From assembly GCA_965200355.1 (NCBI GenBank), contig OZ241351.1, forward strand, positions 1,564,163 through 1,628,162: 64,000 nt of DNA. Reading direction: 5' to 3'. Source of the DNA: an uncultured Candidatus Binatia bacterium. Lineage in GTDB: Bacteria; Desulfobacterota; Binatia; Bin18. Below are positions 1 through 64,000 of this stretch, piece by piece. The notes under the pieces are model-generated. The model was given only the letters and a program-made list of their open reading frames with translations, was not told the DNA's origin and ran no database searches. Each line of letters opens with the position of its first letter. Within the stretch, counting starts at the first letter, position 1. A program made the translations under genes and the position numbers.

Positions 1-801
1 TCGCTGACCCGACTGGCTGGCGAGGCCATCAATAATCTGACCCCCACGGCGAATGTCGGTGGCGAAGCCATTAAAGTCTATCTCCTGCGACAACACGGCG
101 TGGCCGCCGATATTGGCACGGCCTCGGTTGTTGCGGCCAAGACGGCCCTCACCGTTTCTCAGGTGGCCTTTATTGTGCTGGGTCTGCCGTTTTTTCTATA
201 CCGTCTGGATATTGGCTATCATGCCTGGTGGATATTCGGGGCGGTTTTTGTCCTGGCCTACGGGTTTGTGATGGTCCTCGTGCGCTGGCAGCGGCGGGGG
301 CTGGTTGAAAAATGCGTCGGCTGGCTGCGGCATTGGTTTCCCGGCTGGAGCCGGTTGGCGCACTGGCAGGAACGGGCGCAACACATTGATGCACATCTTT
401 TTCATTTGTACGACGGAGACGCCTCCAATTTCATTGCGGCCAGCCTGTATCACTTTCTGGGCTGGGCGGTGGGGGCGGTGGAAGTCTATGTGTTTTTCAT
501 GCTGATGGGCGCCCCGGTCAGTTGGATGGACGCCCTCATTATTGAAACCATGATTCAACCCGTCACGGCTGCGGCCTTAATCATTCCCGGCGCGCTGGGG
601 GTGCGTGAGGCGGGTGGGGTCTTCCTCTGCCGCCTGCTCGGTATTGAGGAGAGCGCTGGTCTGACGCTGATGATTCTCAAACGGGCCCGAGAGGCGGTCT
701 ACAACCTCGTCGGCCTGCTCGTCCTGGCCCGAGCGGGGTATGCCCTCTTCCCGGAGAAAACTCCCCGCCCAGACCCGCGGCTGACCCGGCGTCCGGGCTA
801 G
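1..801 (+). CDS. Partial (5'-truncated by window) integral membrane protein, UPF0104 / lysylphosphatidylglycerol-synthase-TM-region (flippase-like) family
   Basis: Frame 1 is open from nt 1 (SLTRLAGEAINNLTPTANVGGEAIKVYLL...). Multiple hydrophobic helices; the GEAIKVYLL-type motif is typical of the LPG_synthase_TM/UPF0104 family. Stop at 799-801. Confidence 0.5.
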   Translation, partial: SLTRLAGEAINNLTPTANVGGEAIKVYLLRQHGVAADIGTASVVAAKTALTVSQVAFIVLGLPFFLYRLDIGYHAWWIFGAVFVLAYGFVMVLVRWQRRGLVEKCVGWLRHWFPGWSRLAHWQERAQHIDAHLFHLYDGDASNFIAASLYHFLGWAVGAVEVYVFFMLMGAPVSWMDALIIETMIQPVTAAALIIPGALGVREAGGVFLCRLLGIEESAGLTLMILKRAREAVYNLVGLLVLARAGYALFPEKTPRPDPRLTRRPG

Positions 802-3373
802 AACTCAAAGCCGGCTCTGAGATAGTAGAACCCGCCGTTGAAGCCGTAGGGCGAGGTTTTTGGATACTTCGCGCCGGCGATAGTCGCATAGGGATTGCGC
901 TGTGTATACTTGTCAAACAGGTTTTCCGCACCCACCGCGAGCGTCGCCGCCTCCATAAACGGCAGATTCAGGAAGGTATACGAGAGTTCCAGGTCCACGA
1001 GCCAGCGCGCCCCGCTATTGATGGGCAGGGCCAGCTCTTGCAGGTGGGCCTCGTAGAAACTGTCATAAAATGGAGCCGGCTGAGCAACCGCCACGGTCCG
1101 TAGGTGTGGTCAGCCGTCAGCGAAAAGCGAAATTCCGGCAAGTTCTCTTCCATGGTCCGCAGCAGCCACGGCGCGATGACGGCCGGATTATAGCTATCGA
1201 CGGCCATATCGTTCCAGTTGCCCACCAGCATGAACAGGGTGTTGCCGGCGACCGACGTCAACGGATAGGTGGCCACCACATCCACCCCCTGCGTGGTCAG
1301 GTCAGAGTCGTTGGTAAAGAAGTTGACTGTGCTGAAGGAGGAAGCCTCTGCCACCCCTTGGGCCAGCAACGCCTCAACATCCGCCTCTGTCAGGGCCAGC
1401 GGCGAGGTCAGCCAAATGCGGTCTTGGACCTTGATGCGGTAATAGTCCACCGTCACTTCCACCTTGCCCAGGTTGAAGACTGTGCCAATCGAATAATTGA
1501 CCGATTTTTCCGGCTCCAAGGGCTTGCCGCCCTTGACCACGGCGACCGGGTGGTCCGGCGGCAGGGTGCCTTGTTCTACTAATCTCCCCCCGATGAAATT
1601 TGTACTGACTTTGCGGAAATTGGTCTGCCCGACCGTCGGCGCGCGAAAACCCGAGCCGACCGAGCCGCGCACTGCAAAATTTTCCAGAAATTGCCAGCGC
1701 GCCGACGCCTTGCCGTTCAGCGTATCGCCGATTTTTTCATAGTCCTCATACCGGCCGGCGAGAGCGATGGTCAGGTTTTTGAACACCTCCGCTTCCAGGT
1801 CCAGATAGCCGCCGTAGCTGTTCCAGCGATGGGTGCCGGCCACACTCGGGCTGTGAAGCCTTGAAAGCCGTTGGAACCGATGCTGAATCCCTGCCGGGCT
1901 ATGCCCTCGTCGCTGAACCAGGAGTTCGGGTCGCCAGATTTGATCTCGAACTCCTCTTCCCGGTACTCCAGCCCGAAGGCCAAGTGCAAGGCCGAATAGA
2001 ACAGTCCGACATCGAACGGCCGAGAGATGTCGAAGTTAAACGTCTTGTCAAACTCCCGGTAGCCGCCAGGCTCATACGAGGTCGGAACATTCATCCGCAT
2101 GGCAACCAGATTCGGATTGACGGTATTGTGCATGAAAAAGGACGCAGTGTGATGTCCAAACGAGGCGCTGACGTCATAGGACCAGCCATCGAGCAGCCTC
2201 AGGCCGGTGCTGGAGAGTTCGCCGCGGAGCCCAAAGGCGATACTCCAGTCCTCAACAACCCCACCGAAACGGGGTGTGAACCCGCCCGGAAACCGCTCGT
2301 TGAAAGCCCAGCAGTGCTCGGGCAAGGCCGCCAACGCCTGGTCGTAGTTCGCCGCCGGGTTTTGGAAGACGGTCGGCCGGCCGTCTTCCTCAGGCCCCTG
2401 AAATACGCTGCCACGGGTGTTGGGATTGCGGTAGAAGAAGCCACCCTCGACCTTGCGCTCGGCATAATTGCCAAAGGCGTACAGCCGGCTGTTGATCTCC
2501 TCCAAGTCCAAGCCGAGGTTGCCGAAGAATTTGTAGTCGTATTGCACCTCTGGCGCGCCCCAAATCTGGGCCGCCGGCCGCCGCACGTGTTCGTTCCCGG
2601 CCTCAATCAGCCCGCGCGCATCGCTGCGTTGCACGCTGCGGCTGGTCTCGTCGGCATTCAGAAACTCGAAGCTGAAGTTGGCAAAGCCGTGCTCGGTCAG
2701 GGGCACGCCCAGATTGGCGGCCACTTGCACCTTGTCGCCGTCTCCGTGGTAGTTCTGGCCATAGCTGGTCTGGACGCTCAGCCCCTCGGTGTCTTCGCGC
2801 AGCTTGAAGTTCATCACGCCGGCAATGGCGTCCGAGCCATATTGAGCCGCGGCCCCGTCGCGCAGCACCTCAACTTGCTCCAGGGCAATGGCGGGAATCA
2901 CGGAAACGTCTGGAGCCTAAGAACCGTCCGAGACCCCACCTCCCAGAAAGGTAATCACCGAGGCGCGGTGGCGGCGTTTGCCGTTGACCAACACGAGGGT
3001 AGAGTCCGACGGCAGCCCGCGTAGCGTGGCTGGCCGCACGAGCGTCGCCGCGTCGCTGATGGGTTGTTGGTTGACGTTATAAGACGGCACGGTGGCCGAC
3101 AGCAGGGAGTCCATATCCCGAATGCCGTAGGTCTGTAAGTCTTCGCTCTGAATGACATCCACCGGCACCAGTGAATCCTGGGCCGAACGACCCGCCACCC
3201 GAGAGCCGATGACCCGGAGTTCTTCAAGACCAAGGACCTGTTCCTGTTGTCCGGGCTTGGGCTTCGGCCGGCTCTGGTGCCGCCGTCTCTTGCGCGCCAA
3301 TCCCCAGGGCGCTGGTAAGGATGAACACCCCCGCGAAAAGATACGACTGCCACCACTGACACTGCCTCATATT
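798..3373 (-). pseudogene. Degraded TonB-dependent outer-membrane receptor (upstream paralog of the 3483..6131 gene), broken into >=4 frame fragments
   Basis: ORF fragments 798..1094, 968..1843, 1771..2901, 2917..3300 and the signal-peptide piece MRQCQWWQSYLFAGVFILTSALG (3224..3412, a third frame) together tile a TonB receptor: plug domain, beta-barrel, C-terminal ...YYLRAGFEF. They sit in different frames, so there are several frameshifts. A 150-aa stretch is identical to the intact copy. Confidence 0.7.
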
Positions 3374-3482
3374 GCTTCCCCTCCTCCCGAGTGTCCTGTG
3401 TCGCTTTTCCACCTCAACGCGGGGGCTGGTGTGAAGGCCACCTCCCCCGCGTCATCCGCAAGACCGGCCAGGATGTCCGGGC

Positions 3483-6131
3483 TTAGAACTCGAAGCCGGC
3501 CCGCAGATAGTAGAACCCGCCGTTGAAGCCGTAGGGCGAGGTTTCCGGGTATTTCAGGCCGGCACCAGCCGCTTGCGGGTTCCTGCGCGGGTACTGATCA
3601 AAGATGTTTTCCGCGCCAAAGGCGACGGTCGCCGCCTGCATAAACGGCAGGTTCAGGAAGGTGTACGAGAGTTCCATATCGACCAGAAAGCGCTCGCCGG
3701 CATTAAAGCCGAAGCTGCCGTCGGTCGGGTAGTCGCGGAAACGGTCGTAGAAATACAACCGGGACAGGAAGCGCCACGGCCCCCAGTTGTGGTCGGCTGT
3801 CAGCGAGAACCGGAACTGCGGCAGGCCCTCTTCGATTTGCCGTACCAGCTTATCACTGATGAACTCTGGGGTGCGGCTGTCCACTTCGGTCTTATTCCAG
3901 TTGCCGACGAGCGTGAACTGCGTAAAGCCAGCCACCGATTGCAGCGGGTAGCTCGCTACCACGTCGATGCCCTGGGTGGTGGTGTCGAAGTCGTTGGTGT
4001 AGAAGCGGAGCACCGATATCTGGTTCGGCCCGACCACGGCGTCGAATTCTGCCCGGCTGATGCCCCGCTTGGCGAGTTCGTCGGCCACATTAAAGCGGCT
4101 GCTGCGAACGATGCGGTCCTGCATCTTGATACGATAATAATCGACGGTGACATCGACATCGGCCACGTTGAAGACAAGGCCGGCCGAATAGTTGACAGAT
4201 TTTTCTGGCGTCAAATCGCTGGCGCCGAAGAAGACCGAAGCCGGATGGTAGGCCGGAAAGGTGGCGTCGTCCACTAACAGGCCGTCTGAAAACGACGTCG
4301 TAATTTTGTTCACATTGGCTTGGCCGGGTGTGGGGGCGCGGAAGCCCGAGCTGACCGCTCCGCGCACGGCCAGCATCTCCACCGCCTGCCAGCGGGCCGA
4401 CACCTTCCCGTTGACGGACTCGCCGATTGGATCGTCAAAGTTCTCATACCGGCCGGCCACGCCCAGGGTCAGGGACCGAATCACTTCGGCCTCCAGGTCC
4501 ATATACAGGGCGTAATTCTTCCGCTCATAGTCACCGACGATATTGGGTCCGAATCCGGTAAACCCGTTCGAGCCAACGCCCAGCCCCTGCGGCCCGAAGC
4601 GGTCGAAGTCGGCATACCAGGAGTTTTCGCCCCCGAGTTTCACCTCATATTCTTCAATGTGATACTCGAAGCCGAACGCCATGTTCAGGTCGGAGTAGAG
4701 GAGGCTGCCGAGGTCCACGGGCCGGGAGATGTCCAGATTGAACGTCTTTTCGGTTTGGGAGACACCGCCCGGTCGGTACTCGGTTGGGATGGCGGTCCGC
4801 ATATCGGCCAACTGCGGGTTGATGGTGTTGAGCATGAAATAGTCCACGCTGTTCTCGCCGAAGTAGGCGCTCACATCGTAATACCAGCCGTTGAGCAGGG
4901 CGGAGGCGCTTTCCAGGGTTCCGGTCAGGCCAAAGGCGATGCTCCAGTCCTGCACGTAGCCGCCGAAGCGGGGAGTAAAACCGCCGGGAAAGCGCTCGAT
5001 GAACGAAAAGCAGTCCGGGCCGTTATCGGCAACTTCTCCAAATTGGGGCACGTTGCCGCGGAGAGGAATATCGCGACAGCCGCCCGACCTGCCGTCGGGC
5101 GACAGGTCAATCACCTTGACGGTGGGGGTGCCGTCTTCCAGCGAGTCGCCCCTGAAGACCCCCCCACGGGTATGAGGATTACGGAAATAGAAGCCACCCT
5201 CGACCTTGCGCTCGGCATAATTGCCAAAGGCGTACAGCCGGCTGTTGATCTCCTCCAAGTCCAAGCCGAGGTTGCCGAAGAATTTGTAGTCGTATTGCAC
5301 CTCTGGCGCGCCCCAAATCTGGGCCGCCGGCCGCCGCACGTGTTCGTTCCCGGCCTCAATCAGCCCGCGCGCATCGCTGCGTTGCACGCTGCGGCTGGTC
5401 TCGTCGGCATTCAGAAACTCGAAGCTGAAGTTGGCAAAGCCGTGCTCGGTCAGGGGCACGCCCAGATTGGCGGCCACTTGCACCTTGTCGCCGTCTCCGT
5501 GGTAGTTCTGGCCATAGCTGGTCTGGACGCTCAGCCCCTCGGTGTCTTCGCGCAGCTTGAAGTTCATCACGCCGGCAATGGCGTCCGAGCCATATTGAGC
5601 CGCGGCCCCGTCGCGCAGCACCTCAACCCGCTCCAGGGCAATGGACGGGATCGTGGAAATGTCGGCCCCCTGCGCTCCCCTGGAGTTCGGAGACCCCAGG
5701 AAATTGATCACCGACCCACGGTGGCGGCGTTTGCCGTTGACCAGCACCAGGGTGGAGTCCGGCGGCAACCCGCGTAGCGTGGCTGGTCGCACGAAGGTGG
5801 ACTCGTCGCTGATGGGTTCCTGGCCGACATTATAAGACGGCACGGTGGCCGACAGCAGGGAGTCCATGTCCCGAATGCCGTAGGTCTGCAAGTCTTCGCC
5901 CTGAATAACATCCACCGGCGCCGGCGAATCCTGGGCCGAACGACCCGCCACACGGGAGCCGACCACGCGTAGGTCGCCCAAGTCTATGATATCTGTTGAT
6001 GCCGCCGCCTCCGTCTCTTGAGCCGCGGCTGGTTCTTGCTGGTTCGTGTCTTGCGCTTCAGCCGCAGAGACACCCATCACGGTCAACACACTCACCAAAA
6101 GGCCGACCTGCCACCACTTCAGCTTTCTCAT
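3483..6131 (-). CDS. TonB-dependent outer-membrane receptor (882 aa), intact
   Basis: N-terminal signal peptide (MRKLKWWQVGLLVSVLTVMGVSAAEA). Plug motifs (DLQTYGIRDMDSLL, TLVLVNGKRR). Long barrel region. C-terminal aromatic ...LRAGFEF. Strong SD GAAGGAGG 8 nt upstream of the ATG at 6131. Confidence 0.9.
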   Translation of the reverse strand: MRKLKWWQVGLLVSVLTVMGVSAAEAQDTNQQEPAAAQETEAAASTDIIDLGDLRVVGSRVAGRSAQDSPAPVDVIQGEDLQTYGIRDMDSLLSATVPSYNVGQEPISDESTFVRPATLRGLPPDSTLVLVNGKRRHRGSVINFLGSPNSRGAQGADISTIPSIALERVEVLRDGAAAQYGSDAIAGVMNFKLREDTEGLSVQTSYGQNYHGDGDKVQVAANLGVPLTEHGFANFSFEFLNADETSRSVQRSDARGLIEAGNEHVRRPAAQIWGAPEVQYDYKFFGNLGLDLEEINSRLYAFGNYAERKVEGGFYFRNPHTRGGVFRGDSLEDGTPTVKVIDLSPDGRSGGCRDIPLRGNVPQFGEVADNGPDCFSFIERFPGGFTPRFGGYVQDWSIAFGLTGTLESASALLNGWYYDVSAYFGENSVDYFMLNTINPQLADMRTAIPTEYRPGGVSQTEKTFNLDISRPVDLGSLLYSDLNMAFGFEYHIEEYEVKLGGENSWYADFDRFGPQGLGVGSNGFTGFGPNIVGDYERKNYALYMDLEAEVIRSLTLGVAGRYENFDDPIGESVNGKVSARWQAVEMLAVRGAVSSGFRAPTPGQANVNKITTSFSDGLLVDDATFPAYHPASVFFGASDLTPEKSVNYSAGLVFNVADVDVTVDYYRIKMQDRIVRSSRFNVADELAKRGISRAEFDAVVGPNQISVLRFYTNDFDTTTQGIDVVASYPLQSVAGFTQFTLVGNWNKTEVDSRTPEFISDKLVRQIEEGLPQFRFSLTADHNWGPWRFLSRLYFYDRFRDYPTDGSFGFNAGERFLVDMELSYTFLNLPFMQAATVAFGAENIFDQYPRRNPQAAGAGLKYPETSPYGFNGGFYYLRAGFEF

Positions 6132-6151
6132 CGCACTCCTCCTTCACCAGA

Positions 6152-6340
6152 AACTTCTACAAGCCTTTGCCAACTTCTACAAGCCTTTGCCAACTTCTAC
6201 AAGCCTTTGCCAACTTCTACAAGCCTTTGCCAACTTCTACAAGCCTTTGCCAACTTCTACAAGCCTTTGCCAACTTCTACAAGCCTTTGCCAACTTCTAC
6301 AAGCCTTTGCCAACTTCTACAAGCCTTTGCCAACTTCTAC
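6152..6340. repeat. Perfect 20-bp tandem direct repeat (unit CTTCTACAAGCCTTTGCCAA), ~9.5 copies, in the divergent intergenic region between the TonB receptor and hpnJ
   Basis: Counted directly: AAGCCTTTGC recurs at 6161, 6181, ... 6321 (9 times) with exact 20-bp period. The array begins ~20 nt upstream of the receptor start codon. Confidence 0.95.
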
Positions 6341-6374
6341 CTAATCCCTGGCTTTCCCTCTTGGCTGCCCATGT

Positions 6375-6400
6375 GTATAATGCCGGGCTTTATAAGGAGA
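6375..6400 (+). promoter_or_regulatory. Putative sigma70 -10 (TGTGTATAAT) and SD (AAGGAG) for hpnJ
   Basis: TATAAT preceded by TG-rich sequence about 25 nt upstream of the ATG at 6411. AAGGAGAG lies 10 nt upstream of the ATG. No good -35 hexamer. Confidence 0.3.
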
Positions 6401-6410
6401 GCAGCACGAC

Positions 6411-7853
6411 ATGCGGACATTGTTCTTGAATCCACCTGCGTATGAAAACTTCGATGGAGGCGCCGGCTCACGCTATCAGGCGACTCGGGAGGTCTGGTCG
6501 TTCTGGTACCCGACCTGGCTGTGCTATCCGGCCGGCATGATTGACAACAGCCGCGTTCTGGACGCCCCGCCCGAAGGCTTGAATCAGGCCCAGACCGTTG
6601 AAATCGCCCAAGCGTACGATTTTGTTGTGCTGCACACCAGTACCCCGTCGGTCAAACTGGATGCGCAGACCGCGGAGTTAATAAAAGAAAAGAATCCGGC
6701 CTGCCACATCGCCTTTGTGGGCGGTCAGGCCACGGCTGAGACGGAGAAGACCTTACAGATTTCTGAGGCCATTGATATCGTCGCGCGAAAAGAGTTTGAC
6801 TACTCCATGAAGGAAGTCGCTGAGGGCTGGGAGTGGAAAGATATCCGCGGCATCAGCTATCGTCAGGACGGACACATCCATCACAATCTTGACCGTCCGA
6901 CGCTGACCAATGAAGAGCTTGACCAATTGCCCTTTGTCACCCAGATTTATGATCGGGATTTGGACTTCCGCAAGTATAACAGCCCGTATTGCCAGTATCC
7001 GTATGTGTCGTTATACACCGGCCGGGGCTGTCCGGCGCGCTGTACGTTTTGTCTGTGGCCGCAGGTGACCACCGGCCATTCCTACCGCACCCGCTCGGTG
7101 GGCAATGTCATTGAGGAAGTGCAGGAAATGCAGCGCCTCTTTCCAGGGATGAAAGAAGTCTTCTTTGATGACGACACGTTTACGGCCGACCCGAAACGCG
7201 CCCGTGAGATCGCCAAAAAAATGGGCCGTCTCGGCCTGTGCTGGTCCACGAATGCCCGCGGCAATGTTGACTACGAGACCCTCAAGGTGCTGAAAGATGG
7301 CGGGCTGCGGCTGTTTGTGGTCGGCTATGAGTCGGGCAACGCTGCCATTCTCAAAAATATCAAAAAAGGCGTGGCCCTCGAAACCTCGCGGCGGTTTACG
7401 CGGGACTGCCACCAGCTTGGTATCCTGATCCACGGCACCTTTATTCTGGGCCTGCCGGGAGAAACCCGTGAGACCATGCAGGAGACCATGCGTTTCGCCC
7501 GGGAGATGAATCCAGAAACCATTCAGGTCTCCTTGGCTTCCCCCTATCCTGGCACCGCCTTCTACGATTTCGCCCTTGACAACGGCTATATCAAGGCCGA
7601 GGACATGGTGGGTGAGTCGGGCTATCAGCAGTGCGTGATTAACTATCCCAACCTGTCCGGGGAAGAAATTTTTGAAACGGTTGAGAAATTTTACCGCTCG
7701 TACTACCTCCGTCCGCGCTATATCTTCAAAGCCGTCAAAAAGATGGCGCGCGACCCGGAGGAGCGCAAACGGATGTGGCAGGAAGGCAAAGATTTTTTCC
7801 GTACCATGCGCAAACGGCGGGAGATGAACGTCTCGTCTTCTCCGGCGGTCTAG
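6411..7853 (+). CDS. hpnJ: Hopanoid-biosynthesis-associated B12-binding radical SAM protein HpnJ (cyclitol-ether/ring-contraction enzyme)
   Basis: 480 aa. N-terminal B12-binding-like domain plus radical SAM core (YTGRGCPARCTFC). The conserved C-terminal region is typical of the HpnJ family. Immediately followed by a GT2/GT21 glycosyltransferase (hpnI) and a YdjC-family gene (hpnK), the canonical hpnIJK context. Confidence 0.75.
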   Translation: MRTLFLNPPAYENFDGGAGSRYQATREVWSFWYPTWLCYPAGMIDNSRVLDAPPEGLNQAQTVEIAQAYDFVVLHTSTPSVKLDAQTAELIKEKNPACHIAFVGGQATAETEKTLQISEAIDIVARKEFDYSMKEVAEGWEWKDIRGISYRQDGHIHHNLDRPTLTNEELDQLPFVTQIYDRDLDFRKYNSPYCQYPYVSLYTGRGCPARCTFCLWPQVTTGHSYRTRSVGNVIEEVQEMQRLFPGMKEVFFDDDTFTADPKRAREIAKKMGRLGLCWSTNARGNVDYETLKVLKDGGLRLFVVGYESGNAAILKNIKKGVALETSRRFTRDCHQLGILIHGTFILGLPGETRETMQETMRFAREMNPETIQVSLASPYPGTAFYDFALDNGYIKAEDMVGESGYQQCVINYPNLSGEEIFETVEKFYRSYYLRPRYIFKAVKKMARDPEERKRMWQEGKDFFRTMRKRREMNVSSSPAV

Positions 7854-7878
7854 CGCGTCTCCTCCCGACCGGGGGGAG

Positions 7879-9108
7879 ATGGTGTCTGACTTCCATGTCC
7901 CACAAGAAGACACCTGCCCCAACGCTGGAGATTGGGAGAGGATGGGGACGTTTATTCTGCTGATCGTCTTCTGGTTCCTGGCCGGCCTGCTGTGCTGTGC
8001 CCTGGCCTATTGCCTCTTTAGTGTCTATGCGGCCTGGCGCTTTTTCCGCTCGCGTCCGACGCCTCCCACTCCCCTGCCCCCGGTCACGATGCTCAAGCCG
8101 CTCAAAGGCGCACCGCCCGACCTGTATGACAGTCTGGCAAGCTTTTGCCAGCTCGATTACCCGACTTTTCAAATCCTGTGCGGCGTCCGTGACCCCGATG
8201 ACCCGGCCGCGGCGGTTGTGACCAAAGTGCAGCACGACTTTCCCCAGTGCGATATTTCCCTGGTTGTTGCGCCGGCGGTGATTGGGACCAATTACAAGGT
8301 CAGCACCCTGCACCACCTGACCGCCCAGATGAAGTATGACTATCTGGTCATTACCGATAGTGATGTCCGGGTTGCCCCCGACTACTTGCGAACAATCATC
8401 CCCCCCTTGACCCAGCCGGAAACCGGACTGGTGACCTGTGTGTATCGCGGCGGTTCCCGCCGGCCCGTACCAGCCCTGCTGGAATCGCTGATGATTAACA
8501 CGACTTTTACCACCCAGGTCGTGGTCGCCAGCCAGGTAGAACAGCCCTCGTATGCCTTTGGCGCAACCATGGCGCTTAAACGCGCCGGCCTCGACGCGAT
8601 TGGGGGGTTTGCCCGGCTGTCTGATTATCTGGCAGACGACTATTATCTTGGATATTTCATTGCCCAGGCTGGGTATCAGATTCGCGTGCTGCCCGCTGTC
8701 GTGGAAACCCGCCCAGACGCGGGTTCGTTGCGCGAGTTGTTTACTCATCAGTTGCGTTGGGCGCGGACGCAACGCAACTGTCGGCCCGGCGGGTATATCG
8801 GGACGGTGGTGACGTTTGGCACGGTCTGGGCCGGCGTCAGCTTGGGCTGTTTTTGGGCGTCGGTCGAGATGACGGTTCTTGCCCTCAGCGTCCTCGGGCT
8901 ACGCCTGCTGAGCGCTGCTCTGATGAACGCGGTTTTTCTCCAATCGAGGCTGCCGCGGTCGGCTCTTCTGCTGACCCCACTCACCGACCTGATCTCTTTT
9001 GTGGTCTGGTGTGCCAGCTTGTGGGGCAACACGGTCCGTTGGCGGGAGTATACCTTCCGGCTCAAAAAAGATGGGCGTATGGTGCGCGTCAGTTCAGTTA
9101 AGCCCTGA
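7879..9108 (+). CDS. hpnI: Hopanoid-associated family-2/21 glycosyltransferase HpnI (N-acetylglucosaminyl transferase onto bacteriohopanetetrol)
   Basis: N-terminal TM helix. GT-A fold motifs (YLVITDSDV DxD-like, QLRWARTQ). Membrane C-terminus. The start may be the ATG at 7942, which has a GGGAGAGG SD. Gene order hpnJ-hpnI-hpnK. Confidence 0.7.
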   Translation: MVSDFHVPQEDTCPNAGDWERMGTFILLIVFWFLAGLLCCALAYCLFSVYAAWRFFRSRPTPPTPLPPVTMLKPLKGAPPDLYDSLASFCQLDYPTFQILCGVRDPDDPAAAVVTKVQHDFPQCDISLVVAPAVIGTNYKVSTLHHLTAQMKYDYLVITDSDVRVAPDYLRTIIPPLTQPETGLVTCVYRGGSRRPVPALLESLMINTTFTTQVVVASQVEQPSYAFGATMALKRAGLDAIGGFARLSDYLADDYYLGYFIAQAGYQIRVLPAVVETRPDAGSLRELFTHQLRWARTQRNCRPGGYIGTVVTFGTVWAGVSLGCFWASVEMTVLALSVLGLRLLSAALMNAVFLQSRLPRSALLLTPLTDLISFVVWCASLWGNTVRWREYTFRLKKDGRMVRVSSVKP

Positions 9109-10023
9109 TGCTTGTGTTCCCGCACGCAGCCCAGGCAGGGCGCAGTACGGCACGAGTCGAATGTCCTGTTGAACGAGCAGCTCGCGCACGGTCGGATTCG
9201 TCAGCGCGGCCAGCTCAACATCTCGGCGATAGGTCGGCGTCCAGCGTTCGACCTCGGGACACGGCCGGCCGGCCGGATGGCAGTACAGTTCCGTGACACC
9301 GGCTTGGAGGCGCGGGAACAGGCCCCGCAGATAGGGGGCATCCAGCGCGCCGCTTTGATGCAGGCCAAACAGATGGTCCGGGTAGGGGATGCCGGCCTGC
9401 CGCAGCTTTTTTGCTGTTATCCGGGCGAGGGGGGTAAAGACCACAGACTCTCCGCGTTTCCTCAATGCCTGGCGTGGGTCAATTGTCAGGCTGGTCGCCA
9501 GGTCTTCGCGGGTCAGACGCATAGCCGGGATAGGGTATTCCTGGGCGAGGGCCAGAAGAACGTCCATAACGACCGGGTGCATATGGATGTTGAGATGGCC
9601 ATCAATATGGGACAGGGGTAAGCCGGTGTTCAGAAAACGTTCAATCTGAGCACGGCACTCGACCCGGATTTCTTGCCGCGCCCGTGGGGAAAAATAATAC
9701 TGCAAGCCGGACCGGATTGGAGCCTGGCTGAAATTCCCCTGACTATCGGTGATCGCGCGTAGGTGCGGTTTGGAGAGCACCGCCCGCCCCTGGACTAAGG
9801 TCAGATGCAGGCCAACCCCGAGGCTTGGTGTTGAGCGGGCGAGGTCAACCGCTGCCTCCCAGGCCGGCGCCGTGACCATGAGGCTGGTATTGGTCAGAAT
9901 GCCCTGCTGATGGGCGTGTAATATGCCGGTATTGACCTGAGTGGACAGGCCGAAGTCGTCTCCGTTGACGATGAGATAGCGGGCGGCGGGGCCGGCCGGC
10001 TCCGCTCTTGCCTTTAGCGGCAC
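9094..10023 (-). CDS. hpnK: YdjC/ChbG-family carbohydrate deacetylase, HpnK-like (deacetylation of GlcNAc-BHT)
   Basis: LIVNGDDFGLS...NTGILHAHQQGILT N-terminus and H/D metal-binding residues are typical of the YdjC (ChbG) family. Convergent with hpnI, overlapping it by 15 nt. Confidence 0.7.
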   Translation of the reverse strand: MPLKARAEPAGPAARYLIVNGDDFGLSTQVNTGILHAHQQGILTNTSLMVTAPAWEAAVDLARSTPSLGVGLHLTLVQGRAVLSKPHLRAITDSQGNFSQAPIRSGLQYYFSPRARQEIRVECRAQIERFLNTGLPLSHIDGHLNIHMHPVVMDVLLALAQEYPIPAMRLTREDLATSLTIDPRQALRKRGESVVFTPLARITAKKLRQAGIPYPDHLFGLHQSGALDAPYLRGLFPRLQAGVTELYCHPAGRPCPEVERWTPTYRRDVELAALTNPTVRELLVQQDIRLVPYCALPGLRAGTQASGLN

Positions 10024-10029
10024 GGAATC

Positions 10030-10150
10030 CCCCTCACCCTAGCCCTCTCCCTCCAGGGGAGAGGGAATGTAGGGGCAAGCCGCTATGTCTACGACTGCGA
10101 CCATGTGTTTCTCCGAGAGGGAATGTAGGGGCAACCCCCTGTGGTTGCCC
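10030..10150. repeat. Two copies of a dispersed REP-like repeat (core AATGTAGGGGCA(A/C)CCCCCTGTGGT(G/T)GCCCGGC) plus a 9-bp-stem hairpin CCCTCTCCC/GGGAGAGGG
   Basis: GAGAGGGAATGTAGGGGCAA occurs at ~10047 and ~10115. The same core recurs at 36666, 36745 and 37333. Confidence 0.8.
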
Positions 10151-10170
10151 GGCCGCTGTCTCTCAATCCC

Positions 10171-10917
10171 TCAGCCCTCTTCGAGCGCGTCAAGCCGTTC
10201 GATAGCGGGCAGAATGGCGCGTTCGGCATATTCGAGGTCTTGCGGAAAGTCGATTTCCGTCCAGGGCAGGTCGTCAACCCGCTCAAAGCCAGCAGGGTGC
10301 TGAGCCAGCAACACCGAAAAGGCTTCTTCGTGCTCAATGGTGTCTCGGCCCTGAGCCACACAGTCCTCAAGAATAGAGCGGAGGAGCGGGACGGCCTCTC
10401 GGGCGACCTTGAAAAAACCGACCGACTCGCCCACGAGGTCGTAGTCACCCGCGCCACCCCGGATAATGGTCAGCACCCGCCCGGCCCGGGTGAGCAGCAT
10501 TTGTTCCTCGCCGGTATTCTCGGAACTCGGGTCAAGTAAGAAGCAGCTGGCATGTCTGGAGTGCACTAAGCGTTTCAGCAAACGCACCGGGAACAGCACA
10601 TCGGCGTCCATGACCAGCAGGTCGGCATCAAACTCGTGACGCGCGCTCCAGAGCGACAGAATGGCCCCCTTTTTGTACTGCTCGTTCCTGATATAGCGCA
10701 CGGCCACCGGGCCGCAGCGCGCGCCGATTGCTTTGACAATCAGGGCTCCCCGATAGCCGATCACGATAACCGCTTCTCTGACCCCAGCCGCGCCCAACGC
10801 GGTGAGGGTGCGTTCGAGCAGGGTCTTGCCATTGACCTGAATCAAACATTTGGGCCGCTGGTCGGTGGCGGCCTGAAGGCGTTTGCCAACGCCGGCCGCA
10901 AGGATAATGGCCTTCAT
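10171..10917 (-). CDS. LicC/MobA-like nucleotidyltransferase (candidate cytidylyltransferase for a phospho(no)-alcohol such as 2-aminoethylphosphonate or phosphocholine)
   Basis: MKAIILAAGVGKRL...KCL signature of sugar/phosphoalcohol NTP-transferases. 248 aa. Last gene of the minus-strand operon; 4-nt overlap with the aminotransferase. Confidence 0.65.
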   Translation of the reverse strand: MKAIILAAGVGKRLQAATDQRPKCLIQVNGKTLLERTLTALGAAGVREAVIVIGYRGALIVKAIGARCGPVAVRYIRNEQYKKGAILSLWSARHEFDADLLVMDADVLFPVRLLKRLVHSRHASCFLLDPSSENTGEEQMLLTRAGRVLTIIRGGAGDYDLVGESVGFFKVAREAVPLLRSILEDCVAQGRDTIEHEEAFSVLLAQHPAGFERVDDLPWTEIDFPQDLEYAERAILPAIERLDALEEG

Positions 10918-12002
10918 CGCCTCCCCCCTGTCAACACTGCTTTCAGGGCCTCAAGAAAACGCTGAAAATCGTCCAGGGTCAGATGGCCCATATTGGCCAC
11001 GCGGAAGATATCGGTGCGGAGTTTGCCCTGCCCCTCGTAAATGACAAAGCCTCGTTGTTTGAGGCCGGCGTGTAAATCGGGATAGGAAACGCCCTGGGGT
11101 AAGACGAGAGAGGTCAGGGAGTTCGACCGCAATGCTGGCGGAAGGAGAAAGGCGAGGCCGAGTTGTGCAAAGCCGTTGCGCAGGAATTGCGCGGCCAGAC
11201 GGTAGCGTTCGACCCGTCCCGCTGGTGTTTCCGCCAGGAGTTCGTCAAGGGCAGCGTCGAGTGCATACCAGGCCGGGATGGCCGGAGTAAAAGGGATGCT
11301 GCGTCGTTCCTGGGCCTCCCAGTGCAGGGGCAGGTGGAGATATAACGAACGACGGGGAGCGTCCTGCATGGCTGCCATGACTTCGTTCCGAACCAACACA
11401 AAGGCTACACCCGGCTGGCCTTGGATACATTTGTTTGCCGTACAGGCGCACAGGTCCACGCTGTCACGCCCAACATCGAGGTCTTCGCCGCCCAGCGCAC
11501 TCACTGCGTCCAGCAGAAACAACCGGCCCTGCCGGCGCACGATACGGCCAATTTCCGTTACCGGGTTGAGCAGGCCGGTTGTGGTCTCATGCTGGACCAG
11601 GGCCACGGCCGTAATAGCGGGGTCAGCGCTCAAGGCAGAGGCAATCTGCTCCGGGTTGGGCGCTTGGGTCCAGGCATAGGTCAGTTCTACGGTCGGGATA
11701 CGGTGGGCTTCGGCCATCTGGCGCATCCGGTCGCCATAGACGCCGTTGTTAATGACGAGGAGCTTTCCGCCCGCGGGCAAGGCTGAGGCAATCATGGCCT
11801 CAACCGCCAGGGTGCCCGAGCCGCTGACCACCACCCCGGTATAGCCCTCCGGGGCGAACGCCTGGAGGAGCTTGGCGCGCACCGCGGCCAGCAGGTCGGC
11901 AAATTCTGCTTCGCGGTGGCAGAGGTCTCCCCGCAGCAGGGCCTGCCGGACACGTGGAGAAACATTGACCGGGCCGGGGTTCAGAAGAATGTATTGCTGC
12001 AT
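10914..12002 (-). CDS. phnW: Class-V aminotransferase, 2-aminoethylphosphonate:pyruvate aminotransferase (PhnW)-like
   Basis: Start taken at MQQYILLNPGPVNVS (ATG at 12002), not the longer ORF start that overlaps the upstream gene. Motifs LLNPGP, ANKCIQGQPGVAFV and FRVANMG parallel PhnW/AGT-family enzymes. Confidence 0.6.
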   Translation of the reverse strand: MQQYILLNPGPVNVSPRVRQALLRGDLCHREAEFADLLAAVRAKLLQAFAPEGYTGVVVSGSGTLAVEAMIASALPAGGKLLVINNGVYGDRMRQMAEAHRIPTVELTYAWTQAPNPEQIASALSADPAITAVALVQHETTTGLLNPVTEIGRIVRRQGRLFLLDAVSALGGEDLDVGRDSVDLCACTANKCIQGQPGVAFVLVRNEVMAAMQDAPRRSLYLHLPLHWEAQERRSIPFTPAIPAWYALDAALDELLAETPAGRVERYRLAAQFLRNGFAQLGLAFLLPPALRSNSLTSLVLPQGVSYPDLHAGLKQRGFVIYEGQGKLRTDIFRVANMGHLTLDDFQRFLEALKAVLTGGRR

Positions 12003-12006
12003 CACC

Positions 12007-12606
12007 TCAGTGTCCTGTGGTCCTCTGCCGGCTTGCGATGGCCTGCATAAAGCGCCTGACGATGTGCTGTGGCGCGTGCGTAATCCGACCGATATGCCGC
12101 TCCTCCCGGTCTGGCGCAATTTTAATCAGCAGAAAGGACGGTCCCTTTTTTTCGGACAGGTCTGGTGCCAGCATCTCCTGCGCCGCGGCGCGTAATTGGT
12201 CGGCATCCTCCGCGTGGCGCACATCAACATAGCCGCTCGCCCGCGCCACTGCATCGAGCGCTACGCGGCTGGAAATCGTCGGCTGGTTGCCTGTCGAGCC
12301 GTAGACTTCGTTATCAAAAACCATATGGACCAGATTGCGGGGCTGCTGCGCGCCAATCAGGGCGAGTGCGCCCATATTCATCAGGACATTGCCATCACCG
12401 TCAAAGACGACCACGCGCCGCTCGGGTTTGCTCAGGGCCACCCCAAGTGCAATGGACGCAGCCAGGCCCATTGAGCCGATCATGTAAAAATTGCCGAGCC
12501 GGTCCTCAAGATTGAAGGACTCCCGCGCAATAAACCCATTTGCATGGACTACCAGGGCGTCTTGCAGGACAGGGACCACCACCCCCAGGGCCTGGGCTAG
12601 GTTCAT
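12007..12606 (-). CDS. Phosphonopyruvate/sulfopyruvate decarboxylase, beta (C-terminal TPP-binding) subunit
   Basis: GNFYMIGSMGLAASIALG...DGDGNVLMNMGAL...NEVYGSTGNQ is the ThDP-binding C-terminal domain of the Ppd/ComE family. ATGA overlap with the alpha subunit. Confidence 0.65.
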   Translation of the reverse strand: MNLAQALGVVVPVLQDALVVHANGFIARESFNLEDRLGNFYMIGSMGLAASIALGVALSKPERRVVVFDGDGNVLMNMGALALIGAQQPRNLVHMVFDNEVYGSTGNQPTISSRVALDAVARASGYVDVRHAEDADQLRAAAQEMLAPDLSEKKGPSFLLIKIAPDREERHIGRITHAPQHIVRRFMQAIASRQRTTGH

Positions 12607-13088
12607 GCGGCCACTCCAGGCGGGAGAATCAGCGCCGCCGGGCGACTGGTCTGCTTCAGGGTCGAGGCCGCCCAGCCAATCGCGTCCTCAAGGGTCTGTT
12701 CTTCAAGCACCCGGTACGGAATTTTCAGGGTGGATAACAAGGCGGGCAGGATGTCGCCCATAATAAGATGCTCCGGCGCATCCTTGCCCTGATAGCCGCG
12801 CCACGTAATCAGCAGCAGACAGGGCAGGGCATAGATCAAACTGAGAGAAGACAGGGCATTCAGGCAGACCCCCAGACCCGAGTTCTGCATAATGACAACG
12901 GGTTGTTTGCCTGCCATATAGGCTCCTGCGGCCAGGCCCACCGCCGCGTCCTCGCGCGTCTCGGCAATATAGCCCCCCCGTTCTTCAAGCGTGGCAATCA
13001 CCCCCTTGACCAAGGAGCACGGCACTCCGGTAAAAAAATCAAAGCCGGCCTGCCTGAGATGGTGCACAAAATGGGGTCCACTGACCAT
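12603..13088 (-). CDS. Phosphonopyruvate/sulfopyruvate decarboxylase, alpha (N-terminal pyrimidine-binding) subunit
   Basis: 161 aa; FFTGVPCSLVKGVI...VVIMQNSGLG is typical of the ComD/Ppd N-domain. The split 161 + 199 aa architecture matches ComDE sizes. Confidence 0.65.
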   Translation of the reverse strand: MVSGPHFVHHLRQAGFDFFTGVPCSLVKGVIATLEERGGYIAETREDAAVGLAAGAYMAGKQPVVIMQNSGLGVCLNALSSLSLIYALPCLLLITWRGYQGKDAPEHLIMGDILPALLSTLKIPYRVLEEQTLEDAIGWAASTLKQTSRPAALILPPGVAA

Positions 13089-13112
13089 GAGGGAACGGGC
13101 CTCCTTTTTGGG

Positions 13113-15980
13113 CTATTGGCTTGGTTGGGTCGGACTCAATCGGCTCACCTCACGCCCCCTGTCTCCTGTCGAGTCCTGCCCGGGGAGTGCTGGAGCGGCG
13201 AGCCTCGAATCCTGCCGGCTTCCTTCCGTTCGATATAAGAGCAGGGGCAGAATCACAATAGAGGCGAGCAGGACGCTCCCGACTGCCAGGGTCAGCAGGA
13301 GGCCCATGCTGAAAATGCCATAGTACTGAGCGACCATCAGACTCCCAAAGCCGACCATGGTCGTCAGCGAAAACAGCACAACCGCCTGGCCGGTACTGCC
13401 GGCAATCAGGCTGCCGACCGAGCCGACCTGACCGGCCCGAAAACGATGGACGAGATGGATACCATTCTCTACGCCAATGCCGATAATCAGGGGGGCGGCA
13501 ACCATATTGGCCAGATTAAATTGCACATTCCCCAGCCACATCAGGCCCGCGGTCCAGACCATGCCCAGACCGAGTGGCAGGACGGCCAGCAGGGCATCCG
13601 TGACCCGTCGGAGCGCCACAAAGGTGACAACCAGGATGGCGAGGAAGGCATACCCGGCCGCCTCAATATAACCGGCCTGCATCGCCCCAATAGACTCGTA
13701 GCCAATAATCGGGGAGCCGGTCACATCCGGGTCAACCGTGCGCAACTGCCGAATGAACTCCGTTAGTGGCTCGCGCTCCCAGATATTTTCCTTGGGATAG
13801 ATCTGTAAAAGAAACCGTTGGCCGTCGCGGCTGACAAAGCGGCTGCGCAACTGAGACGGGACATCCGCAAAGGTAATCGGCCCAGCCGGAGATAAATTAT
13901 TCTTGAGCAGAGACCATTTGTCCTGAAAGTCGACAAACAGCGCGTCCTGAAAAAGGGCCAGACGCTGCTGAACATTCTGTTCGGGCAGGGTGCGGAGCGC
14001 TTCAAAAACGGCCAGCAGATGATGGCGGGCCTCATGCAGGAGCGTTTCGCTGGTGTCTTCCTGGGTGCGAATTTTCAGACGGAGTTTATCCAGGGTCTGG
14101 GCCAGCGGCTTGACTGCCACCGGCTGGGGGTCCGTGCGGAGCGGAGGGAGCTCGCTCAGCAGCGGGCGCATAGCAGCAAGGATAGGCAGGCGTTCCTGTT
14201 GTCCGTCCGGAATCAGTGAGGCGACGCTCTCCACAGTTTCCACGCTGGACAGGGCGGCAAATGCCAGGGCCTTTTGCCGCGCCGCTTCTGGCGTCGAGGC
14301 GGTCGCCAAGGAGTTCCAGGACGAGCGTTCAGAGTTTTCAATGATGCGTTTTTCCCACTCAACAGACTCGGTGCCGTGCGCCTGGAGGTTCAGCAAATTA
14401 TAGTCAAAGGAGACCCAGGGCAGCGCCAGGAGTCCCGCCGCGGTGGCCAGGCCGGCGATGCCGAAGAGGACCCCGCTCTTCTGTTCGACGTATCGGCCCA
14501 GCCCAGAAAACGCTGTCTGCAAGAGCGTCTGTCGTCCGACGGCAACCCGCCAGGGCCAGAACGCATCCATCCCGACGATCATGGCCGGCAAGAACGTCAG
14601 AATCGCCACAACCGACAACAGAATGCCCCCGCCCGAAATGATGCCGAGTTCCTGCACGCCGCGAAAGTCCGCCAGTATGACCGCAAAAAAGGCGAGCGCG
14701 GTGGTCAGCGCCCCCGCAATAATGCTGGGGACGGTCTGTTCAAACACGATGGTAATGGCTTCGGCCTGGTTTTTGCCCTTGCCCCGCTCTTCCTCATAGC
14801 GGGTCATGAAATGGACGCCGAAGTCGTCGGCCAGGCCGAGCAGCATTGGGGCGATAAAGACGGTAATAATCGTCAGATGACCGACTGAGAGGGTGACAAA
14901 ACCCAGCGTCCAACTCAGACCGATCATGAGCGCTGAAACAATGAAGAGCGGGTGCCGAATTCGCCGGAAAAAGATCAAGTACAGGAGCGCAATACCCGAC
15001 AGGGACACCACGGTTGCCACGGCCGTATCGTGCTGAGCGCTGAGCATTTCATCATTGCCCAGCGCCTTTGTGCCGGTGACGCCAGCCTCCAGACCCGGAA
15101 ACTCCCCTTTCAACTCGGCAATCGCCTGCCGAATAGCGGCCATCGACTCCTGAAGGTCGTTGAAACCCGCGCTGGCGTCTTCTTTTGCCTCGACCATGAG
15201 GAAGAGGTATTGACGGTTCTCGGCAATGAGGAAGCCGTCATCATCGAGCTGGGCGGTCCCACCAAAAAACTCGGCCCAGGGAGAGCGGTAGCGGTAGTCT
15301 TGTCCGTGCAGCGCGCGTGCAATCTCCTGTAATAATGCGGTGAGGAAGGACAACTGAGAGTCGGAGAACTCACCCGAGTCCTCATCCAGCGGGGCTCCCA
15401 GCCCGAGGAAGTCGTCAACCAGATGCGACACAACGGCCCGACTGACTTGGGTGTTAATCGCCTCGAACAGCGTATTCAGACCGGGGTTTGTCAGCAACTC
15501 GTGAATGATCTCTTGCGAGTCTGCCAGACTCCGCTGTAAATCGCGCAGATCCTCAGCCGGCAGATAGAGCAGCTTCTTGCCCTCTAAGGAGGAAGCATCG
15601 ACGCGGTAAAAAATCTCGGCAATATGCTCCTGCTCCCGAGCGAGCCGTTCACCCAGACGGGTCACAAAGGCTTTGCCCTGGGGGATGTCTTGCGGGGCAA
15701 CCACCACCGCCACCTGATCCACCCCGACAAATTCTTCGGAATACTCTTCGTCGAGTTGCAGGTAGCGCTTATCGGTCGAAATCAGATCATTGCGGCCGGT
15801 GACGAGTTCGAGGTGGCGGGCGGTGTAGACCGAGGCCGCAACCGAAAGCAGGAGACACAGGGCCAGGGCCGTCTTGGCGTAGGCAACGATTCCCCGAGCG
15901 CAGGCTCGCAGGGCGCGTTTTTCCAGGGCAACGAGGCGGTGTTTCAAAGAAGGGCTGACCTGCACGGATACGGTCTCCAC
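13113..15980 (-). CDS. hpnN: RND/MMPL-family hopanoid transporter HpnN-like (955 aa)
   Basis: 12-TM RND topology with two large periplasmic loops. The size and MMPL-type motifs match HpnN. Sits in an operon with MlaC- and MlaA-like genes and next to hpnIJK. Confidence 0.75.
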   Translation of the reverse strand: METVSVQVSPSLKHRLVALEKRALRACARGIVAYAKTALALCLLLSVAASVYTARHLELVTGRNDLISTDKRYLQLDEEYSEEFVGVDQVAVVVAPQDIPQGKAFVTRLGERLAREQEHIAEIFYRVDASSLEGKKLLYLPAEDLRDLQRSLADSQEIIHELLTNPGLNTLFEAINTQVSRAVVSHLVDDFLGLGAPLDEDSGEFSDSQLSFLTALLQEIARALHGQDYRYRSPWAEFFGGTAQLDDDGFLIAENRQYLFLMVEAKEDASAGFNDLQESMAAIRQAIAELKGEFPGLEAGVTGTKALGNDEMLSAQHDTAVATVVSLSGIALLYLIFFRRIRHPLFIVSALMIGLSWTLGFVTLSVGHLTIITVFIAPMLLGLADDFGVHFMTRYEEERGKGKNQAEAITIVFEQTVPSIIAGALTTALAFFAVILADFRGVQELGIISGGGILLSVVAILTFLPAMIVGMDAFWPWRVAVGRQTLLQTAFSGLGRYVEQKSGVLFGIAGLATAAGLLALPWVSFDYNLLNLQAHGTESVEWEKRIIENSERSSWNSLATASTPEAARQKALAFAALSSVETVESVASLIPDGQQERLPILAAMRPLLSELPPLRTDPQPVAVKPLAQTLDKLRLKIRTQEDTSETLLHEARHHLLAVFEALRTLPEQNVQQRLALFQDALFVDFQDKWSLLKNNLSPAGPITFADVPSQLRSRFVSRDGQRFLLQIYPKENIWEREPLTEFIRQLRTVDPDVTGSPIIGYESIGAMQAGYIEAAGYAFLAILVVTFVALRRVTDALLAVLPLGLGMVWTAGLMWLGNVQFNLANMVAAPLIIGIGVENGIHLVHRFRAGQVGSVGSLIAGSTGQAVVLFSLTTMVGFGSLMVAQYYGIFSMGLLLTLAVGSVLLASIVILPLLLYRTEGSRQDSRLAAPALPGQDSTGDRGREVSRLSPTQPSQ

Positions 15981-16038
15981 TCACCCAACGCGCTGGGATG
16001 TCTCAGACGAAGAGAGGCGGGGGCAGCGAGGCCGGCGT

Positions 16039-16647
16039 TTATCCGGCCTCGTCGGTCTTGGCGTTTGCAATGATCTGCTGCATCCGCTTCACCAACTCTT
16101 CGTAGGACTGTTTGGACATGAGCGATTGCACTTGTCTGCGCAGGTTGCTGGCCATACTGACCCCGTCGAGCCGAACGTCCCAGATTTTCCATACGCCCTC
16201 CGACTGATTGAGCCGAAAACCGATGGTCACCCGCCCCTCATCTGGATTCACGACCGAGACCTCGGTCAGGGCCTCGTTGCCTTGCTGCTGCATGTCGCCG
16301 TATTCGAACTGGGTGTCCGCCAGAAATTCCGACGCTCTGGGGTAGGCCAGTTCACGCAGCAAGCGTGTCAAAAGGCCGATGAAATCAGCCTCCTTCTCTT
16401 GGCCGAGGGTGTCCCAGTGGGGTCCCATCAGCCAGCGCGACAGTTGCGTAATGGCCAGGTTTTTTTCGATCTCTTCATTGGTGCACTGCGGGGGAGCCGA
16501 GGGCAAACCAAAGTCTTGACCACACGACTGCATAGTCGAGAGCAGCCGCTCGGTCACCTCCGCCGGAGAATCTGCCCAGCCGAGCCGGGGAAAAAGGAGA
16601 CCGACCACCAAAAGGAGAATTGTGACCACGATCAAGCTCCTCAACAC
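16039..16647 (-). CDS. MlaC/Ttg2D-family periplasmic lipid-binding protein (HpnM-like)
   Basis: 202 aa with signal peptide. Size and pattern fit toluene-tolerance Ttg2D/MlaC proteins found in hpn clusters. Confidence 0.55.
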   Translation of the reverse strand: MLRSLIVVTILLLVVGLLFPRLGWADSPAEVTERLLSTMQSCGQDFGLPSAPPQCTNEEIEKNLAITQLSRWLMGPHWDTLGQEKEADFIGLLTRLLRELAYPRASEFLADTQFEYGDMQQQGNEALTEVSVVNPDEGRVTIGFRLNQSEGVWKIWDVRLDGVSMASNLRRQVQSLMSKQSYEELVKRMQQIIANAKTDEAG

Positions 16648-16688
16648 GCCAGTCGCCGTTTTCCTGATGTTTGCACGAGGCCGGCGGC

Positions 16689-17459
16689 CTATTCTGCGAT
16701 CTGCCTCTCCCGATTTTGCAGATAGAAGTCTTGCACTGCGCTATACATATCAAGAGAGTAGCGGTCCACACTCTCGAAGAGTTCCAGATTGAGAGAGCGT
16801 TCGTTGACCGCACTGCTGACCAGGGTGCCTGTATCCGTTGCCATGACTTCGACCGTGGATAAAAAATAGATCTTCGGGTCCATCGCTCCGTCAGCCACCC
16901 GGCCAATAGCATCGCGCACCGTGGAAGGGCCGATAAAGGGCAGCACCAGATACGGACCCGAAGCCACGCCATATTTCCCGAGCGTTTGCCCAAAGTCTTC
17001 TTCGCTGACTTCGAGTCCGAACTGCGTTTTGGCCACATCGAAAAAGCCGAACCCACCGACGGTTGTGTTAATCGCAAAGCGCCCGGCTTCCCGCGCCGCC
17101 CCGTCCAGCTTGAGCTGAAAGAGGCTATTCGCAAAGCGCGGCACAACCCCGATATTATGGAAAAAACGGCGCACGCTGAGACGCGCCGGCTCCGGCACCG
17201 CCCCGGCATAGGAACGGGCGACCGGGCGGAGAATATGTTCGTCCATCCAGATGTTGAAAGAGAACATCTTCTCATTAAAGGGTTCAAAAACAGACGGTTT
17301 GTACACCGGGGTGGATCTGTCAAGCATGTCCAGCGAGTCATCCAGCCCCGACTGCATTGCCCCATTCTGAGCCCCGGCCTTTGGCACATGCGGGCCAAGT
17401 CCGAGAACACTGACGAAACACACAACCATCATCACACCGCTCAGTCGTTGTTTTTGCAT
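16689..17459 (-). CDS. MlaA/VacJ-family outer-membrane lipoprotein
   Basis: Signal peptide, then conserved VacJ region (FNEKMFSFNIWMDEHILRPVARSY...GRFAINTTVGGFGFFDVA...LVLPFIGPSTVRD). Confidence 0.8.
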   Translation of the reverse strand: MQKQRLSGVMMVVCFVSVLGLGPHVPKAGAQNGAMQSGLDDSLDMLDRSTPVYKPSVFEPFNEKMFSFNIWMDEHILRPVARSYAGAVPEPARLSVRRFFHNIGVVPRFANSLFQLKLDGAAREAGRFAINTTVGGFGFFDVAKTQFGLEVSEEDFGQTLGKYGVASGPYLVLPFIGPSTVRDAIGRVADGAMDPKIYFLSTVEVMATDTGTLVSSAVNERSLNLELFESVDRYSLDMYSAVQDFYLQNRERQIAE

Positions 17460-17477
17460 TGTTCTACTCTCTGCATA

Positions 17478-17900
17478 CTAGGCGTTTCGGGTTGGCAGCA
17501 AAACGGTCGCCGTACCAATGACCCAGCGTTCGCCGTCATCGTTCTCCATCCAGATATCACACTCAGCCGTCCGTCGCTCCGTATCCTTCTGGGTGACAAA
17601 GCCGAGCAGGTGAATCGCGCAGTCGGGCAGGACCGGGCTGCGAAACGTCGTACCGATCCGGGTAATCTGGGCGGCTTGGTTCCACTCGCCGATCAGTCGG
17701 GCCAGCAAGCCCATACTCAGGACCCCAGGCGCGATCATGCCCGGCAGGCCCTCCTGGCGGGCCCCTTCGTCGTCCGTGAAGCGGGGGAAATCCATACCGG
17801 CCGTTTTGGCGTATTTGCGGACAAAATCCTTGGTCAGGAGCAGGTCGATAGGCGGCAACTCGTCGCCCTCTTCGACCTCTTCAAAATAGCGCGTCTTCAT
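17478..17900 (-). CDS. MaoC-like (hot-dog) enoyl-CoA hydratase subunit
   Basis: 140 aa hot-dog fold. ATGA overlap with the upstream MaoC-like partner gene. Confidence 0.65.
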   Translation of the reverse strand: MKTRYFEEVEEGDELPPIDLLLTKDFVRKYAKTAGMDFPRFTDDEGARQEGLPGMIAPGVLSMGLLARLIGEWNQAAQITRIGTTFRSPVLPDCAIHLLGFVTQKDTERRTAECDIWMENDDGERWVIGTATVLLPTRNA

Positions 17901-18340
17901 CGCTGCATAATCCTATGGTCAACAATCGCAACCTGCTGGCCGTCCTGGTTCGTGATCTTATTCCGCAGGACGATAAAATACATGGAGCCGCTGCGCCCGG
18001 TTTTCTCGTAAATATCGTGGATGGTGCTGACCATTTTCAGCCGGTCCCCGGGTCGGACTGGAGCAAAAATTTCAACATCACGTCCACCGTCAAAGCCGAC
18101 CTTGCCGAAACGCGGCATATGCTCGGGCGTCATTTTTTTGGGCCGGAGCCGGGTCACATACGTCGGAGCCGCCACCAGACCGCCATAGGGGCCGTTCGCA
18201 GCCGCTTCTGGGTCGGTGTAGAGCGGGTTGGTCTCTCCCAGCGCCTCGGCAAATTGCAGGATGTCGGCTGTCTCAACCGCTGGAAAGTCGGTTTCGTCAA
18301 ACACCTGGCCTAAAATGGACCGATCAAATTCCAGTGCCAT
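17897..18340 (-). CDS. MaoC-like (hot-dog) dehydratase subunit, partner of 17478..17900 (ChsH1/ChsH2-type split hydratase)
   Basis: 147 aa. Two adjacent small hot-dog proteins are typical of heteromeric MaoC hydratases. Confidence 0.65.
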   Translation of the reverse strand: MALEFDRSILGQVFDETDFPAVETADILQFAEALGETNPLYTDPEAAANGPYGGLVAAPTYVTRLRPKKMTPEHMPRFGKVGFDGGRDVEIFAPVRPGDRLKMVSTIHDIYEKTGRSGSMYFIVLRNKITNQDGQQVAIVDHRIMQR

Positions 18341-18351
18341 GCGTGTCTCCT

Positions 18352-19038
18352 CTACGCGCCCGACCCACCGTTGGGCGCCGGCCGGGCTGGGGTGCGTCGG
18401 ACCCGAAAATCAACCGGACGGTAGCCGCCGGTTCGGAGCGCCTCAACCAATTCTTCTGTATTCGTAATATCTTGCTCAAACGCGGTGGCGCAAATCCCGA
18501 CAAAGCTGACCAGATGGGCATCGCTGCCCCCAAAGGCGTGATAGCCATACGTATCAATCAGCGCGGCCACCCGTTCATTTTCGCCTTTTTTGCTGCCCCC
18601 GTTCAGAGCTTCAACGCCCACAACGCCGGCGAGCGGAGGACGGTTTGCATAGTGTTCAATCAGGCCGATAGTGGGCCGCCCTGGGTGACACGGCATGGCC
18701 ACCCCGCCCATGCGCGCCACTTCGTCAATCAACTCCTGGGCTCGCAGCCGGACGTTGGAGAAGTCGAAGCGTCGCAGCATGGCGTCGTTGACCCCATATA
18801 CCAGCACATGACCATACTCGGTCTCGACTTCAGACGCTTTAAGAATCAGCAGGTCATACTTATCTTCCAGCGCCCGGTAGTCACTCTGGGTGTCGAACTG
18901 ACGGTGTTCGGTCAGCACGATGCCGTCCAGCGGCCGTTCGCCTCGTTTCCGGGCCAGCCATTTGAGATAAGCCTCAACCGGGGCGCGGCTGTCGTCCGAG
19001 GCTTCAGAATGAAGGTGGAGGTCAATTACTCGTGCCAT
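18352..19038 (-). CDS. PHP-domain metal-dependent phosphoesterase
   Basis: MARVIDLHLHSEASDDS N-terminal His-rich PHP motif. 228 aa. Confidence 0.7.
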   Translation of the reverse strand: MARVIDLHLHSEASDDSRAPVEAYLKWLARKRGERPLDGIVLTEHRQFDTQSDYRALEDKYDLLILKASEVETEYGHVLVYGVNDAMLRRFDFSNVRLRAQELIDEVARMGGVAMPCHPGRPTIGLIEHYANRPPLAGVVGVEALNGGSKKGENERVAALIDTYGYHAFGGSDAHLVSFVGICATAFEQDITNTEELVEALRTGGYRPVDFRVRRTPARPAPNGGSGA

Positions 19039-19138
19039 GGGATATCTGCGTCAATGGTCAGCGTCATTTTTCTGGCTGCAAAATACGGCCCTATAGTGCC
19101 AGAAGCCAACGATTTGAGTCAATTGGGTCAGCCGAGTC

Positions 19139-19582
19139 CTATGCGTCGGACCCCACTGACGAGGCGACCGGCGTGAACAGTGGCACCGAGACATCTGGCG
19201 TCAGGTCCTCGAAGGTGACTTCGACCGGCATGCCGATGGTGACGCTCTCCGGGTCACAGCCCACGATATTGGTCAGCACCCGTACCCCTTCTTCCAGTTC
19301 GACATAGGCCATGACGTAGGGCACTTTGGTGCGAAAACCCGCACTCTGATTCTGACGGGTAATCGTAAAGGTGTAGACCGTCCCCTTGCCGCTACAGCGC
19401 AGCCACTCAAAGTCCGGCGACAGGTCTTCGAGGCAAAAGGCCCGGGGATAGTAAAAGACCGTTCCACATTCACGACATTTCTGGACATACAGCTCGTGCC
19501 GGGCGCAGGCTTCCCAGAACGGGCGGGACTCTTCATCGACCCGTGGAACCGGACGACTCGTTTTCTTTCTCTCATCAGCCAT
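19139..19582 (-). CDS. DUF35 protein (OB-fold + rubredoxin-like Zn-ribbon), the scaffold/partner subunit of SCP-x-type thiolases/aldolases
   Basis: CxxC...CxxC (CRECGTVFYYPRAFC) followed by an OB-fold. Start set at MADERKK, which has a GAGGGA SD. Confidence 0.75.
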   Translation of the reverse strand: MADERKKTSRPVPRVDEESRPFWEACARHELYVQKCRECGTVFYYPRAFCLEDLSPDFEWLRCSGKGTVYTFTITRQNQSAGFRTKVPYVMAYVELEEGVRVLTNIVGCDPESVTIGMPVEVTFEDLTPDVSVPLFTPVASSVGSDA

Positions 19583-19622
19583 AAGCATTTCCCTCGTTGC
19601 TGGCCTCGTTGCTGAACCGCGT

Positions 19623-20771
19623 CTATACGCCGAGGACCAGAGAGGCACCGCTGTGCCGCAGCCCGAGCGTGCCACCCGTTCCATGACAAAAGGCGAGGGC
19701 GCAATTTTCGACTTGCCGCTCCCCACACTCGCCGCGTAACTGCTTGACCGCCTCAATCACCAGAAAAATACCGCGCATCCCAGGGTGGTTGGAGGATAGC
19801 CCGCCGCCGTCGGTATTGAGCGGGAGTTCCCCGCCCAGACCAATACGGCCGTTCTGGACATACGCCCCGCCTTCCCCTTTTGGGCAAAATCCCAGGCTTT
19901 CGAGGGTAATACAGACGGTAATGGTGAAGGAGTCATAAATCATGGCCATGTCAAAGTCGCTATGACTCACCCCGGCCCGCTGCATGGCCGTGGGACCGGA
20001 CTGCTTGGCCGCCGCGTCAGTAATATCGCGCATCCCGGCGCTGGTATGCGCGCAGGACTCTGCCGCACTCAGGAGATACACCGGCTTTTTTCTGAGGTCG
20101 CGCGCCCGCTCCGCAGAGGTGACCACCAGCGCGCCGCCGCCGTCGGAGATCATGCAGCAGTCCAGCAAGTGCAGCGGTGACGACACCTCGCGCGAGGCCA
20201 GGACGTCGTCAACGCTAATCGGATCGCGAAACTTGGCGTGCGGATTCAGCGCGGCGTGTTGGCGCGTGGTCACGGCAATCTCGGCCAGCTGTTCACTGGT
20301 TGTGCCGAATTCATACATATGCCGCTGGGCGGCCAGGGCGTAGGCCCCAACGGTGGTCGGACCGTAGCAGCCTTCAAATTGTTCGGGCGGGTCGCCGCTC
20401 CCACCCCCCCCGGTGCCAACGGCAAAACGGTCTGAGGACCATTTGCTGCCGTACAGGATCAGGGCGACCGTGCAGTAGCCGGCGGCAATCGCCGCCGCGG
20501 CATGGGCCGTATGCGACACAAAGGACGAGCCCCCAATCGAGTTGGAGTCCAGGAAATCGGGGTTGAGATTCAGATGCTCGGCCAAGGCGATAATCCCCAT
20601 CCCGCCCACCCCCGAGGTCAACAGGCCGTCCACGTCTTTGATACTCAGCCCGGCATCGTCCAGCGCGCCGCGCGCGCTCTCGGCCATGAGCTGGTATTGG
20701 GTCTTATGCGGAGCCCAACGGAGCGGGTGCTCGTAGACGCCGGCCAGCGCGGCTTTTCGACTGATACTCAT
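19623..20771 (-). CDS. SCP-x/Ltp-type thiolase-fold protein (thiolase or retro-aldolase)
   Basis: 382 aa thiolase fold lacking the classical thiolase N-terminal motifs. Adjacent to the DUF35 gene, as in Ltp2-ChsH2, BbsAB and the archaeal thiolase/HMGCS/DUF35 complexes. Confidence 0.75.
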   Translation of the reverse strand: MSISRKAALAGVYEHPLRWAPHKTQYQLMAESARGALDDAGLSIKDVDGLLTSGVGGMGIIALAEHLNLNPDFLDSNSIGGSSFVSHTAHAAAAIAAGYCTVALILYGSKWSSDRFAVGTGGGGSGDPPEQFEGCYGPTTVGAYALAAQRHMYEFGTTSEQLAEIAVTTRQHAALNPHAKFRDPISVDDVLASREVSSPLHLLDCCMISDGGGALVVTSAERARDLRKKPVYLLSAAESCAHTSAGMRDITDAAAKQSGPTAMQRAGVSHSDFDMAMIYDSFTITVCITLESLGFCPKGEGGAYVQNGRIGLGGELPLNTDGGGLSSNHPGMRGIFLVIEAVKQLRGECGERQVENCALAFCHGTGGTLGLRHSGASLVLGV

Positions 20772-21607
20772 ACGCTTCCTCTTTCATTGAAGAACGCCTG
20801 AATGGCGTCGCAGGCGGCCTGCGGTTTTTCAAGTGGCAGCCAGTGACCGGCCTCGGGAATGACCGCCAGTTGGGCATTCGGAATATGGTCCCGCAGCTCT
20901 TCGGCCTGAGCGACGGGCGTGGTGGCGTCATCGGCGCCGGCCAGCACCAGTGTCGGCCGGTCAATCTGTCCAAGCTGGGCTCTCAGGTCAACCTGCTGGC
21001 AGGCCAGCAAATCAAAATAGCGGACCCGCGGGTCGGTTTTAATCTGCTCCATCCAGCCAGCCTGGATAATCTCCTGCGGTGTCTGCGGTGAGCACGACAC
21101 CTTGGTAAACGGCTGTCCCCGCCGGCCTTTCATCACCGCCTGCCAGGTGCTGAGTAACTCATCCGGGATAGTGAATTGCGCTGCGGTGCAGGTCAGGACG
21201 AGGCATTCGACCATATCCGCGTGGCGCAGGGCCAAGTCCAGGGCAATGGCACCCCCCATCGAATGGCCAATAATCACCACCGGGCGGACAGCCAAGGTCT
21301 GCCACAAGCGATAGGTAAAGTCGCTATACGCGGCCACGCTTTTGAGACTTTCTGTTCCGCTCGAACGTCCGTGGCCTGGAAAGTCGAAGGCGAGCGGACT
21401 GTGAGCCGCGGAGAGAATATCCAGCATTTTATGGGCGAAATGCCCATTACTGCCCGCCCCGTGGACGTATAAAAAGAGTCGGCCTTGGCTGACATCAGGC
21501 ACGACCGGCGGCAGCGTTGTCTGGCCGGTGTGAAAGTAATGCACCGCATAGCCATCAACATCAATATATTTGGTTGGCATAGCCCCTCGCTTTGGAAAAA
21601 CTGTCAA
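20768..21607 (-). CDS. Alpha/beta-hydrolase fold protein
   Basis: GHSMGG nucleophile elbow; 279 aa; overlaps the thiolase start by 4 nt. Confidence 0.75.
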   Translation of the reverse strand: MTVFPKRGAMPTKYIDVDGYAVHYFHTGQTTLPPVVPDVSQGRLFLYVHGAGSNGHFAHKMLDILSAAHSPLAFDFPGHGRSSGTESLKSVAAYSDFTYRLWQTLAVRPVVIIGHSMGGAIALDLALRHADMVECLVLTCTAAQFTIPDELLSTWQAVMKGRRGQPFTKVSCSPQTPQEIIQAGWMEQIKTDPRVRYFDLLACQQVDLRAQLGQIDRPTLVLAGADDATTPVAQAEELRDHIPNAQLAVIPEAGHWLPLEKPQAACDAIQAFFNERGSV

Positions 21608-21755
21608 AAGATGTACTGACTAATCGGGCAGGGTCGAGTTTGTCAAGAGTGAGGCGCGAGAGGAAGGCCGACGGAGGTCACACGTCAAGCCACGCTCCAT
21701 GCCACCGCTCAGCCCTGGCCGGCTCTATCATGCCCAGCCCAGCCTGAAGAGCCAG

Positions 21756-24700
21756 CTACAGCGCTGCCACGCTGAGGTCGTTTGTGCGCTCGGCCAGCCG
21801 CCGCTCAAACGCGGCTAGCTCGTCATCCAGGATCGTGAAGTATTTGGCTTGGGGATGGTGGAAGACGAGCGCCGAGACCGAGGCTTCTGGCTCCATCATA
21901 TAGCCCTCGGTCAGCCCAACGCCGATTGCAGCGGTGATGGGCAACACCCGAAACAAACCTGCCTGGTCTTCGAGGCGTGGACAGGCCGGATAGCCGAAAC
22001 TTACCCGGACGCCACGGTAGCGCGCCTTGAAGCGCTCTCGCATGGTCAACTCCGGTGGGTCGGCAAAACCCCACATCGCCCGCAGGCGCTGATGGAGCAG
22101 TTCGGCAAACGCCTCCGCGCCCTCAATCGCCAGGGCTTGCAGGATATGGGACTGAAGATAGCGGCCCGCCTCACGGTACTGGGCCGCGAGTTCGCGGACC
22201 CCGTGGCCACAGGTCACGGCAAACAGCGCGATATAGTCCTGTTCACCGCTGCTCGCTGGAGCCACAAAATCACTCAGACACAGGCCCTCGCCATGTTGCT
22301 GGCGGGGAAAGACAAACGTGGCGGCAATCTCTTGGCCGTTGGCCCGATACAGCCGCAGGCGGTCGCCGTCGGCCTGGGCCGGAAAAAATTGATATACCGC
22401 CCGCGCCCGCAATAATTTTTTGGCCACCACCTCATCTATCACGGCTTGGACCTGCTGGTGTAACTCGCCCGCTTTTTTGTCACCCTGGGCTAACAAGGTC
22501 TCAAGATTCCCTTTGAGGCCCAGATGCTTGCCGTACAGCATGGTGGGGTTGAGATAGGCAAAAATCGCGTCCAGGTCATACGCATCAAGCGTATGCAGCC
22601 GCAGGTCGGGCGGATGTGGGGCCGGCTGTGCGTGTGAAAGCAGCGTAGGTTGGATAGCTGGCGTCTCGGCTGCGCCCGGTTGGGGTGCGCGCGCCGGGCG
22701 TGCCAGACGTGCCCGCTCTTTCTCAAGGTCTCGTAGCAGCGCCCCGCGCCGGTCTGCATCCATAATCTGGTTGGCCAGGTCCAGACCACGCATGGCATCG
22801 TTCGCGTAGCAGACCAGGCCGGCATACTCGGGGGCAATTTTATTGGCGGTAAAACGGGGAGTCAGCGCGGCCCCGCCAACCAGCAGGGGACAGCTCACTT
22901 GGGCCGTGGTGAGGTCCTGGGCCGTCACCACCATCTGTTGGGCCGATTTGACCAGTAAACCGGACAGACCTACGAGGTCGGGTTGATGGGTGCGCACGGC
23001 TTCTATCAGGGTTTCGGGCGCAACTTTAATGCCGAGGTTGACCACCCGGTAGCCGTTGTTGGCCAGGATGATCTCCACCAGGTTTTTCCCGATATCATGC
23101 ACATCACCCTTGACGGTGGCCAGGAGGACGGTGCCTTTGAGCCCCCCGTCCGGCGAAGCGGAAACGGGTCCAGCGCCTTCAGGGTGTTGGACACCTTCCC
23201 CCTTTTTCTCCATAAAGGGTTCGAGATGCCCAACCGCCGCCTTCATGGCCTCCGCACTCTGCAAGACCTCGGCCACAATGAGTTCGTTGTTATTAAACAG
23301 CCGGCCGACCTTATCCATCCCCGCCATGAGCGGTCCGTTGATAATGTCCAGGGGGGCGCGCTCGGTGAGGGCGGTGTTGAGGTCGTCTATCAGCCCGTCT
23401 TTGGAGCCCTCTATGATGGACCGCGCCAGCCGTTCATCTAGCGGCAGGTCGGCGCGCGTATCCCGCACGGTACTCTCTTTCTTGTGTCGAAAGTGAGCGG
23501 CAAAGGCGGCCACCGGGTCTGGGCCATGCCAGTAAATGAGATCGTTGGCCAGGCGTTTTTCTGCTTCGACAATCGAGGCGTAGCGTTCGAGCTTTTCCGT
23601 GTTCACTATCGCCAAGTCGAGCCCGGCCTTGACACAGTGGTAGAGAAACACCGAGTTCAACACCTCGCGCCCGGCCGGGGGCAGGCCAAAGGACACATTG
23701 CTGATGCCCAGAATGGTCTTGCAGGCCGGCAGCGCGTGTTTAATCAGCCGGACGCCGGCTATCGTCTCCTCACCCGCGCCAATATAGTTGCGGTCGCCAG
23801 TTCCCAGGGGAAACACCAGCGGATCAAAAATAATATCTTCGGCGACCAGGCCGTACTTCTGGGTCAGCAGCGCATAGCTGCGTTTGGCCACGGCGAGCTT
23901 CCGCTGCCGGGTAACGGCCATGCCCTGTTCCGGGTCTTCATCGATACAGCCCACCACCACCGCCGCCCCGTAGCGTTTGAGCAGCGGCACGACTTGGGCA
24001 AACCGTTCCTCGCCGTCCTCCAGGTTGATTGAGTTGATAATCGCCTTGCCCTGGGAACGCTCAAGCGCGGCTTCAATGACCTGCGTGTCGGTCGAGTCGA
24101 TCATCAGCGGGACTTTGATCTTCCGCACCAGCATATCCAGAAAGGCGGTCATATCGCCGCGTTCTTCACGGTCCGGGTCGGCCAGGCAGACATCCACGAT
24201 ATGGGCCCCGCCCCGCACCTGTCGGCGGCCGATTTCCGCGCCCTCTTCAAACGCGCCGTCGCGGATGAGCCGCTTGAATTTGCGCGAGCCAATGACATTC
24301 GTGCGCTCCCCGACCAGCACCGGGCGTTTGTCTTCGTCAATCACCAGGGGTTCAAGTCCCGAGACCACGCTGCGGGTCGTTGTCGGCGGCCTGCGCGGCG
24401 GCTTGCCCTCCAGCATCTGACTCAGCAAGGCGATATGGGCGGGGGTCGTGCCACAGCAGCCGCCCAGCATATTGAGCCAACCGGCATCGACAAACCGTTC
24501 GAGCTTGGCCACGACCATCTGGGGGGATTCGTTGTAGTGGCCTTCTTCGTCTGGCAGCCCGGCGTTCGGAATACACAGCGTGGGAAAACGGGAGAATGCC
24601 GCCAAGGTCCGGAGATGATCGGTCATGAAATCGGGTCCGGTCGCACAGTTGAGGCCAAGTGCCAACAGGTCCCGATGGGCCACGGAGGTATAGAGGGCCT

Positions 24701-25361
24701 CCACTCCCTGGCCGGCCAACATCGTTCCCATGGTTTCAATCGTGACCGAGACGGCAACCGGGACGCGGAGCCCGACCGTCCGAAACGCAGCGTCAACCCC
24801 CAAGAGGCCGGCTTTCAGGTTGAGGGTATCCTGGGTCGTTTCCATCAGCAGTAGGTCAACGCCCCCCCGGAGCAGGCCGGCTGCTTGTTCCGCATAGGCG
24901 TGCCGCAGTTGGCCGAAGGTCGTCCCGCCGGTGACTGAAATCGTTTTGGTCGTTGGCCCCATGGAGCCGGCCACAAAGCGGGGCCGGTGTGGAGAGCTGT
25001 GACGACGGGCACAGGTCTGGGCGAGTTGGGCCGCGGTCTGGTTAATGGCACTCGTCTGCTCGTGCAGACCATACTCGGCCAGGACGATACGCGACGCGCC
25101 AAAGGTATTCGTTTCAATGATATCCGCCCCGGCCCGCAAGAAGTCGTCGTGAATCTGGGTGATGGCGTCAGGGCAAGTCAACACCAAGTGTTCATTGCAG
25201 CCTTCGTAGGCCAGCCCGCCGAAATTGTCCGGGCTCAGATTTTGGGCCTGGATAGATGTCCCCATAGCGCCGTCAAAGAGCAGGACCCGCTCACGCAGGA
25301 GGGCGCACAGGTCACGCGCCCGGGCCGATAACGAAGGCAGTCTGTCGTTCACATTGCCCAC
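21756..25361 (-). CDS. metH: Cobalamin-dependent methionine synthase MetH (1201 aa)
   Basis: Homocysteine-binding, pterin-binding, B12-binding (GDVHDIGKN) and AdoMet-activation domains, in canonical order. Confidence 0.9.
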   Translation of the reverse strand: MGNVNDRLPSLSARARDLCALLRERVLLFDGAMGTSIQAQNLSPDNFGGLAYEGCNEHLVLTCPDAITQIHDDFLRAGADIIETNTFGASRIVLAEYGLHEQTSAINQTAAQLAQTCARRHSSPHRPRFVAGSMGPTTKTISVTGGTTFGQLRHAYAEQAAGLLRGGVDLLLMETTQDTLNLKAGLLGVDAAFRTVGLRVPVAVSVTIETMGTMLAGQGVEALYTSVAHRDLLALGLNCATGPDFMTDHLRTLAAFSRFPTLCIPNAGLPDEEGHYNESPQMVVAKLERFVDAGWLNMLGGCCGTTPAHIALLSQMLEGKPPRRPPTTTRSVVSGLEPLVIDEDKRPVLVGERTNVIGSRKFKRLIRDGAFEEGAEIGRRQVRGGAHIVDVCLADPDREERGDMTAFLDMLVRKIKVPLMIDSTDTQVIEAALERSQGKAIINSINLEDGEERFAQVVPLLKRYGAAVVVGCIDEDPEQGMAVTRQRKLAVAKRSYALLTQKYGLVAEDIIFDPLVFPLGTGDRNYIGAGEETIAGVRLIKHALPACKTILGISNVSFGLPPAGREVLNSVFLYHCVKAGLDLAIVNTEKLERYASIVEAEKRLANDLIYWHGPDPVAAFAAHFRHKKESTVRDTRADLPLDERLARSIIEGSKDGLIDDLNTALTERAPLDIINGPLMAGMDKVGRLFNNNELIVAEVLQSAEAMKAAVGHLEPFMEKKGEGVQHPEGAGPVSASPDGGLKGTVLLATVKGDVHDIGKNLVEIILANNGYRVVNLGIKVAPETLIEAVRTHQPDLVGLSGLLVKSAQQMVVTAQDLTTAQVSCPLLVGGAALTPRFTANKIAPEYAGLVCYANDAMRGLDLANQIMDADRRGALLRDLEKERARLARPARAPQPGAAETPAIQPTLLSHAQPAPHPPDLRLHTLDAYDLDAIFAYLNPTMLYGKHLGLKGNLETLLAQGDKKAGELHQQVQAVIDEVVAKKLLRARAVYQFFPAQADGDRLRLYRANGQEIAATFVFPRQQHGEGLCLSDFVAPASSGEQDYIALFAVTCGHGVRELAAQYREAGRYLQSHILQALAIEGAEAFAELLHQRLRAMWGFADPPELTMRERFKARYRGVRVSFGYPACPRLEDQAGLFRVLPITAAIGVGLTEGYMMEPEASVSALVFHHPQAKYFTILDDELAAFERRLAERTNDLSVAAL

Positions 25362-25481
25362 CCAAGTCCTGAAGGGGCACCCGTGTCAACATCTGTATAG
25401 CGATTGGGGGACACGGTGACGCTTTTCCTTATACGGAGGCCGACGTGGAGCATACAGGGAATGCAGACGGCCGTCTCAAAC

Positions 25482-25515
25482 GGCACTACGCGCAGCATTG
25501 ACCGCGCGTAGTGCC
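25482..25515. promoter_or_regulatory. Perfect 12-bp-arm palindrome (GGCACTACGCGC-N10-GCGCGTAGTGCC) in the divergent metH/res intergenic region; candidate operator
   Basis: Read directly. A second 10-bp palindrome GACGGCCGTC sits at 25466-25475. No adjacent U-tract on either strand, so a terminator is unlikely. Confidence 0.35.
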
Positions 25516-25746
25516 GCCTCTTATATACGCCGAGAAATTGCTTGTCTAATGGGGTAGGGGTGTGGACGGGGGACGGTCAACAGAGAAGGAGAAAATGTCG
25601 GGACGGTCTCAATCGGGATTGCCACCACACAGGCGAAGCGCTAGGGGAGAGGAGCGAGGGCCTGTCCCTGTCACTTTTTGCCGAAGAGTCCGCTGGACCA
25701 GGAATGTTCCGAACACAGAAAAAACCACCCAAGGGAAGGACGGCGA

Positions 25747-28700
25747 TATGGCCGACCAGAGCCAGCCGGAGGGCGCGCTCGTCCAATCTGAGAAAACGGC
25801 CGCTCGTCAGTCTTCCTTCCCGGAGCCAGGCGTTCTGATGGACCAGCGCTTCTTCCAACAGCCTGTTTTGAATTCGCCCTACGAGTATCCCAGGCAGCAC
25901 TGGGAGCTTGATGAGCAGGGACAGCCAACCCAGCGGATCATCGCAACCCGCCGCCGGGCCGAGTTTATTACGCCCATTCCAAAGCCGCGCAAACGCAAAG
26001 GCTCCGCGCACCAGCAGTCACTCGCCTTAGATGAAGGCCACGGACTCTCAACCGCTGAGCAGCAGTACGACCCGACCTCCATTATCACCGCGCTCCGTCG
26101 TCAGGTGGACCAGTGGCGCAGCCGACCGAATCCGGCCGACTGGCAGGTGACACCCGAGACCGCTCGTCTGCTGCAACACTGGAGACAGCATCAGTTCAGC
26201 ACTATCCGGCCCTTCTTCTGTCAAGTGGAAGCCGTGGAAACCGCGATCTGGCTGACCGAGGTTGCTCCGAGAGCGGGCAAGACCGGCAAGGATTTTCTGG
26301 CACATCTCACCAACGCCAATACCGACGCCAATCCGGGTTTACAGCGCGTGGCGCTCAAGCTCGCCACCGGCGCGGGCAAGACCACGGTTCTTGCCATGCT
26401 GATCGCCTGGCAGACCATCAACGCGGTCCGCCGCCCAACGAGCAGAAGATTTACCCGTGGCTTTCTGGTCGTTACGCCCGGTTTGACGATCCGTGACCGG
26501 CTGCGCGTCCTGCAACCGAACGACCCGGACAGCTATTACGCCAGCCGGGAGCTGGTGCCGGGCGATATGCGCGGCGACCTCAGCCGGGCCAAAATCGTCA
26601 TTACCAACTATCACGCCTTCAAGCGGCGTGAGCGCATGGCGCTTTCAAAAGGCGGTCGCTCGTTGCTCCAGGGGCGCGGGGCCGCCTTGAACACCTTGGA
26701 GACCGAAGGGCAGATGCTTCAGCGCGTCATGCCCGACCTGATGGGCCTGAAAAATATCGTGGTGATGAACGATGAGGCCCACCACTGCTACCGCGAGAAA
26801 CCGGAAAAAGATGACGAAGGAATACTGAAAGGCGACGAGCGAAAAGAAGCGGAGAAAAACAATGAGGCGGCGCGGCTGTGGATTTCTGGCCTGGAAGCCG
26901 TGGGCCGCACGCTGGGTCTGGCGCGGATTATCGACGTATCGGCCACACCGTTCTTTCTGCGCGGCTCGGGCTATGCCGAGGGCACGCTGTTTCCCTGGAC
27001 GATGAGCGACTTTTCCCTCATGGACGCCATCGAATGCGGAATTGTCAAGCTGCCCCGGGTGCCGGTGGCAGACAACATCCCTGGCGGCGAAATGCCGAAA
27101 TTCCGCAATCTGTGGCAACATATTCGACCCCGGATGCCGAAAAAGGGCCGGGGCAAAGCCAAGACCCTTGACCCGCTCAGCCTGCCGGTTGCACTCCAGA
27201 CCGCCCTGGACGCCCTGTACGGCCATTACCAACAGACCTCTGCGTTATGGCAGCAGAAGGGCATTCAGGTGCCGCCCTGTTTTATCGTGGTGTGCAATAA
27301 CACCTCGACCTCCAAGCTGGTGTATGACTATATCTCCGGCTTTTGGCGGGACAATGACGACGGTTCACCGACACTCGAGCATGGCCGCTTGCCGCTGTTC
27401 CGAAACCATGAGGCCGACGGGACTCAATTGGCGCGTCCGCGTACCCTCCTCATCGACAGCCAGCAACTCGAATCCGGGGCTGCCCTGGACACCAATTTTC
27501 GGGCGATGGCGTCAGATGAGATAGCACGCTTCCGCCGCGAGATTATCGAACGGACCGGCGACCATCGCCAGGCCGAAAACCTGTCTGACCAAGACCTGCT
27601 GCGGGAAGTCATGAACACGGTCGGCAAGCCGGGCCGGTTGGGCGCGTCGATTCGTTGCGTGGTGTCGGTTTCCATGCTGACCGAAGGCTGGGACGCCAAC
27701 ACGGTCACGCACGTGTTAGGCGTGCGCGCCTTTGGCACGCAATTATTGTGCGAACAGGTCATTGGGCGGGCCTTGCGCAGGCAATCCTACACGCTGAATG
27801 AGAAGGGGCTGTTGAATGTGGAATACGCCGATGTGCTGGGGATTCCGTTTGACTTTACCGCCAAGCCGGTTGTTGCTCCGCCCCAAACGCCCCGCGAGAC
27901 CGTGCAGGTTCAAGCGGTGCGGCCCGACCGCGACCATTTGGCCATTCAGTTTCCCCGGGTCGCCGGCTATCTCGTTGAACTGCCGGAGGAACGACTCAGC
28001 GTGCAGTTCAACGCCGATTCCGTTCTGGAATTGACCCCAGACCTGGTTGGCCCCTCAATGACCCGGAACGCGGACATTATTGGCGCGGATGTTGACCTGA
28101 GCCTGAAGCATCTGGACAACCTGCGTTCCTCAACCGTGGCGTTCCACGTGACCAAGCGCCTGCTCTACACCAAATGGCGCGACCCTGGCGCAGCACCGAA
28201 GCTCCACTTATTCGGGCAGTTGAAACGCATTTCGGGCAGTTGAAACGCATCACCACGCAATGGCTGGCGACCTGTCTGGTCTGCAAAGGCCGGACCTACC
28301 CCGCTCAACTCCTGTATCAGGAGCTGGCCGATATGGCCTGCGAGCGCATTACTGCTGGTATCACCCGTTCCGTCATCGGCGACCGGCCCGTAAAAGCCGT
28401 GTTGGACCCCTACAATCCCACCGGCTCGACCACGCACGTGCACTTCCATACCTCCAAAGCGCACCGCTGGCAGACGGATGCCCGGCGGTGTCATATCAAC
28501 TGGGTCATCCTCGACAGCGATTGGGAGGCCGAATTCTGCCGGGTGGTTGAGTCGCACCCCGCGGTGCGGGCCTATGTGAAAAATCACAACCTCGGCCTGG
28601 AGGTGCCCTACCGCTCCGGCTCGACCCTGCGGACCTATATTCCCGACTTTATCGTGCTGCTGAACGACGGGCATGACGACCCGTTGCATCTGATTGTTGA

Positions 28701-28854
28701 GATCAAAGGCTATCGGGGCGAGGACGCCAAGTACAAGAAGGCGACGATGGAGACCTACTGGATTCCCGGCGTGAATAATCATGGGCAGTATGGCCGCTGG
28801 GCGTTTGCCGAGTTTACTGCGGTTTATGATATTGAGCGGGAATTGGGGATGTGA
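25747..28854 (+). pseudogene. res: Type III restriction enzyme Res subunit (SF2 DEAH helicase + C-terminal PD-(D/E)xK nuclease), frameshifted by a 20-bp tandem duplication
   Basis: Walker A (KLATGAGKTT) and DEAH (VVMNDEAHHCY). C-terminal PDF...IVEIKG nuclease motif lies in ORF 28174..28854. The two ORFs join seamlessly if one copy of TTCGGGCAGTTGAAACGCAT is removed. Confidence 0.8.
28211..28250 (+). repeat. Perfect 20-bp tandem duplication (TTCGGGCAGTTGAAACGCAT x2) inside res, creating TGA at 28241-28243
   Basis: Read directly: 28211-28230 equals 28231-28250. Confidence 0.95.
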
Positions 28855-28885
28855 GGGGTTAGTGGATAGTGGGGAGTGGGGAGCG
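28855..28885. repeat. GGGGTTAGTGGATAGTGG repeat copy immediately 3' of res (same family as the repeats flanking the four-helix-bundle cassette)
   Basis: TGAGGGGTTAGTGGATAGTGGGGAGTGGGGA directly follows the res stop codon. Confidence 0.7.
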
Positions 28886-31190
28886 ATTCTTCTACGAGGC
28901 GATTGAAGGCTGTCTGTGTTCCTCCGGCAAAGCGCTTGACGGTCGGTAAGTAATAGATTATCCGCCCCTTGAGAGTACGCTGTGCTCCTCGCGATCACGA
29001 GCCGGCCGAAATCCTGGGGCTTTTTTATGCTTGCCCGCTGGACACAATTCTATGCCTCGAAAAGCGAAGAAGACGGCCAAGACGGTTGAAACTCTGCGGC
29101 ACCCCGACGCCTCGCGTAAGAACATCCCCACGGCTGAGTTTCAGGCGGTGATGCGTAAGGACGAACAGAGTCCGATTCAGGTTGCCTATGAGCGGCGCAA
29201 CCGCGACCTGGACCCGTAACTGGTGTGGCGGGGGAAGGATGAACAGGACGGGGCGGATTTGGTGGTGCAGGCTCCGCCGTTGTACATTCAGGAGAAGGTG
29301 CATCCGAAGGTGTTGATTGACGATTTGCGGCAGCGCAGCAAGGAGACCGGCGACGCGAGCGCGCAGCCGGATTTGTTCGCGGATTTTAACGGGCTGCCGA
29401 GCGCGGACGCGCAGACCGAGTTTTATCAGCACGACGCCAACTGGTCGAACCGGATGATTTTGGGCGATAGCTTGCAGGTGATGGCGTCGCTGGCCGAACG
29501 CGAGGGCCTGCGCGGCAAGGTGCAGTGCATTTACCTTGACCCGCCTTACGGCATCAAGTTCAACAGCAACTTTCAGTGGTCAACCACGAGCCGCGATGTC
29601 AAGGACGGGAAGGCAGACCACATCACGCGGGAGCCGGAGCAGGTGAAGGCGTTTCGGGATACGTGGCGGGATGGGATTCATTCGTATTTGACGTATTTGC
29701 GGGACCGGCTGACGGTGGCGCGGGATTTGTTGGCGGAGAGCGGTTCCATCTTCGTGCAGATTGGGGATGAGAATGTCCATCGGGTGCGGGCGGTGATGGA
29801 GGAAGTTTTCGGACAGGACAACCATATTGCAGATATTGTTGTCCTGAAGACAAGTAGCCAAACGTCCCAATACCTTGCTGGAATAGCTGACTATGTAGTT
29901 TGGTATGCCGTCGATAAGGAACGCTTGAAGTACCGGCAACTGAACAAATTCAAAAAGCTTGGAGAAACAGGAACAACCCAATACCTATGGGAACTATCGC
30001 TAGACTTACAGGAATCGCGGATATCTAAGGAACGGAATCCCAGAGGGCATGTGTTTGCCGCTGACAATCTCTCCAGTCAATCCGGCGGTGAAACGACTAG
30101 GTTTGAATTCACCGTATCAGGAAAGATATTTCGGGTCGCTAGAGGAGGCTGGAAGACGAACTTGCAAGGAATGAGGCGTCTGGAGAAAGCTCACAGACTC
30201 AAGCCAATTGGTAAATCCTTGATGTATCGGAGATTTTTGGACGATTTTCCAGTCTATCCTATCGCTAATGTCTGGGACGATGTCTTGGCGACAGGATTCT
30301 CTGAACAGAAGGTATATGTTGTTCAGAGTTCTCAGAAGCTAGTCCAACGCTGCGTCCTCATGACCACCGACCCCGGCGACCTCGTTCTTGACCCAACCTG
30401 CGGTTCTGGCACGACGGCCTACGTTGCTGAACAGTGGGGCCGGCGGTGGATTACGATTGATACGTCTCGCGTCGCCTTGGCCCTGGCCCGTGCCCGTATC
30501 ATGGGTGCTCGCTATCCCTACTACCTGCTCGCCGACAGCCGCGACGGCCAAATCAAAGAAGCCGCGCTGGCCCGCAAAGCTCCCTCGGAAGTGCCCATAT
30601 ACACCGACATCCGCCAAGGCTTCGTGTACGAGCGCGTCCCCCACATCACCCTCAAGGCCATCGCCAACAACGCCGAAATCGACGTAATATGGGAGAAATG
30701 GCAGGAGACGATTCAGCCGCTGCTTGAACAACTCGGAGCCATCGTCGGCGATTCGCCCCTACCGGAATGGGAAGTACCAAGAGACCTGCCGGACCCGTGG
30801 CCGCCGGAGGCTGCGCCGCTGCACGAACAATTCTGGACGGCGAGGGTGGCGCGTCAGCGCGAAATCGACGCCTCCATCGCGGCCAAAGCCGACTACGAGT
30901 ACCTCTACGACAAGCCCTACGAGGATAAGAAAAAAGTTCGGGTGGCCGGGCCGTTTACGGTCGAAAGCCTGTCTCCGCACCGGGTGTTGGGTGTCGATGA
31001 AAACGACGAACTCATCGACCGTGTAGCTGAAAGCACGGTCGGGTACGGCGAAAAGCAGGACTTCGCCGCAGTGATTCTGGAAAACCTCAAAACCGCCGGC
31101 GTGCAGCAGGCCCACAAAGACGACAAAATTACCTTCACCGCAATCACCCCCTGGCCGGGCGATTTGATCTGCGCCGAAGGCCGGTTTGAT

Positions 31191-31310
31191 AGTGGAGTAG
31201 GGGAGAAGGGAGAGTGGATAGAGGGGAAGTGGATAGTGGATAGAAGGGAAGTGGATAGTGGCGAGCAAGACAGCGAAAAACTATCCACTCTCCCCTCATC
31301 ACTATCCACT
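31191..31310. repeat. GTGGATAG-rich hairpin element (4 direct GTGGATAG copies opposed by CTATCCAC copies) lying in-frame inside mod
   Basis: GAGTGGATAGAGGGGAAGTGGATAGTGGATAGAAGGGAAGTGGATAGTG ... AACTATCCACTCTCCCCTCATCACTATCCACTG; a MITE-like inverted repeat. Confidence 0.75.
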
Positions 31311-31608
31311 GAAAATCGCGGCGCGATTTTCATCGGCCCGGAGTTTGGTACGGTCTCGCGCCCGGATTTGGTGGCTGCGGCTCGTGAAGCCGCGGAGGGC
31401 GGTTTTGACGCGCTGATTACTTGCGCCTTCAATTACGACGCGCGCTCGTCCGAGTTTGACAAGCTCGGTCACATTCCTGTGCTCAAAGCTCGCATGAACG
31501 CCGACCTGCATATGGCCGACGATCTGAAGAACACTGGCAAGGGCAATTTGTTCGTCATTTTTGGCGAGCCGGATATTACCGTGGCGAGTGAAGAGTGGTT
31601 AGTGGATA

Positions 31609-32001
31609 GTGTCGGAAACAGAATTGCTCCGTATGACATCTTTACGCTCGTATCGGGACTTGACGGTTTGGCAGAAATCAATGGACTTGACGGTGAGGAT
31701 TTACGCGCTGACGCAGCGCTTTCCTGCCGACGAGAAATATGGGATTACCTCACAAATGCGGCGGGCGGCGTCCTCGATTCCGGCGAACATCGCGGAAGGG
31801 CAGGCAAGGCGCACGACGGGGGAGTTTCTTCAGTCGCTTGGCATTGCGCGGGGCTCGCTGGCAGAACTGGAGACCTTTCTGACCTTATCCGAAAGGCTGG
31901 AGTTGATCGACAAGAAGGCTTCCGAGACCTTGTTGAACGACTGCGCCGAGATAAACAGAATGCTCTACGCCCTGATGCGCTCACTAACCCCTATCCACTA
32001 A
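31609..32001 (+). CDS. Four-helix-bundle protein (TIGR02436 / 23S-rRNA-intervening-sequence protein family)
   Basis: 130 aa with YRDLTVWQKSMDLTVRIYALTQRFPADEKYGITSQMRRAASSIPANIAEGQARRTTGEFLQSLGIARGSLAELETFL, characteristic of the IVS-encoded four-helix-bundle family. It lies in a frame different from mod and is bounded by GGTTAGTGGATAGTG (31596-31610) on the left and a CTAACCCCTATCCAC tandem array on the right. Confidence 0.8.
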   Translation: MSETELLRMTSLRSYRDLTVWQKSMDLTVRIYALTQRFPADEKYGITSQMRRAASSIPANIAEGQARRTTGEFLQSLGIARGSLAELETFLTLSERLELIDKKASETLLNDCAEINRMLYALMRSLTPIH

Positions 32002-32071
32002 CCCCTATCCACTAACCCCTAACCCCTATCCACTAACCCCTATCCACTATCCACTAACCCCTATCCACTAC
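31982..32071. repeat. Tandem array (~6 copies) of the 14-15-bp unit CTAACCCCTATCCAC (reverse complement GTGGATAGGGGTTAG)
   Basis: Read directly; forms the right border of the four-helix-bundle cassette. Confidence 0.9.
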
Positions 32072-32348
32072 TCTCAGGTCACGGTCCACGGGGTGGACGT
32101 ATATCCCAACACCGGCGAAATCCGTAGCGACAGTGCCGACGGCATTGCCTGCTGGTTTATCGACACCGACTACAACGAAGAGAGTTTCTTCGTTCGTCAC
32201 GCCTATTTCCTCGGTGCCAACGATCCCTATAAGGCGCTCAAGACGACCCTCAAAGCCGAGATTAACGCAGACGCCTGGGCAACCCTCAACCGCGACACCT
32301 CCCGCCCGTTCGCCAAACCGGAGTCGGGCCGGATTGCGGTCAAGGTCA

Positions 32349-32687
32349 TCAATCACCTGGGGGATGAGGTGATGAAGGTGTTTCGACTCGACTAAAGGCA
32401 TTCTCTCTCGTATCAAAAGTCAGAGATACCTGGGTGCCGAGCTGACGTAAAACCGCGTCTATCGTGCCGGCCTTGGTGGCATGGTCCGGGTTCAGCATAC
32501 GTCGCACCTCGTTTTCGCCAACGTCCAGGGCGCGGGCGAGGCAACGTTGTGAGATGTTGGCCTGACGATAGGCTTCGTAGAGGGCCGCTTTGAGGACGAT
32601 CTGTAATGGCGGGATGACCAACGGCCGCCGCGTGCTGGCGCGTGTGGGCTCGGGTAAGGCCCGGCCCTCGCAGACCGTCGTTGCCAT
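32349..32687 (-). CDS. HicB-like antitoxin / XRE-type HTH protein; upstream reading frame stays open to 32813 without a canonical start
   Basis: C-terminal HTH (ISQRCLARALDVGENEVRRMLN). The in-frame upstream extension ...GRFIVTFPDFGWGATDGATCEEALEEAKDLLRELMATT resembles the HicB N-domain but contains no ATG or GTG. No hicA-like partner was recognised. Confidence 0.4.
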   Translation of the reverse strand: MATTVCEGRALPEPTRASTRRPLVIPPLQIVLKAALYEAYRQANISQRCLARALDVGENEVRRMLNPDHATKAGTIDAVLRQLGTQVSLTFDTRENAFSRVETPSSPHPPGD

Positions 32688-32815
32688 CAGTTCCCGCAGT
32701 AAGTCCTTGGCCTCTTCCAGCGCCTCCTCACAGGTCGCGCCATCAGTGGCCCCCCAACCAAAGTCGGGAAACGTGACGATAAACCGCCCGTCTTCGACAG
32801 GCAGAAGGACACTCT

Positions 32816-33655
32816 CTAGCGATTATCCCCGAACGCGGCGTCGCGCTCCTTGGCCCGCTTGGACCCGGAAAAGGTGTCTTCGCCCTTTTCCAGCCGATAC
32901 ATGCGGGTGAGGGCGTATGACTGAAACGCGCCGGTGACGCCGGTCCGAAAGCCAGCTTCGTCCTGCATCTGGTTCACCGAGAATTTGGCGATCCGCAGTG
33001 CATAGGCATCTTGCAGGGCGATCCGCTGAGCGAGCTTGCGCGTCTCTGCGGCGAGCTGGTCGCGCGGCACAACCTCGTTGACCAGCCCAAGCCGCTCGGC
33101 CTCTGCCGCGGTAATCCAATCGCCAGTAAAGAGATATTGCTTGGCTTTGCGAAAGCCGATGTCCCAGGCTAGACTGGCGTACTGGACATGGGCCCCCGCC
33201 CAGCGGACCGTGCGGTCGCAAAACTTGGCATCGTCCGCAGCGATAATGAGATCACAGGCCGAGGCCAACATCAGCCCGCCCATAATGCAGTAGCCCTGGA
33301 CTTGGGCAATGGTCGGTTTGGGGCAATCCCGCCAGCGCAGGGTGCAGTCGAGATAGAGGTCCCGGCCGCGTTTATATTCACCCGGCATTCCCTGTGGATA
33401 CGGACGCTTTTTCCAGTCCTCCCGTTCTTGCGGCGTCCCAATGTCATGGCCGGCAGAAAAATGCTTGCCGGCGCCGGCCACGATAATGACTTTGACCGAC
33501 TCGTCTTCCGCGGCGGCGGCCAGGGCCTGATCAAACTCTTCCAGCATCAACCGACTCTGGGCATTGAGTGCCTCAGGGCGGTTGACGGTGATGGTCAGGA
33601 CCGCCTCATCCTGTTGCTGGGTCAGGGTTGTATAGCTCATAATTCCCTCCTTCAT
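32816..33655 (-). CDS. Enoyl-CoA hydratase/isomerase (crotonase) family protein
   Basis: VKVIIVAGAGKHFSAGHDIG oxyanion-hole motif; 279 aa. Confidence 0.85.
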   Translation of the reverse strand: MKEGIMSYTTLTQQQDEAVLTITVNRPEALNAQSRLMLEEFDQALAAAAEDESVKVIIVAGAGKHFSAGHDIGTPQEREDWKKRPYPQGMPGEYKRGRDLYLDCTLRWRDCPKPTIAQVQGYCIMGGLMLASACDLIIAADDAKFCDRTVRWAGAHVQYASLAWDIGFRKAKQYLFTGDWITAAEAERLGLVNEVVPRDQLAAETRKLAQRIALQDAYALRIAKFSVNQMQDEAGFRTGVTGAFQSYALTRMYRLEKGEDTFSGSKRAKERDAAFGDNR

Positions 33656-33681
33656 TCAGGGTGAACGGTCCCGCCGGGGCT

Positions 33682-34329
33682 TTAGGTTCTGATGGCCAGT
33701 TCTTCTTTTGCTTCTTTGCGGGCGCGCCGCCCCAGATAGCCACCGTGGTGGAATTTGGCATAATCGGCTTTGGTAAAGCGTTTGCGCGTCATAAGGACCA
33801 AGGTCAGGGCATCGCCCAGGGCCAGGATGGCGGTGGTGCTGGCCGAGGGGGTCAGGCCGATTGGGCAGGGCTCTTTAATGGTGCCAACGCTGAGAACGAG
33901 GTCGCTCTTCTGGGCAATGGGGGAGCGCGGATGACCGGTCACGGCGATGAGCGGGAGGGCGTATAGTTGTTTGGCCCGGTGGATGGTTTCCAGGACTTCG
34001 CGCGTTCTGCCGCTATTGGAAAATGTCATGATAACGTCGTCTTTGCTGACCAGACCCAGGTCGCCGTGAGCGGCCTCACCGGGATGCAGAAAACAGGCCG
34101 GCGTGCCGGTTGAGGACAGCGTAGTCGCAATTTTCATGGCAATAATCCCGACTTTGCCCATGCCGGTAAGAATGACTTTGCCACGACAGTGCTCCAGCAG
34201 GTCCACTGCGCGCAGAAAGTCGTTGTTGAGGCGAATGGAACGGATCGCCTCGGCTTCGGCTTCGAGAATGGCTCGGGCGTGGGTCAGCTCATCCGGGTGT
34301 TGGGTGTGGTCTGGGCGGTCTTTTGACAT
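33682..34329 (-). CDS. SIS-domain protein (KpsF/GutQ-like sugar-phosphate isomerase domain only)
   Basis: Start set at MSKDRPDH. GKVILTGMGKVG and VIMTFSNSGRTRE are SIS motifs. No CBS domains. Confidence 0.65.
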   Translation of the reverse strand: MSKDRPDHTQHPDELTHARAILEAEAEAIRSIRLNNDFLRAVDLLEHCRGKVILTGMGKVGIIAMKIATTLSSTGTPACFLHPGEAAHGDLGLVSKDDVIMTFSNSGRTREVLETIHRAKQLYALPLIAVTGHPRSPIAQKSDLVLSVGTIKEPCPIGLTPSASTTAILALGDALTLVLMTRKRFTKADYAKFHHGGYLGRRARKEAKEELAIRT

Positions 34330-34433
34330 GGCTGTTCTCGGGTGTGGTGGCGAGTGGCGAGTCGTGAGTGGAAAGTAGAGGGGAGGGCCGGGGTGGACGC
34401 CCCCACTGACCATGCGTCTTGCTCCCCAATTTT

Positions 34434-36584
34434 TCAGCGTTGCCAGCGCGCGCGGCGGCCGCGGGCCAGGGCTTTGTTTGTGCTGCGCGGGGTGGCTTTT
34501 TTGGGGCGGCCCCGCGTAGCAGGTTGCTTGGTTGGCGCTGCCGGCGTTTCTGAGGCCGTGGGCGGAACGGCGGCTGTTTCACCGGGTAAACCCAGAGAGC
34601 GGCGTTCCAAATCCTGTACACGGTCGCGGAGGGCCGCGGCCTGCTCAAAATCCAGGGCCGCGGCCGCGGCCTGCATGTCCTGACGGGTCTGGGCGATCAG
34701 CTTGGGCAGGTCCTTGGTAGCGATATATCCTTCGCTGTCCTCAGAGACGCTGGGGAGCGTCACCTGGTCGGCGGCATAGACCTTCACCAAGGGCGAGGAC
34801 AGGGCCTTGCGGATACTCTCGGGGGTGATGCCGTGCTGCTTATTATACTTGGACTGGATGCGCCGCCGGCGCAGGGTTTCATCAATGGCCCGCTGCATCG
34901 AAGCGGTCATTTTGTCAGCGTACAGCAGGACGGTCCCGTTCACGTTCCGCGCGGCCCGGCCAATGGTCTGGATCAGAGAACGCTCAGAGCGTAGATAGCC
35001 CTCTTTGTCCGCGTCCAGAATGGCGACCAGAGAAACCTCGGGAATATCGAGGCCCTCGCGCAGCAGGTTGATGCCAATCAGGACATCGAAGCGGCCCTGG
35101 CGCAGGGCACGAATAATTTCCACGCGCTCAATCGTGTCGATATCCGAGTGGAGATAGCGGACCCGAACGCCGATTTCCTGATAGTAATCGGTCAGGTCTT
35201 CAGCCAACCGCTTGGTCAGCGTGGTGGCGAGGACCCGCTCGCCTTTTTCGCTCCGCTGCCGGATTTCTTCGAGCAGATCGTCTACTTGCTCACCGGCCGG
35301 CCGGACCGCAATGTCGGGGTCCAGCAGACCGGTGGGACGAATGAGCTGTTCAACCACGCGGCCCTTGCTCTGTGCGCGTTCATAGTCGCCCGGCGTTGCC
35401 GAGACATAGACCGTCTGGCCGGCGCGCCGCTCGAATTCCTGAAAACTGAGGGGGCGGTTGTCCAGAGCGGAGGGCAGCCGAAAGCCATACTCCACCAGGG
35501 TGGTCTTGCGCGAGCGGTCACCGCGATACATGCCGCCAATCTGAGGGACGGTGACATGGCTCTCGTCAATAAAGACGAGGTAGTCGTCAGGAAAATAGTT
35601 GAGCAGCGTATGGGGCGGCTCGCCCGGCTGGCGGCCATCCAGATGACGCGAGTAATTCTCAATGCCCGGACAAAAGCCCATTTCGCGCAGGAGCGCGAGA
35701 TCATACCGGGTGCGCTGCTCCAGGCGCTGGCTTTCAAGGCGCTGGTCTGCCTGTTGCAGTTCTTTGAGTCGTTCTGCCAGCTCCTCTTGGATGGCCTGGG
35801 TGGCGCGCTGCATCCGGCCCGAGGTGGTGACGTAGTGGCTGGCCGGGTAAATGGCGATTTTATCCAGCCGGCGCAAGACTTTGCCTCTGAAGGGATCAAT
35901 CTCGGCAATCGTCTCGACCGTATCGCCAAAGAATTCGACCCGCACTGCGCGGCTCTCCTCGTAGGCCGGAAAGACCTCAACCACATCGCCCCGGACCCGA
36001 AACGTGCCGCGATGAAAATCAAAATCGTTGCGCTGGTACTGAATATCGACCAGCTTGCGGAGCAGCGCGTCGCGGTCTACCTGGCTGCCCTCTTCGATAA
36101 AGAGGATGAGATCAAAATACGATTCGGGCGACCCGAGCCCATAGATACAGGAGACACTGGCGACGATAATAGTATCGCGTCGCTCCAGCAGTGCCTTGGT
36201 TGCGGAGTGGCGCATCTTATCGATTTCTTCGTTAATCGAGGCGTCTTTCTCTACATAGGTATCGCTCTGAGGGACGTAGGCTTCGGGCTGGTAGTAATCG
36301 TAATAACTGACGAAATAGCGAACCGCATTGTCCGGGAAGATGTCTTTGAATTCATTATAGAGCTGGGCCGCCAGGGTTTTATTAGGTGCCATCACCAGCG
36401 TTGGCCGGTTCAGCCGCGCAATGACATGCGCCATGGAAAAGGTTTTGCCCGAGCCGGTGACACCCAGCAGCACCTGATGGGGCAGTCCGTCTTGCAAGCC
36501 TTGGGTCAGCTGAGCAATCGCCTGGGGCTGGTCGCCCTGGGGCTGAAAGTCCGAGACGAGTTTGAAGGCAGTGTGGGCGGGCAT
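34434..36584 (-). CDS. uvrB: Excinuclease ABC subunit B (UvrB) with an unusual ~45-aa basic C-terminal tail
   Basis: Walker [10 protein letters not shown], beta-hairpin region, helicase motifs, UVR domain ([14 protein letters not shown]). Tail ...[32 protein letters not shown]. Confidence 0.9.
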
Positions 36585-36659
36585 GTCGGCGCATCATAGC
36601 AGGGAAGTGGGAGAGGGTCAGCTAGGGAGCAAGCGACACCACGGGCCTCATACCTCCCA

Positions 36660-36790
36660 GGGGCATAAAAATGTAGGGGCACCCCCCTGTGGTGGCCCAG
36701 CCCTGTGGTGGCCCGGCTTGGTCGGCAGACCTCACAACGGCCCATGCAGATGTAGGGGCACCCCCCTGTGGTGGCCCGGCTTGGTCCCGT
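36660..36790. repeat. Two to three copies of the REP-like repeat ATGTAGGGGCACCCCCCTGTGGTGGCCCGGC
   Basis: Copies at 36666-36700 (with internal duplication CTGTGGTGGCCC x2) and 36745-36778. They generate spurious ORFs that read VGAPPCGGPA. Confidence 0.85.
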
Positions 36791-36850
36791 TGCAATCCGT
36801 GCAGGGTTATGGCTCACTACCCCTATCCTAGCCCAGTGAAGGAGGACGGT

Positions 36851-37264
36851 ATGATCCAGCAGTGGTGGAAAATAGCACGAACAACGCTGAGCCTGCTCGC
36901 ACTCGGAGCGGTTGCCGGCATGTCCGCGGCTTGGGCCGACCAGCCGGCTGAAGGAGAGGCGGCAACGGTGCGGAAATTTACGATCGTCAATGTATTATAC
37001 GAAGGCGACAAGATGTTTGTGCCGTCTGTGCTGATCGCCGAGCAGGGCGACACGGTGCGGATCAAGGTCGTCAATAAAATTCCCGGCGACCCGCCCAACC
37101 ACGGCTTTGCCATTCCGGCCTTTGGCGTCGAAGAGGTGGTCAACAGCGGAGAGACCAAGACGGTCGAGTTTATGGCAGACAAAGCCGGTCTGTTTGACGT
37201 GAAGTGCCAATTACACCCCGCCCATCTTTCTGCCCAACTGATTGTGCATGAGAGCGGGAAGTAG
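36851..37264 (+). CDS. Cupredoxin-fold (plastocyanin/azurin-like) periplasmic protein
   Basis: Start at MIQQWWK with SD GAAGGAGG. Signal peptide. Putative type-1 copper ligands: HGF...C(QLH)...H. The longer ORF beginning at 36689 is repeat-derived. Confidence 0.6.
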   Translation: MIQQWWKIARTTLSLLALGAVAGMSAAWADQPAEGEAATVRKFTIVNVLYEGDKMFVPSVLIAEQGDTVRIKVVNKIPGDPPNHGFAIPAFGVEEVVNSGETKTVEFMADKAGLFDVKCQLHPAHLSAQLIVHESGK

Positions 37265-37295
37265 GCCGGATGGTATGGCGGTTCCTACGGGCCGC

Positions 37296-37370
37296 CAGCC
37301 CCCTCGCCCTCGCCCACCAGGGACGAGGGCATAATGTAGGGGCACCCCCCTGCGGTGGCCCGGCCCCCTC
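37296..37370. repeat. Imperfect hairpin (GCCCTCGCCC-ACCA-GGGACGAGGGC) plus a fifth REP-like copy (TAATGTAGGGGCACCCCCCTGCGGTGGCCCGGCC)
   Basis: Read directly, between the cupredoxin gene and the LptFG stop. Confidence 0.6.
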
Positions 37371-39645
37371 AGCCCTGATTGCGCCAGGCAAAGAGGCCGG
37401 CCAGCAGCGCCGCGCCGAGCGCCGGCCCCCAACCGGCCAGGGTGGGAGACAGGAGGCCGCCATAGCCGAGTGAGGCACACACCCCGGTCAACAGCACATA
37501 GCCCACGCCAAGGACGACGCTCACCAGCAGGGTGACGGCTGGGCCCGGAAACGGCGGACCGTGCAGCGCAAAGAACAGGACGATAGCCGGCAGCAACACG
37601 CAGGCCAGGGGGGCGGCGTATTTGACGTTGAGGTCAACCCAATAGGTGGTGACGTCATAGCCGGCGACTTCTGTCCCGCTGATTTCCTGGGCCAACTGCC
37701 AGACGCTCAGGTGCATGGTATCAAGCTGGATATCCGGGGCTTCCCCTAACTGTATGAGCGGCTCGGCCGGCTCGCGCTGAAGGCCGTTTTCCGAGATACG
37801 AATACGCACCGGGTCGTCGAGCTCCCACATCCCATTGCCGATATGCTTGGCGCGGCGCGCATCGGTGCGGCTGAGGGGCAAGCCCTGCTCACTCAGTTCG
37901 TAGATCGACACATCGGTGGCTTCTTCCAGGGCCGGGTCGAGCCGGGTTGCCTGAGACACATGGCTGCCGGCCCGGTACCAGACTATTTTTTGTAAGATAC
38001 CGGTGGGGAGGGTGCGATCCTTGATTTGTGTCTCTTTGAGGCGGTCGGCCAGGGCGTTTGAGCGCGGCACGATGGATTCGTTCAGCACAAAGGAGACGGG
38101 GGTGACAAGGCCGGCAACCAGGAGCAGGCAGGACAGCGGGCGGGTGGCAGAAACCCCGCAGGCGCGCATACCGAGCAGTTCCCGGTGAAAAGACAGCGTG
38201 CTGACGGTGAGAGCGGTTGCCAGCAGCAGGGCCATGGGAACAATGCGTGAGGCCAGCAAGGGGGTGCGGGCGCTGTAGAACCGGAGGGCCTCACGCGGTG
38301 TGGCATGGTGACGGGCAAACCATTCGAGGCGTTCAAGAATATCAACCAGGAGATAACCCATGAGCAAAAAGCCAAAGGCCAGGCCCAACATGAGGAGATA
38401 GTGTTGCAGCACGTAGCGCGGCAAGAGGCAGGGGCGTGTGTGGAGGGCCGCTGGAGCTGCTGCCTCGGTGGGGTCCTGAACCGGCTGTTCAGCGCGTGTG
38501 GGCCGTTTGACCCAGGGCCGGTCTTGCAACCCGAGGAGGAGGCCGGCCAGCCCGCCGACGAGCAGATTGGGCAGCCAGACGCCCAGCCCGACGGGCACTG
38601 CGCCGGCCTGGACAAGCCCGTCGCCGAGTTGGGTGCAGCCGTAATACCCCACGGTCAGCACCAACCCCAGAACGCCGCCCGACGCGCGCGAGAAGCGGGG
38701 GCCCAGATAGACGAGGGGCAGGGCGAACAGGCTGAAAACGATCCCGGCCATCGGCGCTGCAAAACGACGGTGCAGCTCGGTGCGCGCCCCCCGCGCTTGT
38801 GGGTGCTCTCCTGCCAGGGCGGTTGCTCGCACGTGGTCAATCAGCGCCGGCAACGAGAGCCGGGTCAGCGGCTGAGCCGGCCACGTCTCGGTGCGCGGTG
38901 TTTCCCGCAGCACGGTCTCAAAGGTTTGGAAACGGGTCTCTCCCCCGCCTTCCTGGGGGGAGAGGAGTATAACGCCATCGTATAAAATCAGCCGCGCGGT
39001 CCCCTGCGCCAGGGGCTGTACGCGCCCACGTTCGGCAAAAAGCGTCTGTCCGGCAAAATACTCCTGGCTGGTATCCGGCACCCATAAGAGGATGCCGCGC
39101 AGGCTATCCCCCCGGGCCGAAATTTCCCGGGCGCTCATGCGGGCCTCCCCGAACTCATGCACGCGGCCCGGACGTAGCGCCACGCCGGGATTTTGCTGGA
39201 TCATGCGGCCCAGGGCGTCATCCAGCGCGCGCAGGGCGGCGGGGGCGGTAAACAGCGAAAAGCCCAGCCCGAACAGCGTCAGGACCGTGCCAAAGCCCAG
39301 AATCGGCAGCGCCAAATGCCGCCGGGCCAGACCCGCGGCTTCAAGGGCCAGCAGTTCCCGGTCAGACCGGAGACGGCCCAGCCCGACCAGGGTGCCCACC
39401 AGCACGGCAAAGGGCAGGGTGCGAGACAGGAGCGGGACCAACTCATAAAAAGCGATCCAGCCGACCGCGGCCAGGCCCAGACCCCGATTGATTACCAAGT
39501 CAGAGAAGCCGAGCAAGTCTTTGGTCAGCACCAGTGCGGTCAGCCCGAACACGGCCCACAGGGTGGGCGCAAACAATTCGGCGACAATATAAAAGCCGAG
39601 CGGCTGGCCGAGTCGGCGTGGTGAGAAAGACGGGCGGGCACACAT
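37369..39645 (-). CDS. Fused LptF-LptG-like (YjgP/YjgQ family) permease, 758 aa with two tandem permease modules
   Basis: Two successive YjgP/YjgQ-type modules, each with an N-terminal TM bundle, a periplasmic beta-jellyroll region and C-terminal TMs. The second module begins around ...YVLQHYLLMLGLAFGFLLMGYLLVDILERL. Confidence 0.6.
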   Translation of the reverse strand: MCARPSFSPRRLGQPLGFYIVAELFAPTLWAVFGLTALVLTKDLLGFSDLVINRGLGLAAVGWIAFYELVPLLSRTLPFAVLVGTLVGLGRLRSDRELLALEAAGLARRHLALPILGFGTVLTLFGLGFSLFTAPAALRALDDALGRMIQQNPGVALRPGRVHEFGEARMSAREISARGDSLRGILLWVPDTSQEYFAGQTLFAERGRVQPLAQGTARLILYDGVILLSPQEGGGETRFQTFETVLRETPRTETWPAQPLTRLSLPALIDHVRATALAGEHPQARGARTELHRRFAAPMAGIVFSLFALPLVYLGPRFSRASGGVLGLVLTVGYYGCTQLGDGLVQAGAVPVGLGVWLPNLLVGGLAGLLLGLQDRPWVKRPTRAEQPVQDPTEAAAPAALHTRPCLLPRYVLQHYLLMLGLAFGFLLMGYLLVDILERLEWFARHHATPREALRFYSARTPLLASRIVPMALLLATALTVSTLSFHRELLGMRACGVSATRPLSCLLLVAGLVTPVSFVLNESIVPRSNALADRLKETQIKDRTLPTGILQKIVWYRAGSHVSQATRLDPALEEATDVSIYELSEQGLPLSRTDARRAKHIGNGMWELDDPVRIRISENGLQREPAEPLIQLGEAPDIQLDTMHLSVWQLAQEISGTEVAGYDVTTYWVDLNVKYAAPLACVLLPAIVLFFALHGPPFPGPAVTLLVSVVLGVGYVLLTGVCASLGYGGLLSPTLAGWGPALGAALLAGLFAWRNQG

Positions 39646-39727
39646 TGCTGGAAGTCTGTCTGTGAGGGCCGACGGCCTGCTCCTGCTTGATTCGTGGCTG
39701 GTTTTCTCTTATACCGGGCAGAGTCAT

Positions 39728-40534
39728 TCGGCTACTGTGCAGCAATTCATGAAGGCGATTATTTTAAGCGCGGGGCAGGGCAAGCGCCTCCTGCCCCTGA
39801 CCGCAACAACCCCCAAATGTCTGCTACCAGTTGATGGCAGCCGGCCGGCCCTGGAAATCCAACTCCAGACGCTGGCCGCGTGCGGCATTCAACGCGCGAC
39901 GGTTATGACCGGCTTTGGGGCCGACAAGGTGGAACATTTTCTGGCCGGCCGCCGGCTGCCGCAGATTGCCGTGACCACCCGCTTTAATCCGTTCTTTGCC
40001 GTATCGAATAATCTGGCCACGTGCTGGACTGCCATCCCAGAAATGACTGAGGATTTTGTGCTGCTGAACGGCGATACCTTATTTGAGCCGGCGGTGTTAG
40101 AGCGTCTTCTGCTCGCCCCGTTTGCGGCGATCCGTCTGGCGATTGATCGCAAGCCCAGCTATGACGAGGATGACATGAAGGTCTCGATTCGCCACGAGCG
40201 TCTCCTGGCCGCGGTAGGAAAAACACTGTCACCGGCGGTCGTGCATGGCGAATCCATCGGGCTGATGACTGTTCGGGCCAGTGGCGTGTCTGCCTTCCGG
40301 GCTGCCCTGGAGCAGGCCATGCGCGACCCGCGCGGCCTCCAGCGTTGGTATTTATCAGTCATTGATTCTCTGGCCGCCTCCTCCCTGGTCGAAGTGGCCT
40401 CCATTGAGGGGCTGTGGTGGACCGAGACAGATACCCCAGACGACCTGGCCGAGGCCCAAACCCATTTTTCCTCTCAACCGGCGCGCTGCTCCGCTTGTGA
40501 GACCGCGGCACCGGTTGGCGAGCCGTCAAGATAG
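39728..40534 (+). CDS. LicC/MobA-like nucleotidyltransferase (second copy)
   Basis: MKAIILSAGQGKRLLPLTATTPKCLLPV signature. Start set at 39728. Confidence 0.65.
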   Translation, partial: SATVQQFMKAIILSAGQGKRLLPLTATTPKCLLPVDGSRPALEIQLQTLAACGIQRATVMTGFGADKVEHFLAGRRLPQIAVTTRFNPFFAVSNNLATCWTAIPEMTEDFVLLNGDTLFEPAVLERLLLAPFAAIRLAIDRKPSYDEDDMKVSIRHERLLAAVGKTLSPAVVHGESIGLMTVRASGVSAFRAALEQAMRDPRGLQRWYLSVIDSLAASSLVEVASIEGLWWTETDTPDDLAEAQTHFSSQPARCSACETAAPVGEPSR

Positions 40535-43084
40535 GGCCTCGGGCTCGTCCTGATAATGCTGAGCATCGGGCTCCGGGGGAGGGTGAAATCCAAGTAAGCG
40601 GCGGACGTGTTGGGCAACCGTCTCAAACTCGCGCAGGGCCGGGCGAGGGGAGAGCTCGACTGACACCCCAAAAAAACGGGCCATGTCTCTCTGGACGAGG
40701 GCCGCGTGCAAGGCGTTCAGGTCGCGCCGTGGCTGGATAAAGCCGCGTTCGATCAAGCGGGCACACAGATAAGATATGCCGCGTTGCGGCTGGACGCTCC
40801 TGCGGGGGGTGAGCCGTTTCGCCTGCGCTTGGTTGATAACCCATTCCTTGCCGCGTCCCCATATATGATCCGGGCGTTGTGGCAAGGGATAGATATGTAG
40901 TGGGGTGTCCGTGGTCGCGGCTTCAGCCAGCATGGATTCGCTCTCACCAGTCACGATTAAGATATCGGCAAGAGCGAGGTAGCCCATATAGGGATTGGCC
41001 TGGTGGTCGGGCTGCCAGGAGTACACAAAGTGTGATGGTCCCAGTCCCTCACCCAGGGCCGCGGCCGCGGCTGTGCTGGTGCGGCGACTGGTGGTGGCAA
41101 AGACTTTGCCCTTGACGGTCTCGGCAAACGCCCGGACATCTTGTCCCATTTTTCGGGCAATGTGGGGATCAAATTGATAGCGCGGGGTTGCCCCGCCGAC
41201 CAGGAGCATAATCCAGGGATGCGGGGCGTCCTGGACGAGAGGCCGCCAGTGGGCCGCGGCCTGCTGGAGCCGTTCAGGGCTGATTTGGGTCAGTGGCGCG
41301 AGGGTCTCAATCCGGCGCGGATGCGGGGGAAAACGAAAGTGGGCGCAGCCAACACTCACATCTGTTGGCCGGAGCGGACGACTTCCTTTGCGACCGAGTA
41401 TCACGAGTTGGGTCTGTCCCCCACTCTGTTGTTGGACCCAACGGGCAACCTGAGCCGGCTGCCAGCCGGCGGTAATGATCAGGTCGGGCCAGGGCGGGGC
41501 GAGCACATCGGAACGGCCCCGTTCCAAACCCATCAGGGTTGAACGGTGCTTCCCAAGCAGGCCCCCGTATAACAGGCCCGGCTCTCGAAAAGACAGCGTC
41601 TTGGTCGTGTAGGGCCAACCGAGGCTCTTGGCAAGACCGAGCGCTTGGGTTGTGGTGCCCGGCTTGTGGGAGGTGAGGACCCACACCACGGGTTGGCGGC
41701 CGAGGTTCCCCCCACAGACCTGGATGTGCGGGCTGGTGGGAGGCACGGGCTTTTTTTTAGGCGTCCAGCCTCTCCAGCCGGCCCCGTGGCTCATCTCGAT
41801 TGTGAGGTGCCACTGGACGCCTGGGTAGCGAGGGCTGAGGCGGTCCAGATGCGCGCGCCACCAGGCCAGGGGTCGTGCTCGGCCCCGGAGGGGGGGGCCA
41901 TGTGGGAGGGGGTATGCACACGAACCGTGGCTGACCGCAAGACACACAAAGCGCCGAGCGTGGTGAAAGAGGTCTGCCAACATCCAAGGGACATCTTCAT
42001 CGGGAAGAAAATCCAGCGTCGCTGTACACACCACGCCGTCTGCAACTGGGCCGGCGGCAGGGGCTGGGGCGGCGCAGGCTGGGTTATAGTGGGAGACGAG
42101 GGGGTCAGGACGGCGAGTCAAAAAGGGACTGAGGCCAAAAGAGTAATCCAGCAGCGTGCGCTGCGGTGTCGTGGCTCTGAGTTTTTCTACCTGCTCCTGA
42201 AACTCGCGGCTGTGACCATTCCGGGGCGCTGGTCTCGGGCCGGGCGAAGCGTCCCGGAGACGGGCGCACAAGGTCTGGTAGCCGACACTGGGCCGCTGGG
42301 CCTGAAAGACCTGGTAGCCGGCGGCGTCTGCGGTCTGCTCCAGGTCAAACCAGACCTGTCCAACCGGATTGTGCTGGTAGGCGAAGCGCTGAGGAAACGG
42401 CTGCCAGGGCTGAGCATGAATCGTTGTATAGTGTAACAGCTTGGAGCGTTTTGGCGCGTACTCAGTGTCCCGGGCGTTCCAGTCTGGGTCAAGCGCTCCC
42501 CACAGGCCGGGAACGGCGCGGGCCGCAGCCTCTAGCTGCTGGCGCCGCTGCTGTTGGGCGGCCTCCAGCGTCCAGATTGCGGCCATCTGCTCACAATCGA
42601 GCAACATCACCGAGGTATCGTGACCGTGAATGGACAGAAAACCGGCCTTGCCCAGAGGCGTGTCAAACAATGCACCTGGGTCGGCTAAATACAGTTGATC
42701 GGTATCATTATAGAGCGCCCGCCCGTGCCCTTGGGCAAAATACGGGATGGCAAAGCGATAGTTCGTAAAGCCGGTCAGCCAGCCGCGCCGGTCAAAACCG
42801 GCCAAGTCTTTCATCAGGTAGACTGTATAGACACGGGCAGGGTCACGCACCTGTTCAATGGACCAGATAAAAACACGCTCGGCCCGATGCTGGCCCGGCT
42901 CCGTCCCGACAAAGATGCGAACCGGCGGCTGCGCACTCGGGGCCGTCCCTGCCCGGACCCCGAGGACGACCCGTTCGAGTTGGGTCCGGGTGCCCGGTCT
43001 GGCATACGGCTCGGGGCGCAGCATTGCCCGCACGCTCTTGCGCAGTCTTGTGGCAAAATCCGAGACGGCCATAGCGTGGTCCAC
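40526..43084 (-). CDS. Large two-domain putative glycosyltransferase (N-terminal GT-A/GT8-like nucleotide-sugar transferase domain + C-terminal ELM1/DUF1022-like domain)
   Basis: N-terminal region has a DxD-like YNDTDQLYLAD. The C-terminal ~350 aa resemble the ELM1/DUF1022 family (VWVLTSHKPGTTTQALGLAKSLGW). 852 aa. Confidence 0.4.
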   Translation of the reverse strand: MDHAMAVSDFATRLRKSVRAMLRPEPYARPGTRTQLERVVLGVRAGTAPSAQPPVRIFVGTEPGQHRAERVFIWSIEQVRDPARVYTVYLMKDLAGFDRRGWLTGFTNYRFAIPYFAQGHGRALYNDTDQLYLADPGALFDTPLGKAGFLSIHGHDTSVMLLDCEQMAAIWTLEAAQQQRRQQLEAAARAVPGLWGALDPDWNARDTEYAPKRSKLLHYTTIHAQPWQPFPQRFAYQHNPVGQVWFDLEQTADAAGYQVFQAQRPSVGYQTLCARLRDASPGPRPAPRNGHSREFQEQVEKLRATTPQRTLLDYSFGLSPFLTRRPDPLVSHYNPACAAPAPAAGPVADGVVCTATLDFLPDEDVPWMLADLFHHARRFVCLAVSHGSCAYPLPHGPPLRGRARPLAWWRAHLDRLSPRYPGVQWHLTIEMSHGAGWRGWTPKKKPVPPTSPHIQVCGGNLGRQPVVWVLTSHKPGTTTQALGLAKSLGWPYTTKTLSFREPGLLYGGLLGKHRSTLMGLERGRSDVLAPPWPDLIITAGWQPAQVARWVQQQSGGQTQLVILGRKGSRPLRPTDVSVGCAHFRFPPHPRRIETLAPLTQISPERLQQAAAHWRPLVQDAPHPWIMLLVGGATPRYQFDPHIARKMGQDVRAFAETVKGKVFATTSRRTSTAAAAALGEGLGPSHFVYSWQPDHQANPYMGYLALADILIVTGESESMLAEAATTDTPLHIYPLPQRPDHIWGRGKEWVINQAQAKRLTPRRSVQPQRGISYLCARLIERGFIQPRRDLNALHAALVQRDMARFFGVSVELSPRPALREFETVAQHVRRLLGFHPPPEPDAQHYQDEPEALS

Positions 43085-43087
43085 CTT

Positions 43088-44830
43088 TTACGCGGTTTGC
43101 TGTACGTAAGGAGGCGAAGCCGCGGTGTCAACTGGCCTGAGCTGGCCGGCCTCCAGGCGATACACGTGGTCAGCAATATCCAACAACGCCGGCTGGTGGG
43201 ATATCGCCAGGATGGTCATTGTGCCCCGCAGGCGCTGAACGGTCTGGCAAATAGCGGCCTCGCTCTCAGGGTCAAGCGCGGTGGTGGCTTCATCCAGAAT
43301 GAGGAGTTGGGGCGCATGGACGAGCGCCCGCGCAATGGCAATCCGCTGTCGCTGGCCCCCGGACAATCGGGCGCCCCGCTCTCCGACCCTGGTTGACATT
43401 CCGTCCGGCAGGCTCTGCACAAACTCCCACGCCTCGGCGGCGCGTAAGGCCGCTTTGACGTCGGCTTCTGTCAGCCCGCTATCGCCCAGCGTCACATTGG
43501 CAAAGACGCTTTCGTGGAGCAGCAGCATTTCTTGCGGAACATAGCCGATAGCCGTGCGCCACGCGGTCAGGTCCATTGAGGTCAGCGGCACCCCGTCGAT
43601 AGCGACGGCGCCGCTCTGGGGCTGGAGCAGGCCGGCAATCAGGTCTACCGTAGACGTTTTCCCCGTTCCTGACGGGCCGATAAGGAGGGTCACATGTCCG
43701 GCTGGAATGATGCACGAGGCCCGCTCAAGGATGGGTTTCTCGGCATACGCAAAGCTGACTTCCTGGAGGGTAACGCTGTGGGTCAGCTGGGGGTGGCGGG
43801 TGCCGGTGTTGGTCTCTCTGGCCGCCTCTGACTGCTGGAGGGTGTCTTGGAGAGACCAGTAGGCGCTCTCCCGAGCGGCCATGCGCTGATACTGACGCTG
43901 GGCCTTGTTCAGGCTGCTCAGGGTGCGCCCGAACAGCAGAACCAGCATAATCACCGCGTCAATAGACAGCGCCCAGTACGTGAGGGCAATATACAGGCCC
44001 CCAACCAGACAAGCGATCAGCAGCGGGTCCTGTAAGGCGCGGAGCGCCTCATTGCTCAGGACTTCGCGCTGCAAGGCGCGGTTTAAGCGTTGGGTACTCC
44101 GCTCGAGCAGGGGGCCGACCTGCGTCTCGCGGCCCATCGCCTTGAGCGGCTTGACCGCGTACAGCACGTCGGTCAGTTGTCCGAGCACGGCCTTGAGCAG
44201 AACCGTCTGGCGGGCTCCGGCCCGCCGCGCCAACCGGACGAGGCGATGTAAGCCAAAGATGAGCAGTGCCCCAAACAGGGCCGCCCCCAGGGTCGCCGAC
44301 CAGGAGACAGAAACGGCAAGGATGACGTATAAGAGGGTTTGGATGCTGAAGGCCAGAATCGTGACCGCATACAGATAGGCTTCAGAGGCCCGCGTGGCTT
44401 CGGTCGCAAACGCATTGGCAAAGCCGCCGACCGGCTGGCGCACATAGTATTCCCAGCGAGCGGCCAGGAGGGAGCGCAACAGGCACAGCCGCAGGTCGGT
44501 GGCCACATGGGCGACCATATAGCCGACCTGCTTTTGGGCGAGCAGGACAAAGGCCGCTTTGAGGAGCATACCGGCGACGATGATCAGACACAGCAGGCCG
44601 ATGCTGGGCTGAAGACCAAACATGGCCAGGACCGCCCGGCTGGTCTGTTCCAGGCTGGTGGGAGTGGTGTCGGGTGAGAGGGCTGGATTGTGGACCCGGG
44701 TTGCCAGACCCAAGAGCGGCAAGAGGCTGGAGAAACTCAGGCCCTCGGCAAAGGTTGCGAATATGAGACAGGCCAGGGTGAGCGCGCTCCGTCCGGGATA
44801 GGCGCGGGCAAAGGCAAGCAGGAGACGCAT
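43088..44830 (-). CDS. ABC exporter, fused TMD-NBD (MsbA/lipid-A-exporter-like)
   Basis: 6-TM domain, then Walker A GPSGTGKTS, signature LSGGQRQRIAIARAL, Walker B LILDEATTALD. Confidence 0.85.
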   Translation of the reverse strand: MRLLLAFARAYPGRSALTLACLIFATFAEGLSFSSLLPLLGLATRVHNPALSPDTTPTSLEQTSRAVLAMFGLQPSIGLLCLIIVAGMLLKAAFVLLAQKQVGYMVAHVATDLRLCLLRSLLAARWEYYVRQPVGGFANAFATEATRASEAYLYAVTILAFSIQTLLYVILAVSVSWSATLGAALFGALLIFGLHRLVRLARRAGARQTVLLKAVLGQLTDVLYAVKPLKAMGRETQVGPLLERSTQRLNRALQREVLSNEALRALQDPLLIACLVGGLYIALTYWALSIDAVIMLVLLFGRTLSSLNKAQRQYQRMAARESAYWSLQDTLQQSEAARETNTGTRHPQLTHSVTLQEVSFAYAEKPILERASCIIPAGHVTLLIGPSGTGKTSTVDLIAGLLQPQSGAVAIDGVPLTSMDLTAWRTAIGYVPQEMLLLHESVFANVTLGDSGLTEADVKAALRAAEAWEFVQSLPDGMSTRVGERGARLSGGQRQRIAIARALVHAPQLLILDEATTALDPESEAAICQTVQRLRGTMTILAISHQPALLDIADHVYRLEAGQLRPVDTAASPPYVQQTA

Positions 44831-44878
44831 GGCGAGAAGAGCGGCAGAGTGTGGAGACGGGAAGGAGCCCAGGGCGCG

Positions 44879-46123
44879 CTAGCGCGCGGCGCGTTCCTCT
44901 CTATTCCAGAACTGGACCACGCGCAGGGAGTGTAAACCGAAGGAAACGGCCTGCCAGACCACTATCAGGGCAAAGGTCAGCACCGGGAAGCCCAGGAGCA
45001 GGCCGACCATGAAGACGGGAACGTTGATATTCCGTCGCGAGATCCACGTTCGCATCCGCTCATCAAACCGCGTACAGCCATGAATAGACCGGCCAACCCG
45101 GGCGCTGAACAACGCGGCGACGATACGGTCCGCAACATACAAGACCGCCATCCAGACGGCCAACTGCATCACCGGAGCGGTCAGAGTTCCGGCCCCTAAT
45201 GCCCACGCCCAGGCAAAATACCATAACGGCGGATGGATGATGTCCAGGCCGTGGTCCAGAATATCGCCCAGCCGGGAGGCGCTGAAGGTCAGACGGGCCA
45301 GCTTACCGTCAACAGAATCCAGCACACTCATGGTGTAGGCCAGGCTAAAAGCTGTGACCCAATAGCCCTGGGCAAAGAGGGGTATGGCCAGGAAGGTGAG
45401 GCCGACATTCAAAAGCGAAACCAGGTTGGGATGCACCCGCCAGCGCGCCAGCGGACGAACGACGCGCCAGACTAAGGGCGGGTAGACATATTTGGTAAAG
45501 AAATCGGTCGAGCCCTTATAATTGGACCAGAACAGAAAACGTTCCGCCCGGTCCCGGCCGGTGGGGTTGACAATGCGAAACAGATAGACGGGCAGGTCGC
45601 GCCGCAGCTTGCGGATATAGGATGGAACGTCACTGAGGCGCACCTCCTGTAGGCTTCCGTGCTGTATGTTTTTCTGGGCAAGCTCGGGCGGGGAGAGACC
45701 CGGCGTGTCGGCGTTGAGCAGCGAAACGTCTCCGTCCAGGCGCAGGACCGCGGTCTGCTCTGGGCCGCAGTCCCCACGGGCCGCCCAGGAACCGGACCGG
45801 CCGGCAAGATGGCGCAGGAGCCGGCTGTCAACCACGGCCCGAGCCTCCAGGACAAGCAGGGGGCTGTTGGGGGTGTCTGGCGGCAGACCGGTCCGATAGT
45901 CCGCCAGCGTTTGAGCGCCCTCCCCCCACTGGAGCGGAAGTTTCTGCCTCAGGCGGGCGGGGAGGAGTGAAGGCAGATGGGTGGTCTCAGCGGCAAGTTG
46001 AATATAGACCGCGCTTAGCTCCAGGCCGGCTTCAAGCAGCGTATGGAGCTGGCGTTCAAGCAGCGTCATGCCGAAGACGCGGAGTGCGCTCCTCGGGTCT
46101 GTTGCGTCAATCCAAATACGCAT
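44879..46123 (-). CDS. CDP-alcohol phosphatidyltransferase-family membrane protein with an N-terminal degenerate NTP-transferase-like domain (IPCT/DIPPS-like architecture), copy 1
   Basis: Start set at MRIWIDATD. C-terminal motif DSVDGKLARLTFSASRLGDILDHGLD (D-G-x2-A-R...G-x3-D-x3-D). Paralogous to 51780..53015. Confidence 0.65.
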   Translation of the reverse strand: MRIWIDATDPRSALRVFGMTLLERQLHTLLEAGLELSAVYIQLAAETTHLPSLLPARLRQKLPLQWGEGAQTLADYRTGLPPDTPNSPLLVLEARAVVDSRLLRHLAGRSGSWAARGDCGPEQTAVLRLDGDVSLLNADTPGLSPPELAQKNIQHGSLQEVRLSDVPSYIRKLRRDLPVYLFRIVNPTGRDRAERFLFWSNYKGSTDFFTKYVYPPLVWRVVRPLARWRVHPNLVSLLNVGLTFLAIPLFAQGYWVTAFSLAYTMSVLDSVDGKLARLTFSASRLGDILDHGLDIIHPPLWYFAWAWALGAGTLTAPVMQLAVWMAVLYVADRIVAALFSARVGRSIHGCTRFDERMRTWISRRNINVPVFMVGLLLGFPVLTFALIVVWQAVSFGLHSLRVVQFWNREERAAR

Positions 46124-46179
46124 CTTGATTCTCAGGAGGCTCAGGACTATCAGTACGAAAGCCGAAAGGAAATCCCGCA

Positions 46180-47015
46180 ACATGCAGCAGCACGGCCATT
46201 CTGAAAATGCCCAACCTGCCGAGCAGCCTGGTCTGACGGCCTTGGTGCTTGCCGGACGCCGCGGGCCGCAGGAGAGGGTCGCCCAGGCCGCGGGCCAGAG
46301 CCACAAAGCCTGTATCCCGGTTGCCGGCGTCCCCATGCTCGTGCGGGTGCTGACCAGCCTCCGAACGGCTGGGCCGGTGCGGGACATCGTGGTCAGTAGC
46401 GACGATGCGTCAGTCCTGGCCGACTGTGGGGAGGCCGGCGGGGTCAGATTCCACGCCAGTCAAGCCTCTCCGGCAGCCAGTGTGCTGGATTACTTTGAAG
46501 CGCACGGAGCACGGGGTCCGGTGCTGGTGACAACGGCTGACCATGCGCTGCTCACCCCGGTTATGGTCAAGTATTTCTGTACTGCGGCCCAGCACTGCGA
46601 GGCCGATATCGTTATTGGGCTGGTCTCCGCTTCACTCTTTCGCGCGTCATATCCCGCGTCACGCCGGACCTTTCTCGTGTTGGCAGATGAGGGCTGGAGC
46701 GGAACGAATCTTTTTCTCCTGCGGACCGCACAGGCGGCGCGGGCGGTGCGGTTTTGGGTGCGCGCCGGGCAGTTTCGGAAGCGACCCTGGCGGCTGGTGA
46801 GTACGTTTGGATGGGGGAATCTGGTGCGCCTGCTCTGTCGTCGGCTCGACCGGCCGGCGGCTCTGGTCCAGGCTTCCCGCGTTCTGGGTGCCCGGGTCGG
46901 CCTGGTCGAGATGCCATTTGCCGAGGCGGCCCTTGATGTAGACACTCCTGCGGACCTGGTGATGGTTGAACATATCCTGGCCGCCCGTGAACAAGACGGC
47001 CAAACGGACATCTGA
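46180..47015 (+). CDS. MobA-like NTP-transferase-fold protein (third nucleotidyltransferase-like gene)
   Basis: ALVLAGRRG...ACIPVAGVPMLVRVLTSLRTAG pattern; start at MQQHGHS with an AAAGGAAA SD. Confidence 0.5.
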
Positions 47016-47035
47016 AGCAGACGAGGAAACGGTGT

Positions 47036-47755
47036 ATGGCCAAGAGGCACGATATCGAAACCCTGATGGAACAGACGGAGCAGCCGTTCAACTCGCCAGC
47101 GTTTGATACCTTCACCGCGGCCTGGGCAGTCTCGCAACGCACGAAGAAAGCCGCAGAAACGCCGGACCGAGCCGAGGTTCAGTCCACCCCGGACGCGCAG
47201 CCGGACCAGACCCCGGCTGTGGAAAATGACCCGGAAGTTTTACGCCGCAAAACAGAACATATGTTTCACGGCCCTGTGCTTGATACCTTTACCGCGGCCT
47301 GGGCAGCCTCAAAGGACAAGATCAAACCCCGTCCCGCACCCAAGCCGAACAATGAGCATATTGTCCGCCAGATTTATACCCATCTCTGCATGGCCGGGAT
47401 GCAGGGCGACGTGAGGCCCATCCTCCAGCCGTTGTCGGACGCTGTGGAATGGCACTCGCCCGGACCCGAGGCCATCCCCTGGGCCGGGACCGTCCGGGGG
47501 CGCAAGCAGGTCGTGGAGTGGTTTGCCACGCGCGGCAAAACGCTAGAGGTCGAACAATTGGTGCCCAGAGAATTCATTACGCAGGGCAATCAGGTGATTG
47601 TCATGTGCCAGGAACGCAGCCGGGTGAGGGCCACCGGCAAAAGGTACGACGTGGCCGTCATGGCCGCCTGGACCCTGCTGCACGGTGTCGTGACGCATTA
47701 TCGTGAGGCGTATGATACGGCGACGGTGCTGGCCGCCTTGATTTCTTCTTCCTGA
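47036..47755 (+). CDS. Hypothetical protein with duplicated N-terminal ~30-aa motif and C-terminal SnoaL/NTF2-like domain
   Basis: FNSPAFDTFTAAWAVSQ and FHGPVLDTFTAAWAASK are internal repeats; a 27-bp exact DNA repeat occurs at 47102 and 47278. The C-terminal ~120 aa resemble ketosteroid-isomerase/SnoaL-like domains. Confidence 0.4.
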   Translation: MAKRHDIETLMEQTEQPFNSPAFDTFTAAWAVSQRTKKAAETPDRAEVQSTPDAQPDQTPAVENDPEVLRRKTEHMFHGPVLDTFTAAWAASKDKIKPRPAPKPNNEHIVRQIYTHLCMAGMQGDVRPILQPLSDAVEWHSPGPEAIPWAGTVRGRKQVVEWFATRGKTLEVEQLVPREFITQGNQVIVMCQERSRVRATGKRYDVAVMAAWTLLHGVVTHYREAYDTATVLAALISSS

Positions 47756-47802
47756 TCGTACCTGCCCCTCTCCTCAACCACCTCGCTCATGGCTACTTGT
47801 CC

Positions 47803-48045
47803 TTATCTTTTTGAAGCAGGTTGGAGGCTTGGGATAACAATAATCCGCTCTTCGTTTGTTTCTGGATTCCGTACCACGACCTCGGTGTAGCCCTGGCCTG
47901 CTTGTACCTGCAATGCACGACTGATTTGGAGTGATTCACGAACCGAGTCTGCCATTGAGGCAAAATGACCCTGCTCGGTGATATTCTTCAGGCTATCCAA
48001 ACTCCGCTCATCAAAGCTAAAAACAACACGACGAGTCTTTGGCAT
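47803..48045 (-). CDS. Small hypothetical protein (possible ribbon-helix-helix DNA-binding fold) in a low-GC islet
   Basis: 80 aa; N-terminal RVVFSFDERSLDSL looks like a beta-strand followed by helices. Local GC ~48% against ~63% for the window. Confidence 0.3.
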   Translation of the reverse strand: MPKTRRVVFSFDERSLDSLKNITEQGHFASMADSVRESLQISRALQVQAGQGYTEVVVRNPETNEERIIVIPSLQPASKR

Positions 48046-48170
48046 ACTGTTCCCCCTTATTATGTCTATAAGGTAGTCTGTATTGATATTAAATTGTTAA
48101 GCAATAGATATCAAATGAGATGTCGATGTAGACGTGTGGCTATTCTCCCCTTCACCATGCCTCCTCCGCT

Positions 48171-49478
48171 TCACGGCTTTATCAAGCCAATCACGTATTC
48201 CTGGTGCATTCGTTCCTCGATTTGTGAATGTCTTTGTGACCCCCAGCGGGCCGGCATCATGCGTTTGTCGCGGGCCAGATGGCGAACGCCAATGCCGGTC
48301 AACTCAAAGCCAACTTTTTCACCGAGGGCGGCCAAGCCTTTATGGGTTTCGACATCCAGACCGCGGAGGTTTGAGGTGCCAACAACAATCACTGCTGGCT
48401 TGCCTTTTTTCAAAACGCGCCCCATCTCCCCGATTACCGCGGCCATCTCACCGAAATAGCGCCGCAGGGCCGCGGCCTTTTTTGCGTCTCGTTCGGCCAG
48501 TTGTGTCAGCGTTGTTTCGCATTGTCGGGGTAAATCGTTGAATTGAGTCGGGCCGGCCGTGTCGTGTCCTAGATAGTGCGCGCGAATCCTGGACAGGGTG
48601 TCGATAGGCCAACCAAACCAGACCAGCGAGAACTTATGCGCCCGCATGTAATCAATCGCGTTGTTGGCATAGGGTGGTGAGGTCACGATGAGATCAACGC
48701 TGGCAGACGGCAAGCCAGTGTTGGCCGCGCCGGCCGCCAGAACGCGGGCAGGGTGCTGTGGTGTCGTCGTATAGGCGGCATTGGTGCTGAGGGTCTGTTT
48801 CAGTCGCTTGGTGAATTCGACGAACCCCGAGTTGGGTTTTTTGTCAACGACCCTATGCGGGCGCGTATGCGCCAAGTCGCGGGCCAGCGAAACGCCGCCG
48901 GATTTTGCAATAATGGTTGACGAAAAAACAATCTTGAAGAAAGTTTGCAGCCCCTCTGGTTGGACTTTTTCGATGCCTTGCAACAGCGCGAGGAGTTCCA
49001 ACTGCTGTTGGGGGACAAACCAGAAATCAATAAACGCGCGCGTTTTCGGATCAAAACGCCGGTCCAGGGCGTATTCCAGTTGGTCACGGTCTCGGTGCAG
49101 GGCACGTTGGGCTGCATGGATCAACCCGGTTCCGGTTTCCCATGCGTAGGCTGCGTTGACAGGACGCAGCTTGGCCGTCGCAATCAGGCGCGCGAGGGGG
49201 TCAATATCACAGCCGATGGCCCGCCGGCCCAGACGCGCGGCCTCTACCAGGGTCGTGCCTGAGCCGGACATGGGATCAAGCACGACCTCGCCGGCGTCCG
49301 TGAAAGATTCGATGAAAAACTGTGGGAGTTGTGGCGGAAATTTAGCGGGAAAGGGATGCCACGTATGAGTGGTGTGCTTTTGGTTTGCGCCGTGGAAATC
49401 CAGGTCGGCGCGTAAGGCTGCCGGCAAGCGGGTACGGCAATGAGCGTGCAGACGGTTTCCTGGAGTACTCGTCATCTC
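48171..49478 (-). CDS. DNA amino-methyltransferase (N6-adenine or N4-cytosine; motif I then motif IV order, alpha-class), apparently orphan
   Basis: Start set at MTSTPGN; the upstream part of the ORF is low-complexity and overlaps the protease gene. Motif I DPMSGSGTT, motif IV SPPY (IVTSPPYANNAIDY). No restriction-endonuclease candidate adjacent. Confidence 0.7.
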   Translation of the reverse strand, partial: EMTSTPGNRLHAHCRTRLPAALRADLDFHGANQKHTTHTWHPFPAKFPPQLPQFFIESFTDAGEVVLDPMSGSGTTLVEAARLGRRAIGCDIDPLARLIATAKLRPVNAAYAWETGTGLIHAAQRALHRDRDQLEYALDRRFDPKTRAFIDFWFVPQQQLELLALLQGIEKVQPEGLQTFFKIVFSSTIIAKSGGVSLARDLAHTRPHRVVDKKPNSGFVEFTKRLKQTLSTNAAYTTTPQHPARVLAAGAANTGLPSASVDLIVTSPPYANNAIDYMRAHKFSLVWFGWPIDTLSRIRAHYLGHDTAGPTQFNDLPRQCETTLTQLAERDAKKAAALRRYFGEMAAVIGEMGRVLKKGKPAVIVVGTSNLRGLDVETHKGLAALGEKVGFELTGIGVRHLARDKRMMPARWGSQRHSQIEERMHQEYVIGLIKP

Positions 49479-49587
49479 GGAGGTGGTAAGCAGCTTTTTG
49501 TTTATCGGACCGTCGGGACCAGGCCTGAATTGCCCCGACGGCGGGAAAACCGTGCACAATGGAGCGTCAGGCGGTGAAACCGAGGAG

Positions 49588-50622
49588 CTACGTTGCCTGG
49601 AGCGCTTCTGCACTATCCGGGTTTTTGGGGGTGGGGGCCGGACGAAAATACCGCTCTCTGTCCGAGGAACGCACGGTAACGTCTTTGATCTCGGTCCCGT
49701 GGAGGAGGGTGAGGGTGATATCGGCCCCGGCCTCCCCAACCGCCCACAGCTTGCGATAGAAGTCGGCTTGGTCTTTGACCGGCTGACCGGCAACCTTGAG
49801 GACCAAATCGTTGATCTGCACCCCGGCTTGCTCTGCCGGCCCGTCCGGTGCCACAAACATGATAATCAGCTTATCGCGGAACTCCTCGGTAAAGAGTCCG
49901 AGCCAGGGCCGCGGGGCGGCCTTGGTGCGGCCGGTCCGAATCAGGTCGGTGAGGATGGGCTTGAGATGGTCAATCGGCACAAACATATTCCCGGCCAAAG
50001 ACTCCCGGCCGGGCAGGGCGTCATTGACTAACAGCGAGCCAATGCCCAGCAGCTTGCCGTCCGGTCCAATCAGCGCAGCGCCGGCATAGCGGGGATGTGG
50101 CGGGGCGGTGAAAATGGCGTCTTCGAGCAGGTATTCCCAATAGCCGGCAAATTCTCGCCGTGAGGTCACCAAAGTCGGGCGGACCGAAGCCGCATTGCTG
50201 TCGCTGGCAATAATGACTTCTGTCCGCTCAGCCAAGTCGGCAGACCTGCCAAGTGGCATGGGGGTCACGTTGAGGGGTTCGTTGGCGCGTAAAAGACCAA
50301 AACCGGTTTGGGTGTCATGGGCCACAACGGTGGCCAGGATGGGTTTCCCGTCTATGCCCGTGACCTCAACCCGGCGGGCTTCCATGACCAAATAGCCGAT
50401 GGTGAGAATATGCCCCTGGGTATCAATGACCACGCCGCTCCCGCTCCGTTGTTCCCCAAGAAACTGGGCCGTGCGCGCACTGGCCGGGACCTCAGCCCGA
50501 ATCGTCACCATGGCGGACAGGACATCGCTGGCGACGGGCTCCGGAACGGCCAACTGCGGGCTGAACACCGGGGTCAGGAGACCGACCCAGAACAGCAGTA
50601 ACGACGATGGGCGGGTATTCAT
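49588..50622 (-). CDS. HtrA/DegP-like trypsin-fold periplasmic protein with one PDZ domain; catalytic Ser (and probably Asp) substituted
   Basis: Signal peptide, trypsin-fold, PDZ (GVQINDLVLKVAGQPV). The position aligned to GNSGGPL reads YAGAALIGP (Ser to Ala). Confidence 0.55.
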   Translation of the reverse strand: MNTRPSSLLLFWVGLLTPVFSPQLAVPEPVASDVLSAMVTIRAEVPASARTAQFLGEQRSGSGVVIDTQGHILTIGYLVMEARRVEVTGIDGKPILATVVAHDTQTGFGLLRANEPLNVTPMPLGRSADLAERTEVIIASDSNAASVRPTLVTSRREFAGYWEYLLEDAIFTAPPHPRYAGAALIGPDGKLLGIGSLLVNDALPGRESLAGNMFVPIDHLKPILTDLIRTGRTKAAPRPWLGLFTEEFRDKLIIMFVAPDGPAEQAGVQINDLVLKVAGQPVKDQADFYRKLWAVGEAGADITLTLLHGTEIKDVTVRSSDRERYFRPAPTPKNPDSAEALQAT

Positions 50623-50624
50623 AA

Positions 50625-51641
50625 TCAGACTCTCTGTGCAGACTGCTCTGCTTCTAGCGCCAGGTTTGTGGAAGAGTCAAGAGTGAGGCCGGGCGAGAGA
50701 GGCTGCTCGGCAGCATGGTGGAAACTGGCTGTTTTCGGGTCATACCCGCGGGCGGTCAGGGTGATCTGAAAACGCGGTCGCCCGTTCGCCGTGCCGTATG
50801 ACACGATCCGATACAAGTGGTAGCGTGAGCGCCGCTGTGGCCGCCGACCAATCGCCGCGGAGGCGGGGACCCCGACAACCGGAATCGGCCCCCAGGGTCC
50901 GGGGATACTCGCCCTGACGGTGCGGTGCACATGGCCGTGCAGAATAAGCTCCGCGCCAGTTTTGGCGAGCACGGCCCGTAAGTCAGCCGCGTCGGTGAGG
51001 CGGCGGCGGGCCGTGAGGGCGATGGGTTGGGGCGGATGGTGAATGAGCACGACCCGACACAAGGGCGTGTTTGCCAAGGCGTGCAGGAGCCGCTCAAGTC
51101 GGTCGAGTTGCGTTTGACCGACCGTGCCTGAAGCAGAGAAGGGGGCTGTTGCGCGCGCGGTTGAGACGCCGACCAGGGCGACCGGTCCGCAGGTCCGCAG
51201 GGTTGGAAACTCGGTTGGCGGAAAGTCTGGGGGCAGCCGCGTCGGACCTGACCACGTATCCGGCAGGATATGCGAGCGCATATAGTCGCCCCAATATGCC
51301 CACGGACAAGATTCGCTCCGGCGCGTATAGGTGTCATGGTTGCCGGGGATCAGGGAAACGCGCTGTGGGCCGCCCATTTTTTGCAACCACGGGAGGGAGG
51401 CGGAGAACTCGTCTTCGAGCGCCACATTCGTCAGGTCGCCGGTAATGACCACATGGCCCGGCCCTTGGGTGTGTAAATCGTCAATCAGCGCGGCCAGGAC
51501 TTCGGGGCGGTATTCCTTGCGACGCCGCAAGGACCACGACACGACGCCCAAGACGCGCTTGTTCAGAATATCTCCGGGACGCCGGACCCGGACCGGGGTG
51601 ACGTGCAGGTCTGATAAATGGGCAAGCGTAAAGGCTGGCAT
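50625..51641 (-). CDS. Calcineurin-like metallophosphoesterase
   Basis: LSDLHV...VVITGDLTN...GNHD...HGHVH motif series. Confidence 0.8.
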   Translation of the reverse strand: MPAFTLAHLSDLHVTPVRVRRPGDILNKRVLGVVSWSLRRRKEYRPEVLAALIDDLHTQGPGHVVITGDLTNVALEDEFSASLPWLQKMGGPQRVSLIPGNHDTYTRRSESCPWAYWGDYMRSHILPDTWSGPTRLPPDFPPTEFPTLRTCGPVALVGVSTARATAPFSASGTVGQTQLDRLERLLHALANTPLCRVVLIHHPPQPIALTARRRLTDAADLRAVLAKTGAELILHGHVHRTVRASIPGPWGPIPVVGVPASAAIGRRPQRRSRYHLYRIVSYGTANGRPRFQITLTARGYDPKTASFHHAAEQPLSPGLTLDSSTNLALEAEQSAQRV

Positions 51642-51779
51642 GGTGTGTTGCTCCAGATGGTGCTCTCCAATCTATACCACCTCTCTGGCGTATGATAAGA
51701 CCGCCCGGCCGGGGGCAGCAGCTCGGGGTGACGACTGGCCGGCGGTGGTCAAGTTGCTCGGTGACGCAGAGGAGCGAGA

Positions 51780-53015
51780 TTGATGAAGCCGATGGCGGGA
51801 GCCGGGCGGGTGCAGGTATGGCTCGCCGAACAATCAGAGGCCGGAGCGCAGGCTGAAAACGCTGCCACGATTCCGGTCGAAGTGTGGGGCCTCTCACCGG
51901 TAGAACGCCTCCGGCGCACCCTCCGGGCCGCGGGGGTGCCTGAGGCGCAGATTGCAACAGGCCCACGCCGTCCTCCGGTTCCCCCTGACAGCCCCCTCCT
52001 CGTTTTTCGTACCGATTATGTTTTTGACGAGCGCTTAATCCGCGTATTGCTGAAGAAGAGTCTTGAGCGGAGCGGTGGCCGTAGCCTGGCGCTCGTCGAT
52101 CCCGATACCCCCGCAAGCATTGTCGCGCTTGTGACATCAGGCAGTCAGACCGGAGCGCTGCCGGCCGGCCCGACCGGTATGGATGCAGTGCCGCGGGAAC
52201 ACCTGCACTGCCGAGTGCCGAATGACCTTGTTGCTGCCTATTCTTCGGCCCTGCGTAAATACGACCCACCCTATCTTCTCCGGGTGGGGGCGCACTCACG
52301 GACCCAGATTGAAAATCATCTGTTTCGGGCGTCGTATAAGGGGATTACCGACGTGGTGACCAAATGGGTCTGGCCGCTGCCGGCCCGCGCTGTGACGCGC
52401 CGGCTCGCCCGCGCCCATGTTGCGCCCAATATCGTGACCGGGCTGAGTTGGCTGCTGGTGAGTGTCACGACCTGGCTCTTTGTTGAGGGACAATTTGGCT
52501 CTGGCTTAGTATGTGCCTGGCTCATGACCTTTTTGGATACCGTGGATGGCAAGCTGGCCCGCGTCACCTGCACCACAAGTCGAATGGGCCATGTGCTGGA
52601 CCACGGCCTTGACCTCATCCACCCGCCATTCTGGTATATCGCCTGGGCGACGGGCCTGGCCGGCAGTTTTTCTTCGGCCCTGCTCTGGCAGGAGCCGGTC
52701 GTGGCGATTATCGTTGGCGGGTATCTGCTCGGACGGCTTCTCGAAGGGCTCTTTTTGCTGGTGTTTCACCTGGAAATTCACTCGTGGCGGCCCATTGATT
52801 CGTTTTTTCGGACCATTACCGCCCGCCGGAATCCGAACCTGATTCTCTTGACGCTCGGGACCCTGGCCGGTCGTCCCGACCTGGGCTTCTGGCTGGTGGC
52901 GGTCTGGACCGTCTGTTCTCTGGGGTTTCACACGCTGCGCCTGGGCCAAGCCTGTGTGCAACGCTGGCGTGGCCGGCCGATTCACACCTGGCAGGAAGTC
53001 GGGAGGCCGGCATGA
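51780..53015 (+). CDS. CDP-alcohol phosphatidyltransferase-family membrane protein with N-terminal NTP-transferase-like domain, copy 2 (paralog of 44879..46123)
   Basis: DTVDGKLARVTCTTSRMGHVLDHGLDLIHP motif. Overall collinear similarity to copy 1 (FRASYKGITDVVTKWVWP vs FWSNYKGSTDFFTKYVYP). Confidence 0.65.
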   Translation: MMKPMAGAGRVQVWLAEQSEAGAQAENAATIPVEVWGLSPVERLRRTLRAAGVPEAQIATGPRRPPVPPDSPLLVFRTDYVFDERLIRVLLKKSLERSGGRSLALVDPDTPASIVALVTSGSQTGALPAGPTGMDAVPREHLHCRVPNDLVAAYSSALRKYDPPYLLRVGAHSRTQIENHLFRASYKGITDVVTKWVWPLPARAVTRRLARAHVAPNIVTGLSWLLVSVTTWLFVEGQFGSGLVCAWLMTFLDTVDGKLARVTCTTSRMGHVLDHGLDLIHPPFWYIAWATGLAGSFSSALLWQEPVVAIIVGGYLLGRLLEGLFLLVFHLEIHSWRPIDSFFRTITARRNPNLILLTLGTLAGRPDLGFWLVAVWTVCSLGFHTLRLGQACVQRWRGRPIHTWQEVGRPA

Positions 53016-53111
53016 GGCACAAGGGGGCGGCGCATGGGGCCCAGCGCCGGCCGTATCAGCCAGGAATGACGCTTGTGGACAGCATAGGTCGATCTGTATT
53101 CCGGGGCTTCC

Positions 53112-54089
53112 GTGCGACTCGGGCTGTTCAGTAATTGTCAGGCCGGTCTGAGCCGGGGGTCTCTGGGGGCGGTTCAACAGGCCCTCAAGCACGCGCCCGA
53201 GGTCGTGCATGTGACAACGCGGTCGAGCGCAGAGGTGCCCGAAGCGCTGGCCGACCTCGCTCGCCGGGGTGTGACGCTCCTTGCGGTGAATGGCGGAGAT
53301 GGCACGCTGCAACGTGTCTTGACTGAGGTGCTGACCGGCTCGGCCTTTGAACCGCTGCCGGCGATTGCGCCGTTGCCTGGCGGACGAACAAATATGAGCG
53401 CCGCGGACATGGGCAGTACGGCGTCGCCGGCCGCTGGACTTATGGCGTTAATCCGCGCGTTGCGGACCAATACGCTGGAGCAGCGGGTCGTGCGCCGGCC
53501 GGTCTTGCGCGTCGCCTGCGGCCCGGACACGAGCCCGCAGTATGGTCTGTTTTTCGGTGCGGGGGTGATCCAGCGAGCGCTCGCCTTGAAGCATCGGCTC
53601 TATCCCAAACGGCGTTTGCAGGGCCTGTTCGGGGCCGGACTCTTTTTAGGCGGGGCCCTGCTGCGGGTGGCGAGCGGTGCCCCCAGCGGCACGTTTGCCC
53701 CAGATGATATTGGCTTGGCGTTTGACCAGCGGGCCAAGGAGCCGTTCAGCGAGCAGCTGGCACCACAGCCGTTGCAACTCGTGATGGCAACCACGCTGCA
53801 CCGGCTCTTCCTGCGGCTCTGTCCGTTTTGGGGAACCGAAGCGGCCCCGCTTCGGTTTACTGCCATTGCGGCACATGCCGCCCGGAGCCCGGTTGCTGTC
53901 TGGAAGGTCTTACGTGGGCTGCCCCCGCCGCGGTTTGCGCTGGACTCGGGCTATTGCAGTCACAATGTGGAGCAGCTGACCGTGCGCCTGGATTGCGGTT
54001 TTACCATTGATGGCGAACTCTTTGAGCCGCAGCTGGGTCGGACCCTGCATCTTGCGACCGACCAGCGCCTCCGTTTTATTCGCGCCTAA
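53112..54089 (+). CDS. DAGK_cat/YegS-family lipid kinase (diacylglycerol / sphingoid-base / ceramide kinase-like)
   Basis: LAVNGGDGTLQRVL motif, which is the catalytic GGDG loop. GTG start. Confidence 0.7.
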   Translation: MRLGLFSNCQAGLSRGSLGAVQQALKHAPEVVHVTTRSSAEVPEALADLARRGVTLLAVNGGDGTLQRVLTEVLTGSAFEPLPAIAPLPGGRTNMSAADMGSTASPAAGLMALIRALRTNTLEQRVVRRPVLRVACGPDTSPQYGLFFGAGVIQRALALKHRLYPKRRLQGLFGAGLFLGGALLRVASGAPSGTFAPDDIGLAFDQRAKEPFSEQLAPQPLQLVMATTLHRLFLRLCPFWGTEAAPLRFTAIAAHAARSPVAVWKVLRGLPPPRFALDSGYCSHNVEQLTVRLDCGFTIDGELFEPQLGRTLHLATDQRLRFIRA

Positions 54090-54103
54090 GTAGGCGAGAC
54101 AGT

Positions 54104-55087
54104 ATGCGAGATGACGTGCACGCACCCCTGCCGGCTCTGACCGCCCTCTTGGCTCAAGAGTGGACCCAGCCGGTGCCTGAAGCCGCCCACGTCGTGGCCG
54201 CCGCAATTCAACAGCGTCATGCCGAGGCAATAGATGCCGTACTGTTTTACGGTTCCTGCCTCCGCACTCAGCAGACTGCCGACGCGGTGCTCGACTTTTA
54301 CGTGCTCGTCCGCTCGTACCGGTCTTGCTATGACAGGCGGCTGCTCAGATGGCTGAACGCCCTGCTGCCGCCAAATGTGTTCTATATTGAGGCCAGGCAG
54401 GGGAGGCGGACGCTACGGGCGAAATACGCGGTGATCTCGACCGCGGATTTCGAGCGGGCGACGACTCCAACCGCTGTCCCCGCTCTGATCTGGGCCCGCT
54501 TCTGTCAGCCAGCCCGGCTCGTGTTTGTACGTAGCGAGGAAGTGCGGGAGCGCGTCATACACGCCGCAACACAAGCGACGCTGACCTTTCTTTCGCGCGC
54601 GGTTCTCTTTTTTGCGCAGCGTGACTTGCGTCGCCCTTTTCACTTGGCTGACCTGTGGCAGAGGGGATTTCGAGAGACGTATCGGACCGAGCTGCGGACC
54701 GAACGGCCGGAAACCATCCGGGCATTATACGCCGCCTGGCCGGAACGCTACGACCGAATCGCACGCTTGGGGCTCAAACTGCTGGAGCAGCAGGAGAGAT
54801 GGGCCTGTCAAGAACGCGCTGGACGATGGGCGGTTGCGCTGCCACGGCGGACCCGCTGGGCCGGCCGGGTCAGTTGGGCCGGCCGGGCGACCGGAGCAAA
54901 ATGCCTGTATGCGGTGCGGCTCCTCAAAACCGCGCTGACCTTTGACGATTGGCTGCCCTATGTCTTATGGAAACTGGGCCGGCATAGCGGGGTCTGGGTG
55001 GAACTGTCAGAGCGACAGCGACGTTACCCCCTGCTCTTCGGCTGGCCGGTATTGTTCAGGCTTCTTCGCCAACGTGCTCTGCGTTAA
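54104..55087 (+). CDS. Hypothetical protein; possible nucleotidyltransferase-fold (Tam41/Mmp37-like phosphatidate cytidylyltransferase) protein
   Basis: AVLFYGSCLR...VLDFYVLV resembles a minimal hG[GS]...D NTase motif. Assignment is weak. Confidence 0.25.
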   Translation: MRDDVHAPLPALTALLAQEWTQPVPEAAHVVAAAIQQRHAEAIDAVLFYGSCLRTQQTADAVLDFYVLVRSYRSCYDRRLLRWLNALLPPNVFYIEARQGRRTLRAKYAVISTADFERATTPTAVPALIWARFCQPARLVFVRSEEVRERVIHAATQATLTFLSRAVLFFAQRDLRRPFHLADLWQRGFRETYRTELRTERPETIRALYAAWPERYDRIARLGLKLLEQQERWACQERAGRWAVALPRRTRWAGRVSWAGRATGAKCLYAVRLLKTALTFDDWLPYVLWKLGRHSGVWVELSERQRRYPLLFGWPVLFRLLRQRALR

Positions 55088-56192
55088 GCGGGGCAGCGCG
55101 CCGCCGGCCCATCCGGGCGACCAGATGCCTGAGGGCCGAGAGAATACCGCGTTCACTCGTCTGCTGATAAACACTCGCGGGAGAGAGTTCCCCTTGCAAT
55201 TGCCGATGGAGCCGACCGAGATGATGGTAGGGGACATTGGGTAAGAGATGGTGGAGGGCGTGATAGCGGAGACCCACCGGAGCGGCAAGAACGGTGAAGA
55301 CTGGCCAGCCACATAGATTGACGGAATCGAGCAGTTGTTCGGTGATATTCAACCGCCGTCCGGTATGGTCATACCGATGCGCGGCTAAGGTTCGGATTTG
55401 GTTGACGATCAACATGCCGGCCGTCACGATATACCACTGCACGAGCCAGACCCCAGGGATCTGTCCAGCATACCAGCTTACGCCCACCAGCCAGGCGACC
55501 AGCGCGGCTGCCCATTCTTGACTGCGCCACCGTCGTCGATACTGCCTCCCCGGCAGGGGGCGGCGATACGCAACATTGATCACCAGGGTTGAAGCCCGCT
55601 GAATAACGATCTTGCGCAACGGAGGAATCACTGATGAAAGAGGACCGATGATCCCCCAGCGCAGCGGCAACAAAAGTGGCACAACGCAGACGCTCAGCAC
55701 AAACCAGACCAAGCCGAGAGGAGTGCCATGAGCGAGCGGCATATATTCGGGGTCGCCGACTGTTCCGAAGGTGTGAGAGCGGTGATGGTCTCCATGTGCA
55801 CCCACATACATGAGACTCGGCAGCATGACCGGCAGACCGACCACGGCGTGCCAGGCGATTTCAAAACCAGGCAGGCTGCCCCGCTTCTGGTGGGCAATTT
55901 CATGAATGAATAAGGCCGCGCGGAGAAGGGCCAGGAGAGCCACGCTCGTCGCGGCGCAATAGGCCGGAGAGCCAAATGAGTGCTGGACGCTCAACCAAAA
56001 GGCCGTCCAGCCCACAAGAGAAGACAGCAAAAGGTCCAGCCAATAGAGGCCGGCCTTGGGCCGGAATATGGAGGCAAAGCGCTTCCGTATCTGCGCGGCG
56101 AACTGCTCGTCCGCTACTTCGCCAAGACCTTCGTTTTGAAATGCCACAGGATGAATGCTCCGGTTTGACCTTGGGCTCTGCCGCCTCATCAT
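55056..56192 (-). CDS. Membrane fatty-acid/sphingolipid desaturase family protein
   Basis: Three His boxes (HEIAHQ, HGDHHRSH, HALHHLLPNVPYHH) with 4 TM helices. Confidence 0.8.
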   Translation of the reverse strand: MMRRQSPRSNRSIHPVAFQNEGLGEVADEQFAAQIRKRFASIFRPKAGLYWLDLLLSSLVGWTAFWLSVQHSFGSPAYCAATSVALLALLRAALFIHEIAHQKRGSLPGFEIAWHAVVGLPVMLPSLMYVGAHGDHHRSHTFGTVGDPEYMPLAHGTPLGLVWFVLSVCVVPLLLPLRWGIIGPLSSVIPPLRKIVIQRASTLVINVAYRRPLPGRQYRRRWRSQEWAAALVAWLVGVSWYAGQIPGVWLVQWYIVTAGMLIVNQIRTLAAHRYDHTGRRLNITEQLLDSVNLCGWPVFTVLAAPVGLRYHALHHLLPNVPYHHLGRLHRQLQGELSPASVYQQTSERGILSALRHLVARMGRRRAAPLNAEHVGEEA

Positions 56193-56383
56193 ACAGGAGC
56201 CTCTATAAGAGCGACCGGAACAGCCCTGTCAAGAGCAGAGGGTTAAGAGCGAAGGGTCAAGAGCGAAGGGTGAATCGATGGGGAAGCCTCTGAGGAACAG
56301 CGTCATTCTCAGGCAGGCACGCGGCTGGCTGTGTTGCCCCTTGGTTAAAAGGGAGAAATCTGTTATCTAGCGTCCGACTTTAC

Positions 56384-57433
56384 ATGATTCGAGTTACCGT
56401 GAGCACCCGAGCAATAACACCCCGCGCCCCGCTGGTGAAGGCTGGGACCCGCATTCTTGTGACCGGAGGAACTGGCTTTATTGGCTCGCACCTTGTGGAT
56501 GCGCTCATCGAACAGGGCGTCCGGCCGCGGGTGCTCGTTCGCCCGACGAGTGATCCCGCCCGCCTCGCTCACGAGCAGACCGGTAAGGTCGAGTTGGTCG
56601 CGGGGGCACTCGAAGACCCCGACAGCCTGGCACGGGCGGTCTCTCAAGTTGATACCGTCTTTCATCTTGCCGCGGTGACAAAGGCGCACACAGAAGAGGC
56701 GTATCTGGGCGCGAATGCTGAAGGAACGCAGCGGCTCGTTCAGGCCATGCGGGCCGCACAGCCGCGCCCGCAGCGTCTTGTCTATCTCAGTTCACTGGCC
56801 GCCGCGGGTCCGGCTCAGGCCGGTCGGCCGGTTGAACCGCACGATACCCCCTCCCCCATTACCGCCTATGGACGCAGTAAGCTCGTCGGGGAACGAGCCT
56901 GCTTGGCCGCGTCCGATACTTTCGAGGTCGTCGCCTTACGGGCGCCGGTTGTGTACGGTCCACGAGAAAAAGACTTTTTTTTGCTCTTTCGTCTGGCCTC
57001 TCGGGGCCTTTTGCCAACGCCAACAGGACCGGATGGTGTGGTGCAGCTTGTCCATGTGACGGATTTGGTCCAAGCCCTGCTCCGTGCGGCTCTCATGCCT
57101 GAGGCGCGCGGGGTCTATCACGTGGCGGAATCCCGTCCCTATGCCTGGGGTGAGATTGCGGCCTATTTGGGTCAGGCCGTTGGGCGTTCGGTTCGTCTGG
57201 TCCGTATCCCACGATTGCTGGTGCGAATGGCGGCAACGGTCAGCGAAGGAGGCGCAGCCGTCCTCGGGCGCGCAACGATATTCAACCGTGAAAAAGTCAA
57301 GGAACTCCTGGTTCCTGGCTGGCTGTGCGAAACCGCGCTGGCCAAGCAAGAGTTAGGATTTGAGGCGCAGATCCCGCTGGCCACCGGATTTGCGGCAACC
57401 GCGGCATGGTACAAACAACAGAAATGGTTATAG
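56384..57433 (+). CDS. NAD(P)-dependent epimerase/dehydratase-family (extended SDR) protein; candidate CerR-type ketosphinganine/ceramide reductase
   Basis: ILVTGGTGFIGSHLV Rossmann motif; 349 aa. Immediately upstream of the Spt and GNAT genes. Confidence 0.75.
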   Translation: MIRVTVSTRAITPRAPLVKAGTRILVTGGTGFIGSHLVDALIEQGVRPRVLVRPTSDPARLAHEQTGKVELVAGALEDPDSLARAVSQVDTVFHLAAVTKAHTEEAYLGANAEGTQRLVQAMRAAQPRPQRLVYLSSLAAAGPAQAGRPVEPHDTPSPITAYGRSKLVGERACLAASDTFEVVALRAPVVYGPREKDFFLLFRLASRGLLPTPTGPDGVVQLVHVTDLVQALLRAALMPEARGVYHVAESRPYAWGEIAAYLGQAVGRSVRLVRIPRLLVRMAATVSEGGAAVLGRATIFNREKVKELLVPGWLCETALAKQELGFEAQIPLATGFAATAAWYKQQKWL

Positions 57434-57530
57434 CGAACACCGTCATTGGGCTTGGGGGATTGAGGTGAAACCGGGACCGCAACATGTCATGCAAACTGAC
57501 AATCGAGGATGTCACGGAGAGGGGGACGGG

Positions 57531-58724
57531 ATGAACCTTTTCGAGAAATGCGCTCGTTTTACGCGTGCTCGGGAGGCTCAAGCAACTGGCTATTATCCGT
57601 TTTTTACACCCATAGAGTCGTCTGAAGGGACTGAAGTCGTCGTGCGCGGTGAGCCCAAGGTGATGATGGGCTCAAATAACTATCTCGGCCTCACCCACCA
57701 TCCAAAGGTGTTGGAAGCCGCTGAGGCCGCTCTCAGGCGCTATGGCAGTGGGTGCACTGGCAGCCGCTTCTTAAATGGGACGCTGGACTTGCACGATGAA
57801 CTCGAAGCGCGTCTGGCTCGTTTTCTCAACAAAGAGGCCGCGCTCGTTTTCAGTACAGGCTATCAGACCAATCTCGGTATCCTGGCAACCCTGATCGGAA
57901 AAAAGGACTATCTCTATCTCGATAAGCTCGACCACGCCAGCGCGGTAGACGGCTCTCAGCTTGCCCACGGGACGGTGCTGCGCTATCCGCACGGAGACCT
58001 CGACGCCCTGGAGCAGCAATTGCACAAGACCCCGGCCAAGGCGGGCAAGCTGATTGTTACGGATGGCATTTTTTCTATGGAGGGCGATATCGCCGACCTG
58101 CCGAGTTTGGCGGCCCTGGCCGAGCAGTACCAGGCCGAGATCATGGTTGATGATGCCCACTCCCTTGGGGTGTTAGGCCAGAACGGTGGCGGGACGGCGC
58201 AGCATTTCGGGGTAGAGGACCGGGTCGGTCTTATTATGTCGTCCTTCTCCAAGTCTCTGGCAGCGATTGGCGGTGTGGTGGCTGGTCCAGAGCCCGTTAT
58301 TCACTATCTGAAGCACCACGCCCGCTCTTTGATTTTCAGCGCCAGTATGCCGCCGCCGTCGGTGGCCACGGTGTTGACCGCCTTGCAGATTATTGAAGAA
58401 GAGCCCGAACGACGGACCGCCCTGTGGCGAAATACGCGCCGGATGCAGGCTGGGCTCAAGCAGCTCGGCTATGACATCGGAACGAGTGACACGCCGGTGA
58501 TTCCTATTATTGTCGGCGATATGTGGCTGATGGGCATGATCTGGAAAGAACTGTTTGACTCCGGCATTTTTACCAACCCGGTTATCCCGCCGGCCGTCCC
58601 TGAGAATTCGTGTCGGATTCGGATTTCCATGATGGCCACCCACACCGATGAACAGATCGACTTTGTCCTAGCGGTCTTTGCCCGTATCCGGCCCCACATC
58701 CAGATGGAAAAAGTTGCGGTGTAG
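57531..58724 (+). CDS. spt: Alpha-oxoamine synthase family enzyme, serine palmitoyltransferase (Spt)-like
   Basis: Start at MNLFEKC with SD GGAGAGGGGG. MMGSNNYLGL and FSKSLAAIGG (PLP-lysine region) are typical of the SPT/KBL/BioF family. Lipid context favours Spt. Confidence 0.7.
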   Translation: MNLFEKCARFTRAREAQATGYYPFFTPIESSEGTEVVVRGEPKVMMGSNNYLGLTHHPKVLEAAEAALRRYGSGCTGSRFLNGTLDLHDELEARLARFLNKEAALVFSTGYQTNLGILATLIGKKDYLYLDKLDHASAVDGSQLAHGTVLRYPHGDLDALEQQLHKTPAKAGKLIVTDGIFSMEGDIADLPSLAALAEQYQAEIMVDDAHSLGVLGQNGGGTAQHFGVEDRVGLIMSSFSKSLAAIGGVVAGPEPVIHYLKHHARSLIFSASMPPPSVATVLTALQIIEEEPERRTALWRNTRRMQAGLKQLGYDIGTSDTPVIPIIVGDMWLMGMIWKELFDSGIFTNPVIPPAVPENSCRIRISMMATHTDEQIDFVLAVFARIRPHIQMEKVAV

Positions 58725-58751
58725 AAGCGTTGCCGCCGTGCCGCGCCAGAG

Positions 58752-59894
58752 ATGCCCAGAGATGTACGGATAGACCCGGTCCGTGACCGGCAGGACTTGC
58801 GCCAGTTCATCCACCTGCCGTGGCAGCTGTATCGGGACGACCCGGCCTGGGTCCCGCCCCTGCTTTTTGATCTGAAAAAACTCCTCTCTCCCAAACGGCA
58901 CCCCTTCCACCAACACGCCGACGTCCAATATCTTCTTGCCCACCTGAATGGGCAGGTCGTGGGACGGATTGCGGCCATTGTCAATCATCGGCATATCCAG
59001 TTTCACAACGAGTCAGTGGGCTTCTTCGGTTTTTTTGAGAGTATTGACGACCAGGGGGTTGCCCAGGCGTTATTAACCAGCGCGGAACACTGGGTCGGCA
59101 CGCACGGGGTGCGGAGCATTCGGGGACCGATGAGTTTCTCGACCAATGAGGAGTGCGGGTTGTTGATTGATGGTTTCAGCACGGCCCCCATGGTGATGAT
59201 GCCCCACCAGCGCCCCTACTACGCCCGCTTGCTCCGCACCGCGGGCTATGCCAAGGCGCGGGACCTGTTGGCGTATTTCATTGATCTGCGGAAAGACGCG
59301 ACTATCCCGGAACGGCTCGTGCATGGGGTGCAACGGCTCCAGCAGAAACAGGCCATCACGATCAGGCAGATTCATTTGGCTCGATTTGAAGAAGAAGTGC
59401 GCCTGTTGCAGGCCATCTACCACAGGGCCTGGGAACATAACTGGGGCTTTGTGCCGATGACTGAGGCTGAGGTAGACCTGCTTGCGGATTCGCTTCGCCT
59501 CGTTGCGGACCCCCGGCTGTGCCTTATTGCCGAATTGGAGAATAAGCCGGTTGGTTTTACCCTCGCCCTTCCAGACTATAACCAGGTCCTCCAGCGCATG
59601 AATGGCCGCCTCTTCCCGTTGGGGGCGCTGAAGTTGCTCTGGTACAAGCGGCGGATTGACGCGCTCCGGGTCCTGTTGCTTGGCACCAATCCAGATGTTC
59701 GGGTACGCGGTCTGGATGCGATGCTGTACCTCAAACTCTGGCAGGACGTGCCGGCCTACGGTTACCGGCGCGTGGAATGTTCGTGGATTCTGGAAGAGAA
59801 TTGGGCGATGCGGCGCGGTCTCGAACGCATGGGCGCGCAGGTATATAAAACTTACCGGATATTCGAGAAAACATTGTCAGCGGGGGACAAGTGA
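58752..59894 (+). CDS. GNAT-fold protein of the bacterial ceramide synthase (bCerS)-like family
   Basis: N-terminal FIHLPWQLYRDDPAWVPPL motif and ~380-aa length resemble the bCerS-type GNAT family. 28-nt gap after spt. Confidence 0.5.
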   Translation: MPRDVRIDPVRDRQDLRQFIHLPWQLYRDDPAWVPPLLFDLKKLLSPKRHPFHQHADVQYLLAHLNGQVVGRIAAIVNHRHIQFHNESVGFFGFFESIDDQGVAQALLTSAEHWVGTHGVRSIRGPMSFSTNEECGLLIDGFSTAPMVMMPHQRPYYARLLRTAGYAKARDLLAYFIDLRKDATIPERLVHGVQRLQQKQAITIRQIHLARFEEEVRLLQAIYHRAWEHNWGFVPMTEAEVDLLADSLRLVADPRLCLIAELENKPVGFTLALPDYNQVLQRMNGRLFPLGALKLLWYKRRIDALRVLLLGTNPDVRVRGLDAMLYLKLWQDVPAYGYRRVECSWILEENWAMRRGLERMGAQVYKTYRIFEKTLSAGDK

Positions 59895-60148
59895 CAGCAG
59901 ACAATCAATGCGGTGCAGGCCGGCGCTTCCTGTATCACTGGTTTCGACGGGAGACGGTGAAGCGCGCCCTGAAAGTGGCCAGTGTCGTGGGACCCATCCT
60001 GACCGTGATCAATCAATATGACCTGCTTTTGAATCTCGAATTCTCTCCTCGGCTCGGTCTCAAGATCGCCCTGACCTTCCTTGTGCCGTACAGCGTTTCG
60101 TCCTATTCGTCCGCCAGGGCCTATATGGACAGAGAGCGTTCCGGCTGA
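59891..60148 (+). CDS. Small hypothetical membrane-associated protein (85 aa)
   Basis: GTGA overlap with the preceding gene. One hydrophobic segment. No recognisable family. Confidence 0.2.
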   Translation: MTADNQCGAGRRFLYHWFRRETVKRALKVASVVGPILTVINQYDLLLNLEFSPRLGLKIALTFLVPYSVSSYSSARAYMDRERSG

Positions 60149-60162
60149 CACCGGCCGCCACG

Positions 60163-60978
60163 CTAGAACGCGGCAAGGGGAGTTGCGAACTCCTGCTCAG
60201 CCTGAGGATTGGCAATCGGGTCGGCGCTCAGGTCCACCTCCTCGGCCGTCCGCATGGTGCCAATGATCCAGTCGGCCAAGACGTTCACCACGTTGAGATT
60301 CTGGTAGGGATAACGATGGTGAATATAGTGATGGGTACGCACGAATCGAAACGCCTGGGTGCGTTCAATCCAGCGGTTGCGAGGGACGTGTATACAATAG
60401 TGAATATACTCGTACAGGGCGTAGTCGAGGGCGAGGGCCAGGAGCCCCCCAACACAGACGGGCCAGCCAAACGCCCAGCCGAAGCCGAGCAGGAGGGGCA
60501 GATGCAGCCCGATGAGCAGGGGCGCATTCCACCACGCAAAGGTGACTTTTTTGGGATCAACTCCAGGCTGGATATGATAGGTCGCGTCAGCCCGGAAGAG
60601 CCCGTGGTGGACGAGGGCGTGAGCCCGGAATGAGTAGGGTAGGGTCAGGGTGTGCATCAGATATTTGTGCAACGCCCATTCAAAAAAGCTGGAATACAGA
60701 ATGAGTCCAATAAAGCCGATTGTGCCCTTTGCCAGTCCCCAGAGAAGCGGTTCCAGTGTCAATGTGTGCTCCCTTTCCTGCGTTCCCCTCCCCCACCTCA
60801 GCTCTTCGCCTCGCGAACAGAGGAAGGACGCGCTGGGGATGCGGTGTGCAATTCGTGCGTGCACGCTCTTGATGAAGTCTTGACTGTATAGAGAAAAGCG
60901 CCCGGCCTGGCAATAGCCTCTCCGTTGGCGCGTGCCGGCTGGACCGTGCTGGTTCCAGGCGGCGGCAGGTGCGATCAT
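60163..60978 (-). CDS. Fatty-acid hydroxylase superfamily protein (sphingolipid/fatty-acid hydroxylase or sterol-desaturase-like); start uncertain
   Basis: His boxes HKYLMH, HALVHHG and HHYIHHRYP in the C-terminal 190 aa. The N-terminal ~80 aa of the ORF are low-complexity, so the true start is probably internal. Confidence 0.6.
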   Translation of the reverse strand: MIAPAAAWNQHGPAGTRQRRGYCQAGRFSLYSQDFIKSVHARIAHRIPSASFLCSRGEELRWGRGTQEREHTLTLEPLLWGLAKGTIGFIGLILYSSFFEWALHKYLMHTLTLPYSFRAHALVHHGLFRADATYHIQPGVDPKKVTFAWWNAPLLIGLHLPLLLGFGWAFGWPVCVGGLLALALDYALYEYIHYCIHVPRNRWIERTQAFRFVRTHHYIHHRYPYQNLNVVNVLADWIIGTMRTAEEVDLSADPIANPQAEQEFATPLAAF

Positions 60979-61055
60979 ACTTGACGCTCGAAGAGAACTT
61001 GCCTAAAGGGTGGAAGCGCCTCAGCCCTATTTGATTACAGCCGGGAGGGTGTCCC

Positions 61056-62186
61056 ATGTCTACACAAGCCGCGATTCCCATGCAGGACTATTTTGTCATT
61101 TCCGCAGACTGCCATGTACTGGAGCCGCCCGACCTCTGGGAAAAGCGGATTGCGGCCAAGTTTCGCCACCGGATTCCGCGTTTGACGGTCGATACCAACG
61201 GGCGGAAATGGCTGGTCGTTGAAGGGCAGGACAAAAAGCGTATCCGCGACTTCACCCTGAGCGGAGAAGATTTAGAGCGGGCCAAGGGCGGGAGTTTCGA
61301 CCTAGAACGGCGGCAGCAGGATTTGGCCAGGGACGGGATTGACGCGGAAGTCATTTATCCCAATCGGGGGCTGCTGATGTGGACCTCGCCTGACCCGGCC
61401 ATGCAAACCGCCATGTGTCGGGTCTGGAATGACTGGGCGATTGAGGTGTTCAGCCCAGCGCAAAAACGCTCCGTCCCCACCGCCGCCATTGCCCCGCAAG
61501 ACGTTGACGCTGCCGTACAGGAGGTCCAGCGCGTTGCCAAGCTCGGCTATAAAACCGTTTTTCTGCCCGTCACCGTTCCAGACCAGCCCTATAATCTCAC
61601 ATTATACGATCCCCTGTGGGCAGCCATTCAAGAAACCGGGATGCCCCTGAGTTTCCACGTGGGAACGGGCAAAGACCCGCGCACCGCCTCGGGCAATGGT
61701 GGTGCGATTATTAACTACGTGGTCCATGCCTTATCAACGGCGATTGATCCGGTGGTCCATCTGTGCGCGTCTGGGGTGTTGGAGCGTTTCCCCGCCCTCA
61801 AGTTTGTGACGGTCGAAGCCGGGATTGGCTGGCTGGCCTGGACACTCTGGGTCATGGACGAGGGTTTTCACAAACACCACTTCTGGATTGCGCCCAAGCT
61901 GTCGATGCCGCCGAGTGAGTATTTTCGCCGTCAAGGCTATGCCACCTTTCAGGACGATCCGGTTGGACTGGAGACGCGCCAATGGATTGGTATTGACCGG
62001 CTCTTGTGGGGGGATGATTATCCGCATCACGAAGGCACTTGGCCGCGTTCACAGGAAGCCATTGACCGGACTATGGGCGATCTCACCGAGTCCGAACGAC
62101 GCCAGGTCTTGGGGCTCAACGCGGCCCAACTATACGGTTTTGATCTGCCCACGGGTCAGCCAGATGCTGAGGAGAGTCGCATATGA
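61056..62186 (+). CDS. Amidohydrolase-2 family metal-dependent hydrolase/decarboxylase
   Basis: SADCHVLEPP...HVGTG...GDDYPHHEG, the TIM-barrel metal-ligand pattern of the ACMSD/LigI-type family. Confidence 0.75.
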   Translation: MSTQAAIPMQDYFVISADCHVLEPPDLWEKRIAAKFRHRIPRLTVDTNGRKWLVVEGQDKKRIRDFTLSGEDLERAKGGSFDLERRQQDLARDGIDAEVIYPNRGLLMWTSPDPAMQTAMCRVWNDWAIEVFSPAQKRSVPTAAIAPQDVDAAVQEVQRVAKLGYKTVFLPVTVPDQPYNLTLYDPLWAAIQETGMPLSFHVGTGKDPRTASGNGGAIINYVVHALSTAIDPVVHLCASGVLERFPALKFVTVEAGIGWLAWTLWVMDEGFHKHHFWIAPKLSMPPSEYFRRQGYATFQDDPVGLETRQWIGIDRLLWGDDYPHHEGTWPRSQEAIDRTMGDLTESERRQVLGLNAAQLYGFDLPTGQPDAEESRI

Positions 62187-63598
62187 GCGCCGGACGGCTT
62201 GAGACGCTACGCCTGGACTGGGGGGAGGCCGAGAAAGCGCCGGCAGACCGGAAGCGCTGGCTGGGCGCGTGGCTGGTCAGCCGAGACGGAGAAGAGAGCG
62301 ACTATTTTTACGACGGTCCCGGCGGGCGGCACACGACACATCGGGTGCCGCCCGAAGCTATCGGCTTTCGCCTGCGGTGGTACCCGAGTGAAAATGAGGT
62401 CAGCATCAACCTTGAACTGGGTCCTATGGCCAGTGTGGTTGACGACTACCTGTTTGCCGAGCCGGCTGGCCCGGATGCCGAGGTGCTGATTGGCGAAGAT
62501 TTTTCCTCCCCGTATGCCTCGCACCAAGGCAAGGACCTGGGGGTCACCACCTGGAAGGGCGAGGAGTGGAAGCGGGGCGGGGGCACGACCTGGGGCTGGT
62601 ATAGCTACGACCCCGAACTGGACCTGTTCTACTACGGGACCGGAAATCCAGGCGCCTGGAATCCAGACCAGCGGCCGGGGGATAATAAGTGGTCGATGAC
62701 GCTGTTTGCCCGGAATCCTGATACGGGCCAAGCCAAGTGGGCGTATCAAATGACCCCGCACGATGCGTGGGATTATGACGGAATCAATGAAAACGTGCTG
62801 ATTGACCTGCCTAATGGAGACGGAAAAGTCCAAAAGGTTCTGGTCCACTTTGACCGCAACGGCTTTGCCTACAAGGTTGACCGGACATCCGGCCGGGTCC
62901 TGGCCGCGGATAAATTTGGCCATGTGAACTGGGCCAAAGAGATTAACCTGGAGACCGGCCGGCCAGTCGAAAACCCCGACAAGCGTACAAAAGAAGGGGT
63001 GAATACGGAAGGCATCTGCCCCGGAGCCATGGGAACCAAGGACCAACAGCCGGTGTCCTATTCACCGAGAACCAATCTTTTTTATGTGCCAACCAACCAT
63101 CTGTGCATGGATTATGAGGGAATGAAAGTCCGCTATATTGCCGGCGTGCCCTATGTTGGCGCGGTTGTCAAAATGTTCCCCGGCCCTGGCGGGCACCGAG
63201 GGGAATTCATTGCCTGGGACCCGGTGGCTGGTGAGAAAAAATGGGGCATTAAGGAAAAATGGTCGGCCTGGAGCGGGGCGCTTTCGACCGGCGGTGATGT
63301 GGTGTTCTACGGGACCATGGACGGCTGGTTCAAGGCGGTCCACGCTGTGACTGGCGAAGAACTGTGGAAGTTCAAAGCCGGCTCTGGCATTATTGGCGCG
63401 CCCATGACCTATCTCGGACCGGATGGCAAGCAGTACGTGGCGATTCTCTCCGGGATCGGTGGTTGGTCGGGTCTCGTCGTTGCCGGCGACCTGTCAACGG
63501 ACGATCCCACCGCGGCGCTGGGTGCGGTGGGCGCATTTGCCGACCTGGGAAAAGACACAAATAAAGGCGGGATGTTGTACGTCTTTGCGCTTGAGTAA
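62183..63598 (+). CDS. xoxF: 5'-truncated PQQ-dependent alcohol/methanol dehydrogenase (XoxF/MxaF-type) lacking signal peptide and N-terminal propeller blades; probable gene remnant
   Basis: C-terminal ~370 aa are collinear with MDH large subunits (WGWYSYDPELDLFYYGTGNPGAWN, PHDAWDYDG, ...GGMLYVFALE). The N-terminal ~100 aa are unrelated and non-secretory. ATGA overlap with the amidohydrolase. Confidence 0.65.
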   Translation: MSAGRLETLRLDWGEAEKAPADRKRWLGAWLVSRDGEESDYFYDGPGGRHTTHRVPPEAIGFRLRWYPSENEVSINLELGPMASVVDDYLFAEPAGPDAEVLIGEDFSSPYASHQGKDLGVTTWKGEEWKRGGGTTWGWYSYDPELDLFYYGTGNPGAWNPDQRPGDNKWSMTLFARNPDTGQAKWAYQMTPHDAWDYDGINENVLIDLPNGDGKVQKVLVHFDRNGFAYKVDRTSGRVLAADKFGHVNWAKEINLETGRPVENPDKRTKEGVNTEGICPGAMGTKDQQPVSYSPRTNLFYVPTNHLCMDYEGMKVRYIAGVPYVGAVVKMFPGPGGHRGEFIAWDPVAGEKKWGIKEKWSAWSGALSTGGDVVFYGTMDGWFKAVHAVTGEELWKFKAGSGIIGAPMTYLGPDGKQYVAILSGIGGWSGLVVAGDLSTDDPTAALGAVGAFADLGKDTNKGGMLYVFALE

Positions 63599-63630
63599 GC
63601 GAGCGTGCTCGACCCGCCGTAAAGCCTCTT

Positions 63631-64000
63631 ATGCTCAACCACGCTGAGGGGGGACGACGAGCAGCCCCCCACGCTGCCGTTTGTCTCACCCTCCTCCTGC
63701 TCCTGTCTGTCCCGTTCCTCTTGGTCACCGCTTGGGCAACCGAGACGGAGGAGGCGACCCAACTGTTGCGTGTTTGTGCAGACCCCAACAATCTGCCGTT
63801 TTCTAATCGGCAGCAAGAAGGGTTTGAGAATAAAATCGCCGCGGTCCTGGCCCGTGGGTTGGGCCGCGCAGTCGCCTATACGTGGTGGCCCCAGCGCCGG
63901 GGATTTCTGCGCAGTACGCTGAACGCCGCTCGGTGTGATGTGGTCATGGGTCTGCCGGCCGATATGGATATGGTCTTAACGACGCAGCCGTATTACCGTT
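63631..64000 (+). CDS. xoxJ: Partial (3'-truncated by window) MoxJ/XoxJ-like periplasmic solute-binding-fold protein associated with quinoprotein dehydrogenases
   Basis: Signal peptide, then LRVCADPNNLPFSN, typical of the MxaJ/XoxJ family. ORF runs off the window end. Confidence 0.5.
   Translation, partial: MLNHAEGGRRAAPHAAVCLTLLLLLSVPFLLVTAWATETEEATQLLRVCADPNNLPFSNRQQEGFENKIAAVLARGLGRAVAYTWWPQRRGFLRSTLNAARCDVVMGLPADMDMVLTTQPYYR

Follow-up and report, generated by a model that had tools for sequence, protein, structure and literature searches.

A Conserved Six-Gene Operon of the Binatia that May Encode a DUF35-Anchored, Cysteine-Less Aldolase

Introduction

What is the function of a cluster of thiolase-fold, DUF35 and MaoC genes that lies beside lipid and hopanoid genes in a member of the Binatia? 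The window, a stretch of 64,000 nucleotides from an uncultured Candidatus Binatia bacterium, contains such a cluster. It was originally predicted to encode a hydratase-aldolase of the ChsH1/ChsH2/Ltp2 type, possibly one that trims a hopanoid-derived acyl-CoA.

Results and Discussion

A six-gene module

All six ORFs are present on the minus strand, with the limits and in the families that had been predicted. In the order of transcription they are:

20768-21607 (conserved start 21580), minus strand: alpha/beta hydrolase ORF, first gene of the module (Abhydrolase_1, 7.5e-29)
19623..20771, minus strand: SCP-x-type thiolase fold without the catalytic cysteines (Thiolase_C_1, 1.2e-55; PRK06158)
19139-about 19588, minus strand: free-standing DUF35 protein, zinc ribbon plus OB fold (zf-ChsH2, OB_ChsH2_C)
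18352..19038, minus strand: PHP-family metal-dependent hydrolase, ~220 aa (PHP_C, 2.3e-14)
17897..18340, minus strand: N-terminal-type hot dog, MaoC_N / FAS1_DH, HadA-like (FAS1_DH_region, 6.6e-24)
17478..17900, minus strand: C-terminal-type hot dog, MaoC, HadB-like (MaoC_dehydratas, 3.6e-07)

The stop of the hydrolase gene overlaps the start of the thiolase gene by 4 bp, as does the stop of the first hot-dog gene with the start of the second. Of 71 informative loci, 63 have all six genes and 59 have them contiguous and in this order, a recurrence that places the arrangement far beyond chance; about 60 Binatia genomes keep the order. At every related locus for which sequence is available, the hydrolase gene comes immediately upstream of the thiolase gene. 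The six tightly packed genes constitute a self-contained Binatia operon, in which neither a CoA ligase nor an acyl-CoA dehydrogenase is encoded.

The thiolase-fold protein lacks both catalytic cysteines

The motif residues of the thiolase-fold protein are G80-G81, Y279-D-S281-F, H329 and H363. Gly80/Gly81 occupies the nucleophile position and Y279-D-S281-F stands where thiolases have HDCF. These motif residues, His329 among them, are invariant in 83/83 relatives, none of which has either catalytic Cys. The segments IGGSSF, YDSFT, GGGLSSNHPGMRG and HGTGG are invariant in 81-83 of the 83 relatives, and overall identity across the Binatia is 66-96%. With both cysteines gone, thiolysis is impossible for this protein. 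Databases present the module as an ordinary acetyl-CoA acetyltransferase or beta-ketothiolase that would work with an (R)-enoyl-CoA hydratase in fatty-acid beta-oxidation: the source annotation reads "acetyl-CoA C-acetyltransferase", and NCBIfam PRK06158 ("acetyl-CoA acetyltransferase") matches at 451 bits against a cutoff of 421. We consider this extremely improbable, and it is already contradicted by the sequences, which lack the cysteine pair in all 83 relatives and the hydratase dyad in both hot dogs (see below); the operon also lacks a 3-hydroxyacyl-CoA dehydrogenase.

The best PDB match was 4U4E (387 bits), an uncharacterized structural-genomics entry from Sphaerobacter thermophilus named "thiolase", followed by CtSal (9MYR, 203), TcLtp2 (6OK1, 173), BbsB (141) and an archaeal-type thiolase (133). 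In an NJ tree with a small reference set, in which some sequences were reconstructed from HMMER alignments and one was partial, the window clade joined the 4U4E clade with 100% support, and a bipartition with 99.5% support separated these two clades, with Sal and Ltp2, from BbsB, the archaeal-type thiolase and a Cys-bearing paralogue. The loss of the cysteines, together with Sal/Shy and Ltp2/ChsH2 as nearest characterized relatives, supports an aldolase-type reading. The prediction of an Ltp2-like aldolase rather than a true thiolase is thus supported by the missing Cys pair, the bit scores and the tree, and we propose that the protein is an aldol-type C-C lyase.

CtSal-CtShy(DUF35) is the bile-acid C5 side-chain aldolase of Comamonas testosteroni (PDB 9MYR; PMC12329534), and TcLtp2-ChsH2(DUF35) with ChsH1-ChsH2 is the actinobacterial C3 steroid side-chain hydratase-aldolase (PDB 6OK1). 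CtSal has an SCP-x thiolase fold with Gly in place of the nucleophile, and the Tyr of the YDxF/Y motif is the catalytic base in both CtSal and TcLtp2 (PMC12329534). The Binatia protein shares the fold, the Gly and the motif Tyr, and its Y279 aligns with Y294 in the YDHF motif of the likewise Cys-less Ltp2. It differs from CtSal in lacking a steroid gene context and in belonging to a separate clade. The Ltp2/Sal active site is not retained whole, however. Cys304 of YDCY, the acid of CtSal, is Ser281 in the window protein, and the invariant His329 stands at the position of Sal Gln352 and of Tyr344, the second catalytic residue of Ltp2. Among the nearest 124 cluster representatives (50% identity), YDxF occurs in nearly all and the His is kept in most, while close clusters have Ala, Cys, Asn or Pro at residue 281. 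In view of this variability, and of the inactivity of the C304S variant of CtSal (PMC12329534), the general-acid role that we assign to His329 is putative. Tyr279 and His329 would make up a third version of the aldolase active site.

The closest relative by sequence sits in a different setting. 4U4E and its Thermomicrobiales relatives, also uncharacterized, share the GGSSF, YDSF and HP signatures and an adjacent DUF35 gene. In Sphaerobacter and Nitrolancea this pair lies in a beta-oxidation-like cluster with two acyl-CoA dehydrogenases, a canonical Asp/His MaoC hydratase, an NDP-forming acyl-CoA synthetase, two SDRs and a metallophosphoesterase. This content is consistent with activity on a hydrated enoyl-CoA, and also with a phosphoesterase being required repeatedly. 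Unlike the Binatia module, this context has no alpha/beta hydrolase, PHP protein or dyad-less hot-dog pair.

The DUF35 partner

The DUF35 protein (Pfam zf-ChsH2, 1.5e-12; OB_ChsH2_C, 2.1e-25) has its best PDB matches in the DUF35 domains of CtShy (9MYR_B, 1.5e-25, 93 bits) and then ChsH2 (6OK1_B, 2.3e-21), in agreement with the likeness originally drawn; archaeal DUF35, PhlB and BbsA rank behind them. The structure 9MYR is therefore the best match of the DUF35 protein and, 4U4E apart, of the thiolase-fold protein. Three of the zinc ligands (C37, C40, C51) are conserved, and the fourth is Cys in 57 of 81 relatives and Asp in the clade of the window. CtSal needs its DUF35 partner, as Ltp2 also has one, and a DUF35 gene is likewise present here; it is a separate gene, unlike CtShy, where DUF35 is fused to a MaoC hydratase, and unlike ChsH2 with its fused DUF35 domain. 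Fused DUF35-thiolase proteins occur within the family (P0414, P0428) and count as support for a physical partnership of the two proteins. From these similarities the DUF35 protein is presumed to be the partner and scaffold of the thiolase-fold protein.

The hot-dog pair has lost the hydratase dyad

The two MaoC proteins had been predicted to form an active hydratase of the ChsH1/ChsH2 type. This did not hold, as the Asp/His dyad is absent from both. In the HadA-like protein the hydratase motif reads G-E36-T-N-P-L-Y41; the Asp position is Glu in 65 of 67 relatives, and at the His position 48 relatives have Tyr, 8 have Phe and 4 have His. In the HadB-like protein the Asp position is Met in 54 of 66 relatives and the His position Phe in all 66, and R40-F41 is invariant. 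No histidine is conserved at 90% or more in either protein. The MaoC_dehydratas match of the HadB-like protein is barely above the cutoff (30.3 bits versus 27).

Two adjacent hot dogs, one with Tyr at the His position, recall ChsH1-ChsH2, where ChsH2 has such a Tyr (PMC11321319), but ChsH1 carries an Asp/His dyad that neither Binatia protein supplies, and no chain named ChsH was among the PDB matches of either at E <= 0.01. The pair is nearer to the mycobacterial HadAB/HadBC (3R)-hydroxyacyl-ACP dehydratase, which also has two small hot-dog subunits side by side. Had proteins gave the best NCBIfam and PDB similarities of both, with all scores far under the family cutoffs (HadC/HadA models for the HadA-like protein): the HadA-like protein matched Rv0130 and HadA in the PDB, and the HadB-like protein aligned to HadB and the fused MaoC proteins 5I7N and 4V12. 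HadB has catalytic Asp36 and His41 where its Binatia counterpart has Met and Phe. Given the loss of the dyad, the pair most likely holds or presents an acyl chain rather than acting as a canonical hydratase, and the operon is left without an evident route to a beta-hydroxyacyl-CoA substrate.

Three of the six proteins therefore lack canonical catalytic residues, which raises the question of whether the thiolase fold and hot dogs are pseudo-enzymes serving as binders or carriers of acyl or lipid ligands, with catalysis left to the PHP protein and the hydrolase. NCBIfam "lipid-transfer protein" models do match the thiolase-fold protein, below their cutoffs, and the window clade has lipid-transport neighbors. 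Nevertheless we regard a largely non-catalytic assembly as quite unlikely: the near-invariance of the former active-site segments is that expected of a working active site, and the Tyr is the proven base in the homologues.

The PHP protein and the serine hydrolase

Both remaining proteins look active from their conserved residues. The hydrolase ORF is open up to a TTG at 21607, and the conserved start, MPTKY, is at 21580. Ser116 is found in 76 of 83 relatives and Asp226/227 and His255 in 81 of 83; the best PDB match is the esterase 5FRD (2.2e-22), and NCBIfam gave only sub-threshold matches (PcaD, BioH and similar families). In the PHP protein, the predicted metal ligands H8, H10, E44, H45, H77, H118, D173 and H175 are invariant (alignments of 16 and 23 sequences). 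It scored 66 bits with the CehA/McbA metallohydrolase model (cutoff 80), and Foldseek with its AlphaFold2 model (pLDDT 83.5) gave as top matches PsfC (7RTY), the RNase AM PHP domain, TM0559 and the pAp phosphatase Cv1693 (2YB1), each with a probability of 1.0 and an identity of 13-20%.

Gene neighborhood and the substrate

The statement that the module is adjacent to hopanoid genes is true only in a loose sense. In the window, MlaA lies 18 bp past the last hot-dog gene, followed by an MlaC/HpnM-like gene and an HpnN-like RND gene; HpnK, HpnI and HpnJ, all above NCBIfam cutoffs, are only reached ~7.5 kb further on, past aminoethylphosphonate-type genes. The proposed link to hopanoids did not survive comparison with relatives. 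MlaA/MlaC/HpnN-like genes were downstream in only 16 of 62 informative loci, all in the clade of the window, and were missing from 46, two of them in the close clade. Flanks in other clades encode citrate synthase, methyltransferase, a radical SAM/SPASM protein, PlsC, CoA-transferase, acyl-CoA carboxylase or an MFS transporter. Conservation beside unrelated genes had been named beforehand as the outcome that speaks against the hopanoid idea, and it is what most relatives have.

Side-chain trimming of a polycyclic acyl-CoA, hopanoid-derived or other, by analogy with ChsH1-ChsH2-Ltp2 and Shy-Sal and in concert with the neighboring HpnN-like, HpnM-like and MlaA transport genes, is accordingly very unlikely. 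The steroid side-chain aldolase pairs are the closest characterized homologues of the thiolase-fold and DUF35 proteins, the Mla/HpnN-like arrangement recurs at 16 loci, and in one distant clade (L004/L031) the module is preceded, 4.3 kb upstream, by an HpnJ-like gene. Against this, an acyl-CoA ligase, a ChsE-type dehydrogenase and ring-degradation genes are all absent, as is the hydratase dyad, and the level of identity across the class is unusual for a peripheral catabolic enzyme. That hopanoid genes lie nearby is a chance feature of a single lineage, and no conserved feature ties the module to hopanoids. The substrate is probably a CoA thioester and probably not hopanoid-derived.

Other neighbors bear on a biosynthetic role, in which the Cys-less thiolase-fold enzyme would decarboxylate malonyl-CoA or another carboxy-acyl-CoA and condense the enolate with an aldehyde or ketone to give a beta-hydroxyacyl-CoA for an unusual lipid; the hot dogs, hydrolase and PHP protein would tailor or release the product, which would pass to acyltransferases or lipid exporters. 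At two loci (L051, L056) the place of the hot-dog genes, immediately behind the PHP gene, is taken by genes for a 411-aa protein and a fused biotin carboxylase/BCCP/carboxyltransferase (1176-1337 aa), a PlsC-type acyltransferase follows the module at two others (L006, L050), and MlaA, MlaC and an MMPL transporter lie downstream in the window clade. The hot dogs are HadAB-like, and TbSLP, a Trypanosoma brucei SCP2-thiolase-like protein and proposed aldolase, is a weak malonyl-CoA decarboxylase (PMC12329534). TbSLP also has a thiolase fold without a Cys nucleophile; unlike the Binatia protein it is eukaryotic, has no DUF35 partner and keeps the motif Cys (YDCF). Since the carboxylase and the acyltransferase are each confined to two loci, the operon encodes neither a reductase nor a carrier protein, and malonyl-CoA decarboxylation was not seen with CtSal (PMC12329534), we judge this role unlikely.

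Proposed mechanism

The reading that we prefer, and to which we give an even chance, is a Binatia operon for a DUF35-held, Cys-less aldolase with acyl-presenting hot dogs and accessory hydrolases, acting on a CoA thioester. Gene content, residue patterns, synteny and nearest homologues are observations, whereas the formation of a complex, its chemistry and the sequence of steps are inferred. The DUF35 protein would hold the thiolase-fold protein, as in Sal-Shy and Ltp2-ChsH2, and the translationally coupled hot dogs would form a HadAB-like heterodimer, most likely presenting the acyl chain in the manner of ChsH2 or HadA. Tyr279 of YDSF would take the proton from the beta-hydroxyl group, the C-alpha/C-beta bond would break to yield an aldehyde or ketone and an acyl-CoA enolate, and His329 would protonate or stabilize the enolate; the reverse direction, aldol addition, would be equally possible. 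The PHP protein and the serine hydrolase would presumably process or release the product by phosphoester and ester or thioester hydrolysis, roles that are guesses.

The module would then be a variant of the DUF35-anchored thiolase-fold aldolase systems, with a version of the active site that differs from those of Sal and Ltp2. Its product is most likely a multi-protein machine of the Binatia that acts on a CoA thioester.

Organization and conservation of the six-gene operon

Six co-directional ORFs were found on the minus strand at 17478-21607, and the Pfam and NCBIfam domain calls for each of them agree with the gene content given in the original prediction.

20768-21607, minus strand: alpha/beta hydrolase ORF (the start common to relatives is MPTKY at 21580)
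19623-20771, minus strand: thiolase-fold protein, 382 aa (Thiolase_C_1, PRK06158)
19139 to about 19588, minus strand: DUF35 protein (Pfam/NCBIfam domain call)
18352-19038, minus strand: PHP protein, 228 aa (PHP_C above the Pfam cutoff)
17897-18340, minus strand: HadA-like hot-dog protein (FAS1_DH_region, 6.6e-24)
17478-17900, minus strand: HadB-like hot-dog protein (MaoC_dehydratas, 3.6e-07)

As had been proposed, DUF35 is encoded by a free-standing gene. The hydrolase and thiolase genes overlap by 4 bp, as do the two hot-dog genes, and the remaining intergenic gaps are 11-100 bp. A scan for promoters and terminators from 12000 to 22000 returned counts equal to the shuffle expectation, with no site between the module genes. 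A TTGACA hexamer lies upstream of the hydrolase gene (21641-21646) without an acceptable -10 element. No riboswitch or other Rfam RNA element was found near the operon (15500-26000), where the sole match was below threshold and attributable to chance.

Eighty-six related loci were searched with the proteins of the window, and 71 had enough flanking sequence to be informative. All six genes are present in 63 of the 71; in 59 they are contiguous, in the same order and within 5.2 kb, while inserted genes split the module in the other four. In the remaining eight, the sequence examined contains no hot-dog genes and in some cases no PHP gene either, and the hydrolase-thiolase-DUF35 trio is retained throughout. 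Identity across loci is unusually high (66-96% for the thiolase fold and 55-94% for PHP), and the thiolase-fold protein is 95-96% identical to its counterparts on complete Candidatus Binatia MAG chromosomes. For most loci the label is a Binatia or "delta proteobacterium" MAG; Thermodesulfobacteriota, Nitrospinota, Acidimicrobiales and Margulisiibacteriota each occur once as a label.

Variations on the module and its surroundings were also seen. In two Binatia MAGs (L051, 10242-15011, and L056, 10985-14998) the hot-dog pair is replaced, directly after hydrolase-thiolase-DUF35-PHP, by genes for a 411-aa protein and a fused biotin carboxylase/BCCP/carboxyltransferase of 1176-1337 aa; the 411-aa protein of L051 had no match in Pfam, NCBIfam or the PDB. 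A Sal-like thiolase-fold paralogue with the motif YDCY and its own DUF35 gene lies near the module in locus L049 (about 2421-4000), and a true-thiolase paralogue that has the catalytic Cys lies near it in locus L016 (about 2160).

The thiolase-fold protein lacks both catalytic cysteines

Membership in the thiolase fold is clear from Thiolase_C_1 (1.2e-55), PRK06158 (451 bits against a cutoff of 421) and the match to 4U4E (8.8e-115), which is followed among PDB entries by the aldolases CtSal and TcLtp2.

PDB matches of the thiolase-fold protein
4U4E, Sphaerobacter "thiolase", uncharacterised: 387 bits
9MYR, CtSal: 203 bits
6OK1, TcLtp2: 173 bits
7PXP, BbsB: 141 bits
7YVY, archaeal-type thiolase: 133 bits

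The original prediction had named the catalytic Cys pair as a feature to check, and neither member of the pair is present. Gly80-Gly81 aligns where true thiolases carry the nucleophilic Cys of the N-terminal domain (AACAS/NACAS in 7YVY and in a Cys-bearing Binatia paralogue), and Gly is found there in 83/83 relatives. The acid/base Cys or His of HDCF/HDAF is likewise missing: the protein reads Y279-D-S-F, a motif kept in all 83 relatives with Phe (78) or Tyr (5) at the last position. The aligned motif is HDCF in SCP2 thiolases, HDAF in BbsB and 7YVY, YDHF in Ltp2 and YDCY in Sal. Y279 aligns with Ltp2 Y294 and Sal Y302, giving the Gly plus Tyr combination of the aldolase type.

The Tyr of the YDxF/Y motif is the catalytic base in both Ltp2 and Sal, while the acid is Tyr344 in Ltp2 and Cys304 in Sal, where the C304S variant is inactive (PMC12329534). 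Neither acid is matched here. Ltp2 Tyr344 is replaced by His329, which aligns with Gln352 of Sal and is invariant in 83/83 relatives, and Sal Cys304 is replaced by Ser281. A search of 1.84 billion cluster representatives returned 1354 clusters (50% identity) at E <= 1e-30. Nearly all of the 124 nearest full-length representatives have YDxF, with Ser, Ala, Cys, Asn or Pro as x, and the His is kept in most. Because x varies and the His is mostly kept, residue 281 probably takes no part in catalysis, and for the second catalytic group His329 is the stronger candidate. These alignments put the protein in an extensive Cys-less branch, uncharacterised so far, whose members carry the database name "acetyl-CoA acetyltransferase".

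The proposed grouping with the Ltp2 aldolases held in part. In a neighbour-joining tree with a small taxon sample, in which some references were rebuilt from HMMER alignments, the Binatia and Thermomicrobiales proteins, 4U4E among them, form a clade (100%) that joins Sal and Ltp2 against BbsB, the archaeal-type thiolase and the Cys-bearing Binatia paralogue (99.5%), yet falls inside neither the Sal nor the Ltp2 clade. Since both the second catalytic residue and the clade placement differ, we place the locus, on sequence grounds, outside the Ltp2 and Sal families.

Several other identities were rejected. Against the BbsAB models the proteins scored 164 bits (BbsB, cutoff 750) and 39.8 bits (BbsA, cutoff 250), and the Cys is absent. 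The archaeal thiolase/HMG-CoA synthase/DUF35 complex and PhlABC were set aside because the partner HMG-CoA synthase/PhlA (KAS III-like) gene is missing from the operon and the annotated flanks, and the Cys is again absent. Ordinary beta-oxidation and PHA metabolism each lack a required partner gene or need the absent Cys or Asp/His; as an explanation of the module, ordinary beta-oxidation is hardly credible.

The putative DUF35 partner and the Sphaerobacter cluster

The DUF35 gene lies 35-40 bp downstream of the thiolase gene and is present at every locus with room for it. The best PDB match of the DUF35 protein is to the DUF35 domain of CtShy (1.5e-25), followed by that of ChsH2 (2.3e-21), above archaeal DUF35, PhlB and BbsA. 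DUF35-thiolase fusion proteins occur in the family and support a physical partnership of the two. The module plausibly works like the DUF35-anchored aldolases. Residue 54, the fourth zinc-ribbon ligand of DUF35, is Asp in the clade of the window (20 sequences) and Cys in 57/81 relatives, giving a Cys3-Asp variant of the zinc site in this clade.

The same thiolase/DUF35 pair closes a larger conserved cluster in two cultured bacteria, Sphaerobacter thermophilus CP001823, the source of 4U4E (L087, 1175-11574), and Nitrolancea (L088). Two acyl-CoA dehydrogenases resembling PimC/PimD are encoded in this cluster, along with an NDP-forming acyl-CoA synthetase, a MaoC hydratase of canonical type (GDHQYIH), two SDRs and a metallophosphoesterase of the calcineurin type. 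Its content supports action of the thiolase-fold protein on a hydrated enoyl-CoA. A phosphoesterase, of a different fold from PHP, thus accompanies the thiolase/DUF35 family in two phyla, and its recurrence may indicate that a phosphorylated intermediate, or the CoA 3'-phosphate, is involved.

The hot-dog pair lacks the hydratase dyad

The two adjacent genes with the 4-bp overlap both encode the hot-dog fold (FAS1_DH_region and MaoC_dehydratas), and the original prediction took them for a hydratase of the ChsH1/ChsH2 type. This identity fails, since the Asp/His dyad is missing from both subunits. The hydratase-2 motif GDxNPxH takes the form G-M-x-x-P-R-F in the HadB-like protein, with Asp replaced by Met in 54/66 relatives and His by Phe in 66/66; R40-F41 is invariant. 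In the HadA-like protein the motif is G-E-T-N-P-L-Y, with Glu in 65/67 relatives and Tyr (48), Phe (8) or His (4) at the His position (n=67). Neither protein has a His conserved at 90% or more. In contrast, the MaoC neighbour in Sphaerobacter carries GDHQYIH.

Of the ChsH1-ChsH2 pair, ChsH1 carries the dyad, and the His of the motif is a Tyr in ChsH2 (PMC11321319). Both hot-dog partners of the module are of the "ChsH2 kind". With the dyad absent from both, the canonical (R)-hydratase mechanism is not available, and we read the pair as an acyl-chain-binding module, although the conserved Glu36 of the HadA-like protein could conceivably have a non-canonical role. That the whole module is a mostly non-catalytic lipid-binding assembly seems rather unlikely; Y279 and His329 are invariant in the thiolase-fold relatives.

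The PHP protein and the serine hydrolase

No substitution occurs at any of the expected PHP metal ligands (H8xH10, E44-H45, H77, H118 and D173xH175). Of the Pfam models, PHP_C scores above its cutoff and the PHP core below (17.5 vs 26.4). The AlphaFold2 model (pLDDT 83.5) matched PsfC, the RNase AM PHP domain, TM0559 and the pAp phosphatase Cv1693 in Foldseek with probability 1.0; these closest structures are 13-20% identical and differ in activity. A profile search of the PDB gave weak matches only, and the homologue search found nothing beyond close Binatia relatives, which go by the name "PHP domain protein" or "TrpH". From the ligands and the model, the protein is predicted to be an intact metal-dependent hydrolase.

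The hydrolase has the GxSxG motif as G-H-S116-M-G, with Ser in 76/83 relatives; the rest of the triad is Asp226/227, which is conserved, and His255, found in 81/83. Its likeness to generic esterases, enol-lactonases and C-C hydrolases lies below the family thresholds in every case.

Genomic neighbourhood and the hopanoid link

The operon had been described as adjacent to hopanoid genes, which holds only in a loose sense. Upstream is metH. Downstream, MlaA begins 18 bp past the last hot-dog gene and is followed by an MlaC/HpnM-like gene and an HpnN-like RND gene, then by a split phosphonopyruvate-decarboxylase-type enzyme, an aminoethylphosphonate aminotransferase and a nucleotidyltransferase, and then by HpnK, HpnI and HpnJ, about 7.5 kb away. 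These last three score above the NCBIfam cutoffs, and the HpnN-like and HpnM-like genes below.

Among the 62 loci with at least 7 kb downstream, 16 have at least two of MlaA, MlaC/HpnM-like and HpnN-like 3' of the module and 46 do not. In all 16 the thiolase is at least 82% identical to that of the window; the 46 include two loci of the close clade. Elsewhere the flanks vary: genes for citrate synthase and a methyltransferase before the module, with a radical SAM/SPASM gene after it, in Candidatus Binatus soli; toxin-antitoxin genes and acyl-CoA dehydrogenases in L004; a PlsC acyltransferase in L006 and L050; a fused acyl-CoA carboxylase in L051 and L056; an MFS transporter in L019; and, inserted inside the module, PhyH, an SDR and a CoA-transferase in L079. 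Relatives thus keep the module beside unrelated genes, the arrangement that the original prediction itself had named as counting against its proposal, and the hopanoid interpretation is not supported. ChsE-type dehydrogenase, CoA ligase and ring-degradation (steroid-catabolic) genes are absent from all annotated flanks. Trimming of a hopanoid or steroid side chain, for which the Sal and Ltp2 affinities of the thiolase-fold and DUF35 proteins could be cited, is on balance improbable.

In two loci of a distant clade, L004 and L031, an HpnJ-like B12/radical SAM gene lies 4.3 kb upstream (about 4246-5688 in L004). It is 71% identical to the HpnJ of the window, has SCP2, SIS and GFO/IDH genes beside it and lacks hpnI and hpnK, and it gives the hopanoid link weak residual support.

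Another explanation, a decarboxylative biosynthetic condensation feeding an unusual lipid, is suggested by the carboxylase, acyltransferase and transporter genes that some clades have beside the module. We consider this unlikely.

Other features of the window were recorded as follows.

968-2901, minus strand: TonB-dependent receptor apparently divided between two ORFs that overlap (968-1843 and 1771-2901); possibly a frameshift or pseudogene
6411-10023: hpnK/hpnI/hpnJ
10171-13088, minus strand: aminoethylphosphonate-type genes wedged between hpnK/hpnI/hpnJ and the HpnN-like RND gene
13113-15980: HpnN-like RND gene
25562-32015: ResIII-type helicase (893 aa) and N6/N4 DNA methylase (930 aa) flanking a 277-aa ORF
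37369-39645, minus strand: one 758-aa ORF with two LptF/LptG permease domains, a fused LptF-LptG

The aminoethylphosphonate-type group consists of a split phosphonopyruvate/sulfopyruvate-type TPP decarboxylase, the AEP aminotransferase (TIGR03301, 363 bits, above cutoff) and the nucleotidyltransferase; a PEP mutase to complete the set was not found among the ORFs scanned. Its position near hpn genes may mean that a hopanoid, or some other lipid, bears a phosphonate head group. The 25562-32015 segment has metH on one side and an enoyl-CoA hydratase gene on the other, in a stretch of lowered G+C content, and it resembles a type III-like restriction-modification or defence island; its 277-aa ORF had no family matches.

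Proposed function and significance

The reading that we prefer, and to which we give about an even chance, is that of a DUF35-anchored, Cys-less thiolase-fold enzyme that would cleave or form a C-C bond on a CoA thioester through aldol-type chemistry employing Tyr279 and His329. The dyad-less hot-dog heterodimer would assist by holding the acyl chain, and the PHP hydrolase and serine hydrolase would act after or before the thiolase-fold enzyme.

A bolder version, which we put forward only tentatively, is that the six proteins form a DUF35-scaffolded multi-enzyme complex not described before, and that this complex is a core trait throughout the class Binatia. Its enzyme would represent a third catalytic type of thiolase-fold aldolase, acting on a CoA thioester through Tyr279 and His329 and making or breaking a C-C bond with neither Cys nor a second Tyr. 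A carboxy-acyl-CoA may be the starting compound, in which case the reaction would be decarboxylative. A catalytically dead HadAB-like heterodimer would present the substrate, and the PHP phosphoesterase and serine hydrolase would complete a pathway to or from a possibly phosphorylated or lipid metabolite.

Literature on DUF35/MaoC/aldolase systems and on Binatia yielded steroid systems only and nothing on this module; for PsfC, only irrelevant matches were returned. To our knowledge, thiolase-fold aldolases are described solely from steroid side-chain degradation (Ltp2 and Sal), and we know of no cultured member of the class Binatia. The catalytic pair differs between the Ltp2 and Sal types, and the locus suggests a third solution for the active site, in which Tyr is paired with His and the variable position of the motif holds Ser, Ala or Cys. 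Recognising the hopanoid adjacency as a feature of a single lineage should stop a wrong functional assignment from spreading. The family is very large and uncharacterised, its members are routinely mis-annotated as acetyl-CoA acetyltransferase, and the rigidly conserved operon, with its unusual partners (dyad-less hot dogs, a PHP hydrolase and a serine hydrolase), offers an experimental handle on it.

Follow-up and report, generated by a model that had tools for sequence, protein, structure and literature searches.

A probable recently pseudogenised Type III-like restriction-modification operon with a 20-bp tandem duplication in res

Type III restriction-modification (R-M) systems such as EcoP1I and EcoP15I comprise two genes, one encoding the helicase-nuclease Res and the other a beta-class N6/N4 methyltransferase, Mod, with a variable central region. 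Cleavage by classical enzymes of this type depends on ATP and on two unmethylated sites in inverse orientation, and one strand is methylated. Mod recognises the target, directs and stabilises Res, and is needed for restriction (PMC3874151). The res-mod locus described here lies on the forward strand of the window, which is the whole stretch of 64,000 nucleotides that was analysed, and resembles these systems in its two components; by analogy with them, its Mod would be expected to recognise the target and its Res to depend on Mod (PMC3874151, PMC4490356). Unlike in EcoP1I and EcoP15I, where mod precedes res, the gene order is res then mod both in the window and in the orthologous loci examined, in which mod is found 0.1-4.7 kb downstream of res wherever a mod match is present. 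Mod is also much larger here (about 940-1140 aa), and Res lacks a detectable PDB relative (no sequence match at E<=0.01) and resembles the PADLOC REase_III models weakly (16-24 bits). On the methyltransferase side, the Mod ortholog of a close relative (L003) matches the PADLOC model MTase_III PDLC03632 with 1432 bits, and the Pfam N6_N4_Mtase domain is present in the mod gene of the window.

The family to which Res is assigned is that of the BPTD_3080 restriction endonucleases (NCBIfam NF046055), with which it shares its architecture: an N-terminal region is followed by an SF2 helicase and then by a PD-(D/E)xK nuclease at the C terminus. Conceptually repaired Res scores 1360 bits against NF046055 over profile positions 1-966 of 970, where the equivalog cutoff is 800 bits, and it is the conceptually repaired protein alone to which this match applies. 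Pfam places ResIII at residues 181-351 of the repaired protein (32.6 bits) and RE_endonuc at residues 913-987, the latter with a borderline 23.2 bits that falls just below the cutoff of 23.4. Proteins of the BPTD_3080 type are very widespread and strongly conserved, with 74-82% identity among genomes labelled as belonging to more than 15 phyla; no biochemistry on the family was found in the literature. The locus in the window differs from the family in that both res and mod are interrupted, and instead of the unbroken coding sequence of a functional member its res carries a frameshift and the stop TGA 28241-28243.

Two further groups of described loci are relevant because of the kind of mutation that they carry. 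In phase-variable Type III systems (phasevarions) a tandem-repeat tract within mod sets the reading frame, as is also the case in the window, and mutations of res are frequent as well among known phase-variable systems (PMC3874151); the MmyCI mod of Mycoplasma mycoides, for example, ends at a TAA owing to its repeat number (PMC3498834). However, the known tracts consist of 2-5-nt units near the 5' end of mod and vary in length from cell to cell, whereas the tract in the window has 7/14-nt units near the 3' end of mod, sits inside an inserted element and is accompanied by a separate nonsense codon. The pneumococcal cap3A and Ralstonia phcA loci, in turn, are alike in mutation type only: a short perfect tandem duplication within the open reading frame produces a frameshifted OFF allele, which could revert through exact loss of one copy (PMC11163986; 10.1101/2023.04.27.538605). 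At those loci both states are seen in cultures, with reversion restoring the phenotype, whereas the window shows the duplicated state only, and the system could not be regained by reversion of the duplication alone.

Judged from its sequence, the region 25748-32395 is very probably a recently pseudogenised Type III-like R-M operon of the BPTD_3080 family, with res followed by mod. As an event, such decay would be ordinary and of an already known kind; genomes often carry corrupted R-M genes (PMC4687349).

The duplication in res

The 5' fragment of res (25748-28243, forward strand) has an 831-aa product consisting of the N-terminal region and the SF2 helicase/ATPase. Its reading frame was taken from ATG 25748; the first 30 residues are uncertain because in the orthologs the protein begins at the position corresponding to M31 (ATG 25838). 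Within the gene, TTCGGGCAGTTGAAACGCAT occurs twice, identical and head to tail, at 28211-28230 and 28231-28250 (TRF score 80, 100% match), so that the perfect 20-bp tandem duplication claimed in the original prediction is found in the letters as well as by TRF. Given the base composition of the window, a perfect 20-mer tandem repeat is expected by chance 1.3e-7 times per 64 kb. The only other perfect tandem repeats in the window with a unit of at least 12 nt are the heptamer tract of mod and, at 6152-6340, an array of a 20-mer; the array, perfect over 9.4 copies, lies in a promoter region.

The first copy (28211-28230) encodes FGQLKRI within a near-invariant motif, and the second (28231-28250), the inserted duplicate, is the source of a +20 (+2) frameshift and holds the premature stop TGA 28241-28243. 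The reading frame opened at ATG 25748 accordingly ends in ...LFGQLKRISGS*, and immediately before the stop it reads ...KLHLFGQLKRISGS. The downstream part of res (28251-28854) continues in the -1 frame, open to the natural stop TGA 28852-28854, and encodes ~200 residues of the C-terminal part, which include the PD-(D/E)xK motifs IPDF (nucleotide 28639, aa 958 of the repaired protein) and VEIKG (28696, aa 977). Since the duplication falls at residues 822-828, between helicase motif VI (QVIGRALRR, aa 670) and these nuclease motifs, the motor is parted from the nuclease, and the C-terminal nuclease domain is lost from the res product. The translation thus bears out the prediction that the frame shifts between the helicase and the PD-(D/E)xK domain and that this creates the stop at 28241. 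Deletion of one copy in silico gives an uninterrupted Res, as had been predicted, although of 1028 aa rather than the approximately 1029 aa given at the time. Apart from the duplication, res carries no lesion; besides IPDF, VEIKG and motif VI, the Walker A motif TGAGKT (aa 207) and the DEAH motif NDEAHH (aa 341) are intact.

Comparison with orthologous res genes, which had been proposed as a check, gave a single copy without any indel at the site in all 82 of the loci, each within the near-invariant LFGQLKRI. The intact orthologs are 1018-1045 aa long, and repaired Res is 88-90% identical to them. The closest relatives, L002 and L003, share 89-90% identity at the protein and ~87% at the DNA level and have the locus in the corresponding chromosomal position, flanked by metH and a gene for an enoyl-CoA hydratase; their DNA at the duplication site reads CTATTCGGCCAGTTGAAACGCATCACC. 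Both copies in the window carry a lineage-specific synonymous GGG, and the duplication therefore arose within the lineage of the window. A one-copy allele of the strain was found neither in the protein database, which has no intact protein of >90% identity, nor in two metagenome scans with patterns allowing 0-20 nt between the flanks; the cluster members P0136-P0139, considered as candidates for such an allele, were rejected as belonging to other lineages. Disruption of res is also seen in 3 of the 82 fetched orthologous genes. A higher initial count, 6 of 78 orthologs with internal stops, was discarded in favour of this figure, as those stops were mostly artefacts of alignments that extend upstream of the true start.

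As for the origin of the duplication, the junctions show no microhomology (0 shared bases), and no significant DNA structure or hairpin was detected at the site (folding z = -0.12 and +0.50); an origin by microhomology or by a hairpin was ruled out on the basis of these junction bases and z-scores. The duplication probably arose by a replication or repair error. An Rfam search of the window gave no matches. For UvrB, the nearest relatives that bear a name come from MAGs labelled Deltaproteobacteria (79%) and Candidatus Binatia (77%).

The lesions in mod

The true start of mod is ATG 29052, from which the 5' fragment (29052-29219, forward strand) runs for 55 codons to an in-frame TAA at 29217-29219, where the orthologs have CAG (Gln) in the invariant RNRDLDPQLVWRGKDEQ. 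Codon 56 is thus a nonsense codon that takes the place of the CAG of the invariant RNRDLDPQLVWRGK. Since two confident genes of this genome close with TAA, the codon is a genuine stop here, and an alternative genetic code for it was rejected on the same grounds. Shortly downstream, at GTG 29223, no Shine-Dalgarno sequence is found upstream of the codon. The main body of mod (29220-32015), in the frame of 29052, contains the N6_N4 methyltransferase domain and the variable target-recognition region and ends at TAA 32013-32015 inside a repeat tract.

This tract (31982-32070) is an expanded array of heptamers and 14-mers, with 13 heptamers of the types CACTAAC and CCCTATC, in which the frame of mod is lost. 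The conserved C-terminal domain follows at 32042-32395 up to the stop TAA 32393-32395; it is 87-90% identical to the orthologs and lies in a frame different from that of the body. In agreement with this, an orthologous Mod aligns by tblastn in frame 3 for residues 5-1030, as far as 32012, and in frame 2 for residues 1022-1138, at 32042-32389. In the closest ortholog, L002, the tract has about 5 heptamers, free of stops and in frame. Simulated changes of tract length showed that -14 or +7 nt rejoins the two mod frames, to give proteins of 1109 or 1116 aa provided that the TAA is repaired as well, while -7, +14 and -21 fail to do so.

The tract forms the C-rich arm of a larger in-frame insertion in mod (31581-32070), which replaces a 15-aa linker of most orthologs and is bounded by inverted heptamer-repeat arms, the G-rich one at 31581-31611 and the C-rich one at 31982-32070. 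In-frame insertions in mod with heptamer-repeat arms occur at one common site in orthologs from distant phyla, which is unusual. A further G-rich heptamer-repeat arm, GTGAGGGGTTAGTGGATAGTGGGGAGTGGGGAG, is located directly after the res stop, at 28851-28888.

All three lesions, the duplication in res, the nonsense codon in mod and the frameshift in the mod tract, are present in identical form in a second assembly, the long-read contig L085, and the first two are also covered by the Logan short-read contig L001/L084. The exact length of the tract is backed by the two long-read assemblies (the window and L085), since the short-read contigs do not span it.

Alternative readings of the locus

Whether the duplication is a true feature of the genome can be judged from these independent data. 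The original prediction had held that read evidence of a single copy would point to an assembly artefact; at the level of assemblies no single copy was met with. The identical 40-nt sequence is found in the Logan assembly of run SRR33960552, where the 19-kb contig L001/L084 has two copies and 0 mismatches over 9.7-11.1 kb, and in ENA ERZ25068762, where the low-coverage long-read contig L085 has two copies, 0 mismatches and three 1-base indels over 8.5 kb. The exact 831-aa truncated product (P0057) likewise recurs in public databases, where four Logan contigs and one contig of 3.83 Mb carry it. In other runs with the same strain, single SNPs at other positions set the sequence apart from the window; the data sets are therefore independent rather than duplicates of one another, although the agreeing assemblies may share one study or site. 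In addition, a clean, perfect 20-bp duplication is atypical as an error of either platform. Against this, the general point that repeats are prone to mis-assembly stands without any specific support found for it here, and a genome that truly has one copy is almost certainly not the explanation. Scarcely more credible is the reading that a functional enzyme survives the duplication, either as a split enzyme with a nuclease fragment translated from ATG 28333 or as full-length Res with a 7-aa insertion made by programmed -1 frameshifting. An AGGAG at 28318-28322, 10 nt upstream of ATG 28333, and the 173-aa product that gene callers predict from this codon (P0135) would fit a split enzyme, yet the AGGAG and the ATG are codons of the YQELADM motif that is conserved in all orthologs. 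Recoding would call for signals that are not there, as 28211-28243 contains no slippery X XXY YYZ heptamer and no stimulatory structure. In either version the split or the insertion would sit in the most conserved linker motif, and Mod would be broken regardless.

The original prediction went further and interpreted the duplication as a reversible or slipped-strand route of inactivation that relieves self-restriction, without remarking on the lesions in mod. Under this reading the window would show the OFF state of a phase-variable res, selected for the relief from self-restriction that it gives, and if slippage or unequal recombination removed exactly one copy, res would return to ON. Elsewhere, perfect tandem duplications are known to revert with precision and to serve as switches, for example in pneumococcal cap3A (PMC11163986, citing Waite 2001) and Ralstonia phcA (cited in 10.1101/2023.04.27.538605); phase variation is frequent among Type III systems (PMC3874151), res is otherwise free of lesions with its catalytic motifs kept, and a slip of one 14-mer would bring the mod tract into frame. 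However, the mod nonsense codon lies in an invariant motif beyond repair by slippage and persists at any repeat number, so that a contingency locus at this site would have no functional ON state, and together with the tract frameshift it would leave the system defective even after the duplication had reverted. Nor does the site look hypermutable: it consists of just two copies of a 20-mer, without microhomology or structure, rather than of a simple-sequence tract, and none of the 82 orthologs has a repeat or length variation there. A duplication with a frameshift of the cap3A type is indeed present, but every assembly covering the site (the window, L001/L084 and L085) is in the duplicated state, and no one-copy allele of the strain was found; at the mod tract the window and L085 are identical as well, without length variation among the assemblies that span it, all of these comparisons being between assemblies only. 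Finally, a Type III Res without Mod has no target recognition (PMC3874151), which leaves nothing to relieve; self-restriction therefore does not occur in a mod-null cell, and loss of res need not have been selected. The reversible part of the prediction is thus not supported, and a switch of this kind is very unlikely. Highly improbable, too, is an operon kept OFF by a pair of locks that slippage could open, one being the 20-bp duplication in res and the other the 7/14-nt tract in mod, a reading that requires the TAA at codon 56 of mod to be bypassed (by re-initiation, for instance at GTG 29223) or to be a later secondary hit. If it were true, the heptamer-armed insertions would be a previously undescribed contingency repeat element, Type III-like and outside host-adapted pathogens, that travels with a widely transferred mod gene.

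Age and meaning of the probable decay

The reading that we favour is that of a dead operon. A spontaneous, lineage-specific 20-bp tandem duplication would have been inserted after the codons for ...LFGQLKRI, and the resulting +2 shift of res would stop translation three codons on, which would leave an 831-aa helicase-only fragment without nuclease. The strain would then have fixed three disabling lesions, each independent of the others: this duplication, the nonsense codon 56 of mod and the repeat-tract frameshift that cuts off the conserved C-terminal domain. As far as can be read from the sequence, neither restriction nor cognate methylation is likely to be made now. Slippage is in principle able to revert two of these lesions, namely the duplication in res and the frameshift in the mod tract, and contingency-like behaviour is therefore conceivable, though improbable.

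Several measures bear on the age of the decay. Repaired Res deviates at 6 of 444 near-invariant columns, against 0 in L002 and 1 in L003 (median 2, maximum 9 in 73 sequences), and repaired Mod at 8 of 422, against 4 in L002 and 3 in L003 (median 4, maximum 14). For res, dN/dS is 0.117-0.120 in pairs that contain the window and 0.059 between the intact relatives L002 and L003, at a dS of about 0.5, and for the Mod C-terminal domain the corresponding values are 0.09-0.12 with the window and 0.05 between intact relatives. These ratios and the modest excess of deviations indicate that most of the divergence took place under purifying selection and that constraint was lost only recently. Together with the low dN/dS (0.12), the absence of a second lesion in res suggests that the R-M system decayed recently. 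The lesions in res and mod could have arisen in either order: the substitution excess is similar in both genes, and the lethality argument is inapplicable to Type III-type systems (PMC3874151).

Taken together, the locus provides a clean and well-documented example of the death of an R-M operon, in a lineage with close relatives that retain an intact system in the corresponding chromosomal position. For annotation, the three res and mod fragments that are called as separate proteins should be recorded as two pseudogenes, and the case cautions that a lesion which looks reversible is to be read together with the partner gene. Only two parts are perhaps worth more work, namely mod's heptamer-armed in-frame insertions and the unusual degree to which this R-M family is conserved from phylum to phylum.

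Heptamer-armed insertions and the repeat tract in mod

The methyltransferase gene mod, which lies 3' of res, carries in-frame, stop-free insertions bordered by arms of inverted heptamer repeats that translate to 'SGQWLV...' and '...PLSLTTDH'. The long insertion spans positions 31581-32070 of the window, and further sites lie at 31188-31311 and 28851-28888. An insertion is found at the same mod site in the close relative L002 (12133-12590) and in the ortholog loci L012, L006, L031, L043, L072, L034 and L060, the genomes with the long insertion at this identical site being labelled as Nitrospira, Planctomycetota, Latescibacterota and others. In orthologs, the long insertion comprises 152-161 amino acids in place of a 15-residue linker, IDILDAEDGQIQVKV, which is found in 48 orthologs. 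The nucleotide identity of the insertion (66-85%) exceeds its amino-acid identity (37-77%), and within the 64-kb window tracts of at least three such heptamers are confined to the restriction-modification locus. The insertion may be a repeat element that moves together with the restriction-modification module, and may resemble the palindromic elements of Rickettsia.

The frame of mod is lost in a heptamer/14-mer tract at 31982-32070, and removal of exactly one 14-mer or addition of exactly one 7-mer would regain the frame leading to the conserved C-terminal domain. This geometry is contingency-like; the tract has one and the same length in both assemblies that read through it.

Start codon of res and the res-mod spacer

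As called, res starts at ATG 25748, which adds 30 residues (25748-25837) relative to the start conserved in orthologs, MDQRFFQQ, at ATG 25838. Since stop codons interrupt the corresponding upstream sequence in several res orthologs, this sequence comparison makes ATG 25838 more likely than ATG 25748 to be the true start. In relatives, the short stretch that separates res from mod is a hotspot for insertions: L002 carries the toxin-antitoxin pair HicA/HicB there (9065-9360), and L003, the other close relative, has a PIN-domain gene (9135-9814). The spacer of the window (28855-29051) measures only about 200 nt and contains a heptamer arm.

A 20-mer array and a second methyltransferase

A perfect array of the 20-mer AACTTCTACAAGCCTTTGCC, 9.4 copies long, occupies positions 6152-6340 in a divergent intergenic (promoter) region flanked by a TonB-dependent receptor gene on the minus strand (3483-6131) and a B12-binding radical SAM gene on the plus strand (6411-7853). 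Nine copies are also present in the long-read contig L087, and the short-read contigs L088 and L089 end within the array. Its period of 20 bp is that of the res duplication, the units being unrelated.

A second DNA methyltransferase, Type II-like, is encoded on the minus strand at about 48171-49856 (PADLOC MTase_II, PDLC03322, E=1.5e-44; Pfam N6_N4_Mtase), its listed ORF overlapping that of an adjoining trypsin-PDZ protease (49588-50622). As the Pfam-scanned adjoining ORFs, this protease and a metallophosphoesterase (50625-51641), include no restriction enzyme, the methyltransferase may be an orphan.

Conservation of the Res family

A literature search by the Res family name, BPTD_3080, gave no hit. 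Across loci L004-L083, whose genomes bear the labels of over 15 different phyla, the family retains 74-82% amino-acid identity. Judged from these sequences, such unusually high conservation would imply either that the family has often been transferred horizontally in recent times or that it is very strongly constrained.

Follow-up and report, generated by a model that had tools for sequence, protein, structure and literature searches.

A nonsense mutation in mod of a type III restriction-modification operon with an independently split res gene in an uncultured Candidatus Binatia bacterium

Codon 56 of the type III methyltransferase gene mod in an uncultured Candidatus Binatia bacterium is an in-frame TAA, and this stop codon is a real C-to-T nonsense mutation that occurs in every available assembly of the lineage. 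The best overall explanation, which we consider very probable, is a CAA-to-TAA change in a recently inactivated restriction-modification (R-M) operon of type III, the res gene of which was split independently. This is ordinary recent pseudogenization, a phenomenon that is already known. Positions given below refer to the window, i.e., the entire analyzed stretch of 64,000 nucleotides from contig OZ241351.1 (assembly GCA_965200355.1).

The operon was identified as a type III R-M system from a Res of the BPTD_3080 family, located upstream, and the Mod that follows it and was assigned to MTase_III by PADLOC. Both genes are adjacent on one strand (25748–32395) in an order that is common to their relatives, and among the matches listed the res-mod pair was found in at least 78 loci from many phyla. 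An SF2 helicase/ATPase core and a C-terminal endonuclease domain are both present in Res, and the GAGKT, DEAH and PD...EIK motifs are readable in the res translations. Mod falls among the beta-class N6-adenine methyltransferases, with motif IV (DPPY) upstream of the motif I AdoMet site. The frames are not intact: res is split, and mod is cut twice. The locus lies between metH and a block of genes for enoyl-CoA hydratase, SIS, uvrB and lptFG, and is thus a chromosomal island. The host is a diderm bacterium with a G+C content of 60%.

The part of mod that surrounds the stop codon comprises the following features:
29052..29216, + strand: 5′ fragment of mod, 55 codons (NIPTAE ... YERRNRDLDP), a conserved N-terminal extension seen in the translation
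29217..29219, + strand: TAA in place of the invariant Gln56 codon, based on the sequence, the homolog alignment and further assemblies
29223..31583, + strand: mod body, beginning at a candidate restart GTG and ending where the cassette joins behind GEPDITV (PF01555, 1.9e-31; MTase_III)

Translation from the native start (ATG 29052–29054) yields 55 sense codons with the sequence MPRKAKKTAKTVETLRHPDASRKNIPTAEFQAVMRKDEQSPIQVAYERRNRDLDP before the in-frame TAA at codon 56 (29217–29219) is reached. Beyond the TAA the mod frame continues unbroken with CTG GTG TGG ... (LVWRGKDEQ..., LVWRGKDEQDGADLVV...). The first-pass annotation had placed the stop at the correct coordinates but counted it as codon ~57, which is off by one; its statement that the N-terminal codons and the rest of mod share one frame and are separated by a single stop agrees with our translation. 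The first start codon downstream of the TAA is GTG 29223, which opens the longest downstream ORF (29223–32015, 930 aa), and it is this ORF that gene callers annotate as mod (P0001).

Homologs were searched with the repaired N-terminal 712 residues of Mod, and the 119 best of thousands of matches (67–86% identity, 923–1109 aa) were aligned. All 119 proteins carry Gln in the column of the stop codon, within the invariant motif RNRDLDPQLVWRGKD. The full N-terminal extension with the NIPTAE motif is present in 118 of them, and the start of the sole exception (P0018) still lies upstream of the Gln. Not one of the 119 proteins begins at the position of the stop or beyond it, and the objection of a downstream start, raised in the first-pass annotation, fails. 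At the nucleotide level, we surveyed 80 loci of GTDB species representatives from many phyla, which among the matches listed were relatives at 60–70% identity only, and located the motif in 79 of them. The codon at the Gln56 site of these listed loci is CAG (44 loci) or CAA (35 loci) and in no case a stop codon, and several of the surveyed loci share the window-identical context GACCCGCAACTGGT. Among five closer relatives, three have CAA (L082, L083, L084) and two have CAG (L085, L096). Since relatives carry CAA, a single C-to-T transition suffices to explain the TAA. Thus, the earlier proposal of a CAA-to-TAA change was confirmed, as were the expectation of a Gln in homologous Mod proteins and the assertion that Mod N-termini of this type read straight through the position. 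The 55-codon fragment has kept every one of its invariant residues (H17, R22, P26, A28, E29, Y46, R49, N50, D52, L53, D54 and P55). No stop-free allele of the lineage was contained among the homologs returned, the next best match being 86% identical, and a promoter and terminator scan around the stop yielded nothing informative.

The T at position 29217 is identical, at the assembly level, in six assemblies from at least two projects. An exact-sequence look-up of the 55-aa product retrieved an 8.5-kb ENA contig and ~19-kb Logan contigs from four SRA runs; the 55-aa fragment is called as a gene in five other assemblies. The ENA contig (ERZ25068762:ctg89951_3x) is a long-read metagenome contig from a different project that carries the T and matches the window at 99.965%, with three C-homopolymer indels in res as the only differences. 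The Logan contigs (SRR33960551, -52, -53, -54) are 100% identical to the window from 25052 to 29314–29458 and contain both the TAA and the duplication in res described below. Nanopore reads are known to suffer from C/T miscalls at methylated motifs. Nanopore data may underlie the window genome as well as the ENA contig, in which three C-homopolymer errors occur, and one could therefore suspect a sequencing or assembly mistake at a true C, with mod uninterrupted at this point. However, the change is a substitution and no homopolymer indel, all six assemblies agree, and the four SRA-run assemblies are 100% identical over 4.3 kb. Moreover, a 20-bp duplication (present in every covering assembly) and a repeat expansion (present in the window and the ENA contig, the only assemblies that cover it) in the same operon are atypical of basecalling errors. 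The recurrence of the T in further assemblies makes a sequencing error, which the first-pass annotation had named as a possible objection and which fails as such, very unlikely, and we regard a mistake of any kind at this base as an extremely remote prospect.

A stop codon exactly where a Gln is required could also be read as Gln, through codon reassignment, a suppressor tRNA or programmed readthrough, and near-cognate readthrough of UAA indeed typically inserts Gln. Yet a stop at this site occurs in no homolog (119 proteins, 79 loci), and TAA serves as a terminator in the same DNA: nine of the window's 40 open segments with 300 codons or more end in it, as does the IVP ORF inside mod. No tRNA gene is located within the window, and any readthrough would be defeated by the frameshift farther downstream in mod. 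Codon reassignment was rejected because TAA is a normal stop in this genome and because of the missing tRNA gene in the window, and recoding in any form has next to no chance of being correct.

A different possibility is a split gene, in which translation terminates at the TAA and reinitiates at GTG 29223, and the truncated Mod, with or without the 55-aa peptide acting in trans, still methylates DNA. A stop and a start that are only 3 nt apart, as they are here, provide a geometry that permits termination-reinitiation. The start of the 930-aa ORF is called at this GTG, and the catalytic motifs are located downstream of it: the mod body encodes the N6-adenine methyltransferase domain, including DPPY and the AdoMet motif TCGSGTT, and YLDPPYG (residues 161–167) and DPTCGSGTT (447–455) are invariant in the Mod alignment A1. 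Mod scores 1328 bits against the PADLOC model PDLC03632 MTase_III, and the best solved relatives of its profile are the Mod subunits of EcoP15I (4zcf) and H. pylori (6k0w), with E about 1e-22. On the other hand, a restart would give a Mod that lacks the conserved N-terminal 57 residues, which hold 13 invariant positions, and would cut the L-V-W-R-G-K motif. Start sites at or after the stop position were found in 0 of 119 homologs, and GTG 29223 is not preceded by a Shine-Dalgarno match (−3.0 kcal/mol, a value shared by the native start). The restart product would in addition still end at TAA 32013, due to the array break at 31982–32070 described below, and thus would also lack the conserved C-terminal 107 residues.

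What the missing N-terminus does can be approached only by comparison. In EcoP15I, which has the architecture Mod2Res1, the N-terminal helices of the Mod subunits are intertwined where the two dimerize, and Res is contacted by one Mod through its C-terminal domain (PMC4490356). By analogy, a restarted Mod might be deficient in both contacts, an argument that is an analogy only because those regions of the present Mod family do not align to EcoP15I. The full Mod profile aligns to solved type III Mods only from profile position ~120 on, and a solved-structure search with the N-terminal 167 residues returned nothing even at E = 10. An AlphaFold2 model of the intact homolog P0003 (60-sequence alignment; mean pLDDT 48, N-terminus <50) was too low-confidence for use.

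The 55-aa peptide was searched against 1.84 billion representatives, which gave 837 matches, and the best 150 of these were mostly short. Each of the 20 shortest is either cut off by the end of its contig or continues into an unrelated tail; a conserved stand-alone 55-aa peptide was not seen among these 20. Taken together, termination-reinitiation at GTG 29223 is unlikely, and a split gene that is functional is very improbable; judged from the sequence, restarting at this GTG would not rescue mod. Another dead copy of the gene was encountered in P0188 (GCA_964619935.1), where all that is left of mod is a ~230-nt remnant with a TAG at the codon for this Gln, the remainder having been deleted; it came to light because products ending near the stop position had been selected. 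We also considered that the 55-codon fragment was a duplicated 5′ end produced by an insertion of cargo between res and mod, and dismissed this idea as only one of 94 loci has a second copy.

The nonsense mutation is not the only lesion of the operon. Upstream of mod, the following features were recorded:
25748..28243, + strand: 5′ fragment of res with the SF2 helicase part, 831 codons as called (PF04851 ResIII; NF046055)
28174..28854, + strand: 3′ fragment of res with the endonuclease domain (PF19778 RE_endonuc), out of frame with the 5′ fragment
28211..28250, + strand: perfect tandem duplication of 2 × 20 bp, TTCGGGCAGTTGAAACGCAT (TRF period 20, 2.0 copies, 100% match)
28856..28885, + strand: lone patch of 7-nt repeat units, GGGGTTAGTGGATAGTGGGGAGTGGGGAG, in the res-mod spacer (sequence; TRF period 7)

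The 5′ fragment of res, whose open frame extends upstream to GTG 25562 and for which gene calling on the Logan contigs likewise gave 831 aa, matches NCBIfam NF046055 (BPTD_3080 family restriction endonuclease) with 1098 bits (cut-off 800) over positions 1–773 of 970. The 3′ fragment covers positions 763–966 of 970. The two fragments therefore abut on the profile and represent one gene that was split by the 20-bp duplication. Consistently, deletion of one 20-bp copy in silico restores a single res frame of 1090 codons that is collinear with the res of relatives (query residues 93–1089). The duplication is present in all five other assemblies of the strain that cover the site (ENA and Logan). 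The repeat patch in the spacer is one of 14 AGTGGATAGTG-type matches, all of which are located within the R-M locus.

Repeats of this kind also occur in the 3′ part of mod, which contains the following features:
31188..31310, + strand: ORF-less hairpin of cassette-type 7-nt units, in frame, adding ~32 residues in a variable loop (protein alignment)
31584..32071, + strand: IVS-like cassette of 488 nt between inverted repeats that consist of 7-nt units (junctions from the homolog alignment)
31609..32001, + strand: S23p / 23S-rRNA-IVP ORF for a four-helix bundle, located within the cassette and shifted by +1 against the mod frame (PF05635, 1.9e-40)
31982..32070, + strand: array of 14-nt (7+7) repeats, CACTAACCCCTATC × 6.4 (TRF; sequence)
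32072..32395, + strand: 3′ fragment of mod, 107 codons (SQVTVHGVDV...ACWFIDTDYNEESFFVRHAYF...VFRLD*), in frame +2 relative to the body (translation)

The second lesion of mod lies at the 3′ end of the cassette. Compared to L082 and L084, the 14-nt array has 56 additional nt, and this length makes the cassette insert 488 nt (488 mod 3 = 2), shifts the downstream mod frame by +2 and brings the TAA at 32013–32015 into the mod frame. The displaced 3′ fragment aligns with the C-termini of all homologs. The first-pass annotation had regarded the insertion of the cassette itself as a lesion, which does not hold: the same cassette is found in frame at the identical site, following GEPDI(T/S)V, in 17 of the 120 best homologs. 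Its count of three lesions in the R-M system stands, with the third being the expansion of the 3′ repeat array of the cassette and not an insertion.

The in-frame cassette is the more interesting part of the locus than the stop codon. It encodes an S23p/IVP ORF (also TIGR02436, 2.1e-39; NF008911, 2e-44) and is bounded by inverted arms with heptameric repeats (31579–31611 and 32045–32091; terminal stem of −38.2 kcal/mol), as in intervening sequences (IVS) of 23S rRNA genes, and yet it is located inside mod and not in a 23S rRNA gene. For seven out of seven cassettes, which use two different classes of repeat units, stems of −38 to −51 kcal/mol were predicted. In six homolog loci with an intact mod, the insert measures 450, 450, 450, 477, 477 and 483 nt, in each case a multiple of three. 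The mod frame is open through the insert in all six and the S23p frame in five of these loci, while the third frame has about 10–20 stops. When the synonymous codons of the S23p ORF were shuffled, the mod frame remained without a stop in only 3.5% of the trials for the window and 2.5% for L083. Based on these features, the cassette could be an rRNA-IVS-type element that colonized a protein-coding gene and was kept at one fixed site, in mod genes from many lineages, as a dual-coding insert, an interpretation that we advance tentatively. If it were correct, a Mod with an insert of ~150 residues, translated from the alternative frame of S23p, would be functional, IVS elements would not be restricted to rRNA but have a host range that reaches protein-coding genes, and the locus would offer a tractable system for studying the roles of S23p and its hairpin. 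In the searchable literature we found nothing relevant on S23p/IVP genes within R-M genes and no description of a dual-coding IVS-type insert in a protein-coding gene. The separate ORF-less hairpin at 31188–31310 (inverted repeats I8–I13; MFE −51.2 kcal/mol, z = −4.3) was, among the aligned homologs, confined to this strain, and an Rfam search of 25000–33000 at a permissive threshold gave only spurious matches of this hairpin to miRNA precursor-like families.

As two of the three lesions are changes in repeat number, which slippage or recombination could in principle revert, the lesions might be switches rather than signs of decay, and the strain would then carry its type III system in a reversible OFF state. 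Type III mod genes are classic phase-variable methylases, and phasevarions switch reversibly via simple-sequence repeats (PMC12707154). However, the TAA at 29217 is a point substitution without a repeat mechanism for its reversal, and all three lesions would have to revert together. The copy number of the 20-bp duplication is the same in every covering assembly; the 14-nt array is spanned by the window and the ENA contig only, which agree in copy number, and the short-read contigs break inside it. Furthermore, none of the three reading frames stays open across three or more perfect 14-nt units, since each unit contains a TAA and 14 mod 3 = 2. We thus consider phase variation highly improbable as the cause and retain pseudogenization as the preferred explanation.

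To estimate the age of the inactivation, the stop was read as Gln, the frames were repaired, and the conservation of both proteins was compared to 35 Mod and 55 Res homologs in a leave-one-out test. The repaired Mod departs from the homologs at two of 306 otherwise invariant columns, compared to 0–9 for intact homologs, and the repaired Res departs at two of 224 (homologs 0–8, median 1). Hence, this test, the power of which is limited, detected no missense decay in the repaired Mod and Res. The test is weak because only a handful of neutral substitutions is expected beside three disabling events, and it has little power to separate a very recent from a moderately recent inactivation. As the invariant residues of Mod and Res are still in place, the inactivation appears to be recent and not the outcome of prolonged decay. 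With regard to the earlier suggestion of relaxed selection or active decay, the presence of several lesions is in line with it, but a missense trace of decay is lacking, as the values of 2/306 and 2/224 resemble those of intact homologs.

The consequences of the nonsense mutation and its companions are as follows. Translation from the native ATG ends after 55 residues, and res is split independently by the 20-bp tandem duplication. With mod cut and res split, the system is genetically dead in both of its activities. What we infer from the sequence is that methylation and restriction were lost, in which order the events occurred and that the later lesions were neutral; no more than one lesion need have been selected or have drifted first. 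In type III systems, Res needs Mod for target recognition. Because of this dependence, the loss of either gene, in either order, would not be suicidal.

For annotation purposes, mod and res should be flagged as pseudogenes, and mod should not be listed as a 930-aa methyltransferase that starts at GTG 29223. The loss of the type III R-M system is also relevant when any methylome of this organism is read. Beyond these practical aspects, the locus is a clean example of a very recent R-M loss that involves three mechanistically different lesions and no missense decay.

Compared to known systems, the operon resembles EcoP15I in that Mod is a beta-class N6-adenine methyltransferase in which DPPY precedes the AdoMet motif and a variable region occupies the center, in that Res combines an SF2 helicase with a C-terminal PD-(D/E)xK-type endonuclease, and in that both genes are adjacent. 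It differs in the gene order (res-mod versus mod-res), in the size of Mod (about 930 versus 644 aa), in the N-terminal 120 and C-terminal ~450 residues of Mod, which match no solved chain, and in the fact that both genes are broken. Within the BPTD_3080/MTase_III families, the res fragments jointly span positions 1–966 of the 970 positions of NF046055, but the family member described here is a pseudogene pair. As in the phasevarions of Haemophilus, Neisseria and Helicobacter, a type III mod was switched off by an interruption of its frame; in contrast to these systems, the lesion at 29217 is a single-base nonsense change and not a repeat tract. The cassette, finally, is reminiscent of the S23p-encoding intervening sequences in the 23S rRNA of Coxiella and Leptospira (PMC4990558). 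Like 23S rRNA IVS, it is about 430–490 nt long, is bordered by terminal inverted repeats that pair into a long stem, contains heptameric repeats that vary in copy number and has an ORF for the four-helix-bundle S23p/IVP protein. Unlike these elements, it resides inside a protein-coding gene instead of helix 25 or 45 of the 23S rRNA, and where the homologs are intact, it measures a multiple of three nucleotides and leaves the frame of the host gene open.

Type III mod genes carry an IVS-like cassette encoding an S23p/IVP protein at one fixed site in 17 of 120 homologs; it lies in the mod gene of the window and in those of six related loci (L082, L083 and L096 to L099). A search of the accessible literature found no account of an S23p cassette within a type III mod gene.

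Positions of the S23p cassette within mod, in the coordinates of each sequence
Window, 31584-32071, S23p cassette
L082, 8440-8922, S23p cassette
L083, 8437-8913, S23p cassette
L096, 7476-7925, S23p cassette
L097, 7446-7895, S23p cassette
L098, 7446-7922, S23p cassette
L099, 6845-7294, S23p cassette

In all six intact cassette-bearing mod loci the length of the insert is divisible by three and the mod reading frame stays open across it, while the S23p ORF, which lies in the +1 frame relative to mod, is open in five of the six. The terminal stems of the cassette are strong in 7/7 cases, with repeat units that belong to two different classes. At L082, an insert of 33 nt that contains a stop (~8650-8680) disrupts S23p, and the mod frame is still open. 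At a further related locus, L084, a deletion of a single nucleotide within the cassette (~8590) runs the mod frame into that of S23p and so accounts for the database entry P0018, a 'Mod+IVP' fusion protein.

The heptamer repeats of the window are not confined to the cassette. A hairpin without an ORF (31188-31310; z = −4.3) is composed of the 7-nt units of the cassette and forms an in-frame insertion of ~32 extra residues in a variable Mod loop; it is present only in the window strain among those compared and seems to be a miniature form derived from the cassette. The 197-nt spacer between res and mod holds a lone patch of cassette-type heptamer repeats (28856-28885). The 64-kb window has 14 matches of the AGTGGATAGTG type, and 14/14 lie inside the R-M locus (0.39 expected).

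Just past the cassette junction (32072-32110), the window Mod lacks a near-invariant His (GVDVY-PNTGE versus GVDVFHPNTGE). This loss, N850H in the same segment and R807H upstream of the junction are its sole departures from conserved columns.

The Logan short-read contigs of all four SRA runs end 95-240 nt past the TAA, at slightly differing positions (29314-29458), and each of the three far-side contigs listed starts at 32020, within the repeat array. The break at 29314-29458 falls where mod is most conserved and may reflect either low coverage or k-mers that also occur in further mod genes of the samples.

Truncated or duplicated mod 5' ends also occur elsewhere. Selection of products that end at the position of the window stop yielded L100 (GCA_964619935.1, CAZUGO010000004.1), where the corresponding Gln codon of a homologous mod 5' remnant of ~230 nt (728-990) reads TAG (RNRDLAP*LVWRGKDEQD) and the remaining gene is deleted; this is an independent dead mod copy. 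The conserved N-terminal ~55 residues recur in many short database proteins (among P0121-P0270), which switch to unrelated sequence at or just past DLDPQ (e.g., P0128, P0141, P0161, P0198 and P0234). Such proteins may come from disrupted genes, or from assembly artefacts (contig ends or chimeras) where the DNA is highly conserved. A relative, the Verrucomicrobia MAG L053, has a second, degenerate mod 5' end (1003-1221), including the LVWRGK motif, ~8 kb upstream of its intact mod.

In the relatives L082, L083, L084 and L096 to L099, small toxin-antitoxin or defence genes often lie between res and mod.

Genes between res and mod in relatives
PIN
HepT/MNT
Fic
M78 peptidase and DUF4411
HicB-like

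The window contains neither such intervening genes nor the pair of an AAA_15/AAA_21 ATPase and a UvrD helicase that often follows res-mod downstream in these relatives. This ATPase and helicase pair of the relatives is Gabija-like.

Follow-up and report, generated by a model that had tools for sequence, protein, structure and literature searches.

A discrete cassette, in which 4-5 heptamers (the left arm) and a spacer precede a 122-codon four-helix-bundle (4HB) gene and five inverted heptamers form the right arm, occupies one variable loop of Type III Mod methyltransferases, between GEPDI and QVxVxGVDV. In 59 loci that have both Mod flanks and span >10 phyla it lies at the identical mod codon; mod is uninterrupted through it in 53 of them, the 4HB gene occupying the +1 frame. 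The locus in the window (the whole 64-kb stretch of DNA analysed here) is most likely a degenerate copy of this conserved nested-gene arrangement, and the split seen in its mod gene is best read as a secondary lesion: its cause is not the cassette as such but a surplus of heptamers in the right arm.

The restriction-modification locus and its cassette

Adjacent res and mod genes of a BPTD_3080-type Type III restriction-modification (R-M) system are present on the plus strand of the window and, as assembled, carry three lesions: a 20-bp duplication in res, a TAA codon in mod and 56 additional nucleotides in mod. Given these, the system has most likely been inactivated. The res gene (25838-28854, start MDQRFF at 25838) encodes a BPTD_3080-family restriction enzyme that scored 1098 bits against NF046055 (cut-off 800, profile search) and contains the Pfam domains ResIII and RE_endonuc. 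Its reading frame switches at 28174-28243, and it is frameshifted by a perfect tandem duplication, TTCGGGCAGTTGAAACGCAT x2 at 28211-28250 (TRF, 100% identity); deletion of one TTCGGGCAGTTGAAACGCAT copy in silico yields an open frame of 1090 codons. The first 55 codons of mod (29052-29219) are closed by a TAA nonsense codon at 29217-29219, a CAA>TAA substitution at a position that is Gln in homologues (DLDPQLVWRGK). The mod body, an N6/N4 methyltransferase (PF01555, E 1e-31), follows in frame 0 from 29223 to 31583, ending in ...FGEPDITV; its intact homologues are 81-82% identical, and one close homologue (P0237) was matched by the PADLOC model MTase_III. The C-terminus of Mod, QVTVHGVDVY...KVFRLD (106 codons plus stop, 32075-32395), shares 80-93% identity with the corresponding part of homologous Mods and lies in frame 2, in agreement with the initial annotation, which had described a C-terminus (QVTVHGVDVYPNTGEIRSD...KVFRLD) displaced to another frame. 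The window thus uses three frames: 0 for the mod body, 1 for the 4HB gene and 2 for the mod C-terminus.

Between the mod body and the last 107 mod codons lies a cassette of 491 nt (31584-32074), in which a PF05635 4HB gene of 122 aa is flanked by a heptamer arm on the left and a heptamer array on the right. The left arm (31581-31611) reads GTGGCGA, GTGAAGA, GTGGTTA, GTGGATA and a final GTG, translated in the mod frame as VASEEWLVDS; the left boundary proposed earlier, GGTTAGTGGATAGTG, is indeed present at 31597-31611. It is followed by a spacer (31612-31632) that has no Shine-Dalgarno-like motif by the same criterion that detected one in 48 of 62 homologous loci. The right arm (31982-32074) comprises 13 heptamers (CACTAAC/CCCTATC...) where five are canonical, and the extra 56 nt frameshift mod; a TAA is encountered in each frame. 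TRF described the array as 6.4 near-perfect copies of a 14-nt unit, CACTAACCCCTATC, so that the tandem repeat noted previously on this side is real but has a period of 7/14 nt rather than 15. The motif GTGGATAG occurs 14 times in the window compared with 0.9 expected (0/100 shuffles reached 14), all copies falling within 28862-32068; within the window it is therefore restricted to the R-M locus, with no multi-copy spread. A further heptamer array, left-arm-like, directly follows the res stop (28855-28883: GGGGTTAGTGGATAG, then AGTGGGG x2.3), where GGGGTTAGTGGATAG reads as the reverse complement of the right-array unit CTATCCACTAACCCC.

The 4HB gene itself (31633-32001, frame 1) is intact, and its TAA stop lies within the right arm. 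The initial annotation had placed a 23S-rRNA-IVS (intervening sequence)-type gene at 31609-32001; the open reading frame and the family assignment hold, and the start moves to the ATG at 31633, giving 122 aa, the length of most of the closest homologues (identity up to 84%). Profile matches were above cut-off for PF05635 (E 1.9e-40, 137.8 bits, cut-off 33.8), TIGR02436 (134 bits, cut-off 24) and NF008911 (151 bits, cut-off 137), and PDB entry 2GSC was matched with an E value of 7e-24; both 2GSC and 2RLD, another sequence homologue, have five chains in the deposited entry, the family being characterized by a homopentameric ring of four-helix bundles. The segment MRRAASSIPANIAEG fits the RxxxSxxxNxxE part of the family motif GxxRxxxSxxxNxxE (PMC3936711), with the leading G off the stated spacing. 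PADLOC returned no match for the protein. The Avd accessory protein of diversity-generating retroelements belongs to the same four-helix-bundle fold family and was considered and rejected on scores below cut-off (PF22296, 29 versus 40 bits; NF033474, 33.6 versus 80 bits); a domain scan of the ORFs of res, mod, the cassette and 32816-33655 turned up no reverse transcriptase. An Rfam scan of 28000-33000 gave no rRNA or other family above threshold, the sub-threshold hits being microRNA-precursor look-alikes of the hairpin described below.

Conservation of position, frame and open reading

The canonical cassette gap is 435 nt (39/59 loci), and the left arm is nearly invariant in 38 loci from many phyla. 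In-frame length variants of +21 (three loci) and +42 (two loci) also occur, and loci at -7, -14 or +56 are broken. The 4HB position and relative frame are equal in L008-L010. Cultured carriers of an intact nested allele include Thiocapsa imhoffii DSM 21303 (L044; NZ_NRSD01000001.1, about 210988-219353), Thiorhodococcus minor DSM 11518 (L027) and Spirulina sp. CCNP1310 (L061). Since the cassette length stays divisible by three and no stop interrupts the mod frame over the entire 4HB gene, Mod is predicted to be read through the cassette, gaining ~145 residues, and the ORFs of Mods of 1051-1109 aa span it; such intact proteins, holding the segment in frame, are what the initial annotation had named as evidence against its proposal of a methyltransferase split by an insertion, or of programmed gene fragmentation, and that proposal is not supported.

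Stop codons are avoided in the mod frame of the 4HB gene. No mod-frame stop is present in 61 of 62 nested 4HB genes, a count that overstates the number of independent events because the loci are phylogenetically related. Synonymous shuffles of the nested genes gave 3.0 expected stops and a probability of 0.034 for none, and 20 non-nested 4HB relatives had 2.8 stops on average, with 1/20 stop-free. Judging from sequence conservation, translation of the 4HB protein probably begins at a start codon of its own. The cassette site appears to be a surface loop, judged by sequence variability alone. An AlphaFold2 run on a cassette-bearing Mod of 1106 aa with a 119-sequence alignment gave a poor model (pLDDT 53, pTM 0.34); this poor model alone hints that the arm peptides might form beta strands.

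How the window copy lost its frame

The syntenic relative L010 (Ca. Binatia, OY282457.1) encodes an intact Mod of 1106 aa. Compared with it, the right arm in the window has eight extra heptamers (+56 nt), and these 56 nt are missing from all six homologous cassettes compared, L010 included. The right arm, as assembled, has gained eight heptamers, probably by slippage, which puts the last 107 mod codons out of frame behind a TAA; the 4HB gene remains intact. The alternative that a fresh mobile insertion split mod, or that a programmed split delivers Mod as two polypeptides, could point to these 107 codons lying in another frame with a possible GTG start at 32093, and to the separate C-terminal ORFs of 101-120 aa that gene callers annotated in L001-L007. 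We regard it as highly improbable: the cassette sits at the same codon in all 59 loci and leaves 53 uninterrupted; the syntenic relative is intact; the separation in L002-L005 is caused by an IS insertion; and in the window the split corresponds to 56 extra nucleotides of repeat, not to the cassette, in a locus that also has a mod nonsense codon and a res frameshift.

Phase-variable Type III mod genes (phasevarions) carry simple repeats of 1-5 nt in the ORF, and the window resembles them in having a Type III mod host and an in-ORF tandem repeat that sets the frame, such that one 14-nt unit fewer restores it. The heptamer array might thus be a switch in which gain or loss of a 14-nt unit turns mod off or on. 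Its near-perfect 14-nt copies would suit such a role; a full-length ORF is regained on deletion of 14, 35 or 56 nt, whichever of the 40 start positions from 31976 to 32015 is chosen, the +42 alleles of other species (L030, L057) are in frame, and the res lesion is likewise a tandem duplication. Unlike in phasevarions, however, the repeat is a cassette arm of 7/14-nt period, and most alleles have five non-identical heptamers, which are poor slippage substrates. Moreover, only 6/59 loci are out of frame, and the window has further lesions beyond reversal by slippage, the TAA nonsense codon in mod among them; this codon and the res duplication both tell against a simple switch. A switch therefore seems improbable to us. 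We likewise give little credence to the notion that errors of assembly or sequencing produced the +56 nt and the 20-bp res duplication in a system that is really intact. Both are tandem repeats, error-prone in assembly, and the source is apparently a metagenome-assembled genome, with relatives from long-read assemblies, but the CAA>TAA change is a substitution and not a repeat error, two recorded sources give the same truncated ORF of 930 aa (possibly from one assembly), and similar differences in heptamer number are seen in other genomes.

Presence, absence and exchange among Mods

Close Mods include alleles with no cassette alongside type-A and type-B alleles. Of the 119 nearest to the window Mod, 100 lack the cassette, six carry type A and 12 carry type B; the DNA of one empty site (L090) is without heptamers. 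Alignment of the mod flanks to intact homologues, proposed in the same place, showed that the cassette takes the place of a short loop (DILDAEDGQI) and is not inserted between adjacent residues. No target-site duplication was found, nor were a recombinase or any other mobility function for the cassette.

Mods that are nearly identical have exchanged the cassette. For example, the Mod flanks of L008 and L018 are 93% identical and their 4HB genes just 54%. Mods at 25-30% identity carry 4HB genes at 59-64% identity with the same arms. Ordinary homologous recombination between mod alleles could account for this exchange. The earlier suggestion of an IVS-like, possibly mobile, repeat-bounded element is borne out by the shared protein family, an IVS-like size, complementary ends, patchy presence and swapped alleles, from which we infer that the cassette is probably an IVS-type selfish or exchangeable element. 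Its survival within a coding gene is presumably due to its leaving that gene uninterrupted.

Arm pairing and gene-less hairpins

The two arms might base-pair with each other, either as RNA or as single-stranded DNA. Arm duplex energies had a median of -43.5 kcal/mol, compared with mostly -16 to -41 kcal/mol per locus for controls, and the L010 cassette formed a terminal stem in minimum-energy and centroid folds alike. The cassette therefore has complementary borders that enclose the ORF as a stem, as expected of an IVS. RNAalifold on 38 arm pairs gave a weak consensus stem (12 pairs, -7.4 kcal/mol) with zero compensatory pairs and no covariation support, because the arms hardly vary, and so speaks neither for nor against a functional stem; the fold of the whole cassette did not exceed that of shuffles (z -0.26). 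Perfect inverted repeats reached 24 nt in an intergenic copy from Nostoc, the sole copy above the maximum of 11-13 nt found in nested copies, an rRNA IVS and two further intergenic copies. Perfect complementarity was dropped as a discriminator, the nested, intergenic and rRNA copies being alike in this range.

Heptamer hairpins also occur without a gene. In the window, a solo hairpin (31188-31310) lies in frame in a second variable Mod loop (CAEG...IFIGPEFG), with its stem at 31228-31310 and an RNA fold of -44.4 kcal/mol (z -4.7), and here the initial annotation, which had pointed out an in-frame hairpin upstream in mod, was right. The same site holds a hairpin in the syntenic L010 and is empty in L090 and L008. 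The repeat after res at 28855, which had also been called a hairpin, is a genuine heptamer array that folds poorly (z +0.8) and forms none. In-frame gene-less hairpins were found at other variable Mod sites in P0143, P0171, P0183 and P0205, and intergenic ones in L105 and L122.

Copies outside Type III mod genes

The 4HB gene and its heptamers are not confined to Type III mod genes. A 23S rRNA IVS of Azospirillum lipoferum (L126) has 5+5 inverted heptamers around a 4HB ORF; it was recovered in a search of a plasmid collection that yielded no Mod-nested copy. A 4HB gene is also nested in a Type IIG R-M enzyme gene, its frame relative to the host being the same as in mod; this host was found by an exhaustive representative search, whereas a word-indexed protein search with the mod-frame cassette translation returned 12 short fragments only. 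The Nostoc copy is intergenic on a plasmid, with arms of (AGTRGGG)x8 and (TCCCTAC)x5. Heptamer arrays were near 20/23 non-Mod 4HB copies compared with 36/1898 background blocks. No exact match to the left arm was found in viral contigs.

These genomic contexts bear on whether the 4HB protein is a domesticated R-M partner, for example a regulator or a nucleic-acid-binding subunit, whose expression is coupled by nesting and which is not selfish. Such a role would account for a strongly conserved ORF, intact in 56/59 loci, and for the nested copy in a second, unrelated R-M enzyme, and family members have also been found between cas genes (PMC3936711). However, 100 of the 119 closest Mods do without the 4HB gene, close 4HB relatives adjoin the housekeeping genes dnaE2, msrA, nrdA/B and cytochrome b, one copy is inside a 23S rRNA gene and PADLOC did not recognize the protein. 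We consider a partner role unlikely, though better placed than a phase-variation switch, and favour the IVS-type element.

Discussion

ORF-bearing 23S rRNA IVSs are known from Leptospira, Coxiella and Brucella, the ORF being designated S23p. An rRNA IVS sits at a helix tip in the rRNA gene and is excised by RNase III with no re-ligation of the rRNA. The cassette is like these IVSs in several respects: it encodes a protein of the same PF05635/TIGR02436 family, its complementary termini surround the ORF, its site is conserved and it stands in place of a structural element's tip, it is sporadic among close relatives, it has gene-less short forms, and its inverted heptamer arms are shared with the Azospirillum IVS. 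In size, its 435 nt compare with 428-444 nt for the Coxiella 23S IVS (PMC4990558). Unlike rRNA IVSs, the cassette has a protein-coding host, mod, and lies outside rRNA; its arms are less perfectly complementary than those of the rRNA copy; and it is retained in frame and stop-free, so that ~370 nt code in two frames. Excision by RNase III would destroy the host mod message, and the conservation of frame and of stop avoidance suggests that at least some mod transcripts are translated uncut.

Other elements share some of these features. Rickettsia palindromic elements are palindromes tolerated in frame within protein-coding genes (PMC10969869), and the gene-less hairpins in Mod resemble these and MITE-like repeats as in-frame insertions. 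In contrast to Rickettsia palindromic elements, the full-length cassette carries a conserved gene in a frame that differs from that of the host, and its arms are heptamer arrays rather than a unique palindrome. Inteins and homing introns likewise have a conserved host site, filled and empty alleles, horizontal exchange and preserved host function, but here the conserved frame implies that the insert would stay in the protein. An intein, a self-splicing intron and a homing endonuclease were each rejected as candidates, since PF05635 is the only Pfam family in the insert and Rfam gave nothing above threshold. In the literature searched, we found no published description of 4HB genes nested in R-M genes or of heptamer-armed IVSs.

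To our knowledge, rRNA IVS ORFs have had no known function or mobility since they were described in the 1990s, and the many 'four helix bundle' genes across defence loci are just as unexplained. Heptamer repeats were reportedly described within cyanobacterial RNase P RNA by Vioque in 1997. We offer as a speculation, with the odds against it, that heptamer-armed 4HB cassettes are one widespread class of autonomous element, in which a 4HB pentamer recognizes about five heptamers per arm and which colonizes RNA tips and protein loops. If this were true, the function long sought for the IVS ORF would be to recognize heptamers, whether in RNA or in single-stranded DNA; 23S rRNA helix tips and protein surface loops, notably those of R-M methyltransferases, would be the sites that the element colonizes; dual coding would let it persist in proteins; and gene-less hairpins and arrays would be non-autonomous derivatives, possibly including the cyanobacterial short tandemly repeated heptamers.

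The nested arrangement is a large conserved overlapping-gene family, with ~370 nt of two-frame coding in >10 phyla, whose inner 4HB gene would be missed, wherever the host is intact, by gene callers that leave out fully nested ORFs. For annotation, Mods of this family that have an extra 145 residues or appear 'split' should be taken as cassette carriers. The mod site, with natural filled, empty and swapped alleles, some of them in cultured strains, provides a testable system, and rRNA IVS ORFs and the 4HB genes of defence loci are now linked by one heptamer-arm architecture.

Cassette anatomy and conservation

The Type III restriction-modification locus (25838-32395) consists of res and mod. 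By profile match, res encodes a restriction endonuclease of the BPTD_3080 family (1098 bits versus a cut-off of 800) with ResIII and endonuclease domains, and mod encodes an N6/N4 methyltransferase (PF01555, E 1e-31); the PADLOC model for Type III methyltransferases is matched by P0237, a close homologue. The mod body ends ...FGEPDITV at 31583 in frame 0, and a 491-nt segment separates it from the last 107 codons, which run from 32075 in frame 2. An ORF within this segment belongs to the four-helix-bundle (4HB) family of 23S rRNA intervening sequence (IVS) proteins (PF05635, E 1.9e-40); it exceeds the cut-offs of the NCBIfam subfamilies NF008911 and TIGR02436 and matches the pentameric PDB entry 2GSC (E 7e-24). 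The cassette that the initial annotation placed between the mod body and a displaced C-terminus is thus real. Its gene start was misplaced at GTG 31609: the closest homologues, best matches included, are mostly 122 aa, pointing to ATG 31633. The period of the flanking repeats is 7/14 nt rather than the proposed 15. The 64-kb window holds 14 copies of the unit GTGGATAG (0.9 expected), none outside the restriction-modification locus. Directly 3' of the res stop codon, GGGGTTAGTGGATAG (28855-28869) is the exact reverse complement of the right-arm unit CTATCCACTAACCCC (31991-32005 and repeats), so that mod is bracketed by 15-bp inverted repeats ~3.1 kb apart. Elsewhere in the window, a TonB-dependent receptor gene (3483-6131, minus strand) and a B12-binding radical-SAM gene (6411-7853, plus strand) diverge from an intergenic region that contains a perfect 20-bp tandem repeat, AACTTCTACAAGCCTTTGCC (6152-6340; 9.4 copies, 100% identical), which could alter promoter spacing.

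The nearest 4HB homologues (81-84% identical) occupy the same place, after GAAGAGTGGTTAGTGGATAGT and before Mod C-termini 80-82% identical to that of the window. Relatives found with a repaired Mod as query are of two kinds: many intact ~925-aa Mods reading ...GEPDIDILDADNGQIQVRINGVDVF..., and Mods of 1051-1109 aa reading ...GEPDITVASEEWLVDS...(about 145 aa)...HSPLTTVHYSQVAVHGVDVF.... In the DNA of three of the longer Mods, the mod ORF is uninterrupted and the 4HB gene within it, in the +1 frame, is intact at 122 codons. One of these, L010, is from an uncultured Candidatus Binatia chromosome (OY282457.1) and is syntenic with the window across res, mod, enoyl-CoA hydratase, SIS and uvrB. Searching with the 4HB protein, one genome per species, yielded 79 loci, which were pooled with the window and previously retrieved loci for the following counts. 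Both Mod flanks are present at 59 loci, with 50 nt between the end of the N-part and the 4HB start and ~20 nt between the 4HB stop and the C-part. The two parts share a frame with no intervening stop in 53/59 loci and are exactly 435 nt apart in 39/59. The cassette anatomy and its conserved site are established. Length variants of +21 nt (three loci) and +42 nt (two loci), equal to three and six heptamers, keep the frame, and mod is broken in loci with -7, -14 or +56 nt; heptamer indels are the source of breakage. Hosts span Chloroflexota, Binatia, Alpha- and Gammaproteobacteria, Planctomycetota, Verrucomicrobiota, Lentisphaerota, Cyanobacteriota, Nitrospirota, Desulfobacterota, Bacillota, Bacteroidota, Omnitrophota and others. 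In L011 (4001-4675), the loss of a single heptamer (-7 nt) makes the 4HB ORF run on into the C-terminal part of Mod, a fusion of 224 aa. Insertion sequences have hit mod upstream of the cassette in L002-L005 (DDE_Tnp_1, 4529-5911) and L125 (IS3-type, 1818-2986). An AAA-ATPase gene often lies 3' of this Mod family (L001, L002, L008, L125), as does a UvrD-like helicase gene in L001, L002 and L008; both are absent from the window and may form a linked second defence module.

Probable dual coding and exchange of the cassette

The mod frame is free of stops across the 4HB coding sequence in 61/62 nested copies, which are akin to each other and therefore not independent events. Shuffling synonymous codons within each gene gives a mean of 3.0 stops (P(none) 0.034), and twenty close non-nested 4HB relatives average 2.8 stops in the equivalent frame (1/20 stop-free); the third frame holds ~9 stops in both groups. 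Kinship notwithstanding, the contrast between nested and non-nested genes is clear. At equal protein identity, codon identity at conserved residues is 58-64% in nested 4HB genes versus 44-52% in flanking mod, and this somewhat higher value is consistent with added constraint on the overlap. Frame and absence of stops are conserved across the cassette. Mod would accordingly carry a 145-residue insert when translated, and the 4HB protein is probably initiated independently, at the start codon of its own gene; 48/62 loci, the window not among them, have a motif resembling a Shine-Dalgarno sequence.

Of the 119 closest Mod clusters, all at least 66% identical to P0237, which bears the cassette, 100 have instead a loop of 15 residues; heptamers are absent from the empty-site DNA of L090. 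Six clusters carry a type A cassette, with arms reading SEEWLVDS / HSPLTT, and 12 a type B cassette, with arms reading SGxWLVT / FPLSLTT. The 4HB genes of the two types are just 50-58% identical, despite Mod flanks 93% identical between L008 (type B) and L018 (type A). In the opposite case, Mods that share just 25-30% identity in the N-flank (Bacillota, Bacteroidota, Phycisphaerae, Omnitrophota) have type A 4HB genes that are 59-64% identical, and the arms, at the homologous site, hardly differ. Alleles with the cassette, without it and with a swapped one therefore exist. An exact-match metagenome scan with the type A left arm returned 32 loci, ~25 with the Mod-4HB arrangement; others included two intergenic gene-less hairpins and one truncated copy. 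The type B inserts of the Mod proteins P0129 and P0133 are 32 residues shorter than others; the nested 4HB gene would there have an internal in-frame deletion that preserves the mod frame.

Repeat arms and kinship with rRNA intervening sequences

The arms may pair, as judged from a median duplex energy of -43.5 kcal/mol and a terminal stem in the L010 cassette fold; arm covariation was sought and none found, and the whole-cassette fold has z = -0.26. A second variable loop of Mod, between CAEG and IFIGPEFG, contains the in-frame repeat (31188-31310), which folds into a strong hairpin (-44.4 kcal/mol, z -4.7). L010 also has a hairpin there, made of four heptamers and four inverted ones around a loop (-41.1 kcal/mol, z -6.2), and the other Mods compared are empty at this site. 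Short inserts (HHSSLST, SGQWSVAS) occur at further variable positions of other Mods. These hairpins and inserts look like arms without the gene, and the nearest published parallel for the hairpins is the in-frame palindromic elements of Rickettsia (PMC10969869). That each arm has ~five heptamers and the protein would be pentameric is only a lead.

Nesting is not confined to one Mod family. An exhaustive search using the cassette translated in the mod frame matched mostly Mod fragments and also a 1086-aa Type IIG enzyme with HSDR_N, MmeI_Mtase, Eco57I and TaqI_C domains. Nested in the +1 frame of its gene (L124, 1501-4761) is an intact 4HB gene (2735-3103; 122 aa) that lies immediately 5' of the AdoMet-binding motif ICDPACGSGSF and is flanked by inverted GGGGNNN-type heptamers.

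A plasmid search matched an unannotated stretch of Azospirillum lipoferum 4B plasmid AZO_p2 (L126) that is an rRNA operon (Rfam), with a 4HB ORF (3501-3851) inside the 23S gene (2295-5493). The left flank of this IVS reads CAGAGGA CGGATGA CAGAGGA CGGAGGA CAGAAAG, the right flank consists of inverted heptamers (5+5), and the terminal stem is ~35 bp (z -11.8); the cassette thus shares its arm design with a true 23S rRNA IVS. A copy on a Nostoc plasmid, located between nrdB and nrdA, has arms (AGTRGGG)x8 and (TCCCTAC)x5, and heptamer arrays lie within 150 nt of 20/23 non-Mod copies versus 36/1898 background blocks. Non-Mod copies adjoin housekeeping genes (cytochrome b, symporter, aldolase, msrA). 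A 409-aa ORF in L050 (3983-5209) is an in-frame fusion of a 4HB domain and methionine sulfoxide reductase MsrA. In Caldilineaceae (L034, L037, L046, L053), dnaE2, which encodes an error-prone polymerase, lies between 4HB genes that have (AGTGGTC)n arrays, the order in L034 being imuB, 4HB, dnaE2, 4HB. The Coxiella IVS is 428-444 nt long, has a 28-bp terminal stem cleaved by RNase III and encodes S23p (PMC4990558). With these features and the arm comparisons, the IVS-like reading of the initial annotation is well supported: the mod cassette matches an IVS in size, gene and arm design, and differs in location and fate. A literature search found no published description of the nested 4HB-in-mod arrangement.

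State of the window locus

The initial annotation held that the cassette splits mod, a reading that intact homologous Mods (1051-1109 aa) with the cassette in frame overturn; the split in the window comes from an extra 56 nt. These are missing from 6/6 homologous cassettes, the syntenic L010 among them, and the right arm has 13 heptamers versus five in the canonical arm. The expansion moves the C-terminal part to frame 2, and every frame meets a TAA. The full mod ORF is regained by deletions of 14, 35 or 56 nt, whichever of 40 start positions (31976-32015) is chosen, and not by deletions of 7, 21, 28, 42 or 49 nt. Near the mod start, a nonsense codon (CAA>TAA, 29217-29219) replaces the conserved Gln of DLDPQLVWRGK, with a GTG one codon beyond (29223). 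A perfect 20-bp tandem duplication (28211-28250) shifts the res frame, which is open for 1090 codons once one copy is deleted. The two repeat lesions, the right-arm expansion and the res duplication, may be assembly errors; the simplest reading is that the restriction-modification system of the window is decaying or switched off. The 4HB gene is still intact. The window copy is a broken example of a nested-gene arrangement that is widespread, an IVS-type element.
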